Shown piece by piece: positions 1 through 64,000 of a stretch of 64,000 bases of DNA. Under the pieces are notes generated by a model. It had not been told where the DNA came from, ran no database searches, and worked only from the letters and a program-made list of their open reading frames with translations. The position numbers and the translations under genes were made by a program. Source of the DNA: Myxococcales bacterium (GTDB lineage: Bacteria; Desulfobacterota; Binatia; HRBIN30); the NCBI GenBank assembly GCA_037445065.1, contig JBBILD010000004.1, forward strand, positions 168,692 to 232,691, written 5' to 3'. Position 1 is the stretch's first letter. Every line of letters starts with the position of its first letter.

Positions 1-561
1 GGGTGCGGCCGCACCGAGCCGGGCCTCGAGCGCATCCAGAGTCGAGGTGAGGCCGAACAGCGGGTTGCGAAGGTTGTGCGCTACACCGGCCACCAGCTTG
101 CCCAGCAAAACCCAAGGCTCTTGTGCCGCCATTGCAGCTTCGGCACTGGCCCGTGCTTCGCGTTCCCGCGCTAAGCGCGATTCGAGTTCCCAGGCCTGGT
201 GCGGGTCCCATACCAAGTTGAGCCACCGCGGCGGGCGCGCGGACAGCGCGCGGGAACACAGCACGCATTGCTTGCCAGCATGCGGCCCGCGCAAAATGCA
301 CAAGCGGCCTGTGTACTCGGCCCCCCTTTGATTCGGTTCGGGGCGTGGCGGGTCCAATCGCGCCAAGGAATCCAAGTGCACGGGCGGCACTTTGCGCGTC
401 GAGCGAATCGCAAAGAGTTCGTTTGCCTCCCGGTTCGCGGCCACCACCGAGCCTCGCTCGTCAATCCAAGCCGGAAGCGGAATCGCCCTCACTTCCACCG
501 TTTTCGAAGCGCTTGCCCCTTTGCGAACCGACACCAACGCCTCCGCGTGCTCGCGTGACAC
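1..561 (-). CDS. PAS-like/HisKA sensor histidine kinase, 5' part (runs off window start)
   Basis: Not in ORF track. Manual translation from GTG at 561 is open to position 1, with PAS-like 'PLPAWIDERGSVVAANREANELF', a coiled linker and H-box 'LGKLVAGVAHNLRNPLFGLTSTLDALE'. Confidence 0.85.
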   Translation of the reverse strand, partial: MSREHAEALVSVRKGASASKTVEVRAIPLPAWIDERGSVVAANREANELFAIRSTRKVPPVHLDSLARLDPPRPEPNQRGAEYTGRLCILRGPHAGKQCVLCSRALSARPPRWLNLVWDPHQAWELESRLAREREARASAEAAMAAQEPWVLLGKLVAGVAHNLRNPLFGLTSTLDALEARLGAAAP

Positions 562-757
562 CCCTTTTCAACCCCGCCCGACCTTCCAGAAGCCTGCCAC
601 GGTCCGTGGGCCTTTTCAAAAGGAAAATGGTTCGCACGCGGACCCGAGGTACAAGTTCTGCGCAGTTGCTTTGCTCTCACCGCGCGTGATAGCGCGCACG
701 GTTTAGAAGAGTTCGCTTCGGGGGAAGAGCAGCCGGTACGAAAGGGGGACGCGGCTT

Positions 758-2713
758 GTGTTGAATGGGCAAAGTTTCGCGGCCCTTGGGCCGATCTTCT
801 GGATCGCCCTTGGGATCCTGGCGGCTTATACGGTAGCGCTTTGCGGTCTCCTTTGCCGAGAATCGCGCCGCACTTGGGTTGGTTTGCTCGTTTTGGTGGG
901 GCTGGTCTCGGTGAGCCGCCTGGTTTGGTACGAATCGTACCCGCCCGGTTCGCACGAAGACGAGCCGAAGCTGGCGATCTGCTCCTACCAGCAATGGAAG
1001 GGAGGAGTCTGGCGCCCGAAGGGATGCACGGGGTTGCCTGCGCTGCTCTGGGTTGCTTTCCGAGCGCCTCTGCTCGAGTGGTTCGGCCCCAACCTCTGGG
1101 CTTTGCGGGCCTACAGTATCGTCACTGGGGTGGCGGCGCTTCCCGTCGCCTTCGCACTGGCTCGGCGCGTGGGATTCGGGGTTGATGGCGGCTTTGCCTT
1201 TGCCAGCCTCATTGGCTTTCTCCCCAGGAGCCTATTTTACGGCCGGGTGAATTTTGGTGGCGAACTGATCTTCCACCAAATGCTGTTGCTGTGTGGCTTG
1301 GCGGCGCTGGTGTTCCGCCGCGGATCTTTGCCCTTTGGCCTGTTCCTGGGTGCTCTCGGACAGACGCTGTTGCTCTACGATTACTTTGTCGGTCGTTTCT
1401 TCGCTCCGTTTGCTCTGGTCAGCGCCGTGCTCGCTACCGGCTGGGCGCGGGTTTTCTGCCTCCTCGTCCCCCTGTTGTCCTTGGTGGGCTGGACCCCGTT
1501 TCTCACTGCCAGGCCCGTTTACGTGTTGGGCCCGCTGGGTGTGGCGGCGTCGCCGCTGGACGTGCTGTTGTAGCTGCCGCAGCGACTTTGGTCAGTCCTG
1601 AAAGTGTTTCTCGTTCCTATTTGTACCGAAGCGACCGCCATCAGCCTGCGGGCTGCCGCGGTCCATCCAGAACTCGTACTCGCACTGGCGTTGCTCGGTG
1701 TTGCGCTCGGCTACCGGCGCGAGCGAAAACTGGCGGCGTTCCTGTTGGGCGGCTTCCTCGTGGGGATCCTTCCCGGTTTGGTGACCGCGCATCAGGGTGT
1801 GAGTAGCCATCGCATCCTGATTTCTTACCCATTTGTTGCGTTGGCGGCGGTTAGCGCTTTGCAATCACTTACGGTTCCCGCTGCCCGCCGTTTGGCACTC
1901 TTGGTCCTTGGCGTGGTGGCGAGTGGGCAAAGTGTGCGTTTCTTCTTTTCCCCGCGTTTCTGGTACGACTCTTCTCGGGGCCACTACGGCTGGGAGATGA
2001 CGGCCGCAATGAATGCGATTCCCTATCCGGTTCCCGGCAAGGCGTTTTTAGCGAGACAGTTGTCTTATTGGGGTGGCTTTCGGATTGTCTTTGACCCCAA
2101 CGTTCACTTCCTCTCAATGGCCGACTGGATCCCGCAGCCGAACGGGCTTACGTTTTACGCGTTCTGCGCGCACTCGGAAACGGCGAAAGAGTTCTACAAG
2201 GAGTGGGTGGGTCGGGAAAGAGTGCGAGAGGCGGGGCGAGCGTTCACCGTGCAGATGGAGCCGGGCGACTTGGTTGCCGTGGCAGGCCGCGGTTGGTCCT
2301 TCAGCGCAAGTTGCGGCAGCGAGGCGGTCTTCTTCGAAGTGCCGCATGTCTTCCAGCCGCAAGCCGAGTTGCCATTTCGCCACTGCATGTCCGAGCACGT
2401 GCAGCTTTGGCGGGGGAAGTGGCGCGGGCCGAGGGCCTCACTGCGGGTGAACGTGGTTGATTTCCTCGCTTGGGTTCGCGTCGGAGAAAAAGTCTTGGCG
2501 CAGCTGAGGCCCGGGCTTTCTGGCATCTCGTTCGAGGTCGAGCCCGGTGATGTGGTGGAGGTGGGTATTCGCCACCCGCCGGCGGCGGTGTGGCTCACCC
2601 TGCAGCAAGTGCAGGGCAGCACGGTTCGCCTTGCCCCATTTGCACCAGTGGAGCCGGCACTGCGCTGCGAAGATCCGTGGCTCGCGGTGCCCGTGCGATC
2701 GGGTTGGGAATAA
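758..2713 (+). pseudogene. GT-C (ArnT/PMT-like) polytopic membrane glycosyltransferase with C-terminal soluble domain, interrupted by one in-frame TAG (1571-1573)
   Basis: ORFs 758..1573 and 1604..2713 are in the same frame and the gap reads LPQRLWSVLK without another stop. N-terminal 'PPGSHEDE' loop followed by many TM helices is typical of GT-C enzymes. Confidence 0.65.
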
Positions 2714-2770
2714 GCGCGTGCGGGCGAGTCGGCACGCTCGGAACACCGGTGCTGGAACGCTCGCAGCGGT

Positions 2771-3832
2771 TCATCCGTTCGGAGTCTTGCGCTCGCAGAC
2801 GAGCACCTTGGCATCGAAAATGGCACCCACCACGATCGTTTGTCCGAGTACCGCAGCCGTTGAGGCGGCGGAGATCAGCTTGCCGTCGTCCAGGAGAATT
2901 TCCTCGACGCTACCGCTGTGTGGGTCAATGCGCAGCACTTGTGAGGGAGCGAGTTTTTCCGGGTCGGCGGAGTGAGCGACCAGGTCGAACAGTTTTGGGT
3001 GCGCAGCCACCCACAGGCGGCCGTCGCTGTCCACCTCGATGTTGTCGGGACAGGACTGCAGCGGAATCGTGCGCTGCAAGGCGAGCTCCCCGTTGCTCGG
3101 GTTGCGCTGATACACGTGAATGGAGCGTCCCAAGCACTCGGCCACGAAAATCGTTTTGCCATCGGCGCTGACGTTGATGCCGTTGGCGAACGAGAGGCCG
3201 CTGGCCGCGACGCGGCTACGGCCCGCCGCAAAGTGCGACACGTTCGACCAAGGCAGTTGGAGGTACGCTTCGAGGGTTTGCTGCCAGCCAGGTTCCACGT
3301 AGTAGCGGTCATTCGTTGCGTAGAACTCTCGCGGACCAACGGCCACCAAATCATTTGGCGAGGTGAGTTCTGGGTATTGGATGGATTCGAGGTGCTGGAG
3401 TTCAGCGCCCTCGGCCGCGAACACTTCGACCCGGTGCGAGCGGTGAGACAAGTGGTTGATGGCGAAAAGACGCCGCTCTCCGTCGGCGCTGCGCCACAGC
3501 GAAATCCCGTGCGGGTGGAATTCCTTCGGTTCGTTCGGAGTCACCAACACAGGCTGGGCGCCCGCGGTGCGAAGATCTAGCGAGTAGATGCCGCCCCGCT
3601 GCGGGCGGCCAGCGAGGGTGGCGCGGCGGTCATCAGCGGACAAATACGCAATGCCTTTGTCGGGATCGATCGTGACGTCCTCGGCGCCTACCACTCCTCC
3701 GACCACGCGGCAGGAACCTGCGAAGTGGGGTCGGACTTCGAACAGCATTCCCGAGCGGGTCACGATCCGGTAGGCCAACCAGGCAGCACCCAGCACAAAG
3801 ACCAGCGCCACTACGAGCAGAGCTTTTCGCAT
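2771..3832 (-). CDS. Paraoxonase/arylesterase-like six-bladed beta-propeller lactonase (SMP-30/gluconolactonase superfamily) with N-terminal hydrophobic anchor
   Basis: Motifs GAED, FHPHGIS, INH, SPNDL, FANGI, PDNI, AAHP; start taken at MRKALLVV. Confidence 0.85.
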   Translation of the reverse strand: MRKALLVVALVFVLGAAWLAYRIVTRSGMLFEVRPHFAGSCRVVGGVVGAEDVTIDPDKGIAYLSADDRRATLAGRPQRGGIYSLDLRTAGAQPVLVTPNEPKEFHPHGISLWRSADGERRLFAINHLSHRSHRVEVFAAEGAELQHLESIQYPELTSPNDLVAVGPREFYATNDRYYVEPGWQQTLEAYLQLPWSNVSHFAAGRSRVAASGLSFANGINVSADGKTIFVAECLGRSIHVYQRNPSNGELALQRTIPLQSCPDNIEVDSDGRLWVAAHPKLFDLVAHSADPEKLAPSQVLRIDPHSGSVEEILLDDGKLISAASTAAVLGQTIVVGAIFDAKVLVCERKTPNG

Positions 3833-3986
3833 TTCGGTAACCGTCCTTGTCCGCGCTTCCTGCGCGCCGGGAAAACGCCGCGCCACGGCACCTGCTGGCT
3901 ATGCCGCAAGTCGCGCCCTGTTTTCCAGACGGAGCCGAAGTTTTTTCCGTGCGGGAAAGACCTTGCGAGCGTTCAGCCGCGTTAAA

Positions 3987-4820
3987 TCAAGCAGTACTGG
4001 CACTGGCAGAGGCAGACACACCCGCGGGCTGCAGAGCCGCCGGGCGTGCCCCTGTGAGGCGCCGCCCAAAGTGGAGCCGGGCCTGAAAGGCGGGCAAGAC
4101 CTGCACGAGAAACGGCGTGGCGCCATTCAGGCCGAGAGCGGCGAGATCGCGTGCCATGCGGTGCGTGTCCGTCCCCACCTGCAATCGCAGTTGCGGGCCC
4201 CGTACGAAACGGGCGAGGCCGAGATAGTCCACCCGGGTGGCAATGAGTTCCTGGTTGAGGCGGCTATACAGGAGGATGGCGCGCAGCGGCAGACTTCTGC
4301 CTCGTCCGAGTTCGCCTTCGAGGGTGCACAAAGGCGCTGAGGAGCCGGGTGCGAGCACTGCGGCGCGGATGTGCCCCTCCTGCCAGTCGATCGGAATGTC
4401 GGTCACGAATTTCGGCAACCCCCAGATCTCGCGCCCTGCCGCATTGGCGATGGATGTGGTTACGGGCAGGTGAAGGATGTACATGCCGACCCGTCGCCAG
4501 CGCAGGGGCAGAGCCATGTCGAGTGCAGGCCGGGCGGGCACGCCGAGCGCCTTCGGGGCAACGAAAGTGGCCACCGCGGCTTCGTGGTAGGGGCCGATGC
4601 TGGTTTCCTCGTATGCGAAGAACGCGACCGCCACCGCCGGTTTTCCCCCGGCTAGCGGTACAAGCTCGAGTTCAGGATCATGCAGCAACGCCTCGAGTGG
4701 TTGGCGCTCCGCTGCGAAGAGAGCCATCACCGCCCTGGCTTTCCGGTAGAGGATGGGCACGCCGACGTTTCCTGCCGATGTCGCTACCAGTGCCTGGGGA
4801 ACATCTAAGAATCGCAACAT
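3987..4820 (-). CDS. Acetoacetate decarboxylase-like family protein
   Basis: True start MLRFLDVP after GAGGAGG; motifs 'YEETSIGPYHEA' and 'GREIWGLPK' (Schiff-base Lys). Confidence 0.8.
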   Translation of the reverse strand: MLRFLDVPQALVATSAGNVGVPILYRKARAVMALFAAERQPLEALLHDPELELVPLAGGKPAVAVAFFAYEETSIGPYHEAAVATFVAPKALGVPARPALDMALPLRWRRVGMYILHLPVTTSIANAAGREIWGLPKFVTDIPIDWQEGHIRAAVLAPGSSAPLCTLEGELGRGRSLPLRAILLYSRLNQELIATRVDYLGLARFVRGPQLRLQVGTDTHRMARDLAALGLNGATPFLVQVLPAFQARLHFGRRLTGARPAALQPAGVSASASASTA

Positions 4821-4855
4821 GTCTGGACCCTCCTCGGAAACAACCAATGCAGCCC

Positions 4856-6139
4856 TCAAACAAACTGCGGCCACGAGAGGGGCCGCCCCTGCACGGTACG
4901 TTCGAAGACAGCGAAGCGATTGATCTCGTTGGTACCTTCGTAAATCTGGGTTAGGCGGATATCGCGGTAGAGTCGCTCCACCTCGCTGGCACTCGCTGCT
5001 TCTACCCCGACGAGGTCGAGTGCCCGGCTTGCAATGTACATGGCCGTGTCGGTGGCGACGAATTTCGCCATGGCGGAGAGGTCCGGGAGCGGCGGAAAGC
5101 GCTCGGCGGCGCGGCGGGTGAGAGCATGGGCAGCTGCGTACCTGCCGATCAGCTCGGCTACTTCGTGGGCGACGTCGCGCTGGCCGAGGTCGCCACGGCG
5201 GTGCAAGTGTTCGAGCACGTGGTCCAGCACCCGCCGCGCTCCGCCGAGTGCCAGAGCGCCGACGAGCGGGCGAGAGGTGTCCAGGGTGAGCCGGTTGAGC
5301 CGCCAGCCATTGCACTCGGCCCCCACCCGGTGGGTTTCGGGGACGAAAACGTCGTCGAAGAGAATTTCCGCGGTTGGACTCACTCGCTGCCCCATTTTGT
5401 CTTCCACGTGCGAGATTTCGACGCCGGGCGAATCCCGGCGAACCGCAAAGCAGGTCCAGGCTTGCGTGCCGCGTTGCGGGTCCAGGGTGGCAAAGACGGT
5501 GATCAACTGCGCCAGGTTGCCTCCGGAGATGAAGCACTTGCGACCACTCAAGCGATAGCCGCCGGCTACTTTGCGCGCGGTTGTGCGCAGCCGTGCCGTG
5601 CGCGCCCCGACCTCGTCTTCGACGTCCGAACCAGCCTCGGGCTCGGTGATTGCAAAGGCACAGATGGCCACTTCTCCTTGCCGAGAACGGGCGCACAACG
5701 GGGCCAACAGCCGCCGTGCCTGTGCCAGGTCAAAGGACAGGAGGATCGGCATTGCGCCGAGATAGTGGGCGCCGATCAGGGTGGCCAGCCCAGGCGATGT
5801 TTCTGCCAGAGCTTCGATGACTTCCAGCATGGGCAAATGACCGAAACGCTGCGTGTCACGCAGCCACCCGTCGCCTCCCGCCCAGCGCGGAATGAACTGG
5901 GTGAGCAGCCCCCGCTTGCCGGCTCGCGCCAGGATTTCCTTGGCAAAGGGTGTGGATTCTTCGTGGCTCCGATCTGCATGCTCAACCAGCGGAGCGACCT
6001 CGCGGGCGAAGGCACGCGCGTCTTCGACCATTGTTTTGAGCCGTCTGGGCAGCGCCGCCCGCTGGTGAAGTGCGCGTTCCGGCTCTAGCCGATTGAGCAT
6101 CCACTGTCCGAGTGCTGCCGACCACTGCGTTACGGCCAT
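4856..6139 (-). CDS. Acyl-CoA dehydrogenase
   Basis: FAITEPEAGSD, GRKCFISGG, KMGQR, IYEGTNEI; start at MAVTQW. Confidence 0.92.
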   Translation of the reverse strand: MAVTQWSAALGQWMLNRLEPERALHQRAALPRRLKTMVEDARAFAREVAPLVEHADRSHEESTPFAKEILARAGKRGLLTQFIPRWAGGDGWLRDTQRFGHLPMLEVIEALAETSPGLATLIGAHYLGAMPILLSFDLAQARRLLAPLCARSRQGEVAICAFAITEPEAGSDVEDEVGARTARLRTTARKVAGGYRLSGRKCFISGGNLAQLITVFATLDPQRGTQAWTCFAVRRDSPGVEISHVEDKMGQRVSPTAEILFDDVFVPETHRVGAECNGWRLNRLTLDTSRPLVGALALGGARRVLDHVLEHLHRRGDLGQRDVAHEVAELIGRYAAAHALTRRAAERFPPLPDLSAMAKFVATDTAMYIASRALDLVGVEAASASEVERLYRDIRLTQIYEGTNEINRFAVFERTVQGRPLSWPQFV

Positions 6140-7221
6140 GGCAAACGGTTCTCCCAGGCGCGGCGCAGCGCGCCTTGAATGAGCTGGCGGCTGTTGCCGA
6201 TGAGGAGGCTGAGCAGCTTGGCATCGCGAAGTCGGTGTTCCAGTCCGTAGTCGCGCATGTAGCCGTAGCCGCCGAGCGCTTGTTGCGCCGCCCAACAGGC
6301 CTCTTCCCCGGAGCGTCCGCTGGTTACGGCGCACCAGAGGCGGAATTCCGGGCGGCGAATCGCCTCCTGGAAGAGTGCCTCGCTCGCTAGCAAGCGCGCG
6401 TACGGTTCGCCCAGCAAGCTTTGGATGGTAGGATGGCGGCTGAGCACGTCTCCCCCCTGGTAGCGAGTCATGGCGTACGCGGAGGCAGCGTGCAGAGCGG
6501 CGCGGGCGTTGGCGAGGGCAATGGCGCTGCGCCAGAGCCAGAGACACTCCTGCCAGCGGTCGAGTTCATCCTGTTCGACGTTGCGGAGCGGTTGCGAGGA
6601 GCTGGCCTCGACCGAAACGGATACGCAGGCGCAGCCGCGCAGGCCGAGTGTGCGCTCCACTTCTACGTCTGCCGGCGAGCGAGCGAGTGCAAGCTCGAGT
6701 TTGCCATCCCTCCAGGCGCTCGCGTACACCACCCAGCATCCCGGAACCCAGCCACGCACGACTGCCCGACACTCCCCGCTTTCAGTTCCCTCTTTTGGCG
6801 GGAGGGCGAGCCCCCAGCTCCAGCCGTCCGCAAGCGGTTCGCGGGGGAGCGGGGAGGAAGAGCCGCAGAAGGGCAGGCTGGCGAGCATGCGCGCCAACAC
6901 CCATTCTGCCAAGCAGGCATCCACCGTGGCAATTTCTCGCAACAGCGCACTGGTAGCCCCCATCTCATTGCCAAGTCCTCCTTGTGGCTCCGGCAAAGCG
7001 AGCAAGTGAAAGCCCGCAGCGCGGATTTCCTCTTCGACCGCGGTCAAAACTTCCATGGTGACCGGCGGGCGGTCGAGCACATACCCCCAGCGGCTGGCGA
7101 TGCGATGCGCGACTTCTGCGGCGGTCCGCAACATCGGCACGAGCCAACCTTCGTGCTCCAAGCGCGCAGTTGCGCGCGAACTCTGCCCGCCTTCCCAGTC
7201 CGCTGAGTGCGCTCCGGGCAT
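6130..7221 (-). CDS. Divergent acyl-CoA dehydrogenase subunit (probably non-catalytic partner)
   Basis: C-terminal ACAD motifs TLGLRG, YAMTRYQGG, ALGGYGYMRDYGLEHRLRDAK; lacks TEP and IYEG motifs; overlaps next gene by 10 nt; start uncertain. Confidence 0.8.
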   Translation of the reverse strand: MPGAHSADWEGGQSSRATARLEHEGWLVPMLRTAAEVAHRIASRWGYVLDRPPVTMEVLTAVEEEIRAAGFHLLALPEPQGGLGNEMGATSALLREIATVDACLAEWVLARMLASLPFCGSSSPLPREPLADGWSWGLALPPKEGTESGECRAVVRGWVPGCWVVYASAWRDGKLELALARSPADVEVERTLGLRGCACVSVSVEASSSQPLRNVEQDELDRWQECLWLWRSAIALANARAALHAASAYAMTRYQGGDVLSRHPTIQSLLGEPYARLLASEALFQEAIRRPEFRLWCAVTSGRSGEEACWAAQQALGGYGYMRDYGLEHRLRDAKLLSLLIGNSRQLIQGALRRAWENRLPWP

Positions 7222-7290
7222 TTCCTGGAGAAAAGCAGGCGTGGTTGTGGCCTGATGGCGCCGAGGAATTTCCATTCGCCGAAACGCGCA

Positions 7291-7306
7291 TGCACCGTGC
7301 GTGCCT
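7291..7306 (-). promoter_or_regulatory. Putative sigma-54 (-24/-12) promoter for the ACAD operon
   Basis: Minus strand AGGCACGCACGGTGCA is GG-N10-GC, close to TGGCACG-N4-TTGCA, about 70 nt upstream of the start at 7221. Confidence 0.4.
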
Positions 7307-7515
7307 TGACGCGGCGCGCCACCCATTCGAGGTTAGCTGTTCGTTGCTTCTCGCCGGTGCGCTCGTGCTCTGCAGCGCTTTGCACGGACGGGAAGCAAAC
7401 GCAGCCCTACTCGTTGCAGGTGGTTCGCCTCTCACCATAGCCGGCGCCGTTCTTCCCTATCTGGACTTACAAGGGCGACGGACATAAGCTCGGCTCCTCG
7501 AAAGGAGCGGAGCCG

Positions 7516-9075
7516 ATGCAGTGCACGCGATGCGGCCGCGAGGCCGAGGCACAGTTCGTTCAGATTCGCCGCCGGTGGGTTTGGCTGTCTTATCTGGTTG
7601 GGTTGGCACTGGCCTGGTGGCTTGGCGGCAACCTCCTGCACGATCTAGTCGAGGGCGTGCAGAGGAGCCTGCTCCCTTGGTGGCAACTCGCGGTGCCGAT
7701 TGCCGCCATTGCCATGGCCGCCGCGTTGCAGGGGCTACACTGGCAGATGGCGTTTTGTTCCCGCTGTGGCCTGGATCGTTACGCCACTTGGATCGAACCC
7801 GCGCGCTCCCTCAATCAGGCAAGCCCTGCCGAGCTAGGCCGGCGTCGCGCTCTCAAAGTGGTTGCGGCAGCCGGCGGGGAAGTGGCGGCCTTGGTGGGTG
7901 GTGTCGGTGCGGCGGTTGCTCGCAACCGCGGCTGGATCCCGGTGGCGCAGGACTTCTTTGCGGCCAAGGTAGAGAATATCGCTCCCCAGGCCCGTTCCAA
8001 ATGGGCTGAGGCACGCGTGCGCAGTTATCGGCGGCTCGGACGCACAAATGCGATGGTATCGGACATCTCCCTGGGCTCGTCGCGCATCAACGATGTGAAC
8101 GTCGCGCGTTACGCGATCGAGCGGGGCATCAATTACTTCGACACAGCTCCCGATTACGCAGACACGAATTCGGAGCGCGTACTGGGCGAGGCCATGAAGG
8201 GGCAGCGCGAAAAGATCTTTTTGGCCACCAAGTTCTGTGTCGCCGATGGCCATCTCCCGAACGACACGCCTGTACCGAAGATCATCGAGGCTGTGGAAGC
8301 GAGCTTGCGCAGGCTGCAAACCGATTACGTGGATTTGATCCACATCCACTCTTGCGATCGTCTCGACCGCTTGTTCGCTCCGAACATTCACGAAGCTTTC
8401 GATCGGCTCAAACAGCAAGGCAAGGTGCGGTTTCTCGGTGTCAGCACCCACACCCCCAATCTCGAGGAGGTAGCCAACGCGGCGATTGATTCTGGCCGCT
8501 TCGACGTTCTGATGCTGGCCTACCACTTCGGTATGTGGCCCAGCTTCGACCACCTCTTGAAGAAGGCCAAGGAAAAGGATGTTGGGATCGTGGCCATGAA
8601 GACTCTCAAAGGGGCGAAGCACACGAATCTCGCGAACTTCCGTGAAGAATCGAGTTCGTACGCGCAGGCTGCTTTCCGCTGGGTACTCTCGAACCCGAAC
8701 GTCTCTTGTCTGGTGATTTCGATTTACGAGCGCCGGCAGGTGGATGAGTACCTGTACGCTTCGGGTACAGCGCTGACCCAGCGAGACGTAGCCCTCTTGA
8801 AGAAATACGACCGCCTGGTGGCAGGGGATTACTGCCAGCCGCATTGCGGTGTCTGCTTGCCTGCGTGCGAGGCCGGGCTGCCGATCAACGACATCCTCCG
8901 CTACCGCATGTACGCCAAAGACTACCACTGGGAATACGAAGGTCGCCGGCTCTACGCACAGCTCGAGCGCAATGCCTCGGTGTGCGTCAACTGCGCGGCG
9001 CCGTGTGCGGGGGCCTGCCCGCACGGCGTGCCCATTCAGGAGAAGCTCACCGACGCCCACCACTGGCTTGCGTGA
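7516..9075 (+). CDS. Aldo/keto reductase with C-terminal Fe-S cysteine cluster and N-terminal CxxC-TM-TM-CxxC membrane module
   Basis: AKR motifs RRLGRT, NYFDTAPDY, LATKF, SLRRLQTDYVDL, MKTL; C-terminal CQPHCGVCLPAC and CVNCAAPCAGACP; RBS AAGGAG. Confidence 0.85.
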   Translation: MQCTRCGREAEAQFVQIRRRWVWLSYLVGLALAWWLGGNLLHDLVEGVQRSLLPWWQLAVPIAAIAMAAALQGLHWQMAFCSRCGLDRYATWIEPARSLNQASPAELGRRRALKVVAAAGGEVAALVGGVGAAVARNRGWIPVAQDFFAAKVENIAPQARSKWAEARVRSYRRLGRTNAMVSDISLGSSRINDVNVARYAIERGINYFDTAPDYADTNSERVLGEAMKGQREKIFLATKFCVADGHLPNDTPVPKIIEAVEASLRRLQTDYVDLIHIHSCDRLDRLFAPNIHEAFDRLKQQGKVRFLGVSTHTPNLEEVANAAIDSGRFDVLMLAYHFGMWPSFDHLLKKAKEKDVGIVAMKTLKGAKHTNLANFREESSSYAQAAFRWVLSNPNVSCLVISIYERRQVDEYLYASGTALTQRDVALLKKYDRLVAGDYCQPHCGVCLPACEAGLPINDILRYRMYAKDYHWEYEGRRLYAQLERNASVCVNCAAPCAGACPHGVPIQEKLTDAHHWLA

Positions 9076-9100
9076 GCGCTGCGCGCTAGGTCTTCGACGG

Positions 9101-9115
9101 TGAAATTCATTTTCA
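9101..9115. promoter_or_regulatory. Fur box (deltaproteobacterial type) upstream of feoAB
   Basis: TGAAATTCATTTTCA, one mismatch to palindrome TGAAAATnATTTTCA; AT-rich island 40 nt before feoA. Confidence 0.75.
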
Positions 9116-9154
9116 ACTTGCCCCGGTCGCGCGGGACCCGGGCAAGAGGATGAA

Positions 9155-9445
9155 ATGATCCGGACGATGACAGCGCGAGACTCTGGCAAGCGAACCGCAG
9201 GGAGCGGCATCCCGCTGCGGCAATTAGCGGTGGGGCAATGGGCGAAGCTTTGCGAGCTGGGGTCGCGCCCGGTCTCCCACCGCCTGCTCGATTTAGGCTT
9301 CGTTCCAGGGACCCGTTTGAGGGTGGTGCGCCGGGCTCCCCTCGGGGACCCTGTGGAAATCGAGATTCGCGGCACGCGCCTTTGTTTGCGCGCCGCCCAG
9401 TTGCGGGGGCTACGCGTGCTTCCGGAGAACACCCCCGACCCATGA
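9155..9445 (+). CDS. feoA: Ferrous iron transport protein A
   Basis: RLLDLGFVPG...RRAPLGDPVEIEIRG; ATGA overlap with feoB. Confidence 0.93.
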   Translation: MIRTMTARDSGKRTAGSGIPLRQLAVGQWAKLCELGSRPVSHRLLDLGFVPGTRLRVVRRAPLGDPVEIEIRGTRLCLRAAQLRGLRVLPENTPDP

Positions 9446-11361
9446 ACGCAGCGGTGTTGCATGAGCGGCGCGAGCGACCGGTTCGCATCGCGCTCGTGGG
9501 TTCGCCCAATGCGGGCAAGACCACGCTGTTCAATGCGCTGACTGGCTCGCTGGCGCGGGTGGGGAATTACGCAGGCGTCACGGTGGAGCGCCGCGAGGGC
9601 GAACTGCGTGGCAGTGACGGCAACGTTTTGATTCTCGATTTGCCCGGAACGTACGCTTTGCGGGGGGAAGCGCCGGACGAAAAAATCGTGGAGCGAGTGC
9701 TGGACGGGAAACTCGCGGGCGAGCCCGAGCTGGACGGGGTGGTCGCAGTCGCCGATGCGACCACGTTGCGGCGCGGCCTGGGCCTGGTGCGGCAAGTCCT
9801 CGCACGCGGACTCCCCACCATCCTGGTGCTCACCATGATCGACGAGTTACGGGCGCGCGGCGGCAGGCTCGATGTGGGAAAACTGTCGCGGCATCTCGGG
9901 ATCCCCGTGCTGGGCGTCGTCGGCCACCGCGGTGTGGGTATCGAGCAAGTGGTGCGCCTGTTGCCGGAGCCTTGGCGATGGCCGCGCCCGAAACAACTGC
10001 CCCCTCGCGACGAAGACCCGATTCAGCGCTTTGCCTGGGTGGATGCAGTGTGCGACGCGGTGGGCGCAAGCAACATGCGCCCGGATACGCGCACCGATCG
10101 CATTGACCGCTGGCTTTTGCATCCGGTGTTCGGCCTCGCCACGTTAGCGGTGATTTTGTTGGTGTTCTTTCAGGCGATCTTTTCCTGGGCGGCTCCACTC
10201 ATGGATGCCATCGATGCTTTTTTCACCCAGCTTGCTGCCTGGTCGCGAGCGTTGTTGCCGCCGGGGCTTCTTACCGAACTGTGGGCCGGAGGGGTGGTCA
10301 CCGGAGTGGGGTCGGTCTTGGTCTTCCTACCCCAACTGGTCATCTTGTTTACGTTCATCCACCTGTTGAATGACCTCGGCTACATGGCGCGAGCGGCGTT
10401 CGTCGTGGATCGAATCATGGGCTGGGTTGGCCTGCAGGGACGCAGCTTCGTGCCACTGCTCTCGTGCTTTGCCTGTGCGGTGCCCGGAATCATGGCCACC
10501 CGTACGATTGCGTCGCCGCGCGAGCGCCTGGCCACGATCCTAGTGGCACCCTTCATGACCTGCTCAGCGCGACTACCCGTGTACACGTTGCTCATCTCGG
10601 CTTTCGTTCCTGCGCGCCCGGTGTGGGGGCCGATCGGGTTGCAAGGGTTGGTGATGTTCGGCCTGTACCTCCTCGGGGTGCTGACAGCGCTGACCTCGGC
10701 CGCGTTGTTCAGCAAGACGATGCTGCGCGGCACGCCCTCGGTGTTTTACATGGAACTTCCCCCTTACCGCTGGCCGACGGCCAAGTTGTTACTGCGCCAA
10801 GTGTGGGGCAGTGTCGCCGCCTTCTTGAAACGGGCGGGTACGATCATCCTCGCGGTCAGTTTGGTGATGTGGGCGCTACTGGCTTTTCCGCGGGTCCCGC
10901 ACGAGACGGGGCTGTCCGAGACAGAGCAGGCGCGCCTTCAGCTCGAGCAAAGCATCGCCGGCCGCATGGGCCGCGCCATCGAGCCAGCAATCGCACCGCT
11001 GGGGTTCGACTGGAAAGTGGGCGTTGGCTTGATCGCAAGCTTGGCCGCGCGCGAAGTGCTCGTTGCGACGCTGGCGCAGATTCATTCGGTGGCAAATGCG
11101 GACGATTACGATGGCTTGCGCGATGCGCTGCGGCGCGACGTGGACCCGAAAACCGGCAAGGCGGCCTTTACGCTTGCCATGGCGTTGAGCCTGCTCGTGT
11201 TTTTCGTCTTTGCCCTGCAGTGTACCTCTACGATCGTGGTCATGGCGCGCGAGACCGGTAGCTGGCGCTGGCCGGCGTTCGCGTTCACGTACATGCTCGC
11301 TTTGGCTTGGTTGGCGAGCTTCTTGACGTTTCAACTTGCGACCGCTGCCGGCGTAAGCTGA
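9442..11361 (+). CDS. feoB: Ferrous iron transport protein B
   Basis: G1 GSPNAGKTT, GNYAGVTVE, DLPGTY, CAVPG, PFMTCSARLP, MELPPY; start at MNAAV. Confidence 0.97.
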   Translation: MNAAVLHERRERPVRIALVGSPNAGKTTLFNALTGSLARVGNYAGVTVERREGELRGSDGNVLILDLPGTYALRGEAPDEKIVERVLDGKLAGEPELDGVVAVADATTLRRGLGLVRQVLARGLPTILVLTMIDELRARGGRLDVGKLSRHLGIPVLGVVGHRGVGIEQVVRLLPEPWRWPRPKQLPPRDEDPIQRFAWVDAVCDAVGASNMRPDTRTDRIDRWLLHPVFGLATLAVILLVFFQAIFSWAAPLMDAIDAFFTQLAAWSRALLPPGLLTELWAGGVVTGVGSVLVFLPQLVILFTFIHLLNDLGYMARAAFVVDRIMGWVGLQGRSFVPLLSCFACAVPGIMATRTIASPRERLATILVAPFMTCSARLPVYTLLISAFVPARPVWGPIGLQGLVMFGLYLLGVLTALTSAALFSKTMLRGTPSVFYMELPPYRWPTAKLLLRQVWGSVAAFLKRAGTIILAVSLVMWALLAFPRVPHETGLSETEQARLQLEQSIAGRMGRAIEPAIAPLGFDWKVGVGLIASLAAREVLVATLAQIHSVANADDYDGLRDALRRDVDPKTGKAAFTLAMALSLLVFFVFALQCTSTIVVMARETGSWRWPAFAFTYMLALAWLASFLTFQLATAAGVS

Positions 11362-11481
11362 CGCACGGACTCCCGCCAGACAGCGAAGGTGCCAGCGGTC
11401 CGGCATGCCGCCGAACCCAGCGCCAGGGTTACGCGATGCTTCCGGGTTCGTCTGTTGGGACCGCGGTCGCTGCCGCCCTCG

Positions 11482-12639
11482 TCAGGGCCGCGTATACAGG
11501 GCCACCACGCAGGCTCCACCGAGGCCGAGATTGTGCTGCAGGCCGACGCGTGCATTCTCGACCTGCCGCTTTTCGGCCTGCCCACGGAGCTGCCACACCA
11601 ATTCGGCGCATTGCGCCAACCCCGTGGCACCGAGCGGGTGCCCCTTGGAGAGCAGACCGCCGGAAGGATTCACCACCCAGCGCCCGCCGTACGTGGTGGC
11701 CTCGTCTTCGACGAGCTTCTCGCCCTCTCCCTCCGCGCACATGCCCAGACCCTCGTACGTGATGAGTTCGTTCGTACTGAAGCAATCGTGAAGTTCGATG
11801 ACGTCCACGTCCTCGATCCCGATGCCTGTCTCTTCGTAGACCCGGCGGGCTGCCCGTTCGGTCATTCCCATGCCCACCATCCCGATGCGACCGCGTGCCC
11901 AGTCTTCCATGCGGTCCGTGCTCATCGCCATGGCTTTGATTTCGGTCGCCCCAGGGTGGGGATGGCGTTTCAAGTAGTCTTCTGAGACCAGCACAGCCGC
12001 GGCTGCGCCATCGCTGGTCGGACAGCACTGCAGCAGGGTGAGAGGATCGTACACCATGCGGGAGGCCAGAATTTCCTCCAGGGAAAACTCTTGCCGGTAC
12101 TGGGCCCGCGGGTTGTGTACCGAGTGGCGGTGGTTTTTGACAGCGATCTTGGCAAAGGTTTCCGGCTTGGTGCCGTACTTCTCCATGTGGTCGCGCCCGG
12201 CATCCCCAAACATGCGAGCGGCAATCGGCGGCTTGTTCTCTCTCTCCGCTTCTTCTTTGAGCTGCTCGAGTCCCTTGAGCTGCTTTTCCAGCGGGCCCTT
12301 TTCCATTTTCTCGAAACCGAGTGCGAGGACGGCCTGGTTCATCCCCGTGCGAATCGCATTGTACGCCAGGTAGAGAGCGGTGGACCCGGTGGCGCAGTTG
12401 TTGTGCACGTTGTACACGGGGATTCCGGTCATCCCGATGCCATAGAGCGTGAGCTGACCAAGGGTGCTCATCCCATTGATGTAGCCGCAAAACGCTTGCT
12501 CAATGTTCTCGTATGGGATGCCCGCGTCCTTGAGCGCGGCCTGTGCAGCTTCTTGGCCGAGTTCGCGAACGTCTCGCTCGCAACGCTCGAACTTGGTCAT
12601 GCCCACCCCGATGACAAACACTCGCTGACCCGCGTTCAT
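11482..12639 (-). CDS. SCP-x-type thiolase (lipid-transfer protein)
   Basis: NNCATGS, ELHDCF, NPSGGLLSKGHPLGATG, HNLGLGG. Confidence 0.93.
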   Translation of the reverse strand: MNAGQRVFVIGVGMTKFERCERDVRELGQEAAQAALKDAGIPYENIEQAFCGYINGMSTLGQLTLYGIGMTGIPVYNVHNNCATGSTALYLAYNAIRTGMNQAVLALGFEKMEKGPLEKQLKGLEQLKEEAERENKPPIAARMFGDAGRDHMEKYGTKPETFAKIAVKNHRHSVHNPRAQYRQEFSLEEILASRMVYDPLTLLQCCPTSDGAAAAVLVSEDYLKRHPHPGATEIKAMAMSTDRMEDWARGRIGMVGMGMTERAARRVYEETGIGIEDVDVIELHDCFSTNELITYEGLGMCAEGEGEKLVEDEATTYGGRWVVNPSGGLLSKGHPLGATGLAQCAELVWQLRGQAEKRQVENARVGLQHNLGLGGACVVALYTRP

Positions 12640-12739
12640 CTGTGCTCCTCCCGCAACGGCTTTGGACTGTGGCCGTTTTAGAACGATCGCTTGAACTGGT
12701 AAAGGCCGACGGATCGCGGAGCCTCAGCCGAGAAGCGGG

Positions 12740-13192
12740 TCAGCCTGGCCCCGCCAGCCGGCGGAACTCCGCTGGAATCCGCACTGGCCGGCCCTGTTCA
12801 TTGAGGATCGCGTGCACAGTGAAGCCGGAGGCCACGACTTCCGCCTCACCTCCCCGCGTAATTTCGTAGTCAATGGTCAGGCGCGCGCGACTCACCTCAC
12901 GCAGGCCAGCACGGATCGAAAGCACGTCGTCGTAGCGAGCAGGCCGGTGGTAGCGGCAATGAACTTCTACCACTGCGAGGTACAACCCTTCTTGGATGTA
13001 CCGGGGAAAAGGATGCCCGAGAGCACGGAACAGTTCGGCCCGGCCGATTTCGAACAGGCGCAAGTAGCTGCCGTAGTACATGATGCGCATCGGGTCGCAG
13101 TCCGCGAACAAGACCCGATAGCGAGCCACTTCTCGCAGAGAGGACACCGCAGGGGCAGATGGGGTCACAACGCTGGCCACTCGTGCCTCCAC
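12740..13192 (-). CDS. Acyl-CoA thioesterase (YbgC/FadM, hotdog fold)
   Basis: RVLFADCDPMRIMYYGSYLRLFEIGR, YHRPARYDD. Confidence 0.9.
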   Translation of the reverse strand: MEARVASVVTPSAPAVSSLREVARYRVLFADCDPMRIMYYGSYLRLFEIGRAELFRALGHPFPRYIQEGLYLAVVEVHCRYHRPARYDDVLSIRAGLREVSRARLTIDYEITRGGEAEVVASGFTVHAILNEQGRPVRIPAEFRRLAGPG

Positions 13193-14571
13193 GGGCGAAG
13201 CTGTTCGTACTCGGCTGCCAGCTGTAACAACAGGTCTTCGCGCAAGCGAGGCGCGACGAACTGAATTCCCACGGGGAGTCCATTGTTCGTCTTTCCGGCG
13301 CGCAGGGAGATGGCCGGATGGCCGGTGAAGTTGAACGGGTACGTGAACGCAATTGCGCCGCCAGGGGTGCTCACCGGGACCCCGTCAACCTCGAAGGGGA
13401 TCGGTCCCTCCGCAGCAAATGGTTCGGTGGCGGTGGTCGGTGTGCAGAGGAGATCGAAGCGCTCGAAGTAATGGTTGACGGTGGCGGTCAGTTGGGCGCG
13501 CAGCTTGAGTACCTCGCCGAGGTCGGCAGGACGGAGCTGGCGCGCCAGTTCCACACCCACGCGATAGCCGGGATCGAGTAAGTCCTCGTTGTGAAAATGG
13601 GCGCCGTGGAAGGCATAATCCTCGACTGCCATGAGTCGAGCCCAATCCAGTACGATGTCCTGGAGTGGTGGTTCCACGAGTTCGACCCGATGGCCGGTTC
13701 CCTCGAGAGCCTGCAGCGCGCTTTCCACGGCCTCGCGTACCGCGCGCGCGGGACGCGCGTAGCCTAGGGTGGCAGAGTAGGCGATGCGCAGCCGCGCCGG
13801 CGGTTGGCAGATGATCTGGCGGTACGAAATCCCTGGATGGGGCAGTGAGAAGGGGTCTTCAGGGTGAGGGCCCACGGTGACGTCGAGCCATAACGCCGCA
13901 TCCTCCACCGAGCGGGTCAGGGGACCGCTGACAATGCAGTGCGAGAAGCGCAACGCGTCCTCGGGGCCCCACGGGATCCTTCCCTGGCTGGGCTTGAGTC
14001 CCACGAGCCCCGTGTATGCTGCCGGGATGCGCACCGAACCGCCACCATCGGAGGCTGTGGCGAGTGGAACGATGCCGCCCGCGACCGCTGCCGCCGAGCC
14101 CCCCGACGAGCCTCCGGGTGTCCGCTCGAGGTTCCAAGGATTGCGGGTCGGGCCAAAGACTCGATTGGTCGTAAACGCTGTGTAGCCGAACTCCGGAGTA
14201 TTGGTTTTGCCGATCACGATGGCGCCAGCTTGTTTGAGGCGAGCGACTTGGATCGTATCCCGCTGGGACACGTGGTCTTTGTAAATGAGCGAACCGTGCG
14301 TGTTGGGCAGGCCGACGGTATCCTCGAGGTCCTTGACCCCGAGCGGCAGACCCGCGAGCGGGCCAACGTCTTCCCCACGTGCCAAGCGTTCCGCGACCGC
14401 GCCGGCTTCACGCAACAGTTCTTCTTCTTCGCGTAGGCTCACGAACGCGTTCAGCCGCGGGTTCACGGTCGCCAGGCGATCCAGCGTGAAACGCATGAGT
14501 TCGACCGGCGACAGCTCTTTGCGCCGAATCGCTGCTGCCAGCTCGGAAGCAGAGGCAAAACGAAGATCCAT
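13165..14571 (-). CDS. Amidase signature family protein
   Basis: GVKDL, GKTNTPEFG, PGGSSGGSAAA, SDGGGSVRIPA; start at MDLRF. Confidence 0.95.
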   Translation of the reverse strand: MDLRFASASELAAAIRRKELSPVELMRFTLDRLATVNPRLNAFVSLREEEELLREAGAVAERLARGEDVGPLAGLPLGVKDLEDTVGLPNTHGSLIYKDHVSQRDTIQVARLKQAGAIVIGKTNTPEFGYTAFTTNRVFGPTRNPWNLERTPGGSSGGSAAAVAGGIVPLATASDGGGSVRIPAAYTGLVGLKPSQGRIPWGPEDALRFSHCIVSGPLTRSVEDAALWLDVTVGPHPEDPFSLPHPGISYRQIICQPPARLRIAYSATLGYARPARAVREAVESALQALEGTGHRVELVEPPLQDIVLDWARLMAVEDYAFHGAHFHNEDLLDPGYRVGVELARQLRPADLGEVLKLRAQLTATVNHYFERFDLLCTPTTATEPFAAEGPIPFEVDGVPVSTPGGAIAFTYPFNFTGHPAISLRAGKTNNGLPVGIQFVAPRLREDLLLQLAAEYEQLRPWRHEWPAL

Positions 14572-14904
14572 GCCGTGCTCCTTTCTCGGTGGTGTGCGCT
14601 GCCTAGGCGCAGAGCCCGTGGTGTGCAAGCGGGGTCGCTACGAAGCAAGTCGGGGCACTCGGCGGCGTGGTGGGTCAACGCGTCGCTGCTCTGGTACGGT
14701 GATGCTGCGCAAGCCGAACGCTGCCGCCAGAGCAGCAGGTCGTTCGTCCGCCCCAGGGGAAGCGGTTGCTCCAGGCCGGACCGCCATGGTCGGGGGCGCC
14801 GAGTACGGTGTGTCCCTCGGCTTGCGCAGCTTTCGGCGGGCGAGCCGCTGAGACACGCAGCCTCGGTTGAGGCCGGTTGCGGCCTCCATTATGAGCGGCC
14901 GGCC

Positions 14905-15462
14905 ATGGTAGTGATCGTCTACGGTTACGAGGGCTCAGGTCCTGGCCATTGGCAGCGGTGGCTCGAGAACGAACTACGCTCGCGCAATCACGCGGTCGTA
15001 TTCCCCGAGCTCCCCGCACCGCAGGCGCCGAGTTGCGAGGTGTGGGTCGAAGAACTGGCCAAAATCGTCCATGCCGCGCCGCAGCCTGTGACCTTCGTTG
15101 CTCACTCGCTCGGTTGTTGGGCGGTGGACCATTTCCTGGCCCGGTACGGAAGCAGCCGGGTACAGGCCGCTTTGCTGGTGGCGCCGCCCTCACCATATCT
15201 CCTGTTCGAGCCCGTGCAGAGTTTCTTTCCACCGCCGCAAAGGCAAGAGGCATGGTCGCCGATTGCCGCCGCGAGCTTGCTCGTGGGTAGCAACAACGAC
15301 CCGTACATCGAATTGTCAGAGCTGCGCGAAATCTCCGCCCGCCTGCGCGTTCCTCTCGAAGTCTTGCCCGGATCCGGACACATCAACATCGAGTCCGGTT
15401 TCGGTCCGTGGCCGTTCGCGCGGGAGTGGGTGGAGCGGCTGGGCGGCTCGGCCGCCGGATGA
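14905..15462 (+). CDS. RBBP9/YdeN-family alpha/beta hydrolase
   Basis: GYEGSGPGHWQ, VAHSLGC, SNNDPY, GHIN..SGFGPWP. Confidence 0.9.
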   Translation: MVVIVYGYEGSGPGHWQRWLENELRSRNHAVVFPELPAPQAPSCEVWVEELAKIVHAAPQPVTFVAHSLGCWAVDHFLARYGSSRVQAALLVAPPSPYLLFEPVQSFFPPPQRQEAWSPIAAASLLVGSNNDPYIELSELREISARLRVPLEVLPGSGHINIESGFGPWPFAREWVERLGGSAAG

Positions 15463-15519
15463 TTTGCACTTGCAGCTCGGCCACGCGAGTCGCCCTCGCG
15501 GCTCCCGGTGGCGCCTGGC

Positions 15520-16383
15520 TTACGCAGTGCCTGCCGCGGTGCGTTCCGTCGCCAGCCCGCCAAGGAAGTCGAGCACCGCGCGGTTGAATTCGTCCGGCAT
15601 CTCCAGGTTAAAGGCGTGGCTTCCGCCTGGGATCCGCACCAGCTTTGCCCCTGGGATCTTTGCTGCCAGGAGCTCGGAACACACTGGGGGCACGAGCTGA
15701 TCGGCGTCTCCAGTGATCACGAGCGTGGGGACGCGGAGCTCGGCCAGCCGGTCTTCCGTATTGTGAGCGAGTACGGCCGCAACTTGGCCGAGGATTCCTT
15801 CCGGCGAGAAACCGAACTGGATGCTGGCCGAGAACAGCTCGATGAGCTTGGGCAATTCGCGCGCGAGGAAGTCGGGGTTGAACACGAGCGGCATCAACGT
15901 CTGGAAGAAGCGCAGAGGATCGATCTGGGTGAGATCGATCCGAATCGAACCGTCGGAGTCGGTCGAACCGCCGAGTTGCGCGACCAGCGCGTCGCGGCGT
16001 GCCAAGATCGCGTCGTCGGCCTTCGCATACGTGCAAGCCAGCACCAGGCTGCGTACCGCATCGGGAAACTGCAAAGCAAGCTCTTGCGCGATCATGCCTC
16101 CCATCGAAACTCCGAGCACGTGTGCCGCAGGGATGGAGAGGGCGTCGAGCAAGCCTTTCGCATCCCGGGCCATTTGTGCGGTCGTGTACGGGCCAGGGGG
16201 CTTGCTGCTGCGCCCCACACCGCGATTGTCGAATACAATGGTACGGTAGCTCTGGGCGAAAGCAGGGCGCTGGTAGACCCAGGCGAGGGAATCTGCCGCC
16301 AGTCCCATGATCAGCAGCAGTGGCTCCCCGCCCCCTTCCTCTTCGTAGTACAGTTCGATGTTGTTGACGTTGACCGTGGGCAT
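15520..16383 (-). CDS. Alpha/beta hydrolase (enol-lactone hydrolase-like)
   Basis: FDNRGVGRS, GVSMGG nucleophile elbow, GDADQL, GSH. Confidence 0.92.
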   Translation of the reverse strand: MPTVNVNNIELYYEEEGGGEPLLLIMGLAADSLAWVYQRPAFAQSYRTIVFDNRGVGRSSKPPGPYTTAQMARDAKGLLDALSIPAAHVLGVSMGGMIAQELALQFPDAVRSLVLACTYAKADDAILARRDALVAQLGGSTDSDGSIRIDLTQIDPLRFFQTLMPLVFNPDFLARELPKLIELFSASIQFGFSPEGILGQVAAVLAHNTEDRLAELRVPTLVITGDADQLVPPVCSELLAAKIPGAKLVRIPGGSHAFNLEMPDEFNRAVLDFLGGLATERTAAGTA

Positions 16384-16445
16384 GAGCGCGCTTTTGCGCG
16401 TTGCCCGCGGCTAGCGCAAGGGTGGCCGCCGCTTCATCCACTGCT

Positions 16446-17486
16446 TCACGGCAAGAAATGAAAGCCGAGGTCGAGAGCGCCGGTGTCTCGGCCGAGCCCG
16501 GTGGTCGTGCGGTCGCGGAGGATGCGCCGCAACTCGACGCGGTCGTTGAGCGGATCGCCCGCGTCAAGCGCCGGGCTAGCCGCACGAAGTCGGAAGTCCC
16601 CGGTGATCGGATCGGCAAACAGCGCGTCGCGGGCGATATCGTGCGGCCCTTGCACAGTTGCAGGCGAATACGTGGGCGGAAATACCAGGTTGAAGTCGCC
16701 GCGAAAATCGGCCGTGCTCGGCGGTGAGGTGCTGACCTTGATATTTTCCGTGACTCCTGGGTTCAGCGCGTTTTGCTGCACGATGTTATTGAGCACGAGC
16801 GCCCCGGGAGATGCTTGCTGCGAGTTGCCGATCTCGATGCCTCGCCCACCGTTGCCGAAAATCGTATTGTGCAGAATCTGAGCGTTGCGCGAGCCGCCGC
16901 TGGTTCCCCCGATCCGAACTCCGGTGCCGCCGTTTCCCGTGATCAGATTATTGAACACGAGGACGCCTGCTGAATCGGTGACCCGCACGCCTTCGCCTGG
17001 GTTTGCCACGATCGTACAGTTGCGCACCACGGCGCTGTCGCTGCCACTCTTGAACGCCACGGCGGCGTCCGCCGCTCCGGTGATGGTAAAGCCGTCCACA
17101 ATGGTTCCATCCGAGTTTGCCAAGCTAAAGCCGGCCGCTCCCTGCTGGTTGCGCAGGTCGATCACCACCCGGCCCTGCGCAAGGAAGGTGAGTCGCTTGG
17201 GGGCTTGGCCCACAGCGGCGGTGGTGACTGGGTCGCGATACGTGCCGGGGGCGACGATGATCGTGTAGTCGTCGCGGGCAATCTGTGCTGCGCGGCGGAT
17301 CGAGGCCAGCGGAACAGACGGATCGGCGCCGGAATTGCTGTCGCTGCCGATTGGGCTCACGTAACAAATCTTGTCTGCCCCGTTGCACGGCGGCGGAGCG
17401 GGCAACACCAAATCACCTCCGCCCCCACAGGCATGGGCTGCCAGGGACACGACGGCCAAGAACCATTTACCGCGAGGAGAGCGCAT
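16446..17486 (-). CDS. Right-handed parallel beta-helix repeat lipoprotein (DUF1565-like N-terminus)
   Basis: Lipobox-like AAHAC-GGGG; YVSPIGSDSNSG...IIVAPGTY; repeated NN.I..N.G.G.; DFRL...SPALDAG; DLGF. Confidence 0.8.
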   Translation of the reverse strand: MRSPRGKWFLAVVSLAAHACGGGGDLVLPAPPPCNGADKICYVSPIGSDSNSGADPSVPLASIRRAAQIARDDYTIIVAPGTYRDPVTTAAVGQAPKRLTFLAQGRVVIDLRNQQGAAGFSLANSDGTIVDGFTITGAADAAVAFKSGSDSAVVRNCTIVANPGEGVRVTDSAGVLVFNNLITGNGGTGVRIGGTSGGSRNAQILHNTIFGNGGRGIEIGNSQQASPGALVLNNIVQQNALNPGVTENIKVSTSPPSTADFRGDFNLVFPPTYSPATVQGPHDIARDALFADPITGDFRLRAASPALDAGDPLNDRVELRRILRDRTTTGLGRDTGALDLGFHFLP

Positions 17487-17817
17487 GCGCTGGCACCTGC
17501 GATAACCGCGTATCATGCTGTGCTGGCGCTCTCCAGTAGGGTTTGTAGACCCCAATGGGGAACCTGGATCAGCAACCTGAATTCCATGCAGCAGTTCCGT
17601 CCGCCGTGCTGGCCTCGCGGCCCCCCGCCTCCCCTGCGTCACTGCCCCGCGCCGCTTCCGAGGCAGGGCGGAAACGAGCGGCAGGCGGGGGCAACTACGC
17701 GGCAGCGGCAGCCCGGACAAGGTGCCCGTCAAACCCTTTGCGGCGAGAAGCCGAAGGGTTGCCGTGCGCGAGGCGGCATGCCACTGCCTGTGTCGTTCGC
17801 GTCTGGGCTCGGGAGGA

Positions 17818-20568
17818 TTAGAGGCTCGATACCGGTGCGAGGCGCCGTTCTGGGCGGAGCGTTGCGCGGCGTTGGCGCCATTTCTTTTCCAGCGCGACCA
17901 CCAGCGCCGCTCCAAGACCGATTACGACCGTGCGCAACCAGGCCGCAACCGACAGCGGTGCGGTGTGGAACAGGGCGTTGACGGGCGGCCAGTGGGCGAA
18001 CAGAAGCTGCAAGAGGACGATGGCGACCACGCCCGAGTTGGCCCACGGGTTGGAAAACAACCCCACGCTCCACACCGATCCACGCAGGCGCCTGCAGTTG
18101 AACAAGTAGAACAGCTCCACCATTACAATCACGTTGGCAGCAGCGGTGCGCGCTTCCGCTTGCGGGGCGCCGGATGAGAGTTCCCACAAGAACACGCTGA
18201 ACCCGCCCGCTAGCATCAGGGCGGCCACCAAGACGATGCGCAGCAGCAGCTCTCGGGTGAGAATCGGTTGCGCAGGATCCCGCGGCGGCCGCTGCATGAT
18301 ATCCGGCTCCTTGGGCTCGAAGGCCAGCATCAAGCCCAGGCAGATCGCCGTGGTCATGTTGATCCACAGGATCTGTACAGGCAGCACCGGGAGTGCCGTG
18401 CCGAGAGCGATGGCTGCCAACAAAATCAAACCCTCCCCCATGTTGGTCGGCAGGGTCCACACGATGAATTTCGTGAGATTGTCAAAGACCGCACGTCCCT
18501 CTTCGACCGCCGCAACGATAGAGCGGAAGTTGTCATCAGTCAGCACCATGGCGGCGGCCTCTTTCGCCACCTCGGTGCCGCTCCCCATGGCTACCCCAAT
18601 GTCGGCTTGGCGCAGAGCCGGGGCGTCGTTTACTCCGTCGCCGGTCATTGCCACGACGTGGCCGCGTTCCTGGAAGGCCCGCACTAAACGCAGCTTTTGC
18701 TCAGGAAGCACGCGGGCGAAGACGTGGGTTTGCTCGACCACCTGTGGGAGCCTCGCGTCGTCAATGCGCGCGAGCTCTCTGCCTGTGAGGACAGCGGACT
18801 CGCTGTCCGCTGCACTCATGAGTCCGAGTTTGTAGGCAATCCCTCTGGCTGTGGCCGCATGGTCGCCGGTGACCATCTTCACTAGGATGCCAGCTTGACG
18901 GCAGGCTCGCACCGAGGCGATGGCTTCTTCGCGCGGCGGGTCGAGCATTCCCTGCAACCCGAGAAACACCAAATCGCTTACCTGGTCATGGCTGAGGATC
19001 GCGGGCTGCGCGCGCAATTTGCGGCGCGCAAAAGCCAGGACGCGCAGGCCTTTGGCGGCAAGCGTCTCCGCTGCCTGAAGGATCTCTGTTGGCTCGATCC
19101 GCTGTTCCGCGCCGTTTTCGTCCAAGGCCGCTGTGCATCGCGGGGCCAGGGCCTCGGCGGCGCCTTTGACGTAGAGGACGAGTTCCCCGCTCGGCGTGCG
19201 ATGCAACGTTGCCATGTATTGCCGGCTCGAATCGAACGGCAGTACCTCGAGGCGCGGATACTGTCCCCGCACAGCGCCCGCCTCGATCCCCGCTTTCATC
19301 GCGCACACCAACAGCGCTCCCTCGGTGGGATCGCCGATCACTTGCCAGCCGCCTTCGCGTATGAGACTCGCTTCGTTGCAGAGGGTTCCAGCGAGCAGGC
19401 ACTCGGTCAACGCTGAACCCGCTCGGCTGACAGGACAACCGCTCTCCTCATCGAGGATTTCCCCGCGCGGCTCGTACCCGGAGCCGGTGACCGCGAAGGG
19501 TTTGCCGCCGGCCACGACCGCTTGGACCGTCATTTTGTTTTCCGTCAGCGTGCCGGTTTTGTCGGAACAAATCACGGTGGTGCTGCCCAGAGTCTCGACC
19601 GCGGGAAGCTTGCGGATAATCGCGTTGCGACGTGCTATACGTGCCACCCCAATGGCAAGGGTGACAGTGACCGCCGCGGGAAGCCCTTCTGGGATGGCCC
19701 CTACCGCAAGCGCCACGGCTGCCAGAAACACCTCGACCGCGGGTTGCTGGCGCCACAGACCGAGGGCGAAGGTGAGGGCTGCCAGGCCCAGGATCACCGC
19801 TGTAAGCTGCTTGCTGAAGCGCGCGATCTTACGCATGAGCGGCGTTTGCAGAGAGACCGCCTCACCCATGAGTTGATGGATGCGCCCCAGCTCGGTGGCC
19901 GCCCCGGTAGCCACCACGATGCACGAGGCGTGTCCCGCGCTGACGAGGGTTCCAGAAAAAACCATGTTCACACGGTCTGGCACGTCCGTCTCGGGCGGAA
20001 GCTCGGTGGCTTGTTTGGCGACGGGCACCGACTCGCCCGTGAGCAGAGACTCGTCTACTTGCAGCTCGCGGCTCCACACCACGCGCGCATCGGCGGGAAC
20101 TTTGTCGCCCGGCTCGAGCAAGACGAGATCACCAGGGACGACTTGCGAGGAAGGAATCCGCCGGCGTTTGCCGTCGCGCACGACCGTGGTTTCGGTGCGC
20201 GTGTAGCGTTGGAGGGCCTCCAAGGCGCGCTCGGCGCGCCATTCTTGCACGAAGCCAACGACGGCGTTCACCAACACGACTCCGAAAATCACACTCGAGT
20301 CGGGAAGCTCGCCGAGCAGCAGTGTGATCAGCCCCGCTGCGAGGAGCACGTAAATGAGCGGGTGGTGAAATTGCAGGAGGAATCGTACGAGTGGTCCGTG
20401 CCGCCGCACGCGCGGGAGTTCGTTCGGGCCCAATTGCGCCAGCCGAGCCCGCGCGGCTTCTTCACGCAGTCCGTGTGTACGGTCGCTCTCGAGCAGCAAC
20501 AATAGCTCGTGCAGGGGTAGATGGTGGGCGTGGGGGTGAACGGTTCGGCCGAGGCTGCGCTGGCTCAT
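17818..20568 (-). CDS. Cation (Ca2+-type, P-IIA) transporting P-type ATPase
   Basis: TGES, AIPEGL, DKTGTLT, KGA, TGDGVNDAPAL, QILWIN. Confidence 0.95.
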   Translation of the reverse strand: MSQRSLGRTVHPHAHHLPLHELLLLLESDRTHGLREEAARARLAQLGPNELPRVRRHGPLVRFLLQFHHPLIYVLLAAGLITLLLGELPDSSVIFGVVLVNAVVGFVQEWRAERALEALQRYTRTETTVVRDGKRRRIPSSQVVPGDLVLLEPGDKVPADARVVWSRELQVDESLLTGESVPVAKQATELPPETDVPDRVNMVFSGTLVSAGHASCIVVATGAATELGRIHQLMGEAVSLQTPLMRKIARFSKQLTAVILGLAALTFALGLWRQQPAVEVFLAAVALAVGAIPEGLPAAVTVTLAIGVARIARRNAIIRKLPAVETLGSTTVICSDKTGTLTENKMTVQAVVAGGKPFAVTGSGYEPRGEILDEESGCPVSRAGSALTECLLAGTLCNEASLIREGGWQVIGDPTEGALLVCAMKAGIEAGAVRGQYPRLEVLPFDSSRQYMATLHRTPSGELVLYVKGAAEALAPRCTAALDENGAEQRIEPTEILQAAETLAAKGLRVLAFARRKLRAQPAILSHDQVSDLVFLGLQGMLDPPREEAIASVRACRQAGILVKMVTGDHAATARGIAYKLGLMSAADSESAVLTGRELARIDDARLPQVVEQTHVFARVLPEQKLRLVRAFQERGHVVAMTGDGVNDAPALRQADIGVAMGSGTEVAKEAAAMVLTDDNFRSIVAAVEEGRAVFDNLTKFIVWTLPTNMGEGLILLAAIALGTALPVLPVQILWINMTTAICLGLMLAFEPKEPDIMQRPPRDPAQPILTRELLLRIVLVAALMLAGGFSVFLWELSSGAPQAEARTAAANVIVMVELFYLFNCRRLRGSVWSVGLFSNPWANSGVVAIVLLQLLFAHWPPVNALFHTAPLSVAAWLRTVVIGLGAALVVALEKKWRQRRATLRPERRLAPVSSL

Positions 20569-20710
20569 TTGGAACTATGTCCCACGGGTGAGAGCGGGCG
20601 ACAAGGCCGAATTCGGTAGTTGACCGCTGCGCCGTAGATGTTCATGCAAGGCAAACGCGCGAGAGAAACGTGCTCTGGCGCGGTGTCGAGTTGGTTCAGG
20701 AGCGAGGACG

Positions 20711-21502
20711 ATGGGAAGATTCGAAGGAAAAGTGGGATTCGTTACCGGTGGCGGAACAGGCATTGGCTTGGCGTGCGCGAGAGAGATCGTCGCCGGCGGC
20801 GGTAAGGTGATGCTCGCGGGGCGCAGGGAAGAGGTGCTGGCTTGCGCGGCGGCGGAGCTCGGAACGAGCGCAGCATGGGTGCGTTGCGATGTTACGGACG
20901 ATGCCTCGGTCGAGCAGGCGGTCCACGCTGCGGTCGAGCGTTGGGGTGGGCTGCATGTGGCGGTGAACTCCGCCGGAATGGGGAGCATTGGCTCGGTGCT
21001 GAATGCGGATTTCCAGGAAGTCGTGCGCACGATTGATACGAACCTCCTGGGAGTCTTTCGCTGCTTACGCCATGAAGCTTGCGCGATGAAGGCGAATGGC
21101 GGCGGCAGCATCGTCAACATTAGCTCGATCGCCGCCGTTTTGACCCACCGCTGGATGACCGCGTACTGCGCTTCCAAGGCAGGGGTGGATATGTTGACTC
21201 GCTGCGCTGCAGATGACTTGGGCGAATACGGAATCCGTGTGAACTCGGTGCTGCCCAGCCTCGTAGACACGGAATTGGCCGCGCCGCTCGTGAATGTCGA
21301 GGAAGCCCGCCAGGACTACCTTGCCTGTATGCCAATTGCCAAGATCGGCAAACCGGAAGATGTGGGCAAATTGGTTGCCTTTTTGTTGAGCGACGACGCC
21401 AGTTGGATCAGCGGGCAGTGTATCCCGGTGGACGGCGGCCACACCCTGCGGCGGGGGCCCTATCTGGTGGAGCTGTTCAAGCCGTTCTTGCCGCCGGAGT
21501 GA
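20711..21502 (+). CDS. Short-chain dehydrogenase/reductase
   Basis: TGGGTGIG, NSAG, NISS, YCASK. Confidence 0.95.
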   Translation: MGRFEGKVGFVTGGGTGIGLACAREIVAGGGKVMLAGRREEVLACAAAELGTSAAWVRCDVTDDASVEQAVHAAVERWGGLHVAVNSAGMGSIGSVLNADFQEVVRTIDTNLLGVFRCLRHEACAMKANGGGSIVNISSIAAVLTHRWMTAYCASKAGVDMLTRCAADDLGEYGIRVNSVLPSLVDTELAAPLVNVEEARQDYLACMPIAKIGKPEDVGKLVAFLLSDDASWISGQCIPVDGGHTLRRGPYLVELFKPFLPPE

Positions 21503-21526
21503 GTTGCTGGGCGCGTCCTCGGTGTC

Positions 21527-22003
21527 TCAGGCGGCGCGAGCTTCGCGCACGGCCTTGAGCACTTGCTCGGGGTGTTTTTCCGCGTTGGCCACTTTGGCCC
21601 AATGCTTGCGCACTTTGCCATCTGGACCGATCCACACCGTGGAGCGAATCACCCCCACGGTTTTTTTCCCGTACATGGTCTTCTCCCCATAGGCGCCGTA
21701 CTTTTTCATGACTTTGAGATCAGGGTCGCAGAGCAACGGGAATGGCAAGCGGTATTTTTGCGCAAACTTACGGTGGGACTCGGCATCGTCTGGCGAAACG
21801 CCAATGACCTGCACGCCCAGTTTTTGCAGCTCTTTCCAGGCGTCGCGAAACCCACACGCCTCCTTCGTGCAACCGGGAGTGTCGTCCTTCGGGTAGAAGT
21901 ACAAAACCAGGTCCTTCCCTGCGAAGTCAGCAAGGGAGACGCGGCGGCCCCCCGCGTCTTCGAGCGTGAAATCGGGTGCGGCTTTTCCTTCTTGAATCGC
22001 CAT
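21527..22003 (-). CDS. bcp: Thioredoxin-dependent thiol peroxidase (BCP/PrxQ)
   Basis: YFYPKDDTPGCTKEAC; start MAIQEG after GAGGAGG. Confidence 0.95.
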   Translation of the reverse strand: MAIQEGKAAPDFTLEDAGGRRVSLADFAGKDLVLYFYPKDDTPGCTKEACGFRDAWKELQKLGVQVIGVSPDDAESHRKFAQKYRLPFPLLCDPDLKVMKKYGAYGEKTMYGKKTVGVIRSTVWIGPDGKVRKHWAKVANAEKHPEQVLKAVREARAA

Positions 22004-22094
22004 GTCCACCTCCTCGCTCCCTTTCCTGCCACAGCGGGGAAACGAATCAAGGCGGTGCCGCTGTCGGGGCCAATGGAAGCTGGAGCAACCAGGG

Positions 22095-23303
22095 TTAATG
22101 CGGGTAGAGCAGAACGGATGCGCGTTCTTGCTCCCACCTTTGCTCGTCGGGCTGCGCAAGCGCGTCGAGATCGTGTGGGGTAGAAGCTGGGTCATCCACC
22201 CAGGCGCGAACCTCCTCTCCGCCATGGATCAGGTCGATGGCCAGCCGCTCGTATTCGTACTCGTAGGGAAACTGGCGCCAGAGCGGATCGTGTGGGCGCA
22301 GGGAACGCAGGGCTTTGAGTAACAGGCAAACCAGCCGCCAAGGGCGGAAGCGCTCCGGATCGTACCAGGGTTCGTCTGTGTGAATGTGGATTCCCGCACA
22401 AAGGAGCCCGCTGTGCTTGTGAAAGGTAGGGCGAAAGTAACAGGGGCGAAGACGACACCCAGCAAGCCAAGCTGGAGCGAGCCGTTCCATGGTGGCTAAG
22501 AGCTGCGGAACATCGAGTTCGGGAGCCCCGATGACTTCCAGCGGGCGAGTTGTACCGCGGCCTTCCGAGAGCACGGTTCCCTCGATCAGTACCGTTCCCG
22601 GGTAGCAGCGCGCCATCCACAGGTTGGGCGCGTTTGGGCTCGGGTTTACCCAGCTTCGGTCTCCTAACGGCCAACCGTACCCGGGACCCCGCTGTGGCTC
22701 CCACCCGCGCATGGGTACGACGTGGTAGTCGAGATCGAGTCGCAGGGTTCGGACGAACCACAGGCCCAATTCGCCGATGGTCAGCCCGTGTCGCAGAGGA
22801 AAATTGCCGGCCGCCACGAAACTCTCCCACCCGTCTTGCACGCCAGGTCCCTCGACGGTGCGTCCGATGGGGTTGGGGCGATCCAACACCCATACGCGCT
22901 TGCCCGCTCGGGCAGCTTCCTCCAGCACGTACCGTAAGGTGGTGACAAAGGTGTACACACGGCAGCCGAGGTCCTGCAGGTCCACCAACAACGTATCGAA
23001 ACTGTCCAGCATCTCGGTCGTGGGACGGCGCGTCTTGCCGTACAAACTGAACACCGGGATGCGGTGCACCGGATCGAGGTAGTCGTCGGATTCTTCCATG
23101 TTGTCTTGTTTGTCCCCCCGCAGGCCGTGTTGGGGTCCGAAGGCCGCGGTCAAGCGAACGTTTGGTGAAGCGGCAAGAGCATCGAGGGTGTGCACCATCG
23201 TTTTGGTCAGCGAAGCTGGGTGGGCGAGGAGAGCAACGCGCTGCCCCGAAAGGCGCCGCTGCAAGGTGCGATCGGCGAGCAGGTGGTCAATCCCGAACTC
23301 CAT
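22095..23303 (-). CDS. namZ: DUF1343 / exo-beta-N-acetylmuramidase NamZ family
   Basis: FGPQHGLRG, DLQDLGCRVYTF, LDRPNP, PSPN, SEGRGTTRP; no signal peptide. Confidence 0.88.
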   Translation of the reverse strand: MEFGIDHLLADRTLQRRLSGQRVALLAHPASLTKTMVHTLDALAASPNVRLTAAFGPQHGLRGDKQDNMEESDDYLDPVHRIPVFSLYGKTRRPTTEMLDSFDTLLVDLQDLGCRVYTFVTTLRYVLEEAARAGKRVWVLDRPNPIGRTVEGPGVQDGWESFVAAGNFPLRHGLTIGELGLWFVRTLRLDLDYHVVPMRGWEPQRGPGYGWPLGDRSWVNPSPNAPNLWMARCYPGTVLIEGTVLSEGRGTTRPLEVIGAPELDVPQLLATMERLAPAWLAGCRLRPCYFRPTFHKHSGLLCAGIHIHTDEPWYDPERFRPWRLVCLLLKALRSLRPHDPLWRQFPYEYEYERLAIDLIHGGEEVRAWVDDPASTPHDLDALAQPDEQRWEQERASVLLYPH

Positions 23304-23348
23304 GCCCGCTCTTTACCGGAGAGGGCAGGGAGAAAAAACCGCCGCGGC

Positions 23349-24291
23349 TCACAATTGCCGCCGAGTTTGCTCTGCTGAGCCGGAGGGGAACCAGGCCGGC
23401 AAGGCCGGGAGTCGAGAGACAGTGCGGAGCAGGCTCTCGTGCGTCCCGCAATCGGTCCAGCCAAGTTCCGGTAGCCGCCACACGGCCAACTGCGAGGTCG
23501 CTTGCGCGAGCAGCTCGCGCGAGAAGTTCCAGGCTGGGATTGCGCCAAAATCCTCTGGCCCCGGCCTTGATCCGGTGCAGAGTGGGCGCAAGGCGCTGAA
23601 ACGGTGCGGCAAGAGGCGCTCTGTCAGGTTCAGCCGGGTTGTGAGCCGAAAGACGAGCACAAACGAGTTCCAGAGCGCCCCGCTTTCGATGAGTTGGACG
23701 CTCTGTTGGGCGGAGGGCTTCTCCGCGAACTGACGAACGCGAAAAACGGGGGCATCCGGGTCCCGCTGCCGGAACTTGCGGCCGGGAAGCACATACCCGA
23801 GTTCGGTGTCGGGGCGGTCGGGGACGACCCCGAATAGGAGCAGGAACCGCGGGTGCCGCTCGACGAACCGAGCTGCCAGGTCGAGTTGCTGTGCAAAGCC
23901 AGTGTCGTCGCTTACGTAATGGTCGCTCGGAAACAGGCCGATCGTTGTATCTCCCACGGTCTTCTTCAAGTGCAGGAGAGGGAGGAGAATGCCGGGCCCG
24001 GTGTCGCGGTTCACCGGCTGGACGAAGATGTGTGCGGGAGAGACCGGGGCCAGTTGCTCTTCTGCCCACTTGAGGTGGTGCTGGGTGATCACCACCACGG
24101 TTTGTTTCGGGGGGCGCAAAGAGGCGGATGCGGTCGAGAGTCATCTCGAGCAAGGAACGGCTTCCCAATAGGTGGCAGTACTGTTTCGGAACTGGCTCCC
24201 CGGTGATGCCTTTGGTCAACTCCTGCAAACGGGTTCCGTCGCCGCCAGCGAGCACAATTGCCCAGCGGCCTTGGTTGCGACTCACTGCCAT
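23349..24291 (-). pseudogene. Sugar-phosphate nucleotidyltransferase (mannose-1-P guanylyltransferase-like), frameshifted near 24109-24114
   Basis: N-part AIVLAGGDGTRL...PKQY in ORF 23287..24516; C-part QPVNRDTGPG, FPSDH, FAEKP, WNSF, GWTDCG in ORF 23349..24119; removing one base at the C6 run joins them. Confidence 0.8.
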
Positions 24292-24684
24292 CCATACTTC
24301 TCCTTTGGCTGCTTGCCCCGCCCCCGCCGCATCCCCGCTCTGCCGCTTATGCACAGCCGATGCCGAAGCAGCCGACGATTGGTTTCTGCTGTAGGGGCCG
24401 CTGCCTTTTCGCAGCGATCGCCAACTGGCGTTGACGGAGTCGCGCGTGTGCGAATCGGCGTGGTTGACAATTTGGTTGCTCGGTGCCAAGCCGGGGGACC
24501 GTAGGCACTGCTGCATGCTCCGCGATCAAGCCGCCTCAGTAAATGTTTCGAGATTGGCTCAGCCATCCGGGCGGGCCGCTCCGGTGTGCCTTCGAGGGCC
24601 GATTTTGACGACTCTCCTGGCTGCGGAGATACCCCTGGTGGCCGCGCCCTTGGCTTTTCGCAGTGAAGCCCTTTAGGAGGGGGA

Positions 24685-25455
24685 ATGAAGTCGAACTTCC
24701 TCGAGTCCTTGCGCGATCCGAACCGCTCGCGGAAACCGCGTGAGGTCGGCCTGACGCACGTGTTGGACAAAGGGCTTTCCCTGGCCGAGGTGCGAGGGAT
24801 GTTAGAGGTGGCAGCCAGCTACATTGACATTGTGAAGCTGGGGTGGGGCACCGCGGTGGTGATCGAGAACTTTGCCGAGAAACTCGAACTGTATCGGGAA
24901 GCAGGCGTCGAGGTGTGTTGTGGAGGAAGCCTCTTCGAGGTGGCGTTCAGTCGCAACCGGTTCGAAGAGTACGTCGCCTTCCTGCGTGATCAGGGATTCC
25001 GGCTGGTCGAAATTTCCGACGGCGTGATCGAGATTCCTGCGAAGCAAAAGCTTGGGATCATCGAAAAACTCGCCAAAGACTTCCGGGTGCTGTCGGAAGT
25101 GGGCAGTAAGGACGCAAATGTGGTGGTGGCTCCTTACCGGTGGGTGCAGCAAATCCGCGCCGAGTTGGAAGCCGGCGCGTGGAAAGTGGTCACCGAGGGC
25201 CGGGAGTCAGGCACGGTCGGCTTGTACCGCCAAAGCGGCGAGATTCGCACCGGTCTGATCGAGGAGATGGAGGTTCAGATTGACACCTCCCGCTTGATCT
25301 TCGAAGCGCCCCAGAAAGCGCAGCAGGTGTGGCTGGTCAAGCACTTCGGCTGCAACGTGAACTTAGGGAATATCGCCCCGCAAGAGGTCATCTCGTTGGA
25401 GACCATCCGGCAGGGTTTGCGCGCGGACACGATGAGTCCCAACGTCGCGTCGTGA
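24685..25455 (+). CDS. comA: Phosphosulfolactate synthase (ComA family)
   Basis: KPREVGLTHVLDKG, IVKLGWGT, GGSLFE, EISDG, SEVGSKD, TEGRESG, IFEAP, NVNLGNI, LETIRQGLRADT. Confidence 0.93.
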   Translation: MKSNFLESLRDPNRSRKPREVGLTHVLDKGLSLAEVRGMLEVAASYIDIVKLGWGTAVVIENFAEKLELYREAGVEVCCGGSLFEVAFSRNRFEEYVAFLRDQGFRLVEISDGVIEIPAKQKLGIIEKLAKDFRVLSEVGSKDANVVVAPYRWVQQIRAELEAGAWKVVTEGRESGTVGLYRQSGEIRTGLIEEMEVQIDTSRLIFEAPQKAQQVWLVKHFGCNVNLGNIAPQEVISLETIRQGLRADTMSPNVAS

Positions 25456-25542
25456 GATGGTGGCGCGCGCTCTCCCGTGCCGTTTTGCATGCGAGCCGGA
25501 TTTCGTCCGCCGCCTCGCTGTGGTTCCTGGTCCCCTCAGCGC

Positions 25543-26604
25543 TCAAGTTTGCGGCCCGGGACCTGCACTTGGCGCTTCCATGCCTCCACTCCGATAAGCA
25601 CGCCAGCGAAACTGCAACGCGCGCCAAGGCTGGATGGCAGCGGCATACAGGCGGCGAGCCACGCGAGTGAGTGCGTTGCCGTGCCGGTACACGTACGTGT
25701 AAGGGCGCTCGATCGTGCCGAAGGTTTGCTTGAAGCGCGCCACACCCGGAATCCCGGCGCCAACCATGTCGTACTCCTGTAACCCCCGCGCAGCAGCCCA
25801 GCGGATGACTTCCCAGTGCAGTAAATTGTTAGGACGTAGGCTTTGCGCAGCTCGGTCACTGACCCCGTCCAGATAATACACGGTGCGGGAGTCGAAGGGA
25901 AAAATCCCCGCCGCCACCACCTGCCCCCGGTGGAGAGCCGCCAGAACTCGTGCATTCGCACCCGCTTCGATGGCGCGGTCCATCCTGAGGTAATCCTCTT
26001 TGCGGAGGGGCGGTGCCCGGTGATGGCGGGCGAACACCATCTGCGCGAGTTCGTAGTAGCGATCGGCGACTTCGGCAAGGCGCACTTCCTGTATCGTGAC
26101 TCCTTCTCGTTCTGCTTTGCGGACTGCCCGCCGGCACGCCGGGTCCAAGGCCCGTTGCCATAACTCCCGCTCCCCAGGGCGGAGGTCGAGCACATGGGTG
26201 GCTCGTCCTTCCCGTTCGAACCCGGCTGGCTCCCATACCTGCGCCGGAAGGTCGGCGGCGATCCGCAGCTCGAGGTAGGCGACACCCTGAGCTTTGGCAA
26301 AGTGAGCCAGAGCGGTGAACACTTCGGGCAACAGTTCGGACGGTACCACCGGGCCCAGATAGGGCGTCGCCGCAAGCGGCGGCGGGGATGCAAGAATGCG
26401 AAGCGGGCCACGCCGGAGCTGGAATAGGGGAAGCAGGCCAAGCATGTGCCCATTGTCTTCGATGCGGGTAGGCCGAAACGTGGCACGCGCCAGATCAGCG
26501 ATCAGATCCAGCCAAACTCGTCGGTGAAACACGCTTGCCGGACCAAGCTGGCAAAGCATCGCATCCCAGTCTTCTCCCGAATCTACCTCCACGACTTGCA
26601 GCAT
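25543..26604 (-). CDS. GNAT/FemAB-like (BcsL/CelD-type) N-acyltransferase
   Basis: SVFHRRVW, RRAVRKA, PNNLLHWEVIRWA..G...YDMVG, ARFKQTFG; start MLQVV. Confidence 0.85.
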   Translation of the reverse strand: MLQVVEVDSGEDWDAMLCQLGPASVFHRRVWLDLIADLARATFRPTRIEDNGHMLGLLPLFQLRRGPLRILASPPPLAATPYLGPVVPSELLPEVFTALAHFAKAQGVAYLELRIAADLPAQVWEPAGFEREGRATHVLDLRPGERELWQRALDPACRRAVRKAEREGVTIQEVRLAEVADRYYELAQMVFARHHRAPPLRKEDYLRMDRAIEAGANARVLAALHRGQVVAAGIFPFDSRTVYYLDGVSDRAAQSLRPNNLLHWEVIRWAAARGLQEYDMVGAGIPGVARFKQTFGTIERPYTYVYRHGNALTRVARRLYAAAIQPWRALQFRWRAYRSGGMEAPSAGPGPQT

Positions 26605-27018
26605 AATCCGACGCCAGGCTCGAGAACGCCTGCACCCTAGCCCGCACAAGCATTGGCGCCAAGCACGGCGGGGCAACAGGTTCGCGCCCAGCGGGCTGGC
26701 GTACATCGCATGCAGCCTTGCCTGAAAGACACCCTGTGCAGATTCCGCGGCAGCAGCACGGAGAGCCCCTTGCTTCTTGCCGGCACTGCGACGCTCTTCT
26801 TCTCCCAAGGGCCTGCATGGTCAACCGTGGCCCGCTTGCGTGTTTTATAAGCTAGTGACGGGACGGGTTTCGCGCCTGACCTTGGGACGCGCGCAGCCGG
26901 ATCTTCATCGCCAAAGGCGCCGTAACTGGTGCCGCCGGGAGCGGCGTTTCCTTCGGCCCGTAGCGGTCCCCTGCTTCATCGTCGTGCCCGCTCGAGATCC
27001 TGCGTGTGGCCGGTCAGG

Positions 27019-29316
27019 TTAGGGCTCGCAGACCAAGATGGAGTGCCACCATTTGCACGAGCCTGCCGAGCCCAGGCGGTCGATGGCCGAACCCATGTGG
27101 GTCCAAGTCACGGTGACCGGACCGGAAGAAATCGCAGCGAAGGTGCGTCCGCGGCACTGCAGACGCCAGGAGTAGCTTCCCGACACCCCGCGCGCGGGGC
27201 GCACGACCACTTCGCGCATGCGGTCGGTGCTGACACAGCGGACTCCACCCCGGCGCAGGGGTGCGCACTCGCCCGGGATCCAATCATACGTTTCCGCGAG
27301 CGACCCACTATCCTCAACCCGAATCCGCAGCCCGGCGGACACATCCAGGGCGGCGGGGTCCAGCGCCACGTATTGACCTCGGGCGCGCACGCGGCCATTG
27401 TCGGTGGCAAGGCTCGTGTCGGGGCGGAGGGAGACCCGATTTACCGTCAAGGGTGCGTCGCTGGCGTCGCAAACATCCCCTGCACCGTCCGAGTCGAGAT
27501 CCTCTTGAGCGGGATTGGCGATGGTCGGACAGTTGTCAGACACATCTGGCACACCATCGCCGTCCGCATCTACAGGTGCGGAGGATGTCGGGGTAAGGCT
27601 CGCTGCCGGCGTGTTCGAGGGAGGAGGACTCGTAGCGGTCCTTGTCGCCGTGGCGGTGAAAGAGGAAGTGGGTGAGAAGCTTGGCGCTGGGGGAAGCACG
27701 GTGGGCGTGAATGTGGGCGAAGGGGTGAGGGACCACGTAGCGGTCCGTGTCAGCGTCGGCGTTGCGGTAGGGCCGCCCACCTGAATCGTGGCACCGCTGC
27801 GGTTGCAGGGAAACAAGCCCCCTCCGTCCCTCTGCAATTCACAAGCGGGCACACCGCTCGAACCGCAGAACACGGTGGCGAACTCGAGTGAGGTGACTCC
27901 GCTACCCGCGCCTTGGAACTGGATGGTGGCCAGGTCTGGGTTGTTGGCCGGGAATTGGTGATTCGGGCAACTGATCGCGATACAGATCTTGCCTGCATCC
28001 GCCCCGTTCGCTTGCGCCATGCACCAGGGGGGTGTGTTCATCGTCAGGCCCTGCAACGAGAGGACGTTGGGGTCGTACGTGAGTCCAAATGTATAGTAAA
28101 TGATCTCGTTGGTGTCGTTGATGTGAAGTTGGACGGAGATGTTCTCGCCCGGGGCGATGGAAGCACTCGCCGGAACCAGGCTCACAGAGCGAGCGGGTAA
28201 TGGCGTCGGTGTTGCGCAAGTGTTTGCGTGGCTGCACACTCCGGTTTCCAACTGGCAGGTGTCTGTGGTGCAGTCGAGGCGGTCATCGCAGTCCGCATCT
28301 GCCGTGCAAAACGGCTTGATGAACTGTCCGAGGCTCCACGGCGAGGCGCCGACGGGGATCGTTGCGATCACTGTGGCAGTTTGAACGTCAACCACGGACA
28401 CGGTGTCGCTCCCCGTGTTTGCGACGTAGACGCGACGCCCATCTGGGTGGGCGGCGACGCCGCGCGGCTGGAGTCCCACGAGCACAGTCCCCACTACCGT
28501 ATCTGAGGCGATGTCGATGATCGAGAGCGTGCCAGAACCGGTATTCGTCACGTACAACTGGGTGGAGTCGGGACTCACCGCGACCCCGTACGGCTGGGTG
28601 CCCACGGGAATCGACTTGAGATACGGGTACGGGTAGCGAGTTGGGTCCCAGGACCGAACTGCATCCGCACCTTCGTCCGCAAAGTAAACCTGGCGATGAC
28701 CGCCGCCCGGGCCGCCGGTGACAGCGATCCCGTTCGGTGAAGTTCCCGGAGCCACCATGTTCCACTGCAAGTCCGGCGGAGGGGCAATCTCAGCGTAGCC
28801 AGGTCCATTTGCACCGCTCCCCCCGGGGCCGGCATGCACGGAGACGTAGACGTTCCCCTCCGCGTCGGCCACCACACCGAGCGGGACGCTGGCAAAGTAC
28901 CCGATTCCGGCAAGGAAGCTCAGCCCCACGGCGTTGTACGCGAAAACCGTGTCGCTCGTCCGGTTGGTCACGTAAAAGTATGCGCCATCTGGGCTCACTG
29001 CTACGCCGAAAGCACCACTTCCGACCGCAGTTCCTGAAAGCGGGGTGGAAACGCTCAGCGAGGTGAGGTCTACGACCGATATGGACTGGCTTCCCGAATT
29101 GACGACATAGCCCTTCGTTCCACTGGGATCGACGGCAACGCCCGTTGGCGCGGCCTGAACGTTTACGGTTGCGATCACTTGATCGGTCGCCGTGTCGATT
29201 ACGCTGACCGTATTGTCCCCGGAGTTGGTAATCAAAGCGCGCGGAGCCGCGAGTGCGTTGCCGCTAAAACAACAAAAACACACCAGCCCGACCCAATGTC
29301 GCGAAGCCCGTTTCAT
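27019..29316 (-). CDS. Secreted multidomain protein: YVTN beta-propeller, Cys-rich repeat, cohesin-like domain, Pro/Thr linker, TSP3 Ca-binding repeat, C-terminal domain
   Basis: Signal peptide; repeated YVTN..S.TVSVID; CTADADCDDRLDCTTDTC; LTYDPNVL...LATIQF; TATPT repeats; DADGDGVPDVSDNCPTIANPAQEDLDSDGAGDVCD. Confidence 0.85.
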   Translation of the reverse strand: MKRASRHWVGLVCFCCFSGNALAAPRALITNSGDNTVSVIDTATDQVIATVNVQAAPTGVAVDPSGTKGYVVNSGSQSISVVDLTSLSVSTPLSGTAVGSGAFGVAVSPDGAYFYVTNRTSDTVFAYNAVGLSFLAGIGYFASVPLGVVADAEGNVYVSVHAGPGGSGANGPGYAEIAPPPDLQWNMVAPGTSPNGIAVTGGPGGGHRQVYFADEGADAVRSWDPTRYPYPYLKSIPVGTQPYGVAVSPDSTQLYVTNTGSGTLSIIDIASDTVVGTVLVGLQPRGVAAHPDGRRVYVANTGSDTVSVVDVQTATVIATIPVGASPWSLGQFIKPFCTADADCDDRLDCTTDTCQLETGVCSHANTCATPTPLPARSVSLVPASASIAPGENISVQLHINDTNEIIYYTFGLTYDPNVLSLQGLTMNTPPWCMAQANGADAGKICIAISCPNHQFPANNPDLATIQFQGAGSGVTSLEFATVFCGSSGVPACELQRDGGGLFPCNRSGATIQVGGPTATPTLTRTATWSLTPSPTFTPTVLPPAPSFSPTSSFTATATRTATSPPPSNTPAASLTPTSSAPVDADGDGVPDVSDNCPTIANPAQEDLDSDGAGDVCDASDAPLTVNRVSLRPDTSLATDNGRVRARGQYVALDPAALDVSAGLRIRVEDSGSLAETYDWIPGECAPLRRGGVRCVSTDRMREVVVRPARGVSGSYSWRLQCRGRTFAAISSGPVTVTWTHMGSAIDRLGSAGSCKWWHSILVCEP

Positions 29317-29758
29317 GTCCCCTCCCTTGTGAAAGTTTCTGGTAAGCGACGCTAAAAAGCAAGCTTTTATTGCGAGGGCTCGTTCGCGGAGGGTGGTGTG
29401 AGTGCCCAGGAGGCCGCAGGTGCGAAGTCACCGCGGCCCGCACGCTGGGAACTCCTCGAGGTTTGCGGGCATACAACGACTCTCGAGCGCGTGTTCCGAT
29501 GCCGACGTGGATGGCCTCGACCCACCTCCGTAGCCGCCCTGTGCGTGTGATCGAGAGCGGCCGGCCAAAACCGTTCGCTCATTACGGATGAGGGACATGG
29601 GTGCGCCGGGACCACCGCAGGGAAACGGCCTGGGGTAGGGGTTGGAGGTGGACGCTGGTACGGAGGCTGTGCGGCGGGGGAGTATGGGAGCGCGCGCGGT
29701 TGACCAGAGGGGAAGCCTGCGTTGCAAACGTTGCGCATCGAGATTAGCTAGCCGGCGC

Positions 29759-30496
29759 ATGGCTACCGGCTTATCGCGAGCGCGCCTTTACCTCGTAGGT
29801 CGCCTGGCTGCGATTCCGCGCGATCACTTCCTGAAGCGTTTGGCCCGCTCGCTTGGGGTTGGGCGTTGGCTGGGCTTGTCCGACAAGTACTATTCGGAGC
29901 TTTCGTGGCAAAATCGCTGGGCCCCGGTCTTCGCCAAAAACCGCGAGAAAGTACGCGAGTACTGGCAGAAGTACCGATACTTCGATGAGATCCTGGCCAT
30001 GGTCTCGTTAGACGAGCACAGTAGGGTGCTCGACGTAGGCTGTGGCATCAGCACCGTGCTGCATTTCTTGCCTGGCCAGCGCTTTGGGATCGATCCACTC
30101 GCCGACGAGTACAAGCGGATCTATTCGTACCCTGCAGGCATCGAAGTGCGCCAGGGCTACGGCGAGCAGATTCCCTTCCCCGACCAGTGGTTCGACGCTG
30201 TCTTTTGCTCCAATGTGCTGGATCACACCTCGGAGCCAGACCGGGTGCTGGCGGAGATCCGCCGGGCGCTGCGCCCGGCAGGGTTTCTGGTCCTCACCGT
30301 GGAAGTGTTCCCGCACGCGCAAGAGCGCGATTTGTCGCACCCGCATGCGTTTACCCGCGAGGAAGTGTTGGACAAACTCTCTGCGTTCCAGGTTCTGTTC
30401 CAGCGGGAAAGCCCGTGGATCATGCTCATGCATTACGTTGACGGTTCGATGCGCGTCGAAGGAGAGCAGCTCATCCTGGTGGCGCGGAAGAAGTGA
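29759..30496 (+). CDS. Class I SAM-dependent methyltransferase
   Basis: VLDVGCG, GIDP, GEQIPFPDQWFDAV.C.NVLDH, RALRPAG. Confidence 0.9.
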   Translation: MATGLSRARLYLVGRLAAIPRDHFLKRLARSLGVGRWLGLSDKYYSELSWQNRWAPVFAKNREKVREYWQKYRYFDEILAMVSLDEHSRVLDVGCGISTVLHFLPGQRFGIDPLADEYKRIYSYPAGIEVRQGYGEQIPFPDQWFDAVFCSNVLDHTSEPDRVLAEIRRALRPAGFLVLTVEVFPHAQERDLSHPHAFTREEVLDKLSAFQVLFQRESPWIMLMHYVDGSMRVEGEQLILVARKK

Positions 30497-31536
30497 TGCG
30501 CAGACCTGTGCGCGTGCTCGTGCTGAACCAGGAAGCGCATCGGGAACTCCTCGTGCGTTCCTGTGCGAATCTGCCAGTGGAACTCGTGTTGCATGACTTC
30601 CCGGTTCCGTGGGCCGAAGTCGCAGCGCGGCGAGCTGGCAATTGGCAGGACGTGCCGGAGCCTCTGCCTACAGAGGCCCTGCGCAGTGAGTTGGCGCGGG
30701 CCGAGGTGCTGTTCGCATTCGCGCCCCCGCGCCGCACGGCTGAGCTTGCCCCGCACCTGCGCTGGGTCGAAACCCCAGCCACTGGCTACGACCAGTTGAA
30801 CGGCACCGGCGTCTTGGAGGCTCCGGGGGTGCGCGTGACCACGGTGGGCGGTCTGTTCGCCGCGTCGGTTGCGGAGCACGCGTGGGCGCTCATCCTTGCC
30901 CTGTTGCGGCGCTTACCTTTGTTTCTGGAAGCACAACGGGGGAGGCGCTGGGAGCAGGCTCCGGTGGGGGAGCTACGCGGGCGTACCCTCGGCATCGTGG
31001 GCTACGGGAACATCGGCCGCGCAGTGGCGCGGATGGCGAGGGGTTTCGGGATGCGGGTTCTGGCGACCCGCTCCTCGCGCCCAGGTGAGGAAGAGAATGT
31101 GGATGAGTTTTTTGCCCGCCACGACCTGCACGTGTTGCTGGCGCGCAGCGACATCGTCGTGGTTACGGTTCGCGGCGAGCCGGCCAACGATGCTTTGTTC
31201 GGGGCGCGGGAGTTCGCTGTCATGCGCGACGGGGCGTGGTTTATCAACGTGGCGCGCGGCTCGGTGGTTGACGAGCAGGCCCTGTGTGAGGCGTTGCGCT
31301 CTGGGAAGCTCGCTGGGGCAGGTCTCGACGTGTTTCGTAAAGAACCTTTGCCGGCGGACCACCGCTTGTGGGCCATGCCGAATGTGGTCCTCACGCCTCA
31401 TGTCGCCATGCATGTGCCCGACCGTATGGAACGGTGCGTTCAGCACTTCTGCCAAAACCTGCGCCGTTACTGCGCGGCGGAGCCACTGCTCGACGAGGTG
31501 CCGTTCACGCAGCGGACAGTAGAGGCAAAGCTGTGA
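30493..31536 (+). CDS. D-2-hydroxyacid dehydrogenase (NAD-dependent)
   Basis: GIVGYGNIG, INVARG, LDVFRKEPL, LTPHVA; GTGA overlap with the methyltransferase. Confidence 0.93.
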   Translation: MMRRPVRVLVLNQEAHRELLVRSCANLPVELVLHDFPVPWAEVAARRAGNWQDVPEPLPTEALRSELARAEVLFAFAPPRRTAELAPHLRWVETPATGYDQLNGTGVLEAPGVRVTTVGGLFAASVAEHAWALILALLRRLPLFLEAQRGRRWEQAPVGELRGRTLGIVGYGNIGRAVARMARGFGMRVLATRSSRPGEEENVDEFFARHDLHVLLARSDIVVVTVRGEPANDALFGAREFAVMRDGAWFINVARGSVVDEQALCEALRSGKLAGAGLDVFRKEPLPADHRLWAMPNVVLTPHVAMHVPDRMERCVQHFCQNLRRYCAAEPLLDEVPFTQRTVEAKL

Positions 31537-32248
31537 GTTGGGTGACCTCCCGGATCACCCACTTGGCCGGCGGGCGCTCCGTCTCGCCGGCAGCCGTGTG
31601 AATCCACACTGCGTCCATACCAGCCCCAGTGGCCCCCAGCACGTCTTCCTCCCAACTATCGCCGACGAATAAGGCGTGGCTGGCGCCAACGCCAGTTGCA
31701 GCGAGGGCTTGGTGGAAGATTTCTGCCCGAGGCTTCCGCCAGCCGGCTTCCGCGGAAACCACGACGGCAGAAAAAAAACGCGTGAGGCCGGAACGTTCGA
31801 GCAGTTGTCGAACGGCAAGCGGGTCGTCGAAGTTGGACACCACTGCAAGCCGGAAGCGCGCTGCCAGGCTCTTCACGAGCTGCGGGACGCTCGGGTATGG
31901 CTGGCAGTTCTGGACCACGTGCTGGCGGTGAACCGCAGCCACGATTCGACCGCATCGAGCAATGTCGGACTGCGAGTAACCGAGACGGCTCAGCGCTGCA
32001 GCCAATCGTTCCTCCAGGCGGCGTTCGCGGCAGCTAGCGACCGCTTCCCGCCGGAAAGCTCGGGTGACTTCTTCGAATGCAGTGAGGAATGCGTCGCGGT
32101 CGAGTTCCGGCAAGGAAGGAGCCACATCCGCTAGCACCGCTTCCACAGCAGGCCGCCAACCCGGTTCGTCGGCCCGCATCATCGGTGCGGCAGGGCCGAC
32201 TTCGAACAAAGTACGAAAACAATCGAACAGAATCGCTTGGTAGCCCAT
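31505..32248 (-). CDS. HAD-superfamily hydrolase/phosphatase
   Basis: ILFDCFRTL, VVSN, WRKP, VGDSWEEDV.GA..AGM. Confidence 0.88.
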   Translation of the reverse strand: MGYQAILFDCFRTLFEVGPAAPMMRADEPGWRPAVEAVLADVAPSLPELDRDAFLTAFEEVTRAFRREAVASCRERRLEERLAAALSRLGYSQSDIARCGRIVAAVHRQHVVQNCQPYPSVPQLVKSLAARFRLAVVSNFDDPLAVRQLLERSGLTRFFSAVVVSAEAGWRKPRAEIFHQALAATGVGASHALFVGDSWEEDVLGATGAGMDAVWIHTAAGETERPPAKWVIREVTQLTALPLLSAA

Positions 32249-32397
32249 CGCTCTGAACACCCTTCCGGCGAAGGCAGGCTCTGTAGCGAGTCGCGGGCGA
32301 CAAGGCGAGGCAAACGATGCGCGCGGCAGGGGGTAGGCAAGCCTGCTTGCCCTGTCGTTGCGATCAGGGAAGAAATGCACGACAACCAACGACAACC

Positions 32398-33594
32398 ATG
32401 GGACGAATGCTTCGCAATCCGGCAGTGGTCCTGAACTGCGAGACCGGTGGGATCGGTATCCTGCACTCCCTGGCTGGCAGCGGGATCGATATTGTCACGG
32501 TGGAGCGCGACTGGCCGCCCGCTTTCGGCCGTTGGTCGCGTTACCCGAAGCTGCGCCTCACCTACCGGCCGTGGCGGGGGGAGTCGTTGGTGGATGCTCT
32601 GCTCCGCTTGCGCGGTTCGTTCGAGGGCCGCGGTGTGCTGTTTCCGAGCACCGATGCCGACTTGGCGGTCCTCATCGAGCATCGCTCTCAGCTCGAGCCG
32701 GCGTATCACATCCCAGCGGCGGAACCCATCGGCATGCGGATCTTCGAGAAGAACTGGCAGTACGAGCTGGCCGAGCAGGTTGGAGTCCCGATGCCCCGGC
32801 ACGTTCGCTTCAGGGCCGGCGAGTTTCCGAAGGTGCAAGGACTGCGCTTTCCCCTCGTCGTCAAACCATCGGCGCGTGCGAGCGGGGCGCGGGCAAAGAC
32901 GTTCCGATTGAAAGTTTGCCGCGATGAGCAGGAGCTGGGCCACACTTTGCGCGAGCTCGCGCGCGAGCACGAGGGGCGTGCCTTCCAGGTGAGCGAAAAT
33001 ATCCCGGGAGAGCCAACCCGGTTGGTCACTGTGGGATCGTACAGCGACCGCAGCGGCAAGGTCCTACGGTCGTTCATCGGGCGCAAGGTCACGCAGTTTC
33101 CGTACTATTACGGCGAGGCTAGCGTGGCTGAAGCCCTGAGTCCGATTCCTGAAGTGTTAGATAGCGCGCGGCGACTGTTGGAGGCCGCGGGGTTTCACGG
33201 GATTAGTCAAGTCGAGTTCAAGTACGACGAGCGGGACAGTACCTACAAGCTGATCGAAATCAATCCCCGTTCGTGGTCGTGGATCAAGCTGGCGACGCGT
33301 GCTGGGGTCAACTTGCCCTTGATCCAGTATTGGGACCTCGTCGGCGACGCGCGACTGCAGGAGGCGCTCGCCCAACCGCAAGAGGATCGATGGTTTTTCG
33401 TGTACTACTTTTACGTGCGCCGCAACCGCCTAGAGAGCGAACGCCGCCAGATCGCGGAACTGGCGCGCAGGAAAACCATGGTACCCGCAGTGGACGATGA
33501 CGGGGAGCGCTGGCTACCGTTCGTGCATCGCGCTGTCTCTTTGGTCAAACTGTTGCGGCGGCACCGTGCCTCGATCTCGGCTCCCACGCCGTAA
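32398..33594 (+). CDS. ATP-grasp carboxylate-amine ligase (D-aspartate ligase-like)
   Basis: LFPSTD, FPLVVKP, SENIPG, GRKVTQFP..YG, GISQVEFKYDERD..YKLIEINPR.W.W, GVNLP. Confidence 0.85.
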   Translation: MGRMLRNPAVVLNCETGGIGILHSLAGSGIDIVTVERDWPPAFGRWSRYPKLRLTYRPWRGESLVDALLRLRGSFEGRGVLFPSTDADLAVLIEHRSQLEPAYHIPAAEPIGMRIFEKNWQYELAEQVGVPMPRHVRFRAGEFPKVQGLRFPLVVKPSARASGARAKTFRLKVCRDEQELGHTLRELAREHEGRAFQVSENIPGEPTRLVTVGSYSDRSGKVLRSFIGRKVTQFPYYYGEASVAEALSPIPEVLDSARRLLEAAGFHGISQVEFKYDERDSTYKLIEINPRSWSWIKLATRAGVNLPLIQYWDLVGDARLQEALAQPQEDRWFFVYYFYVRRNRLESERRQIAELARRKTMVPAVDDDGERWLPFVHRAVSLVKLLRRHRASISAPTP

Positions 33595-33771
33595 ATGGGG
33601 CTAGGCCTCGGCGTGTACGCCCTCCTTGGTCGCCACCCGGAATGGACTGCGCGCGGCCTTCCACAAAACAACCAGCGCCGTAGAAGAGCGATCCTGCCGG
33701 TCGGTGCGAGCAGGAGGCGGCGCTGCACGTCCCCTTGCGTGGCTGTAGGCATACCGGTAGCAACTTGGCCT

Positions 33772-34653
33772 ATGTCGCAGAAAGATGGATTTCAGCGTTT
33801 CCACGGAACCCCGGGCTACATTGCTTCGCCTGCGTTGGTGGATGCGGTCAATTGCGCAATTGCCTTGGAACGCCCTCTGTTGATCAAAGGGGAGCCGGGA
33901 ACCGGTAAGACGATTTTGGCTCGCCACGTAGCCGAGGGGCTGGGGCTGAAGATGCTTGCCTGGCATATCAAGTCGACTTCGAAGGCGGCGGAGGGCCTGT
34001 ACGTGTACGACACGGTGCAGCGGTTGAATGACAGCCGGTTCGGTACCGGCGATGTTTCCGATATCCGCCGCTACATCAAGCTGGGTCCGCTCGGGCAGGC
34101 GTTTGCGTCGCCCGATCGGGTGGTGCTGCTGATTGACGAAATTGACAAAGCCGATCTCGAGTTCCCGAATGATTTGCTGCGCGAACTCGACGAGATGCGG
34201 TTCACGATCATCGAGACCGGCGAGGAAATCGTGGCCCGCTACCGGCCGATCGTGATCATCACCTCGAACAACGAGAAGGAATTGCCGGATGCGTTTTTGC
34301 GCCGCTGCATTTTCTATTACATTGATTTCCCCACTCCCGAACTCATGCGCCGCATCGTGGCGGTCCACCACCCTCATCTCGACGCCAAATTGCTGGACCA
34401 GGTGCTGATCAAGTTTTACTGGCTGCGCGAGCAAAGCGAGCTGCGCAAAAAGCCCTCGACCTCGGAGCTGATCGATTGGATCACCGCCTTGGTGCGAGCA
34501 GGGGTGAGCCTGGAGACGGTGGAACAACACATCCCGTTTGTCGGGGCACTGCTCAAGAAGGAGCAGGACGTGGACGCCCTGCTCCGCTACGACGCGGCCG
34601 GTGGCCGCTTCCCGAAGAGCTGGGCGGAACTCGGCCCGCGCTATCAGCAGTAG
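33772..34653 (+). CDS. MoxR-family AAA+ ATPase
   Basis: GEPGTGKT, LLIDEIDKAD, ITSNNEKELPDAFLRRC, KKPSTSELIDW. Confidence 0.93.
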   Translation: MSQKDGFQRFHGTPGYIASPALVDAVNCAIALERPLLIKGEPGTGKTILARHVAEGLGLKMLAWHIKSTSKAAEGLYVYDTVQRLNDSRFGTGDVSDIRRYIKLGPLGQAFASPDRVVLLIDEIDKADLEFPNDLLRELDEMRFTIIETGEEIVARYRPIVIITSNNEKELPDAFLRRCIFYYIDFPTPELMRRIVAVHHPHLDAKLLDQVLIKFYWLREQSELRKKPSTSELIDWITALVRAGVSLETVEQHIPFVGALLKKEQDVDALLRYDAAGGRFPKSWAELGPRYQQ

Positions 34654-34685
34654 GCCCGGGGGGAGTCTGCGAGCGAGGCAAAAGG

Positions 34686-35891
34686 ATGTTCCTGGATTTC
34701 TTTTACGGGCTGCGCGAAGAAGGCGTACCGGTAGGCATTCAGGAGTGGCTGACCTTCATGCGCGCACTCGAGCTCGGCCTGCACCACTCCAGCTTGCTCG
34801 GCTTTTATCACTTGGGTCGCGCTTGCTTGGTCAAGAGCGAGACCTTCTTCGATGCCTACGACCGGGTCTTCTTGCGTGTCTTCCGCGGTGTGGAGGGCGC
34901 CGTGAGCGAGGAGACCGTGGAGAAGGTCCTTGAATGGCTGCGCGATCCCAAGAATTTCCCCCACCTCTCCCCAGAGGAGTTGGCGCAACTGGAACGGCTC
35001 AATCATGATGAACTCATGCGCCGCCTCCTCGACACGCTGGCAAAACAGAGCGAGCGCCACGACGGCGGCGACCGGTGGATCGGCACGGGTGGCAAATCCC
35101 CGTTTGGGCACAGCGGGCAGCACCCGACCGGGATCCGCGTCGGCGGCCCTGCGCGTGGCCGCTCAGCCATGAAAGTGGCAGAGGAACGGCGCTTTCGCGA
35201 TTACCGCACCGACCTCACGTTGGACGTGCGCCAACTGCGCGTGGCCCTGCGCCGCTTGCGCCAGCTCACCCGCTCGGGTGAGGCAACCGAACTGGATCTC
35301 GACGAGACTGTGGACGAAACCTGCCGCAACGCGGGGGAAATCGAACTGGTGTTCCGTCCACCGCGGCGCAACGATGTGCGCTTGCTCTTGCTCATGGACG
35401 TCGGTGGCACGATGGACCCGTATTACGAGCCGGTAAGCCAGCTTCTCACTGCCCTCCACGAAGAGCGGGGCCTGCGTGCCTTCGAAGCGTACTACTTCCA
35501 CAACTGTATTTACGATCACGTTTACAACAAAGCCCGCATGTTCCGCTCCGATGCAGTGCCGACCGGCGATTTGTTGCGCCGCCTCGATCGGCGCTGGAAA
35601 GTGGTGATCGTCGGTGATGCCTCGATGCACCCGGCGGAACTGCTGGAGCCTTTCGGGAACATTGACCCGCGCCGCGTCTCCCCGACGCCAGGCATCGTGT
35701 GGCTGCAACGCATCGCCAACCATTTCGAACGGAGCGTTTGGCTCAATCCAGAAAAACCCGCTTACTGGGAGGCAGATACGTGCCGTGTGATCCGCCGCTT
35801 GTTCCCCATGTTTCACTTGAGCATTGACGGCATGAGCGAGGCCGTACGTACCTTGGTCGGGGCACGGCCCGCCGTGCAGGAAAGGAGGTAG
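34686..35891 (+). CDS. VWA-domain protein (CoxE-like MoxR partner)
   Basis: WIGTGGKSPFG, ELDLDETV, MIDAS-like DVGGTM, YFHNC, VGDASM, VWLNP. Confidence 0.9.
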   Translation: MFLDFFYGLREEGVPVGIQEWLTFMRALELGLHHSSLLGFYHLGRACLVKSETFFDAYDRVFLRVFRGVEGAVSEETVEKVLEWLRDPKNFPHLSPEELAQLERLNHDELMRRLLDTLAKQSERHDGGDRWIGTGGKSPFGHSGQHPTGIRVGGPARGRSAMKVAEERRFRDYRTDLTLDVRQLRVALRRLRQLTRSGEATELDLDETVDETCRNAGEIELVFRPPRRNDVRLLLLMDVGGTMDPYYEPVSQLLTALHEERGLRAFEAYYFHNCIYDHVYNKARMFRSDAVPTGDLLRRLDRRWKVVIVGDASMHPAELLEPFGNIDPRRVSPTPGIVWLQRIANHFERSVWLNPEKPAYWEADTCRVIRRLFPMFHLSIDGMSEAVRTLVGARPAVQERR

Positions 35892-35895
35892 GGAG

Positions 35896-36534
35896 ATGAA
35901 ACTTTGGAGCGAGAGTTTCCCGGACCGCGGTCGCATCCCGGAACGCTGCGCTTTCGGCAAGTACGATCCTCGAGCGCACGTGGCGTTGAGCGAGAATCTC
36001 AATCCCCACTTGGCGTGGGCGGATTTGCCTGCGGGCACGCGCTCGCTGGTGCTGATCTGTCACGACTCCGACGTGCCCAGCCGCGCTGACGACGTCAACC
36101 AGGAAGGGCGGGTGGTGCCGGCTTCCCTGCCGCGAGTGGATTTCTTCCACTGGGTGTTGGTGGACCTGCCGCCCGATGGGCCGCCGATTTCCGAGGGAGA
36201 GTTTTCGCGCGGCGTCACACCTCGAGGCAAGCCGGGCCCGGAGGGTCCGCGCGGCACGCGACAGGGGCTTAATAATTACACGGATTGGTTTGCATCTGAC
36301 CCGGATATGAAGGGCGATTACTTCGGTTACGACGGTCCCTGCCCGCCGTGGAACGATGAAATCGTGCATCATTACCACTTCACGCTCTACGCTGTGGACC
36401 TGGCGCGATGCCCGTTGGAGGGGCGCTTTGGCGGGCCGCAAGTGATCGAGGCGCTCAAGGGACACGTGCTTGCGCAAGCGCGCATCACCGGGCTTTACGC
36501 AATCAACCCACAGGCCCGCGAGGTGCAAGTCTGA
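35896..36534 (+). CDS. YbhB/YbcL (PEBP/RKIP-like) protein
   Basis: NPHLAW, CHDSD, FFHWVL, YDGPCPPWND..HHYHF. Confidence 0.93.
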   Translation: MKLWSESFPDRGRIPERCAFGKYDPRAHVALSENLNPHLAWADLPAGTRSLVLICHDSDVPSRADDVNQEGRVVPASLPRVDFFHWVLVDLPPDGPPISEGEFSRGVTPRGKPGPEGPRGTRQGLNNYTDWFASDPDMKGDYFGYDGPCPPWNDEIVHHYHFTLYAVDLARCPLEGRFGGPQVIEALKGHVLAQARITGLYAINPQAREVQV

Positions 36535-36607
36535 GGCGCTGAGCTCGCGATCTGCTCGCCGCGGGCACAGGCGCACGAGGCGGTCCCGCCGGATATGCCG
36601 GTTCGGA

Positions 36608-39600
36608 CTATGGCGCCAGACCGGCCTTGGGCGGAATCCGGAACCACAGGGAGTAAAGAGCGGGAAGCAGCAGCAAGGTGATGACCGTGCCCGCGGTCAC
36701 GCCGCCCATGAGCACCACCGCCATGGGGCCCCAGAAGGTGTCCGTAGCCAGCGGCACGAAGGCGAGCACAGCCGCAGCCGCGGTCAGAACCACTGGGCGC
36801 GCGCGGCGAACGGTGGCTTCCACCACGGCTCGGTAAGAATCCATCCCGAGGGCGAGGTTGTCGTCAACTTGTTTGGCAAGGATGAGGGTATTGCGCATGA
36901 GGATCCCGGCCAAGCCAATGAGTCCCAGCATGGCGACGAAACCCAGAGGCCGCTGGGTGACAATCAAGGCCGGCACCGCGCCAATGAAGCCGAGCGGGGC
37001 GGTGGCCAGCACCAGCAACATGCCCCGGAAGGTCCGCATCTGCAGCATGATGACCGCCATCATGAGTAGCACCATCACCGGCTGCAACCGTTGGATCGAC
37101 CGCTCTCCTTTGCTCGACTGCTCCACGGAGCCGCCGATGTCGATGCGATAGCCGGGAGGCAGCCGCCGCCGCACGGCGTCGAGCGCATCCCAGAGTTGCC
37201 AGGTGACATCGCTCGGCTGCGCGCCGCGTACCTCGGCGTTGACGGCGATGAACGGCTCGCGATTGTACCGTTTCAACACCGGCTCCTCGAATTCTACCTG
37301 TAGCGAGCCCACGTGATCGAGGGCGATGGAACGGCCGTCGAGGGTTTTGATGTGGATGTTCGAGGGGAGCAGCTTGGCCTCCGCGCCGCGCAGGAAAACG
37401 GGCACATGGCGGATGTCTTCGCGCAGTTCGGTTGCCGGAACACCGCCCCACTCGTATTGGAGCTGCTGGGCCAAGTCGCGCGGTGTGAGCCCGATCTGGC
37501 GAAGCCGCTCGAGGTCCGGGCGCAAGACCAGCACCGGCGTACGCTCGGACCACTCCAGGTGCGGATCCATAACGTGGGGGTGCCGGGCGAGCACTTCGCG
37601 CACCTCGCGCGCGATGACACGCAGCGTCCCGAGGTCGGGACCCACAACGCGAAACGAAACTGGCCACACAACAGGCGGACCGTAGAGTAAGGTGTGGGCA
37701 CGCACCCGAGCCTCGGCAAACTCGCCGTTCCGAACGTGGCGCTCGATCTCAGCGATCAAGTGGTTGCGCTCCCTTGCCGACCCGGTGATCGCCAGGACTT
37801 TGGCGAAGGCTGAGCTGGGTTGCTCGGGGTTCAGAGCCAGGAAGAAGCGCGGCGCTCCGGCGCCGATGAACGTTGCCAACGTGTGCACTTCGGGACGCGC
37901 GAGCAAGAGTGTTTCCATTCGCTCGGCGACCGAGCGCGTCACCCCGATGCTGGTTCCCTGCGGCAAATACAGGTCCACGATCACCTCCGGCCGGTCGGAA
38001 TTGGGGAAGAACTGTCGCGGGACGAAGAGTTGAAGCCCTACGAGGCTGGCGCCGAGCGCCGCCGCGCTGACCGCTGTCACGGTTCGCCGGTGCTGCACGC
38101 ACCACTCGATCAAAGCGCGCAAGCGCTGGTAGGTCGGGGTTTGGTACAGCGCCTCTTCCTCCTGACTCTCGGCCCGGTGCGCGGCGGGCAGCAACTCGAA
38201 GCCCAAATAGGGCGTGAAAACCACCGCCACCAGCCAGGATGCCAGTAAGGCGATCGCGAGAACCCAGAACATGTTCCCTGCGTATTCGCCAACTCCGGAG
38301 CGGGCAAAACCAATGGGGAGAAACCCGAGTGCGGTGACCAGGGTGCCGGTGAGCATAGGCGCTGCGGTTGCGGTCCATGCGTGCGAGGCTGCCAGAGCCC
38401 GCTCCCAGCCCTGCTCGAGTTTCACCTTCATCATTTCGATGGCGATAATGGCGTCGTCTACCAGAAGGCCGAGGGAGACGATCAACGCCCCGAGCGTGAT
38501 GCGGTCGAGATTGATCCCGCGCACGAGCATGACTGCGAAGGTGAGACCGAGAGTCAGCGGCACCGCCAATCCGACCACGATTCCGGCGCGGATTCCCAAG
38601 GTGGCGAAACTCACCAGCGTGACCACAGCCAGGGCAATGAGAAACTTGAACTGGAAGAGGTGGACAGCGGCGGAAATCGCGTGCGCCTGATTGGTGACCT
38701 CTTTCCATTCGAGCCCGAGGGGCAGCTCCGCCCGTAGCTCCTCGGTGAACGCGGCAAGGCGCTCGCCGAGGAGCAAGCCGTTTTCCCCTGCCTGCATGAT
38801 CACGCCGAGTAGGACCGCGTCTTGCCCGAAGGCACGTACAAGGTAAGCCGGCGGATCTTCGTAACCGCGGCGGACGCGCGCTACCTCGCCCAAGGTAAGC
38901 CAGCGTCCTCCAACGCGCAGGGGGATGCGACTCAGGAGCTCGGCGTCGAACGTGTCGTCCACCGCCCGGAGGTACAGGCGCGCCCCGCTGCCTTCGATCC
39001 ACCCGGCCGGCAGCAAGCGATTGCTGGCGTCCAGCGCTTCCCGCACCGCGGCGGGCGAGAGACCAAGAGTGGCCAGGCGTGCGTTGTCGAACTCGAGGTA
39101 CCAGCGCTCTGGGCGCTCGCCGATGAGATGGACTTCCTGTACGCCGGGGATGCGACGCAGCCGTTCGCGCAGGCGCTCTGCCTCGCGCACGAGCTGTCGC
39201 GGCGTAAGGCCGCGAGCGGTGAGAGAATAGAGCGCAAAGTACACATCGGAGAACTCATCGTTGACAAACGGTCCGAGCACTCCCTCAGGGAGGCGCGGCG
39301 CTTCGTCCTGCATCCGCTTGCGCACCTGGTAAAACAGCTCCCGCACTTTGTGCGCAGGCGTGTAGTCGTGAAACTCGACCACCAGGTCCACGCGACCCGG
39401 GCGCGAGGTTGTTTCAACTCGGTAGAAATACTCGACTTCTTGCACACGCTTCTCCAGTGGGTCGGCCACCAAGCGCTGCATTTGTTCCGCCGAGGCTCCT
39501 GGCCAGAGCGCGGACACAACCATCGCGCGCACCGTGAACGCTGGATCCTCGGCGCGCCCCAACTGCCAGAAGGCGAGCAGTCCGCCCAGTGCCGACAGTA

Positions 39601-39670
39601 ACAGGAAGAACAAGGTGAGGGAGCGCTCGCGAACCGCGAATGCGGAGACGTTCCAGTCGAGCTGAGTCAT
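36608..39670 (-). CDS. RND efflux permease subunit (AcrB/AcrD/AcrF family)
   Basis: GRAEDP, GLLVDDAII, FFPNSDR, RARPVVLT; 1020 aa. Confidence 0.95.
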   Translation of the reverse strand: MTQLDWNVSAFAVRERSLTLFFLLLSALGGLLAFWQLGRAEDPAFTVRAMVVSALWPGASAEQMQRLVADPLEKRVQEVEYFYRVETTSRPGRVDLVVEFHDYTPAHKVRELFYQVRKRMQDEAPRLPEGVLGPFVNDEFSDVYFALYSLTARGLTPRQLVREAERLRERLRRIPGVQEVHLIGERPERWYLEFDNARLATLGLSPAAVREALDASNRLLPAGWIEGSGARLYLRAVDDTFDAELLSRIPLRVGGRWLTLGEVARVRRGYEDPPAYLVRAFGQDAVLLGVIMQAGENGLLLGERLAAFTEELRAELPLGLEWKEVTNQAHAISAAVHLFQFKFLIALAVVTLVSFATLGIRAGIVVGLAVPLTLGLTFAVMLVRGINLDRITLGALIVSLGLLVDDAIIAIEMMKVKLEQGWERALAASHAWTATAAPMLTGTLVTALGFLPIGFARSGVGEYAGNMFWVLAIALLASWLVAVVFTPYLGFELLPAAHRAESQEEEALYQTPTYQRLRALIEWCVQHRRTVTAVSAAALGASLVGLQLFVPRQFFPNSDRPEVIVDLYLPQGTSIGVTRSVAERMETLLLARPEVHTLATFIGAGAPRFFLALNPEQPSSAFAKVLAITGSARERNHLIAEIERHVRNGEFAEARVRAHTLLYGPPVVWPVSFRVVGPDLGTLRVIAREVREVLARHPHVMDPHLEWSERTPVLVLRPDLERLRQIGLTPRDLAQQLQYEWGGVPATELREDIRHVPVFLRGAEAKLLPSNIHIKTLDGRSIALDHVGSLQVEFEEPVLKRYNREPFIAVNAEVRGAQPSDVTWQLWDALDAVRRRLPPGYRIDIGGSVEQSSKGERSIQRLQPVMVLLMMAVIMLQMRTFRGMLLVLATAPLGFIGAVPALIVTQRPLGFVAMLGLIGLAGILMRNTLILAKQVDDNLALGMDSYRAVVEATVRRARPVVLTAAAAVLAFVPLATDTFWGPMAVVLMGGVTAGTVITLLLLPALYSLWFRIPPKAGLAP

Positions 39671-40749
39671 GGCAGGGGGCGAACGTTCTCACCGGGGTGC
39701 AGGAGGTGTGTCCCCACCGCGACCACTTCGGCACCGACTTCCAAATTCGCTTCGACGTAAGCGTCCTCACCGTCTGTTCCGGCGATGCGGACTGGCACCG
39801 GCTCCACCTGACCGTTCCGCACCCGCCAGACCATCGGTCCGCTGCCTTCGTCATGAATGGCACTGAGCGGGACCCGTTGTTGCCCTGTCCTGCTGTCGGA
39901 GAAGCGCAAGCGTGCCGTGCCGCCGAGTTCGAGAGCGGAGGAATCCTCGCCCAAAAGCCGAAACCGCGCTCTCCAGGTGCGGGTGACCGGATCCGCCGCT
40001 CCCGCGACTTCGCGCAACTCGGCGGAAAACGATTTGCCGTTCGGGACAACGCCTTCCGCCCGCGTCGGCACGTTGCGCACCCGGTTCTCCGGCACGAACA
40101 CCTCGATTTCTCGAGCGCCCTTCTGTGCCAGCACCGCAACAGGTTGTCCTGGAGCCACGACTTGCCCGGGTTCCCCGGTGACTTCCACCAACGTGCCGGA
40201 ATGCGGTGCGGTCAAGCGCGTGTACTCGCGCTGCTGGAGGGCTTGCTGGTGTTGGGCGCGCAGCGCAGCCAGCCGCTCGCCCGCCGAACGAGCCATCGTT
40301 TCCGCCAGTTCGTAGGCTTGCTGGCTCGCGATTCCCTGTTCGAGTAGCGCGGCCAGCCGCTGCCGCTCGCGCTCGGCGTTTTGGGCTTCTGCCTCGGCAG
40401 CCCGTACTTGCGCAGCCGCCGCTCGTTCCAGTTGGTCGACGTCGCGCGGGTCGAGCTCGAAGAGCAACTGGCCTTGGTGCACCTCCTCTCCCGCTTGCAC
40501 GAGGCGGCGCAGGATTTGCCCGCCGATGCGAAACGCGAGCGGCGTCTCGTAGCGAGCCCGCACTGTACCCGTGAGGCTCCATTCCCCGCCGCCCGCAGCT
40601 TCGACTTTCACCACGCGCACCGCCCGTGGCTGCACCTCCTCACTCCCATGCTCTGCCTGCCGGCATCCCGCTCCAAGCATCAGGACCGCGCAAGCCACCC
40701 CGAGCCTCAGCAAAGAGGCCAGCTTGTGGTAAAACCGGGACTTGTGCAT
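39667..40749 (-). CDS. RND efflux periplasmic adaptor (MFP), lipoprotein
   Basis: LGAGC lipobox; LAFRIGG, hairpin coiled coil, LTAP.SG, ADPVTRT. Confidence 0.93.
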   Translation of the reverse strand: MHKSRFYHKLASLLRLGVACAVLMLGAGCRQAEHGSEEVQPRAVRVVKVEAAGGGEWSLTGTVRARYETPLAFRIGGQILRRLVQAGEEVHQGQLLFELDPRDVDQLERAAAAQVRAAEAEAQNAERERQRLAALLEQGIASQQAYELAETMARSAGERLAALRAQHQQALQQREYTRLTAPHSGTLVEVTGEPGQVVAPGQPVAVLAQKGAREIEVFVPENRVRNVPTRAEGVVPNGKSFSAELREVAGAADPVTRTWRARFRLLGEDSSALELGGTARLRFSDSRTGQQRVPLSAIHDEGSGPMVWRVRNGQVEPVPVRIAGTDGEDAYVEANLEVGAEVVAVGTHLLHPGENVRPLP

Positions 40750-40763
40750 GCCTCGTCAATATG

Positions 40764-40779
40764 TGAACGAAGGCGTTCA
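40764..40779. promoter_or_regulatory. Putative TetR operator between divergent MFP and tetR genes
   Basis: Perfect palindrome TGAACG-N4-CGTTCA in the 34-bp intergenic gap. Confidence 0.65.
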
Positions 40780-40783
40780 GTAA

Positions 40784-41449
40784 ATGGGGCGAGCAACGAC
40801 GCGGGGAACGCACTCCTACTCTCCACCACGCGCTCGCGTGCGGCGCGGGCGCCCGGTTGATCTGCACAAGCGGCGCGCCATTCTTGCTGCTGCACAACAG
40901 GTGTTCTTCGGCGCCGATCCGCGGCGGCTGAACATCGAAACCATCGCCCGTACCGCAGGCGTCTCGAAGGCGACGGTGTACGCCCAGTTCGGTAGCCTGA
41001 CGGCTGTTTTGCGCGCGGTGATCGAAGAACACCGTGAGGACATGGCGCGGGCTTTGCGAACGCTACCCGAGAGCGGCACCGATTTGCGAGCCTCGCTGGT
41101 GGCCTTCGGCGATGCCCTGCTCGACTTCCTGACAAGCCCGGCGGCCGTTGCCTTGCAGCGCATGCTGGCGGCACGCGTGGGCGCGCGCGCCCGCTTGGGG
41201 CGGCTGGTCTACGCGGAAGGCCCGCTGGCGCTGCGCCGCCGCCTGGCGACCATTCTCGAAGCGGAGCAGCGCCAGGGGCGCTTGCGCCGCCACGATGCAT
41301 TGGTCGTGGCGGAGCAGCTTCTCGGCATGTGGCAGGGTTTGTTGGTTCCCGGACAGGTAATGGGGGGCGTGCCCCGCCCGAACAGGACAGAGCGGCGCAG
41401 ACGCGTGCGGGCCGCGGTGGACACGATCCTGCGCGCGTACTCGGTTTGA
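40784..41449 (+). CDS. TetR/AcrR-family transcriptional regulator
   Basis: GRP...ILAAA..VF, IARTAGVSKATVYAQF HTH; C-terminal AVDTILRAY; start may be further downstream. Confidence 0.92.
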   Translation: MGRATTRGTHSYSPPRARVRRGRPVDLHKRRAILAAAQQVFFGADPRRLNIETIARTAGVSKATVYAQFGSLTAVLRAVIEEHREDMARALRTLPESGTDLRASLVAFGDALLDFLTSPAAVALQRMLAARVGARARLGRLVYAEGPLALRRRLATILEAEQRQGRLRRHDALVVAEQLLGMWQGLLVPGQVMGGVPRPNRTERRRRVRAAVDTILRAYSV

Positions 41450-41472
41450 CAGCAGCCGCACAACGGAGTATC

Positions 41473-41488
41473 AAACAACCGTTTGTTT
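41473..41488. promoter_or_regulatory. Putative repressor operator upstream of the merB-like operon
   Basis: Perfect palindrome AAACAA-N4-TTGTTT just before the GGAGG RBS of 41502. Confidence 0.45.
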
Positions 41489-41501
41489 TGGGGAGGTCGG
41501 C

Positions 41502-42227
41502 ATGCCGCAAAACGTTCCTGAGTTCGGCTTCAGCGAGGATGCTTTGCGCTTGCGGCAGTTCGTGTACGAGTACTGGTGCGAACACGGGCACGGGCCGAAC
41601 TTGCGGACGGCACACGAAGGCACCGGCTTGAGCCGCGAGCGGCTGCTGGCCGCGTATCAGGAACTCGATCTGGGAATCATGTGTGTGGTGAATCTCGACA
41701 CGCAGAATTTCCATTTGCTCAAAGCCCCTCCCTTTTCGAGTTACCCGAGCCAGGCGCAGGTGTATTTGGACGGTCGCTTCCACTGCTACGCCGGCTGCGC
41801 CATGGAGTCGCTGGCCATCTCCATGATGCCTCCGTTTCAAGGCAAGGAAGTTCGTATCGAATCGTACTGCGCGTGTTGTTTGCGGCCCGTGCAGGTGGTG
41901 ACGCGCAGTGGAGAGTTGCTGTCCTACACGCCGGCAACGGCGCTCGTGCACGTCAGCTCGAGCCCGTGGGAATGGAACCGGACCAGCATTGTTTCCATGT
42001 GCGACACGATGAATTTCGTTCTCGACCGCGAGCACGCGGCACAGTACGAGCGCAAGATTTGCCGCCGCGGCGTGCTGTTCACGATGGAACAGGCGCACGC
42101 CTTCGTCACCCCCACTGGGCGAGCGCGGATGTGGAACTATGAACGGCCTCCGGACTACTTGCGGCCACCGAAGGTGATCGATTTTGTGCGTTCCTTGGGC
42201 GTGGACGTGAGTGGCTGGGGCGCGTGA
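41502..42227 (+). CDS. Organomercurial lyase (MerB)-like protein
   Basis: N-terminal winged-HTH-like region, PPFS, YAGCAMESL (cf. YAWCALDTL), IESYCACC, MCDTMNF. Confidence 0.75.
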   Translation: MPQNVPEFGFSEDALRLRQFVYEYWCEHGHGPNLRTAHEGTGLSRERLLAAYQELDLGIMCVVNLDTQNFHLLKAPPFSSYPSQAQVYLDGRFHCYAGCAMESLAISMMPPFQGKEVRIESYCACCLRPVQVVTRSGELLSYTPATALVHVSSSPWEWNRTSIVSMCDTMNFVLDREHAAQYERKICRRGVLFTMEQAHAFVTPTGRARMWNYERPPDYLRPPKVIDFVRSLGVDVSGWGA

Positions 42228-42258
42228 CCGGCGGTAAAGCGGACTTGGGGAGAGGCGG

Positions 42259-43719
42259 ATGGCAAGTGCCTGGTGCGAGAAGCTCTCCGCGCAAGACCGC
42301 TCGTTCCTGCTGTTCGAACGCCGCACCACGCACATGCACTTGGGGGGTGTTACGGTTTTCGAGTTGGGCCCGCTCAGGAACGAGCACGGTGGGGTACGGA
42401 TGGAGCAGATCCGTGCCTACATTGCTTCGCGCTTGCATTGGATTCCGCGTTACCGGCAACGGCTCGCGTTCCGCCCCCTGGATGGGGCCCCATTTTGGGT
42501 GGACGACGAGCGGTTCCACCTCGACTATCATGTGCGGCACACCAGCTTGCCGCGGCCTGGTGATGATCGCCAGTTGAAACAGCTGGCCGGGCGTATCCTG
42601 TCCACGCCGCTCGATCGGTCTCGCCCGCTGTGGGAAGCGTGGGTGGTCGAGGGTCTGGCCGGAGATCGCTTTGCCATGGTGCTCAAGACCCATCACGCGG
42701 TGGTAGATGGAGTTTCCGGGGTGGACCTGATGTCCACGCTGCTGCAGCCGGAGCCGGTCAGCCACGTAGAGCCCTCCCCGCCCTGGCGTCCCCGTCCGGC
42801 GCCGAGCGTCTGGCGGATGTGGGAAGAAGAGATCGAGAAGCAATGGGAGCTGCCCGCGAGAGTGTGGGCCGAGCTGCGCGGCGCACTGGAGCAGCCGGGT
42901 GCATTGTGGCAGCGCTTGCAAGACAGCCTGCGCACGACGTGGGGCTTCTTCAGCGAAGGTCTGCACCGTCCCTCGCCGACTCCGCTGAACCGAGCAATTG
43001 GCCCGTATCGGCGGTTCGATTGGCAAGAGCTGGCGTTGAGCGAGGCCAAAGAGATCAAGAACCGTCTCGGAGGAACGGTCAATGACGTTGTGCTCGCCAC
43101 CGTGGCCGGTGCAGTGCGCCGATTTTTGCTGCGCCGCGCCGCCCTTGCGGAAGAGTTGGACTTCCGCATCGTCGTGCCGGTGAGCATTCGCAGCCCGCAG
43201 GAGGCGGCGCAGCCGGGTAACCGAGTGTCGGCGTGGATCCTCTCGTTGCCGGTGCGCGAACGCGATCCTGAAGTCCGCTACCGAGCGGTGGTCGAAGCCA
43301 CCACTCGCTGCAAGAGTTCCCATTTGGAGCGAGGCATCGAAGCGTTCACCACGCTGGCGGAGGTGATGGATCCGCTGCTCACGCTCGGCGTTCGGGTTGC
43401 GGCGCGCGTGGCACCGTACAACTTGATCGTCACCAATGTCCCTGGGCCGCAGTTTCCTTTGTTCTTGCTCAACGCGCGCATGCTCGCCGGGTACCCCACG
43501 GTGCCGCTGTTCGAGTACCAAGGGCTCGGGGTGGCCATCTTCAGTTACGACGGGCGACTGTTTTTCGGGCTGAACGCGGATTGGGACATTTTGCCTGACG
43601 TCGCCGATTTTGCTGCGGACCTGCGCGGTGCCTTTGTGGAACTCTCGCGGGCCGCCCGCGGGTGGAGCCCGGCGGCGCGGCCGGCGCAACGAGTTCGCAG
43701 CTCGGCGCGCAGGCATTGA
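42259..43719 (+). CDS. Wax ester synthase/diacylglycerol acyltransferase (WS/DGAT)
   Basis: LSAQD..FL..E, PLDRSRPLWE, catalytic HHAVVDG, TVNDVVLA, TNVPGP. Confidence 0.95.
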   Translation: MASAWCEKLSAQDRSFLLFERRTTHMHLGGVTVFELGPLRNEHGGVRMEQIRAYIASRLHWIPRYRQRLAFRPLDGAPFWVDDERFHLDYHVRHTSLPRPGDDRQLKQLAGRILSTPLDRSRPLWEAWVVEGLAGDRFAMVLKTHHAVVDGVSGVDLMSTLLQPEPVSHVEPSPPWRPRPAPSVWRMWEEEIEKQWELPARVWAELRGALEQPGALWQRLQDSLRTTWGFFSEGLHRPSPTPLNRAIGPYRRFDWQELALSEAKEIKNRLGGTVNDVVLATVAGAVRRFLLRRAALAEELDFRIVVPVSIRSPQEAAQPGNRVSAWILSLPVRERDPEVRYRAVVEATTRCKSSHLERGIEAFTTLAEVMDPLLTLGVRVAARVAPYNLIVTNVPGPQFPLFLLNARMLAGYPTVPLFEYQGLGVAIFSYDGRLFFGLNADWDILPDVADFAADLRGAFVELSRAARGWSPAARPAQRVRSSARRH

Positions 43720-43737
43720 GAACAGGGAGGGAGATGC

Positions 43738-44913
43738 ATGGAGTTCGGATTGTTCGTACAAGCGCACGTGCCCAAGCACGAGCAGGAGCGGGATCCGCAA
43801 GGAGCGGAGCATTCGCGGTTGATGCGCGAACTCGACCTAGCCATTCACTGCGATCGCCACGGCTTCAAATACGTGTGGTCGGTGGAGCACCACTTTCTCG
43901 AAGAGTACTCGCACATCTCCGCCTCCGAGGTGTTCTTGCCGTATATCGCCGCGCGAACCGAGCGCGTGCATGTCGGTTCGGCGATTTTCAACATCACGCC
44001 TCCGGTCAATCATCCGGCGCGCATTGCCGAGCGGGTGGCCATGCTCGACCACCTGAGCGAGGGCCGCTTCGAGTTCGGCGTCGGACGCGGCTCGTCGAGT
44101 ACCGAGTTCCGCGGTTTCGGGATCCCGGATAGCGAAACGACGCGTGCGATGTTCGACGAGGCCTTCCCGGAGATCCTGCGCATGTGGCGCGAAGAGAAAT
44201 ACAGTTTCTCCGGGAGGTTCTTCTCGATGCCGGAGCGCAACGTATTGCCGAAGCCTTATAGCAAGCCGCACCCGCCTCTGTGGATGGCATGCGGCAACCC
44301 CGCCACCTTCGAGAAAGCCGCGCGCTTGGGTGTCGGGGCGTTGTGCTTCAGTATGGGCTCGCCGCGCGACTTCGAACCGCTCATCGAGACGTACAAGAAG
44401 CACATTCGCAACGCCGAGCCGATCGGCGAATACGTGAACGACAACGTCGCTTGCGTCACCCAACTGGTATGCGCCGAGGACGGCCAGGAGGCACGGCGGA
44501 TCGCCTGCAACATGGGCAACATGTACCACGTGAGCCTCGTGTTCCGGTATCTGGATACGTTTCCGCGTCCGGCCAACATTCCGCCGTGGCCGCAGGTGAT
44601 CCCCGAACCGACTCTGGAGCAACTCGAAGAGCGGATTCGCAGCGGCCAGCGAATTGTGGGCGACCCGGAGGAATGTGCGCGCGCCGTACAAAAGTACGTG
44701 GATGTCGGCTGTGACCAGATCATCTTCGGCATTCTGGCTTCCAGCCAGCCGCAATGGGTAGCGCGGCGTTCGGTTGAGCTGTTTGGCCGCTTCGTGATTC
44801 CGCGTTTCGACCGCGATCCGGTTCACTCCACGACTCGCTACCGCTTAGCCGCCTTGGGCCAACAGCCAGAGGCCGCCGCCACCGAAGCTGGTGGCTTGCG
44901 GGGCACGGCATGA
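43738..44913 (+). CDS. LLM-class flavin-dependent oxidoreductase
   Basis: WSVEHHF, HPARIAE...LDHLSEGRFEFGVGRG, PKP..KPHPPLW. Confidence 0.93.
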   Translation: MEFGLFVQAHVPKHEQERDPQGAEHSRLMRELDLAIHCDRHGFKYVWSVEHHFLEEYSHISASEVFLPYIAARTERVHVGSAIFNITPPVNHPARIAERVAMLDHLSEGRFEFGVGRGSSSTEFRGFGIPDSETTRAMFDEAFPEILRMWREEKYSFSGRFFSMPERNVLPKPYSKPHPPLWMACGNPATFEKAARLGVGALCFSMGSPRDFEPLIETYKKHIRNAEPIGEYVNDNVACVTQLVCAEDGQEARRIACNMGNMYHVSLVFRYLDTFPRPANIPPWPQVIPEPTLEQLEERIRSGQRIVGDPEECARAVQKYVDVGCDQIIFGILASSQPQWVARRSVELFGRFVIPRFDRDPVHSTTRYRLAALGQQPEAAATEAGGLRGTA

Positions 44914-45875
44914 GCGAGGTTCGGGAGTGGGTCGCCATCTGCCCACGCGATTACTTGCCGGTGGGGATGCAACTGCCAGTCGCGGCGCAAAGCCGCATCT
45001 TTGCTCAACCCTGGGAGGCAGGCGCCGGGCGTGAGGAGATTCTGCGAGTCGCTCGTGCTTGCGAGCGCGCGGGGTTCTTCTACCTCGCCGTGTGCGATCA
45101 CATCGCGATCCCGCGCACGCATGTCCCGCAAATGTCGGCCGTTTGGTTCGACACGGTAGCGACGCTCGGGTTCTTGGCCGCGGCTACGGAACGAGTGCGG
45201 TTGCTGTCCTACGTGTTCATTCCAGCCTACCGGCACCCGCTCGCGGTTGCCAAATCGTTTTGCACGCTGGATGCCCTTTCTCACGGGCGCTTGATCAGCG
45301 GCCTCGGTGCGGGCCACTTGCAGGCCGAGTTCGAGGCCCTGGGGGTGGACTTCTCCCGCCGTGGTGCATTGCTCGACGAGGCGGTCGAAGCGTTGCGCGC
45401 GGCCTTTTTGGAGGAGTTTCCTTGCCATCGCGGGGCGGCCTGGAGTTTTTGCGACTTGGCCATCGCGCCTCGGCCTGTGCAAAAGCCGCGGCCGCCCATT
45501 TGGATCGGAGGCTCCTCTTTGGCGTCGCTTCGGCGAGCGGCGCGGCTCGGCGATGGTTGGCTGCCGCAGGGTCCTCCTGCCATGGGAATGGAGCAGGGCG
45601 TGCGCTTCCTGCGCGGGGAAAGGCGCAAGCTGCACGGGGATGCTCCGTTCGAAATCGGCATGAACAGCCCATTTCTGTATCTCGGCCAGCCAGCTTTCGA
45701 TCTCGGTCCAAATTCCTTGGCTGGGTCTGCGGAGGAGATCGCCGCGCTGCTGCGCGCCTACCGCGAGCAGGGAGCGGCGCACGTGCAGGTCCGCTTCCGC
45801 AGCCGTTCTTGTACAGAACTAGAGGAGCAAATCCTGCGTTTCGGCGAGGAGGTGCAGCCACTGCTGCGGTTCTGA
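44910..45875 (+). CDS. LLM-class, probably F420-dependent oxidoreductase
   Basis: CDHIAIP, YRHPL..AK..TLD.LS.GR, PRPVQKPRPPIWIGG, RAARLGDGW. Confidence 0.88.
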   Translation: MSEVREWVAICPRDYLPVGMQLPVAAQSRIFAQPWEAGAGREEILRVARACERAGFFYLAVCDHIAIPRTHVPQMSAVWFDTVATLGFLAAATERVRLLSYVFIPAYRHPLAVAKSFCTLDALSHGRLISGLGAGHLQAEFEALGVDFSRRGALLDEAVEALRAAFLEEFPCHRGAAWSFCDLAIAPRPVQKPRPPIWIGGSSLASLRRAARLGDGWLPQGPPAMGMEQGVRFLRGERRKLHGDAPFEIGMNSPFLYLGQPAFDLGPNSLAGSAEEIAALLRAYREQGAAHVQVRFRSRSCTELEEQILRFGEEVQPLLRF

Positions 45876-46011
45876 GCCTCTCTTTCTGCAGTTAGACCAG
45901 AGACAACTGGCAAAGGGCAGTGGTGGTGGGGCTGGCTACTGGCTGGATCCTTGGGGTCGCCGTTGGCTGGCAAGCGCTGGGTGAGCGGGGAGACCGCGCA
46001 GCGGGGAGAGC

Positions 46012-49011
46012 TTACGAGCCGGAAGCACGCAAGCGCGCACGTGCCGCCTCGATCTGTTTTGCTTCCTCCGGGTCAGCGGGGACGCACTCTTGGTAGCTCT
46101 GCAGCGCGGCGGTCCGGTTGCCCAACTGTTCCCAAGCAGCCCCACGAACGCAGGCAGTGCGCCCGGCAAAGGCGTCGTTGTTGGGCAGCTCAGCCTGCGT
46201 GCGCTCGAGAAACGCAAGCGCTGCGTCCGCATCGCTGGCGTGTACGTACAAGCTTGCCAGCTTGACGAGCAAGGCGGGATCCGGATCGTGTTTGGCCGCC
46301 TCGAGCACGATGGTTTCCACTTCTTTCACGAAGCGGGCGTTGGGCGGGTAGGGGCCGGTGGCTAACACTTCGACGAGCCCGCGCGCACAATCCACCAGGG
46401 GATGGGCGGACGGACAGCGGCTCGAGGTCAGAGCCTGAATGAGCCGCAGGCGGCGCGGTTCTGCGCGCAGGTACTGAGTGGCGGCCTTGCGGAACTCCGG
46501 ACTCACAGGCGAACGTGCGAACCACGCTTGCAGGATGCGGATCGAGTTGGCCTGGCGCAGCAGGTCGAGCCGGTCGGTGTACGCAGCCCAGTCCACCAGT
46601 GCCTCGTGTGGCATCTGAGCCGCGGGCAGGAGATACCCGTCGCGGTCGTCGGTCGCTACGGATTGGAACAGGTCCGCGAAGTCTCCGGCGAAAAAGGCTT
46701 TGGGCGCCATGTACTCGAGCAAGGGGTAACGATCGCGATGCACGCTTCCGTCCCCCAGGAGCGAGCGCAACCGCGGTGCCGTTGCGAGTTCCAACGCCAG
46801 CACACTTTCCGCGCGCCGAAGCCCCAACGGTTCGAGATCGGAACGAGCCCGCTGGTACGCCAAGGTCAGAGCCTCTGCGCGGAGCTGCAGCGCATCCATG
46901 CTCGCGATCAGGAGTAGGTCGCCAAAGTTCGACTGGAATAGGTGCACGTGGGGAAAGGAACGCAGAACCGTGCGCAGCAGGGTGCGGACGACCTCGGTGC
47001 TCGTTTCATAGGTGTGGAACCACTGCACGAGGACCCCGCGCGGGGCCAAGCGAGCACGGATTTGATCAAAGAATTCCATGCTGAACAAACTGCTCACCCC
47101 GGCGACCCACGGGTTCGACGGTTCGCTGATGATGACGTCATACTGGTACGGCGTGCGAAATAGGAAGGTGCGTGCGTCCTCGACGTGTAGCGCCACGCGT
47201 GAGTCCGCCAGCACATCGCCGAGCCAGTCGCGGAAGTACGCTGCAGCCTCGATCATTTCGGGTGAGATCTCGACCACGTCAATGTGCGCGAATGGGTGGC
47301 GGGCCACGGCGGTAGCGGTCATGCCGCTGCCGAAGCCGATCAGCAAGGCGCGTTGCGGGTTGGCGACCAAGATCCCGGGCAAGTGGCCGAGGAGGAGTTG
47401 TGTCTCGCGGTCGCCGACTAGCGATGCCTCCGTTTTCCCGTTGGCGCGCAGGATCCGCTCCATTCCCGCGTCTTCGACCGAGATCGTGCCCGTGGCTCCG
47501 TCGCGGTAGTACATCAGGCCCGCCTCGAATCCGTTCTTGTACTGCGAGAAGGAGATGGAGGGCGGAAACCCGACGTGGCGGCGAAACTCCCCAGCGACGA
47601 GCAAACGCAAATCCCAGCGCGGGCTTCCCACAACCAGCGCGAGGAAGGCGGCGAGCGCGGCACTGCAGCGTAGAGCGAGGCTGCGCACGGAGAGGCGGCG
47701 GTCCGCGCACAACACCGCCAGAGCCGTGCACAGAGTCAGCCCCGCAGCCAGGTGGAACGTTCCCTCCAGGCCGAGCAAGGGCAAGAAGTAGAGGGCGCAC
47801 GCAACCGTGCCGGCAATCGTGCCCAGGGTATTGGCGGCCAGCACGTAGCTGACTGGCCTCCCGACACCGCGGTGCACTTGCGCAGCCGCATGCGCGAGGG
47901 CTGGGAAAATCAAACCGTTGGAGAAGGTCAGTGGAAACATCACTAGCACCCACAAAACCAGGCTAGCGAGTTGGTAGGTGGCAAAGCCGCCTTGGCGGGC
48001 CCGCACTTCATACAACAGGCGCCCGAACCAATACGGGAGCTGCTCGTAGAGAGGCACACACAGCAGCACGACGGCGGCGCTGGCCAGTGCCGCGCGCACG
48101 AAAAACCGAACTGGCTCGCGCCGCCCAGGAACGACCAGCCGAAACACAAAGCTTCCCGTGGCGATGCCAATGATGAAGGCGGTGAGCATGATCGAGAACG
48201 AGTAGGTCGAGGAGCCCAGCACCAGGCTGCAGAGGCGGATCCAAGCCACTTCGTAAATCATCGCGGCGGCTCCGGTGAGGCCAGCAGCGAGGGGAATCAC
48301 CCAGCCTGCACCGCGCACCGACGCCACGAACGCAGGTCTCGGCGGCGTGGTTTCCTCGCTGCTGGGGGGAGAAGTCACCCTGCCGCGCAGGCGACTGAGC
48401 CGGATGACCCATAGGCCCAGCAGCACGTTCACAGCCGCGGCAGCTAGAAACGGAGTGTCCAAGCCCCAGCGCGGCACGAGAACGAAGCCTGCAGCGGCAG
48501 CGCCGGTGGCGGCTCCGGCGCTGTTCAATCCGTACAACAAAGCCACGCCCTTCCCGAACCCGGCGCGGCTGAGGCCGAAGGCACGAGCCAGCACCGGCAG
48601 CGTGCCTCCCATGCACACCGTGGGCACCCCCATGGTCAGCACGCACGCCAGCACTTGCACCAGGCGACTGGCAACACTCGGCGGCGGGTAAGAAGCGAGT
48701 GCTCGCCAGTACCCCTGGGTCAGCAGATCGAAGCCTAGGGCAAAGGCTGCCGCGCTCAGCCCGATAGCGATTTCCAGCCAACCGTAAAGAGCCAATGGCC
48801 GGGTCGTGCGGTCAGCAACCCCGCCGAACAACGCAGCGCCGACTGCAAGGCCGCCCATGAACACGGCCAGAACGCCCATTTGAGCGTGGGCGGTACTGCC
48901 CAGGAGGAGGGCAAAGTACTTGGCCCAAATCACCTCGTAGACAAGCCCGGTGAGTCCGGAGACGAAAAACAAGACAGCGACAATCGCGAGAGAAGCCCGC
49001 GGCGGGGTCAT
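46012..49011 (-). CDS. Fused multi-TM (MFS-like) / spermidine synthase-like protein with helical C-terminus
   Basis: FFVSG..GLVYEVIW repeated twice; ANGKTEAS, IGFGSGMT, VEIS, EDAR, YDVIISEPSNPW. Confidence 0.88.
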   Translation of the reverse strand: MTPPRASLAIVAVLFFVSGLTGLVYEVIWAKYFALLLGSTAHAQMGVLAVFMGGLAVGAALFGGVADRTTRPLALYGWLEIAIGLSAAAFALGFDLLTQGYWRALASYPPPSVASRLVQVLACVLTMGVPTVCMGGTLPVLARAFGLSRAGFGKGVALLYGLNSAGAATGAAAAGFVLVPRWGLDTPFLAAAAVNVLLGLWVIRLSRLRGRVTSPPSSEETTPPRPAFVASVRGAGWVIPLAAGLTGAAAMIYEVAWIRLCSLVLGSSTYSFSIMLTAFIIGIATGSFVFRLVVPGRREPVRFFVRAALASAAVVLLCVPLYEQLPYWFGRLLYEVRARQGGFATYQLASLVLWVLVMFPLTFSNGLIFPALAHAAAQVHRGVGRPVSYVLAANTLGTIAGTVACALYFLPLLGLEGTFHLAAGLTLCTALAVLCADRRLSVRSLALRCSAALAAFLALVVGSPRWDLRLLVAGEFRRHVGFPPSISFSQYKNGFEAGLMYYRDGATGTISVEDAGMERILRANGKTEASLVGDRETQLLLGHLPGILVANPQRALLIGFGSGMTATAVARHPFAHIDVVEISPEMIEAAAYFRDWLGDVLADSRVALHVEDARTFLFRTPYQYDVIISEPSNPWVAGVSSLFSMEFFDQIRARLAPRGVLVQWFHTYETSTEVVRTLLRTVLRSFPHVHLFQSNFGDLLLIASMDALQLRAEALTLAYQRARSDLEPLGLRRAESVLALELATAPRLRSLLGDGSVHRDRYPLLEYMAPKAFFAGDFADLFQSVATDDRDGYLLPAAQMPHEALVDWAAYTDRLDLLRQANSIRILQAWFARSPVSPEFRKAATQYLRAEPRRLRLIQALTSSRCPSAHPLVDCARGLVEVLATGPYPPNARFVKEVETIVLEAAKHDPDPALLVKLASLYVHASDADAALAFLERTQAELPNNDAFAGRTACVRGAAWEQLGNRTAALQSYQECVPADPEEAKQIEAARARLRASGS

Positions 49012-49106
49012 GTGAGCCGGCTATCTATCCGAGCCGCCGGAAGAATCCAACTCGCGCATAGCGTTTGGCACAGCCAGAGCGTGCGAAGACGCAACCGGCA
49101 CGCCCA

Positions 49107-49904
49107 TCAGGCCGCTGCCCCGGCGCTACCGGTCCTACGCGCACTGGCGAGTGTGCCTGCCGCGGACCGCGGTTTTTGCAAGACGGCGAGCAGGTCTGCC
49201 TTGAGTCCATGCAGGCCCAAGCGCTCAATGAGCCGTTCGTGCAATAAGGACAGAATGTACAGAGGCCGTACGAAACCAAACGAATGAGCGAGGGCCAGGT
49301 GTTCCAAGCGTACCACTTCGAAACCCGCTCGTTGCGAAAGCGCGCGGAGAGCCCGTGCGGAGTTGGCGCGGTACCAGGTCGGGAAGACGTCGTCTTCGAA
49401 GTCGCGCCACTCGCCGCGATTCAGAAAGAAGGCGACGCGTTTGTACCAGAGGTGGAACGCATGCGGTGTCAGACGCGACACGATCATGGCGTAATTCCAC
49501 TTGTTGGGAGTGAATACGACGAAGTGTCCGCCTGGTTTGAGCACCCGTGCTACCTCCCGAAAGGCCCACTCCGGATGCTGCAGGTGCTCGGCCACCATCG
49601 AGCAAGTCACGAGATCGAAGCATTCGGCCGCAAAGGGGAGCGCTTCGCCATTCGCAAGAACCAGATGGCGGATGGTAGGATGGCGCTTGAGGTGCGGGTC
49701 CAAATCGCACCCGACCACCAGGCCCGCGCGGGTGACCAGCTCGCGATCTAGATCTCGATTCGCCGTGATTGCGCGGCCACAGCCGAGCTCGAGCCAGACG
49801 CATCCGGGTTGCACGAGCTGGCGCAGCGCCCGCTCATAAGAACGCTTGGGCGATTCGTAGCTAGGGTGGTAACGGCGGATGAGGGCAGCGTGTTTCCCGT
49901 GCAT
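49107..49904 (-). CDS. Class I SAM-dependent methyltransferase
   Basis: LELGCG, GCDLD, GEALPF...FDLV, EHL, RVLKPGG..V.TPN. Confidence 0.9.
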   Translation of the reverse strand: MHGKHAALIRRYHPSYESPKRSYERALRQLVQPGCVWLELGCGRAITANRDLDRELVTRAGLVVGCDLDPHLKRHPTIRHLVLANGEALPFAAECFDLVTCSMVAEHLQHPEWAFREVARVLKPGGHFVVFTPNKWNYAMIVSRLTPHAFHLWYKRVAFFLNRGEWRDFEDDVFPTWYRANSARALRALSQRAGFEVVRLEHLALAHSFGFVRPLYILSLLHERLIERLGLHGLKADLLAVLQKPRSAAGTLASARRTGSAGAAA

Positions 49905-50112
49905 GCTAGCCTCGTTGCTCTCGTTCGCTTTCTGTGCCCATGCCGGGCACCAGGATCTCGAAGTCGGAAGCCCGTCGTATACGGGCGGCAGCAGAGTGGG
50001 TCAAGCTGCTTGCATTGGGTCTTGCAAGCAACAAAAGAGTGCGGACGCGCAACTCGTGCACGGGCGCGGATGAATAGCCAGTGGTTCGAGCGAGCACGGG
50101 AAGGAGGAGCAG

Positions 50113-50892
50113 GTGCTGTTAGCAGGAAAGGTCGCGGTCGTTTCCGGGGTTGGGCCCGGCTTAGGGCGAAGTGCGGCGGTGGCGCTGGCCGGCCAGGGAG
50201 CGCGGGTCGTATTGGCTGCACGCAGCGCCGAGGAGTTGGAACGGGTGGCAGCGGAGATCCGAGCGGCCGGCGGGGAGGCTCTGCCCGTGGTCACGGATAT
50301 CACGCGCAAGGACGATTGTGAGGCGTTGGTCCAGCGAGCGAGGGAAAGGTTTGGTCGTCTCGACATCCTGGTGAACAACGCCTTCAAGGGCGGCGTGGAG
50401 CCGTTGTTCGAGAACGCCGATCTGGATCATTGGCGCCAGATCTTCGAAGTGAATGTATTCGGGTCGTTGCAGCTCACGCAGGCCGCTGTTCGAGTGATGA
50501 AGCCCCAGCGGAGCGGCTCGATTGTGTTCGTGAACTCCATGTCCATGCGGATCATCGAGCCGGGCATGGGAGGGTACGCATCGTCCAAGGGAGCGTTGAT
50601 GGTGGCCGCACAAACGCTGGCCAAGGAATTGGGTCCCTACGGGATCCGGGTGAACAGTGTGGTGCCGGGGTACATCTGGAGCGAAAAACTCGCGGGATAC
50701 TTCCGCTATTTGGCCCGCCAGCAAAACCGCACCTACGAAGACGTGCACGCGGAGATCACGGGGCGAACGGCGTTGCGGCACATTCCAGAGCCAGACGAAA
50801 TCGCCGGCGCGATTGTCTTCCTGGCTTCCGATCTTTCGCGCGCCATCACCGGGCAAGCAATTGACGTCAATGGCGGCCACTACTTCCACTGA
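50113..50892 (+). CDS. Short-chain dehydrogenase/reductase
   Basis: SGVGPGLG, VNNA, YASSK, RVNSVVPG; RBS AAGGAGG. Confidence 0.93.
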   Translation: MLLAGKVAVVSGVGPGLGRSAAVALAGQGARVVLAARSAEELERVAAEIRAAGGEALPVVTDITRKDDCEALVQRARERFGRLDILVNNAFKGGVEPLFENADLDHWRQIFEVNVFGSLQLTQAAVRVMKPQRSGSIVFVNSMSMRIIEPGMGGYASSKGALMVAAQTLAKELGPYGIRVNSVVPGYIWSEKLAGYFRYLARQQNRTYEDVHAEITGRTALRHIPEPDEIAGAIVFLASDLSRAITGQAIDVNGGHYFH

Positions 50893-52177
50893 GCGAACCG
50901 CCGGGCGCGAGTCGGACCCCTCGCCGCCAGCGCGCTTGTGGTGGGGCGAATCCGCGAGCGCTTGGACCGCACTCTTGGTGTGCGTGCTCGCCGTCAGCGC
51001 ACATTCTGCCCTCTCGCTTGCTTTTGCCGTGCTGATGAAACCGCTGGTGGCGGCGTTTCACATGGACCGCTCCGTGTTTGCTTCGGCCATGACTGTGCGC
51101 ATGTTCCTTATGGTTCTTTGTATGAGCTTGGCCGGGCTGCTGACGGATCGCTGGGGGGCACGCCCGGTGCTGGTGAGCGGTGCGCTCATGGTTGCCGTGG
51201 CGACGGCGGCGTTGGCTAGCGTGCCTTCGGTGGCTTGGTTTTTCCCGGCGATGGCAGCGATCGGTCCAGGGCAAGCAGCCATCGGGTCGGTGGCTGCTTC
51301 CGCACTCGTCTTGCGGCGCTTTCGCAAGCGCCGCGGGCTGGCCATCGGGATCTTGAACGGCGGGGACAACCTTTTGAATTCCTCCGTGCCGCTGCTCACC
51401 AGCTTGGTACTCGAAATGGGGGGCTGGCGCGGTGCTTTGTATGCGTGGGCGGGGGCCTACCTTGCGCTCGCTCTGTTGCTTCGAGCGGCGTTGCAGGAAG
51501 GGGAAGGCCGCGGTGGTGGAGCTGCAACTCTGGAAAGCGGAGCCACCTGGTACCAAGGGGTCCGCCACCGCGGATTCTGGCTGCTGGTGGCCACTTACGT
51601 GCTGACGTATGCGTTCATCACCTCTGTCCAGTTGCACTTGCATGCGTACTTGACCGATCGCGGGCACTCGCCCATGGCCGCCGGGCAGGTGTTGGGTTTA
51701 CAGATTCTCGTAGGGGCGCTGGGTTCCCCCCTGATCGGGCGGCTGGCAGAACGTCTGGGAGCACGGCGCACCCTGTTGCTGGTGATTGTCGGGCTCGGGC
51801 TCGGCTCGCTCCTGCTGTGGAACCTGGAGACGCACAAGAGTTTTTTGGCCTGGGCCGTCTTTTACGGTACGGTCAACAGCGGCGTCGTGGCGGTGCTGGC
51901 GCTCGTTCTGGCCGAATTGTTCGGCTCGCGCGCGATCGGGCGGCTCATGGGTGTGGCGATGACCTTTTGCATGGCCAGCACGATGCTGGCCAACTTGTAT
52001 TCGGCGGCCATGTTCGACACCTTCGGTTCCTACCTACCCGTCTGGCAGAGCTACAGCGCGCTCATGGCCCTGGCCGCCATACCCGCTACGTTGCTGGTGC
52101 GGACGAAGCCGGTTGCACACGGCTCCGAGCCGGAGCAGGTTCTGGGCGCAGGAGCCCATCCCGGCGGCTCAGCATAA
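50870..52177 (+). CDS. MFS transporter (monocarboxylate/OFA-like)
   Basis: About 12 TM helices; GLLTDRWGAR, RRGLAIGI, GRLAERLGAR; start uncertain (50870 ATG or 50936 TTG). Confidence 0.85.
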   Translation: MAATTSTERTAGRESDPSPPARLWWGESASAWTALLVCVLAVSAHSALSLAFAVLMKPLVAAFHMDRSVFASAMTVRMFLMVLCMSLAGLLTDRWGARPVLVSGALMVAVATAALASVPSVAWFFPAMAAIGPGQAAIGSVAASALVLRRFRKRRGLAIGILNGGDNLLNSSVPLLTSLVLEMGGWRGALYAWAGAYLALALLLRAALQEGEGRGGGAATLESGATWYQGVRHRGFWLLVATYVLTYAFITSVQLHLHAYLTDRGHSPMAAGQVLGLQILVGALGSPLIGRLAERLGARRTLLLVIVGLGLGSLLLWNLETHKSFLAWAVFYGTVNSGVVAVLALVLAELFGSRAIGRLMGVAMTFCMASTMLANLYSAAMFDTFGSYLPVWQSYSALMALAAIPATLLVRTKPVAHGSEPEQVLGAGAHPGGSA

Positions 52178-52353
52178 GGCCTTCCCAGGTGGGTTTTCGT
52201 TCTCACCGCGCTTGTGCCGGTGGGGCAACTCCCGCGCCGCCTTTTGCCGCCTTTGCAACGGGCGCCGAGCGGGCAACGAAATCAGCGCCCCGATGACGCC
52301 GGCTGCCCTTGGGAGTCGGCGACCCCGTACGCCCTATCCGGGCTCACGGACTC

Positions 52354-53511
52354 TCAAGGCATAGTGACAATGGCAATGCCGCAGGTCTGCGGGGCGCCGC
52401 CCAAGTTGTGGCTGAGTGCCACGGTGGCGTTTTTCACTTGGCGAGGTCCTGCTTTGCCCTGCAACTGCTTGTAGTTCTCGTACAGCATCCGCACGCCAGT
52501 GGCGCCGGTGGGGTGACCGAAGCTCTTGAGCCCACCGTCCGTGTTCACCGGCAATTCACCGCCCAGCTCGAACGTGCCTGAGGCAATGTGCTCTTTGGCC
52601 GAACCCTTTTCCGCGAACCCCAAGTCCTCATAGGTGAGCAGTTCGGTGAGGGTGAAACAATCGTGCACTTGAGCCACGTGGATTTCTTTGCGCGGGTTGC
52701 GGATGCCCGCTTGTTTGTATGCATCCTGAGCGGCGTAAACGGTTGGCTTCCAGCGCAAGAAGTCGAATGAAGGGTCGGCCTGCGGGTTCGGGCCGAGTGC
52801 AATCGTGATGGCGCGGATCAGGACGTAGTCGTCGCGGAAGCTGCGTGCCAATTCGCGCCGGGTCAGAATGGCTACTGCGGCGCCATCCGACTGGGCACAG
52901 CAATCATAAAGGCCGAACGGCCACGAGATGATCGGTGCTTTGAGCACGTCTTCGACGGTGATTTCCTTCTTGATCATGGATTTGGGGGCGAGCGTGCCGT
53001 TGTGGTGGTTCTTCACCGCGATGCGTGCCAAATCCTCCCGTGACGCCTTGTAGGTCTCGAAGTAGCGGGCCGCGCAGAGCGCAAACCAACCGGCCGGTGT
53101 CATCGGCAGGCCGCGCACCCCGGTGGTCACCGCACTCGGGCCGCTCACGCCGCGGTCCTTCGGCTTGTCGAAGCCGACGACCATCACCGTGTCGTACATG
53201 CCGCAAGCCACCGCAAAGGCGCCGAAGCGGAGGGCATCGGTTCCGGTGGCGCAGTAGTTTTGAACCATGCTGACCGGACGCCCAAAAAGCTTGAGCGCGT
53301 CCGCAACTTCTGCGGTCCCCTTGGACGGGTAGACCGCTCCGCAGAACACGGCCTCGATCACCTTTTGCGGTTCGTCAATGCCGGCGTCCTCGTACGCCTC
53401 GAAGGCCGCTTCGACGATCATATCTTCGGGCGACTTGTCCCAGTTCTCGCCGAACTTACAGCAGCCCATGCCCACGATAGCGACCTTGTCGCGAATCGCT
53501 TCCGGGTTCAT
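52354..53511 (-). CDS. SCP-x/PhlC-type thiolase (acetyl-CoA acetyltransferase)
   Basis: QNYCATG, VKNHHNG, QVHDCF, NTDGGL..FGHPTGATG, HNLGG. Confidence 0.92.
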   Translation of the reverse strand: MNPEAIRDKVAIVGMGCCKFGENWDKSPEDMIVEAAFEAYEDAGIDEPQKVIEAVFCGAVYPSKGTAEVADALKLFGRPVSMVQNYCATGTDALRFGAFAVACGMYDTVMVVGFDKPKDRGVSGPSAVTTGVRGLPMTPAGWFALCAARYFETYKASREDLARIAVKNHHNGTLAPKSMIKKEITVEDVLKAPIISWPFGLYDCCAQSDGAAVAILTRRELARSFRDDYVLIRAITIALGPNPQADPSFDFLRWKPTVYAAQDAYKQAGIRNPRKEIHVAQVHDCFTLTELLTYEDLGFAEKGSAKEHIASGTFELGGELPVNTDGGLKSFGHPTGATGVRMLYENYKQLQGKAGPRQVKNATVALSHNLGGAPQTCGIAIVTMP

Positions 53512-53548
53512 GCTCGACCTCCTCGTGCACGTGCCTTTACCGCTGCCT

Positions 53549-54976
53549 TTACAGCGGGTTTCGAACCGGAGTGCACTTCCAAAAGTAATTGGGCGTGCCT
53601 CCGTATTCGTGGATTTTGCGGAAGGTGAATTCGACTGGCAGATCCAGTTTGACTTCGTTCGGAGAGGCATCCGTCATTTGCAGATACACCCGCGCTCCAC
53701 CCTGGGCCTCGATCGTAGTGACGATCAACGGAGGGTCCGGGCTCCCCGCGAAGTAATCGAAGGTGAAGGACATGACTTTGCCCTGCCGGTCGGACAAGCG
53801 AACTTCCTCGAAGTCATCGCGAGCAAAACATTGAAAGCACACTCGCTGGAACGGGAACTGTTCTGTGCCGCAGCGGCGGCAACGTTGACCGTGAAAGCTA
53901 ATGTCTTCGTTGCGGTCGCGAAAATGCACGGTGGCCGATACTCCTTGCCCCCCGCGCCGATCCGCGTCGCTCGGGTACAGGTCGCGGAAGGCGAGAAAGC
54001 GGTCGTAATCCGAGAACTCCTTGCGCCGCGCCAAATGCCAGGCCACACCCCGCCGGCGCACGAGGCCGGTAACGGGTTCCTGCGTTTGCACCAAGAAGGC
54101 ATCCGCTCCGTCACCATAATTCGCCCACAGGATGCGCTGCCCCGGCCGGGCTTCTTCGAGTGCAGCGGCGAGCAGCAGCGGCGCAAGCGCGGCGCCGCAG
54201 TTGCCAACGCGGCCAAAGAGAGGGTCTTGGATTCGGTTCGACTCGAAGCCAAAGCGGCGCAACACACCGAGGTGGCTGCGCGCGTCTGGGGAGTAAACGG
54301 CGACCTTGTCTAGCTCCGAAGTTTGTAAGCCGCTCCGCTGCAGACACCGGCTGATCGCGTCGCGCAAGTTGTCTCCGTACCCGTGTTCGACCACGAAGCG
54401 CTCTTCCCACGAGCGAACGAAGCGGTCGTGTTCCGTGCGCCAGATGTCCCGGATCTCGTCGGCGAGGCAGACGTGGATGGCAAAGTCTGCGGCCACTTCC
54501 TCGCGGGCGATAAGAAAAGCCACTGCGGCATCGCCGAAGTTCCGCTCCAGCGGAGAGCGAGGCGGGGCCGGCCGTGCATCACTGGCGATCACCAGCACTT
54601 GCTGCAGGCTGCCGGCCCGCACCGCGTCCAGCGCGGCGCGCAGGGCGATGGTGCCGGCGCGAGTCGTGTCGCAGAAGTCTGCCGTAAAGACGTCCCGCCT
54701 GAGGTCGAGAGCTTTCGCGATCAGGCTCGCGCCCTGCTTCTCGCGGTAGGGGTACGAAGTGGAGGCGAAGAGCAGCCCGTCTACGGTGCTGCGCTCGATC
54801 CCCTCGAGGCAGTTCGTACCAGCCGCCACTGCCATGGTGACGGCGTCTTCGTCGAAGTACGCCACGGATCGTTCCCCACTTCCGCCGCTGGCTTTGCGCC
54901 CCCCGCTGATGGCGCCGAGGGCGAGGCGAAGCATGGGGATGTACACGCCTTGGCTGCGAATCCCGACCTGACTCAT
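53549..54976 (-). CDS. HMG-CoA synthase-like domain fused to DUF35 Zn-ribbon/OB-fold
   Basis: ERSVAYFDEDAVTMA, FASTS.PY, GDAAVA, VGNCG, YGDGADA; C-terminal CRRCG..QFP..RVCFQC, FTFD, YFWK. Confidence 0.88.
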   Translation of the reverse strand: MSQVGIRSQGVYIPMLRLALGAISGGRKASGGSGERSVAYFDEDAVTMAVAAGTNCLEGIERSTVDGLLFASTSYPYREKQGASLIAKALDLRRDVFTADFCDTTRAGTIALRAALDAVRAGSLQQVLVIASDARPAPPRSPLERNFGDAAVAFLIAREEVAADFAIHVCLADEIRDIWRTEHDRFVRSWEERFVVEHGYGDNLRDAISRCLQRSGLQTSELDKVAVYSPDARSHLGVLRRFGFESNRIQDPLFGRVGNCGAALAPLLLAAALEEARPGQRILWANYGDGADAFLVQTQEPVTGLVRRRGVAWHLARRKEFSDYDRFLAFRDLYPSDADRRGGQGVSATVHFRDRNEDISFHGQRCRRCGTEQFPFQRVCFQCFARDDFEEVRLSDRQGKVMSFTFDYFAGSPDPPLIVTTIEAQGGARVYLQMTDASPNEVKLDLPVEFTFRKIHEYGGTPNYFWKCTPVRNPL

Positions 54977-54981
54977 CGCGG

Positions 54982-55896
54982 CTACTTCTTCTCGTCTTTC
55001 TTTTCTTCTTTCTTCTCGTCGCGCCGTAGCTGCGGGATCCCGATCGGCTGCAAGTGCTCCCCGAACACGGCATCGAACTGCGCCGCGATTTCCGCGGGCG
55101 TAAAGCCGCCCGGTTTGTACATCATGGCGATCGGGCGGATCTGCTGAAAGATCGTAAAGCCGAAACCGCGGCGGCCGAAGATCTGCCCGTTGACGTGGCC
55201 CGCCTTTTCCGAGGCCAAGAACGCCACCATCGGAGCGTTGCGATCCGGATGCATTTCGGGCGGTGGCTCTTTGTTTTCCATTCCAGGAATCGTACCCACC
55301 ATGCGGGTCAGACCGGCTGGAGCCATGGCATTCACGGTGATTCCGTACCGCCCCAGCTCAAGCGCCCAGCAAAGGGTGAGCCCCATGATGCCGGCCTTTG
55401 CCGCTCCGTAGTTACTCTGGCCAAAATTGCCGCGCAGCCCGGCGCTGGAAGTGATGTTGATGATCCGGCCGTAGCCCTGTTCGCGCATGTGCGGGATGGC
55501 GTGGCGGCCGCAATTCCAGGTGCCTTTCAAGTGCACGGCAATCACTGCGTCGAAGTCCTCCTCCGTCATTTTGGTCATGGTTCGATCGCGCAAGATGCCC
55601 GCGTTATTGACCAGAATGTCGATCCTCCCGAATTGGTCGAGGGCCGTGCGGATAATGCGCTCCGCGCCGGCAAAGTCAGCAACCGAGTCGTAATTGGCAA
55701 CCGCCTGTCCCCCCAAGGCGCGGATTTCGTCCACGACCTGCTGCGCCGGGTCCTCCGCCCGCCCCTGGCCGTCCACTTGGCAGCCAAGGTCGTTGACCAC
55801 CACCTTGGCCCCTTCGCGCGCCAACTCGAGGGCGATTCCGCGGCCTACGCCGCGGCCCGCACCAGTGACCACTGCAACACGTCCTTCGAGCAACAT
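54982..55896 (-). CDS. SDR oxidoreductase (MFE-2/3-oxoacyl reductase-like)
   Basis: TGAGRGVG, VVVNDLG, NNAGILRD, GNFGQSNYGAAK. Confidence 0.93.
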   Translation of the reverse strand: MLLEGRVAVVTGAGRGVGRGIALELAREGAKVVVNDLGCQVDGQGRAEDPAQQVVDEIRALGGQAVANYDSVADFAGAERIIRTALDQFGRIDILVNNAGILRDRTMTKMTEEDFDAVIAVHLKGTWNCGRHAIPHMREQGYGRIINITSSAGLRGNFGQSNYGAAKAGIMGLTLCWALELGRYGITVNAMAPAGLTRMVGTIPGMENKEPPPEMHPDRNAPMVAFLASEKAGHVNGQIFGRRGFGFTIFQQIRPIAMMYKPGGFTPAEIAAQFDAVFGEHLQPIGIPQLRRDEKKEEKKDEKK

Positions 55897-55921
55897 GTGC
55901 TTCCCTCCACCGTTCCCAAGT

Positions 55922-55965
55922 TTGATTGACTTCGCGTACCACTTGGCATACTTCGGGTCAATCAA
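55922..55965. promoter_or_regulatory. Inverted repeat in divergent promoter region
   Basis: TTGATTGAC (55922-30) and GTCAATCAA (55957-65), perfect 9-bp arms with a 26-nt spacer; each arm contains TTGAC. Confidence 0.5.
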
Positions 55966-55981
55966 CTGATCTAATCGCTGC

Positions 55982-57157
55982 ATGGACTTTCGCCCAATCG
56001 AACGCATGGAGAGTACGCGCCGCGAGTTTCGCTCGTGGCTGGAGCGCAACTTGCCCCCTGCCGAGCAGTGGCGCGTGATCCGCCGCCGGGGTGAGCTCGC
56101 AGCCAAGGTGGAGTTCCTGCGCCAGTGGCAGCGCCGTTTGTTCGACGGGGGTTGGGTGGCTCTCCACTTTCCGCGCCAGTACGGTGGCGGGGGGAGCTCG
56201 CTGCTCGATCACCTAGCGGTTCAAGAGGAGCTAGCGCGAGTGGACGCTCCGCCGTTGATCAACGCTGCGGCAATCAGCATTTTTGCCCCGACGCTTCTTG
56301 TGTTCGGTTCGGAGGAACAAAAGCAGCGCTACTTGCCGCGGTTGTTTGCGGCAGAAGAGCTGTGGTGTTTGGGATTTTCCGAGCCGAACGCAGGGTCCGA
56401 CCTCGCTTCTCTTCGCACCCGCGCAGAGCGTGTTCCCGGGGGCTGGCGAGTGAGCGGGCAAAAGGTGTGGACGACGTACGCCCACCAAGCCGACTTCGGG
56501 CTGTTTCTGGTACGCAGCGACCCAGCCGCTCCACAGCATCAGGGGATCAGTTGCCTGGTTGTCCCGATGCGCTCGCCTGGCATTACCGTGCGCCCGTTGC
56601 GCGAGATCACTGGCGAGGCCGAATTCAACGAAGTGTTTTTGGAGCAGGTGTTTGTACCTGAGGAAAACTTGGTCGGCGAGCTGCATCGCGGCTGGCAAGT
56701 GATCTTGACCGCGCTCGGTCATGAGCGCGGGACCTTGTTGTTGGTGGATCAGGTGCGGCGCCGGGTTGACCTCGAACGCCTGCGCCAGAGCTTGCGTGCG
56801 GCGGCACTCGCGCAAGATCCTCTGGTGCGCGACCGCTTTGCCCAGTTTTACACCGAGACTACGATCATGGGGCTGCATGGGTTTCGCCTGCTGAGCGATC
56901 TCGAGAAAGGGCGAGCGGCAGCCGACGTGTCAGTGCTCAAACTCTTTGGCTCGGAGATGGCGCAGCGCCTGTTCGATTTTGCGCTGTCGGTGCAGGGAGC
57001 GCATGCCCAGCTTGTCGAGGGTGACCCGCGTGCCTGCGAAGATGGTGCTTGGCAGCACCTCTGGCTCATGGCTCGGGCCATGACCATCGCCTCCGGCACC
57101 TCGGAAATTCAGCGCAACATCATTGCCCAGCGCCTTCTCGGCCTGCCGCGCGGGTAG
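55982..57157 (+). CDS. Acyl-CoA dehydrogenase (FadE-type)
   Basis: WCLGFSEPNAGSDLASL, GQKVWT, FNEVF, TIASGTSEIQRNII. Confidence 0.95.
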   Translation: MDFRPIERMESTRREFRSWLERNLPPAEQWRVIRRRGELAAKVEFLRQWQRRLFDGGWVALHFPRQYGGGGSSLLDHLAVQEELARVDAPPLINAAAISIFAPTLLVFGSEEQKQRYLPRLFAAEELWCLGFSEPNAGSDLASLRTRAERVPGGWRVSGQKVWTTYAHQADFGLFLVRSDPAAPQHQGISCLVVPMRSPGITVRPLREITGEAEFNEVFLEQVFVPEENLVGELHRGWQVILTALGHERGTLLLVDQVRRRVDLERLRQSLRAAALAQDPLVRDRFAQFYTETTIMGLHGFRLLSDLEKGRAAADVSVLKLFGSEMAQRLFDFALSVQGAHAQLVEGDPRACEDGAWQHLWLMARAMTIASGTSEIQRNIIAQRLLGLPRG

Positions 57158-57174
57158 GATTGGCTCCCCCCAGC

Positions 57175-57680
57175 CTAGCCCGGATCGCGGTGCCTTGGAG
57201 CCCTTGCATCGCATCCCGGACGTATACCGACTGGTCGAGGACGCCCCCGCGAGCGAGAGGTTGCGACCGCGCGGGTCCATCTCCCGGAGCCGCTGGCCGA
57301 TGCGCACGAGCTGCGAGCGACCGGCATTGACCATCGCGATCGTGTTCGTGCCGGGTTGGCGGTAGATGGGAACGTAGACTTGGCAGCGCCGTTGACCCGC
57401 AGGATGTTCGTCTGGATCTGAGCGGCATCCTCCACAAGGCCCACGTGGCGGACGAAAATCGGCCTGTCGTCGCGCACGGCGATAGGGAGATCGTTGAGCT
57501 CTTCGACCTAGGCGGGCATGGCATTCGCAAGCATCTGGTAGTCCACTGCGCCAGCCTCGATGTTCCCCGCCGGAACGAAAACGGATTCTCGCTGGAGCGC
57601 GCGCGTGAAGTCGAGGGGACTCAGGTTTCGTGCCTCGAGCTTCTCGCGGTTCACGTACTCGATGATTCGCCCGATCACGC
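57175..57680 (-). pseudogene. Internal fragment of an AcrB/CusA-family RND permease, degraded
   Basis: YVNREKLEARNLSP...VPAGNI...ANAMPA*VEELNDLPI...VEDAAQIQTNILRVNG / QVYVPIYRQPGTNTI / DQSVYVRDA; one TAG (57508-10) and two frameshifts. Confidence 0.8.
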
Positions 57681-57699
57681 GTCGTCTCGCGAGGGATGC

Positions 57700-57814
57700 G
57701 TGCGTGCCAGCTACCGCATAACGCAAGGTGTGCTTCGAGGGCCAGCCGCTTCCCCTTTTCAAGCTCGCCGTCGGCATCGGAGGACGAGAGCTCTGCTGCT
57801 TCCGTGCAGGTCAT
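57700..57814 (-). pseudogene. Zinc-finger (ZAS) anti-sigma factor N-terminal remnant
   Basis: MTCTEAAELSSSDADGELEKGKRLALEAHLALCGSW; HxxxCxxC with last Cys changed to Trp; ATGA overlap with the sigma gene stop. Confidence 0.7.
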
Positions 57815-58320
57815 AGCCGGCTCCTTCGCCCCGAGGGGGCTGCCAGGTGCTGGACGCGGATCTGGCGGCCGCGCCAGATTCGCGTCCGGACCGTCCCGAG
57901 AGGCACCCTCGTGACCTTGGTGGTTTCCTCGTACCGGAAACCCCATAGATCGCAGAGGAGGACGACTTCTCTTTGCTCACTCGAGAGCCGTCTCAGCGCC
58001 GCTTCGATCTCCTTGGCCGTCAGGCGCTCGACGGTTTCCGCCGAAATGGAACCCTGCGACTTGCCGCCTACGATGCGGAGCGCCTCTCGGCTTGATTCGC
58101 TTCTCGTTCGGTCGAGATGCAGATTGCACTTGATCCGCGAGAGCCACACCCGGTACTGCGCGGGCTTCCGCACCTCGCGCCAGTGGCCCAAGGCTCGTTC
58201 GTAGGCGGCCTGCACGAGGTCGTCTGCATCCCACTTGTCTGGCAAAAGCCGGCGCGCATAGGCCGTGATCTCCTACTAGAGATACGAGCAAGCCAGCCCG
58301 AAGAACTCCTCTGTTTTCAC
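57811..58320 (-). pseudogene. ECF sigma-70 factor, inactivated by tandem TAG TAG (58278-58273)
   Basis: GTG start at 58320: KTEEFFGLACSYL**EITAYARRLL..DADDLVQ..YRVWL.RI..N...REVVLL...GFRYEE....VPLGTVRTRI.RGR. Confidence 0.85.
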
Positions 58321-58340
58321 GCAGGCTCTCCAGCCGATAA

Positions 58341-58366
58341 GACGAGTGGTTGGCTCGAATCGTTCC
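58341..58366 (-). promoter_or_regulatory. ECF-type autoregulatory promoter
   Basis: Minus strand GGAAC-N17-CGTC, about 20 nt upstream of the sigma start. Confidence 0.55.
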
Positions 58367-58783
58367 ATCCTTTTTTGTGGCCCCTGGAGAAATTCGGTGG
58401 GAAAGCCCGGGTTGGCTTGAGAAGGGAGACGCTGAGGGGACTGGGACTCGCTTTCGCGGACTTGAACAGCGTCATGCAGCGCGACGCCACGGCGCCCGGG
58501 GCGTGGGCAATTGGATTCGGTTGGCTTGCTGCTGCTGGTTGTCCAGCCGGTGTGGGTCGGAGGCCGGTGATCTGGGCCGCATCCGATTGGAGTCTCGAGA
58601 GCCGCGGGGGCGAGCGGTCGTGACGTGGCGCGCGGGAGCGAGGAGGCGCTCGCAGGTCCCTCGCGGACGCGCAGGTTTTGCTCGCGCTTTCCTTGCGGTG
58701 CGTGTTCGGTGGTGGCAGACTTCTGACTTTGCGGCCGGCGGGCGCTTTGTTCTGACCGCTCGTCGCAGAAAGGGACGGCCACT

Positions 58784-59506
58784 ATGATCACCAACGCGAC
58801 CGCCGGTACACGCATCGACGAGGTGGCCGACGGAATTTACCGGGTGAGTACGCCGCTGTTCTCGGCCGACGGTGACTTTTCGTTCAATCAGTATCTCATT
58901 GTGGATGAAGAGCCGCTGTTGTTTCACACCGGCCCGCGCAAGATGTTTCCCTTCGTTCGGGAAGCTGTGAGCGCAGTGATTGCCCCACAAACGCTCTGCC
59001 ATATCGCCTTCTCTCACGTAGAGGCGGACGAGTGTGGTTCTCTCAACGAGTGGCTCGCACTTGCGCCCCGCGCCACACCGCTGTGCGGAAAGGTGGCCGC
59101 GATGGTGTCGGTCGCGGATCTTGCTGACCGGCCGCCGCGGGGACTGGCGGACGGGGAAGCGTTGCCGCTCGGCCGCCATCACGTTCGCTGGCTCGACACC
59201 CCTCATCTACCGCATGCTTGGGATTGCGGCTTTCTCATCGAAGAAGCAACCGCCACCCTGCTGTGCGGCGATCTCTTCACGCAAGGCGGAGCTGAGCTAC
59301 CCGCGGTGACCGAGGGAGACATTCTCGGCCCGAGTGAAAGCTTTCGCCACCAACTCGACTACTTCTCCCATACGAAGAACGCGCGCAGCCTGCTCGAACG
59401 CTTGGCTGCCCTCGCCCCTCGCACCCTCGCCTGCATGCATGGCAGTGCCTGGCGTGGCGACGGGGCGGGGTTGTTGCGCGCCTTGGCAGATGCGCTCGAG
59501 GGCTGA
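58784..59506 (+). CDS. Stand-alone MBL-fold di-iron protein (ODP/FprA N-terminal-like)
   Basis: FNQYLI, LFHTG, SHVEADECG, TPHLPHAWD, CGDLF, CMHG; no flavodoxin domain. Confidence 0.85.
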   Translation: MITNATAGTRIDEVADGIYRVSTPLFSADGDFSFNQYLIVDEEPLLFHTGPRKMFPFVREAVSAVIAPQTLCHIAFSHVEADECGSLNEWLALAPRATPLCGKVAAMVSVADLADRPPRGLADGEALPLGRHHVRWLDTPHLPHAWDCGFLIEEATATLLCGDLFTQGGAELPAVTEGDILGPSESFRHQLDYFSHTKNARSLLERLAALAPRTLACMHGSAWRGDGAGLLRALADALEG

Positions 59507-59631
59507 GGTGCCCCACGTCTTCCGTGCAACGCCTTGCAGGATCTCCAACGCGATCAGCCCAGCCGGCCACAAATAGTCACATCGCTGGGCCGGGGGTGCC
59601 CGGCAGAATCGTTGGGGGAGGGTGAGGCACA

Positions 59632-62226
59632 GTGCGAACGCCCCGGTGGTGTGAGAAACTGAGGGGTGTGAAGAAAGAGCGCTCTGACTTCGCCTGCCCA
59701 TCGTCCAAGGTGGGCGCTTGGTGGAGCGTCGAGCTGGAGCCATTCCTCGCGCAACTCGGGACGAATAAGCAAGGCCTGGCCCAAGCCGAGGCCGAGAGAC
59801 GGTTACGGCAGTGCGGGTTGAATTCCCTAGGCCAGCGCAAGCAGTCCGCTGCGCTTCCCTTGCTTCTCCGCCAGTTTACTACACCGATTGTCCTGCTTTT
59901 GATCCTTGCCTCCCTGCTTTCGTGGGTGCTGGAAGACTCCACCGACGCATGGATCATTCTTGGAATCGTGGTTGTCAGCGGAATACTCGGATTCTGGCAG
60001 GAAAGAGGAGCCGCCGTAGCGGTCGAGAAACTGCTCGAAACGATCGAGTTGAAGGCACGGGTGGTGCGCGATGGGGAGAGCCGCGAGCTACCGGTCGTGC
60101 AGTTGGTACCCGGAGAAGTTGTGCTCCTTGCTGCTGGCGCGGCGATTCCGGCGGATTGTCGGCTCCTCGCCGCGCGGGATTTGTTCGTGGACGAAGCGGC
60201 CCTCACGGGGGAAAGTTACCCGGTGGCAAAGAACCCCGGGGTGGTGGCCCCTGAAGTTCCGGTAAGTCAGCGGGAGAATGCGGTGTTTCTCGGCACGCAC
60301 GTGGTCAGCGGGTTCGGCACCGCGGTCGTGGTTTGTACCGGGCGAGCCACCGAACTCGGCCGAGTGTCTCAGCGGCTCCGGCGGCGACCGCCAGAGACCG
60401 AGTTCGAACACGGAGTGCGCAGATTTGGCTATCTGTTGCTCGAAATAACGCTGGTGATGACCCTGGCGGTCCTTGCGCTCAACGTGTTGTTGCAGCGGCC
60501 GGTACTCGACTCGTTTCTGTTCGCGCTGGCGCTGGCTGTCGGGCTTACTCCGCAACTGTTGCCGGCGATCATCAGCGTCAACTTGGCGCGGGGGGCACAA
60601 AGAATGGCGCAGCAGCAGGTGCTGGTCAAACGCCTTGCCGCGATCGAGAACTTCGGCAGCATGGATGTGCTGTGCTCGGATAAGACCGGCACTCTTACCG
60701 TCGGCAAGGTGCAAGTACACGCGGCACTCGATGTGTTGGGAAGACCGAGCGACCGCGTTCTCTTTTTTGCTTTCCTCAACGCGGCGTACGAGACGGCTTT
60801 TCAAAACCCTCTCGACGAGGCCCTCCGCACCTACCGCCCTTTTGCACTGGACGATTGGCATAAACTCGACGAAGTCCCGTACGACTTCGGTCGCAAGCGC
60901 CTCAGCGTACTGGTCGAGCACGGGGCCGAAACCATCATGGTGACCAAGGGTGCGCTGCGGAGCATCCTCGACGTCTGCACAACCGCCGAGAAAGAGCCCG
61001 ACACCCTCGCACCGATTCGTGAGCTGCGTGCGGCCTTGCTGCGCACATACGAGGACCTCACCACGCAAGGCTTTCGCACCCTCGGGGTGGCGATCAAGCG
61101 ACTGGATGGCGTGAGGGTCATTGATCGCGACAGCGAGTCGGAGATGACGTTCCTTGGCCTCCTTGCGTTTTCCGATCCCCTAAAGCCGGGAGTGGCCGAG
61201 ATCGTGGCTTCCCTCGAACGCCTGGGCGTGCGACTCAAGATCGTCAGCGGAGACCAGGCGCAGGTAGCGGCACGAGTGGCTGGGGAAGTCGGATTCGCGA
61301 CACCGCGGGTTCTAACCGGCACCGAAGTCCGTGGTCTGAGTGACGACGCTCTCGCCGTGCGTGCGGAGAAGACGGATGTGTTCGCGGAGATCGAGCCCAT
61401 TGACAAGGAACGAATCGTGCGGGCTTTGCGCAAGCTCGGTCATGTGGTGGGCTATATGGGCGACGGGATCAACGACGCTCCTGCCCTACATGCTGCCGAC
61501 GTGTCCCTCTCGGTGCAAGGTGCAGTGGACGTTGCCAAAGAGGCGGCGGACATCGTGCTGCTGGAAAAGGACCTCGCTGTGCTCGAAGCCGGCGTGCGCG
61601 AGGGAAGACGCACGTTTGCCAACACGCTCAAGTACGTGTTCATGGCCAGCAGCGCGAATTTCGGCAACATGTTCAGTATGGCGGGAGCCTCGCTTCTGCT
61701 CCCGTTTCTGCCCTTGTTGCCCAAGCAAATCCTGCTCACGAATCTGCTCACTGACCTCCCGGAGCTGACCATCGCGACCGATCGCGTAGACCCAGATTGG
61801 ATGGCGCGGCCGCACCGCTGGGATGTAGGGTTTATTCGGAAGTTCATGGCCGTGTTCGGCCTCGCGAGTTCTCTCTTCGACTACATCACGTTCGCAGTCT
61901 TGCGCTATGGGCTGGAGGCGGGGGATGTGGAGTTTCGCACCGGGTGGTTTGTTGAGTCAGTGGTCTCAGCCGCCGTGATCGTTCTGGTCTTACGCACGCG
62001 GATGCGCAGCACGGCAAGCTTGCCCGCGCGGGGGCTTCTGCTTGCGGTGATCGCAGTGAGCGCGGTCGCGACTGCCCTGCCGTTTAGCCCCCTAGGAGCC
62101 CTTTTCGACTTCGTTCCGCTTCCTCCGGCCTTTCTCGTTGTGGTGCTGCTGATTGTGTTTGCCTACGGCGCCACAGTGGAAGGGATCAAGAGGTGGTTTT
62201 ATCAGCGAATCGCTCAGAACGAATAA
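59632..62226 (+). CDS. mgtA: Magnesium-translocating P-type ATPase (P-IIIB)
   Basis: AVGLTPQLLP, IENFGSMDVLCSDKTGTLT, MGDGIND, SANFGNMFS, FRTGWFVES; start uncertain. Confidence 0.92.
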   Translation: MRTPRWCEKLRGVKKERSDFACPSSKVGAWWSVELEPFLAQLGTNKQGLAQAEAERRLRQCGLNSLGQRKQSAALPLLLRQFTTPIVLLLILASLLSWVLEDSTDAWIILGIVVVSGILGFWQERGAAVAVEKLLETIELKARVVRDGESRELPVVQLVPGEVVLLAAGAAIPADCRLLAARDLFVDEAALTGESYPVAKNPGVVAPEVPVSQRENAVFLGTHVVSGFGTAVVVCTGRATELGRVSQRLRRRPPETEFEHGVRRFGYLLLEITLVMTLAVLALNVLLQRPVLDSFLFALALAVGLTPQLLPAIISVNLARGAQRMAQQQVLVKRLAAIENFGSMDVLCSDKTGTLTVGKVQVHAALDVLGRPSDRVLFFAFLNAAYETAFQNPLDEALRTYRPFALDDWHKLDEVPYDFGRKRLSVLVEHGAETIMVTKGALRSILDVCTTAEKEPDTLAPIRELRAALLRTYEDLTTQGFRTLGVAIKRLDGVRVIDRDSESEMTFLGLLAFSDPLKPGVAEIVASLERLGVRLKIVSGDQAQVAARVAGEVGFATPRVLTGTEVRGLSDDALAVRAEKTDVFAEIEPIDKERIVRALRKLGHVVGYMGDGINDAPALHAADVSLSVQGAVDVAKEAADIVLLEKDLAVLEAGVREGRRTFANTLKYVFMASSANFGNMFSMAGASLLLPFLPLLPKQILLTNLLTDLPELTIATDRVDPDWMARPHRWDVGFIRKFMAVFGLASSLFDYITFAVLRYGLEAGDVEFRTGWFVESVVSAAVIVLVLRTRMRSTASLPARGLLLAVIAVSAVATALPFSPLGALFDFVPLPPAFLVVVLLIVFAYGATVEGIKRWFYQRIAQNE

Positions 62227-62409
62227 AGCCGAATGGAAGCGAGCCGGTTGTTACCGGTCCACGCGCGGCTCCTGGCCAGCGGTGCGTACATTCCCCGAGC
62301 ACAAGAATTTTTGTTTCGTCGTGTAGCGCCCATCCGGAACGGATGCTATAGCGACCCGGCTCGCTGAGAGCGGGGGCTTTTAAAAGGGCGCGCCGGAAAG
62401 GAGGACGCG

Positions 62410-62799
62410 ATGCCGACGGACCACGGCGAAAAGGCTGGGCGAGATTTGAGCGAGGACTATGTTTGTTGGGTGCTCGGGATTGCCCCGGATCCGGACAAGC
62501 CGAGCAGGCTCTCGATGAGGTACCTGACGGAGGGCATTCCCGACACAATCCGCAACGAGATGAACGAGTGGGGCCTCCGCGATTGGGTTTCCGGGGAGAG
62601 TTACCTGGAAGCCCGTGGGATGGCATTGCGGGGCGAGATCGAACCGTGGGACATTCCATTGCGGGCTATAGAGATCGAAGAAGCCACGGATTTCATGGGT
62701 GGTCTGTTCGGGCCGGACCGTACGCTTTCCGGAGCTCCGCCTTTCTATTGGACCCGGAAAGCGAGGGCGGAGCGCAAGGCGCGAAGAAAACGTTGGTAG
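62410..62799 (+). CDS. Hypothetical protein (acidic body, basic C-terminal tail)
   Basis: Strong RBS AAAGGAGG before ATG; protein-like composition; no recognised family. Confidence 0.6.
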   Translation: MPTDHGEKAGRDLSEDYVCWVLGIAPDPDKPSRLSMRYLTEGIPDTIRNEMNEWGLRDWVSGESYLEARGMALRGEIEPWDIPLRAIEIEEATDFMGGLFGPDRTLSGAPPFYWTRKARAERKARRKRW

Positions 62800-63077
62800 C
62801 TGGTGATGGGGGTGTCGCCGGGAGCTGTGCAGGAATGAACCCAACGGGGCTGCCCCGTCCGAGCGGGAGCGGCTCTGCCTTGGCGGTGCGAGTGTCGGGC
62901 AAAGGCGACGGCGTGAAGGAGGACAATGCTTATAGGAAGCCGGTTTCCTTGCGGGCCGAGCACCGCCGAGCGCCGATGCACCGTTGCTATGGAGGAAACC
63001 TGGTGGTGGGCCCGGGAAGGAGGGCGTGGGCAGGCGAAGGGCACTGTTGCCGCACGACAGCCGCGTGGACGCCGTGA

Positions 63078-63905
63078 GTGAGCCGGCGCATTCCGGTAGG
63101 AGCCGCGGGCCTGCCGCAACCATGCATGACCGAGGGCAGCCTAGGGAAGGAGGTTCAGTTGGGCGAAATCGCGGGATACATTTTTTCTTTTTGGGGTTAC
63201 GAGTTCAATTTTCTCGGTGAAATTTCGCGCTGCGCCAACGATAGAGTATTCACGACCGAAGTATACAAGGACTTGCGCGGAAATTTTTACGGTGGTGACG
63301 GCAAAGTCGTTGTCGCGGTGAACAACGGCTGGCCGAACGCGGAGCGCATCGGGTCCGCTCCGATCCACTTGCTCGCCCCCTTGGATGTGGACTGGTACGG
63401 TGGGGGTCGCTTTCCCGCAACCTGGTTTCGGTACGATGATCCGACTGCCATTCATGCGGAGCAGGCCGCTGTCTTGCATGGCGCTTTGCAGGTGGCGGTG
63501 GTGGACGCGTATGTGCGTCTGCGCGGGCAGACACTGGAGGTCATTCGTAGCTTTATCCGTTTGACCGAGCGCAACGTTGTCATCAGCCTTTCCCGGCAGG
63601 GGCTAGGCTTGGAGAACGAAGAAACCGCCATCGTGCTGAGGGTGGAGGACCCCAATCTGTGGGTTGCTCGCTGTGTTCAGTTTGCTGTGGACAAGAAGTA
63701 CGTGAACGCCGTGCTGGCAGCGGCAAGACGGGTCGGAGAGATGTCGGTCACTTCGTCTTCAGTGCCGCGCGAGCCGGGATGTGCCGCCAGTGGACGTCAC
63801 GTTGCGGTGTTGCGGAGCGGCCGCTGCCAGCTTTTGGGTTTTCACGAAGATTTGGCTCGCACAGGCAGGGCGCGCAGCCGCTCGCGCAAGGCCGGCACAG
63901 CATAA
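63078..63905 (+). CDS. Hypothetical protein
   Basis: 275-codon ORF with a globular-looking middle, locally AT-richer; start and end uncertain. Confidence 0.5.
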   Translation: MSRRIPVGAAGLPQPCMTEGSLGKEVQLGEIAGYIFSFWGYEFNFLGEISRCANDRVFTTEVYKDLRGNFYGGDGKVVVAVNNGWPNAERIGSAPIHLLAPLDVDWYGGGRFPATWFRYDDPTAIHAEQAAVLHGALQVAVVDAYVRLRGQTLEVIRSFIRLTERNVVISLSRQGLGLENEETAIVLRVEDPNLWVARCVQFAVDKKYVNAVLAAARRVGEMSVTSSSVPREPGCAASGRHVAVLRSGRCQLLGFHEDLARTGRARSRSRKAGTA

Positions 63906-64000
63906 GCGCGCGGGCGCCAGCCTGCGCTGGCCGTAGTGGTGCCGCCGCGGGAACGCGGGCTGAGCCGCGAGCCGCCGGGCGCCGCGCCGCCAAGTGCGCG

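Follow-up and report, generated by a model that had tools for sequence, protein, structure and literature searches.

Carbon-bonded sulfonates are known in bacteria mainly as coenzyme M, sulfolipids, sulfoquinovose and the sulfolactate of spores, and YitD/YitC of Bacillus subtilis carry out sulfolactate synthesis by the same chemistry as the phosphosulfolactate synthase ComA, whose product, of the 2R series, belongs to the L-series. In the capsule system of Campylobacter jejuni, an ATP-grasp amidoligase and a HAD phosphatase act jointly on a glycan side group; to our knowledge, no sulfonate is involved there. For the bacterial coenzyme M pathway, the reaction of XcbC is described in passages of PMC9457059. 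SlcC, the (S)-sulfolactate dehydrogenase of Chromohalobacter salexigens, is a member of the D-2-hydroxyacid dehydrogenase family, as mentioned in PMC6303947 (citing Denger and Cook 2010), and the second Asp of motif I serves as general acid-base in HAD phosphatases, according to a section of PMC12715507.

The window analysed here is a stretch of 64,000 nucleotides, and its source is a soil-type bacterium. All of the genes that a first-pass annotation had named from the letters alone were recovered where it had placed them, by open reading frames and by Pfam and NCBIfam matches (Table 1). We consider, with a probability of about one half, that the window carries a rearranged copy of a Binatia-like module that makes a three-carbon (C3) sulfonic acid from sulfite and attaches it by amide ligation, probably to a glycan. 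ComA lies about 7 kb from the ATP-grasp gene and on its own transcript, and the methyltransferase and dehydrogenase genes overlap by 4 bp. The HAD open reading frame spans 31505-32395 with a likely true start at the ATG at 32248, and that of the ATP-grasp enzyme spans 32317-33594, the recorded 398-aa form placing its start at 32398. The 409-aa open reading frame upstream of ComA (23287-24516) is likely to be spurious; a nucleotidyltransferase is encoded there on the minus strand (23349-24119).

Table 1. Positions of the ComA locus and its neighbours within the window
Feature	Position	Strand	Evidence
ComA, phosphosulfolactate synthase homologue, module core	24685..25455	+	PF02679 E 6.5e-89
FemAB-family/GNAT transferase, possible but unproven member	25543..26808	-	PF13480 + PF02388
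Secreted beta-propeller/TSP3 protein, 765 aa	27019-29316	-	
Class I SAM methyltransferase, accessory of family f1	29642..30496	+	PF08241
D-isomer-specific 2-hydroxyacid dehydrogenase, candidate sulfolactate/sulfopyruvate oxidoreductase	30493..31536	+	PF02826 E 1.9e-59
HAD-IA hydrolase, candidate phosphosulfolactate phosphate remover	31505..32248	-	PF13419 + PF00702
ATP-grasp carboxylate-amine ligase, conserved ComA partner	32398..33594	+	398-aa form on record
Divergent HAD/ATP-grasp spacer, 149 bp	32249..32397	.	start codons read

ComA matches PF02679 with 298 bits over profile positions 2-243 of 243 and aligns along its full length with the solved phosphosulfolactate synthases 1qwg and 1u83 (E ~4e-51). 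Its score on the NCBIfam equivalog TIGR03849 (265 bits) is below the cut-off of 280, a near miss that makes the same function likely but does not certify it. Homology thus supports the first step of the proposed pathway, in which ComA would add sulfite to phosphoenolpyruvate to give (2R)-phosphosulfolactate. The phosphate would then be removed, and the ATP-grasp enzyme would activate the three-carbon sulfonic acid and form an amide between the acid's carboxyl group and an amine. As acceptor, an amino sugar in the exopolysaccharide of the Wzx/Wzy cluster (contig C5) is the most likely, and the pathway would then end in a surface glycan with carbon-bound sulfonate and not in coenzyme M. No ComA/ATP-grasp cassette was found in the literature searched, and such amide ligation of C3 sulfonates has not been described in print so far.

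ComA orthologues were found in 40 of the 201 genomes of the class, and 39 of their loci, from related (Binatia-like) genomes, were compared. In 36 of the 39, an ATP-grasp gene lies at most about 5 kb from ComA, the other three being cut by contig ends; 13 are of the close type, 18 of the second and five of the third. Close orthologues of the window's ligase occur in 12 of the 201 genomes, all of them ComA-positive; within the order, they are present in 12 of the 14 ComA-positive and in none of the 12 ComA-negative genomes, and the two ComA-positive genomes that miss them are highly fragmented (about 1200 contigs). The ligase gene adjoins ComA, or is separated from it by no more than about 5 kb, in 13 of 14 type A/B loci. 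The ligase meets PF15632 at 32.6 bits (cut-off, 29.1), and its AF2 model (pLDDT 93.3) matched at least 500 ATP-grasp chains at E<=0.001 in Foldseek, confirming the fold. This fold is generic, with L-amino-acid ligase 3vot, biotin carboxylase and PylC as top matches; Foldseek assigned the enzyme to no subfamily of known substrate, and sequence comparison with solved structures gave no match better than E 0.2. The name 'D-aspartate ligase' on some homologues is an automatic JGI name.

A partner predicted to remove the phosphate adjoins ComA in 37 of the 39 loci, in three forms that would be interchangeable. In 26 loci it is an XcbC-like lyase (502-522 bits on the NCBIfam XcbC model versus 279-288 on argH), which would yield sulfoacrylate, usually together with a fumarate-reductase/NadB-like flavoprotein. 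In five it is a canonical ComB, which would yield sulfolactate; the third-type loci join ComA and ComB with a GT4 glycosyltransferase and the ATP-grasp gene. In the remaining form, which the window represents, the step would fall to the HAD hydrolase and the D-2-hydroxyacid dehydrogenase, with the methyltransferase added in family f1. This pair lies directly beside ComA in seven loci, the window included, and one of the seven (G195) also holds the lyase set. The methyltransferase orthologue immediately precedes the dehydrogenase in L041 and L061 (67-69% identity); besides these and the window, none of the 39 ComA loci has it, and it is confined to family f1.

The dehydrogenase (200 bits on PF02826) has the GxGxxG motif and the catalytic Arg, Glu and His, aligned with 3hg7, 5tx7, 6bii, 1wwk and 5aov. 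In the HAD hydrolase, motifs II (S/T), III (K) and IV (GDxxxD) are present as VVSN, RKP and GDSWEED, and motif I reads FDCFRT, that is, D-x-F and not D-x-D, so the second Asp of HAD phosphatases is missing. Of the 22 aligned members of the subfamily, nearly all that cover motif I have D-x-F/Y at this place, and the lack of the second Asp is common to the whole subfamily, including paralogues in ComA-negative genomes. Motif I also resembles that of 2-haloacid dehalogenases (D-x-F/Y-x-T). The first-pass annotation had suggested that the two enzymes could be non-orthologous replacements of ComB and ComC. The linkage to ComA and the lack of canonical ComB and ComC stand, but the idea is weakened by the missing Asp and by the dehydrogenase, which is of a D-specific family whose member SlcC takes the S isomer (as stated in PMC6303947), whereas the ComA product is of the 2R series; a plain substitution for ComC therefore fits poorly. 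An inverting HAD would supply exactly the isomer that both an SlcC-like, D-specific dehydrogenase and a ligase for a 'D-acid' require. That the HAD attacks C2 of (2R)-phosphosulfolactate and displaces the phosphate with inversion to give (S)-sulfolactate, no P-O bond being hydrolysed, nevertheless seems improbable to us.

These features also bear on a different explanation, somewhat unlikely in our estimate, by which ComA and the ATP-grasp ligase alone form the working pair, the ligase taking phosphosulfolactate itself or the product of unlinked enzymes; the HAD, dehydrogenase, methyltransferase and FemAB proteins would act later on the conjugate, act elsewhere, or be remnants. The ligase orthologues are about 50% identical whatever partner set goes with them, which fits one common substrate. 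Besides the missing second Asp, the G195 HAD has Gly in place of the nucleophile Asp, and its locus has the lyase set as well. The ComA-adjacent HADs do not form one clade (22-row tree, four changes, poor support), and their lineages are not specific to ComA genomes. Dehydrogenase orthologues (E<=1e-70) occur in 12 of the 201 genomes; seven adjoin ComA, and around the other five no HAD, ComA or ATP-grasp gene was seen within about 4 kb on each side (less on one side, where the contig ends). Against the restriction to two enzymes, the HAD/dehydrogenase pair lies directly beside ComA in seven genomes of six genera and two families, and it alone is a candidate for the phosphate step in six genomes with neither ComB nor the lyase: ComB was found in none of these six (PF04029 in none of the five other than the window's), and their best scores on the XcbC model, 192-224 bits, are at the level of ArgH.

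The link to glycans, which the earlier reading had proposed as a surface target, comes from the relatives; no glycan genes were found in the window. In L047 a single operon reads flippase, ATP-grasp, flavoprotein, lyase and ComA, with gaps of 4, 5, 149 and 4 bp. In G171, ComA and the ATP-grasp gene are inside an exopolysaccharide operon, the module lying between a methyltransferase and a flippase, and 11 other genes of this operon have matches of 45-79% in the same order at 81-96 kb of C5 in the window's genome. A Wzx-type flippase and a GT1 are within 10 kb in 9 of the 14 type A/B loci, and in the same operon in L047 and G171. The glycan target is thus backed by the colinear operon. A small, soluble end product instead of a glycan decoration, for example a cofactor, an osmolyte or a thiol-like conjugate of low molecular weight, we regard as unlikely in view of the flippase and GT1 genes and of the G171 colinearity. 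It would suit the cassettes of the window, G041 and G156, which have no adjoining glycan genes, and the 18 second-type loci, which are three-gene operons with varying neighbours (annotated for L053 and L057, where no glycan genes were found); the weak MshA/BshA-like matches of the GT4 in third-type loci recall the logic of thiol cofactors.

The FemAB protein belongs to its family (PF02388, 52.6 bits; cut-off, 24), although it is far below the cut-offs of the NCBIfam equivalog models. A 48% orthologue follows the flippase in the G171 polysaccharide operon. In G041 and G156, however, the orthologue keeps the same chromosomal neighbourhood, beside a P-type ATPase, without ComA, and in G041 it is also followed by PrxQ and NamZ. 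It was found in family f1 only, and family f3 showed none despite its ComA/ATP-grasp pair. Its place in the cluster, proposed at first, could not be upheld, and FemAB is a possible but unproven, loosely linked member.

The module might conversely break down sulfolactate or cysteate, with ComA releasing sulfite in reverse: SlcC-type dehydrogenases are catabolic in the account of PMC6303947, and part of PMC11796062 proposes that ComA homologues near transporters act on phosphosulfolactate. No sulfonate transporter, regulator or sulfo-lyase was seen in the window, and an ATP-consuming ligase and placement in a polysaccharide operon point to synthesis, so that breakdown is very improbable. A new route to coenzyme M is hardly credible: ComA is the first enzyme in both known pathways (as outlined in PMC9457059), but the conserved partner is a ligase that neither uses, and the later enzymes were not found in the genome. 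In the window and the whole assembly (3.79 Mb, 97.7% complete) there were no matches to PF04029 (ComB; control positive in 7 of 14 known genomes), PF02615 (ComC; the cluster dehydrogenase is PF02826) or TIGR03845 (ComD), which extends to the genome an absence noted before for the window; the best match to the XcbC model (205 bits) is at the level of ArgH, and XcbD reached 69 bits. Equally hard to credit is a chance neighbourhood, suggested by the mixed strands, the intervening 765-aa protein and the separate ComA transcript and feared from the outset, because the association of ComA with ATP-grasp, HAD and dehydrogenase is found again in other genera; it is contradicted for these four core genes and holds for bystanders only, namely the propeller protein and the AAA, VWA and PEBP genes, which were never near ComA in the relatives.

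If the amide-ligation reading is correct, sulfite in uncultured bacteria of soil and sediment goes into a modular system for making C3 sulfonic acids and ligating them, perhaps onto exopolysaccharide, and the bacterial coenzyme M pathway has its first two steps put to another use. The sulfonate would confer a strong and permanent negative charge, beyond the reach of sulfatases. Phosphosulfolactate would lose its phosphate in three unrelated ways found side by side, a natural experiment in non-orthologous replacement, and the HAD/dehydrogenase form poses a clear stereochemical question that can be resolved at the bench. Phosphate displacement at C2, if real, would give the HAD superfamily a type of reaction new to it, and this inversion route would supply surface polysaccharides with carbon-bound sulfonate, a class so far undescribed.

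Among known systems, L-amino-acid ligases and PylC share the ATP-grasp fold with the window's ligase (Foldseek E ~1e-15, TM 0.55-0.6) but only 15-18% identity. SlcC is of the same family as the dehydrogenase, as far as the family description in PMC6303947 goes, and, being active on a C3 sulfonate, sets a precedent for the candidate role of the latter, but is catabolic. The XcbABCDE system of Xanthobacter autotrophicus Py2 likewise begins with a ComA homologue (as outlined in PMC9457059), and its second enzyme has its like in the lyase of 26 of the 39 related loci, whose best plasmid match is Xaut_4873 (41.8% identity, E 2e-86), the gene after the phosphosulfolactate synthase gene on pXAUT01. 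It differs in that thiolation enzymes are not linked here, and that the window's genome lacks the XcbC-like lyase and XcbD and has an ATP-grasp ligase as partner. With the archaeal ComA-ComB-ComC-ComDE route there are in common the ComA chemistry and, in five related loci, a ComB that follows ComA, whereas in the window's genome ComB, ComC and ComD are absent and their place is taken by a HAD with D-x-F and a D-specific dehydrogenase, for which a stereochemistry other than that of the archaeal steps is to be expected.

All of the genes that the first-pass annotation had listed around comA, the gene for phosphosulfolactate synthase, were found in the window by ORF listing and profile searches (table below); this gene observation is confirmed, and the interpretation built on it is partly supported. 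Along its full length, the ComA protein can be aligned with phosphosulfolactate synthases of known structure from M. jannaschii and B. subtilis. The HAD and ATP-grasp genes are divergent, with a 149-bp spacer between their starts. Genes for NamZ, a peroxiredoxin and a nucleotidyltransferase lie on the upstream side of the cluster, and AAA ATPase, VWA and PEBP genes lie downstream.

Genes of the ComA cluster in the window
Product	Position	Strand	Remark
ComA	24685-25455	+	PF02679, E = 6.5e-89
FemAB/GNAT transferase	25543-26808	-	
Beta-propeller/TSP3 protein, 765 aa	27019-29316	-	
Class I methyltransferase	29642-30496	+	4-bp overlap with the dehydrogenase
D-2-hydroxyacid dehydrogenase	30493-31536	+	
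HAD-IA hydrolase	start 32248	-	from sequence reading
ATP-grasp protein	start 32398	+	from sequence reading and the recorded 398-aa form

ComA orthologues are patchily distributed across the families of the class, being recognized in 40 of the 201 sampled genomes (a count that includes one unpublished genome, G177, whose locus was left out). Loci of up to 20 kb around ComA from 37 genomes, together with a Binatia MAG locus (L004) and the window, 39 in all, were scanned by tblastn with the window proteins and with proteins chosen from relatives, and representatives were annotated with Pfam and NCBIfam. Of the 39 loci, 36 have an ATP-grasp gene beside ComA and 37 have a partner for phosphate removal, and ComA recurs with ATP-grasp, HAD and dehydrogenase genes in the loci of relatives, so that the neighbourhood is conserved. 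In five ComA loci from outside the Binatia (L006-L010), tblastn with the window's protein found no ATP-grasp.

Four layouts, A to D, were found. Type A (eight loci) consists of a lyase of the aspartase/fumarase superfamily, a 399-aa NadB/fumarate-reductase-like flavoprotein, ComA, and an ATP-grasp protein 48-58% identical to that of the window. Type B (seven loci; the window, L041, L061, L062, L063, L077 and L045) has the HAD and D-2-hydroxyacid dehydrogenase genes beside ComA and the ATP-grasp of type A; its dehydrogenases are 51-56% identical to the window's, and L045 contains the type A genes too. The commonest type B arrangement is ComA and ATP-grasp divergent from dehydrogenase and HAD; two genomes, G041 and G156, have an uninterrupted series of methyltransferase, dehydrogenase, HAD, ATP-grasp and ComA. 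Type C, found in 18 loci of family f9, is a three-gene operon of a distant ATP-grasp (25-33% identity), the lyase seen in type A, and ComA. Type D, found in five loci of family f12 (L049-L052 and L064), comprises ComA, a canonical ComB (PF04029, E = 3e-40), a GT4 glycosyltransferase, which gives weak MshA/BshA-like matches, and a third distant ATP-grasp. The remaining two loci have nothing beside ComA, because it sits at a contig end. Two loci show signs of gene decay or poor assembly: L044 (genome G023), where a TAA splits the ATP-grasp gene and the lyase match is reduced to a quarter, and L077 (genome G148), with an in-frame TGA in ComA and an ATP-grasp in two pieces.

Several genes of the window were rejected as parts of this module. 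The beta-propeller, AAA, VWA and PEBP genes and the 409-aa ORF adjoining ComA upstream are absent near ComA in all of the relatives' loci, and the ORF is probably no gene. The beta-propeller protein, which is probably secreted, has YVTN-type repeats, a cohesin-like domain and thrombospondin type 3 repeats. At 33595-36534, beginning 1 base past the ATP-grasp stop, are the AAA ATPase (MadB-like, 123 bits), VWA/CoxE-like and PEBP/YbhB genes. Farther on, 41502-49011 encodes a MerB-like protein, a wax-ester synthase/DGAT, two luciferase-like monooxygenases and a 999-aa protein with a spermine-synthase domain.

The phyletic pattern of the ATP-grasp gene matches that of ComA. Its near orthologues occur in 12 of the 201 genomes, all ComA-positive; within the order they are present in 12 of 14 ComA-positive and 0 of 12 ComA-negative genomes, and the two ComA-positive genomes without one are each in about 1200 contigs. 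Names such as 'ATP-grasp carboligase' and 'D-aspartate ligase' borne by homologues are automatic annotations. A sequence search against solved structures gave no match better than E = 0.2. An AlphaFold model, built from 48 of the 141 homologues found (mean pLDDT 93.3), was of generic ATP-grasp fold only in a Foldseek search, with L-amino-acid ligase, biotin carboxylase, PylC and PurK as top matches (TM 0.5-0.6, 13-20% identity) and no placement in a substrate-defined subfamily. By analogy with the superfamily, the ligase would form an acyl-phosphate on a carboxylate, which an amine would then attack.

The lyase links the module to coenzyme M synthesis. It scores 502 and 522 bits on the NCBIfam XcbC model (cut-off 575) and 279-288 on the argH model. 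In a search of 72,556 plasmids its top match was Xaut_4873, a gene of Xanthobacter autotrophicus Py2 carried on pXAUT01 (E = 2e-86, 41.8% identity over 91%), which comes after a phosphosulfolactate synthase gene. XcbC is described as an enzyme that converts phosphosulfolactate to sulfoacrylic acid by eliminating the phosphate (PMC9457059). Since the lyase is XcbC-like and partnered with ComA, the relatives appear to reuse the first two bacterial coenzyme M steps, followed by a ligase and not by XcbD or XcbE.

The window's genome (3.79 Mb in 46 contigs, 97.7% complete) has Candidatus Binatia MAGs as its closest named relatives. The absence of comB, comC and comD noted in the window holds for the whole assembly, in which no ComB, Ldh_2-type ComC or sulfopyruvate decarboxylase alpha subunit was found, and the NCBIfam XcbC and XcbD models gave ArgH-level matches only. 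Five other genomes with type B alone are similar, having no ComB and XcbC scores at ArgH level. A second ComA paralogue, 27% identical to the window's, exists on another contig (C10:88509-89366; 9929-10789 of locus L003), directly 3' of an MmgE/PrpD-family gene that comes after leucine-catabolism genes. In SAR11, ComA homologues are reported to flank a TTT-transporter paralogue, with prpD/prpF beside other TTT paralogues (PMC11796062).

The HAD and dehydrogenase pair adjoins ComA wherever both lyase and ComB are missing. This complementary distribution favors the proposal that the two enzymes replace ComB and ComC, but motif I of the HAD and the specificity of the dehydrogenase family speak against it. 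The HAD N-terminus is MGYQAILFDCFRTL, which gives D-x-F as motif I; nothing is unusual in motifs II to IV. The second Asp of motif I is described as the general acid-base in HAD phosphatases (PMC12715507). D-x-F/Y is found in nearly all of 22 aligned HAD relatives covering motif I, including unlinked paralogues of ComA-negative genomes. A tree of 22 rows (seven ComA-adjacent HADs, 13 non-adjacent ones from the better-scoring matches and two own paralogues, about 70 other matches being left out) gave no ComA-specific HAD lineage: the ComA-adjacent HADs are not monophyletic, and the tree is poorly resolved. Their identities (32-44%) are in the same range as those of unlinked paralogues, so orthologues are not separable by identity. 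In L045 (genome G195), the ComA-adjacent HAD (about 10546-11277) may be inactive, because Gly replaces the nucleophile Asp of motif I and the lyase and flavoprotein set is retained.

The (2R) product of ComA shares the chirality of L-malate, and ComC acts on substrates of this class. The window's dehydrogenase, with its NAD motif and Arg/Glu/His triad, belongs to a D-specific family, whose one member known to use sulfolactate, SlcC, is described as an (S)-sulfolactate dehydrogenase (PMC6303947). Dehydrogenase orthologues (E <= 1e-70) occur in 12 of the 201 genomes, seven beside ComA and five elsewhere; no HAD, ComA or ATP-grasp was seen in the roughly 4 kb to either side of the latter five (less on one side where the contig stops). 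Because of the D-x-F motif and this stereochemistry, the two enzymes do not simply substitute for ComB and ComC. It is possible that an L-specific dehydrogenase, for example malate dehydrogenase, helps to invert the center via sulfopyruvate, that the HAD itself inverts it, or that the pair acts after ligation.

The FemAB transferase is a less certain member of the cluster. Its orthologues occur in seven of the 201 genomes, six in family f1 (the window's and five others) and the seventh, a 34% match, in family f5 (G019); the same search found none in family f3, which carries the core module. Its place next to ComA in the window and within an operon of genome G171 is suggestive only, since in G041 and G156 it lies beside a P-type ATPase gene without ComA, followed in G041 by PrxQ and NamZ, surroundings syntenic with the window's left flank. 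The methyltransferase accompanies the dehydrogenase in three f1 genomes only. At 22095-24119, NamZ, an exo-N-acetylmuramidase, is followed by the nucleotidyltransferase, which matches from profile position 47 and may have an N-terminal truncation or frameshift; the two may act together in the recycling of cell-wall sugars.

A surface glycan had been among the proposed sulfonate targets, and synteny points to one. A flippase and GT1 pair lies less than 10 kb from ComA in nine of the 14 type A/B loci, and in L047 flippase, ATP-grasp, flavoprotein, lyase and ComA succeed one another with gaps of 4, 5, 149 and 4 bp. In G171 (L042), a methyltransferase gene and a Wzx-type flippase gene flank the four module genes, inside a larger operon with genes for a DegT aminotransferase, an initiating sugar transferase, two epimerase/dehydratases, a GFO/MocA oxidoreductase, a glycosyltransferase, a carbamoyltransferase, an AlgX-like protein and a FemAB-GNAT domain. 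Eleven non-module genes of this operon have same-order matches (45-79%) at 81-96 kb of contig C5 of the window's genome, adjoined by Wzy, Wzz and Wza-like genes, whereas its ComA (74%), ATP-grasp (57%) and FemAB (48%) match the window. From this synteny, we infer that the window genes probably act on the polysaccharide of C5. These polysaccharide clusters share a conserved protein of 374-450 aa (L042 4887-6239; C5:85183-86328), which has a weak HprK-related kinase A match alone (E = 6.8e-9).

The component families are known, and no ComA/ATP-grasp cassette was found in the literature searched on phosphosulfolactate synthase with ATP-grasp, Binatia or polysaccharide, which covers few subscription journals. 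Particular to the window are the HAD/D-specific dehydrogenase form, the dispersal of the module away from its glycan cluster, and the coexistence of four apparently interchangeable layouts within one bacterial class. The logic of the type D operon is reminiscent of mycothiol or bacillithiol synthesis, sulfolactate standing where those pathways have inositol or malate.
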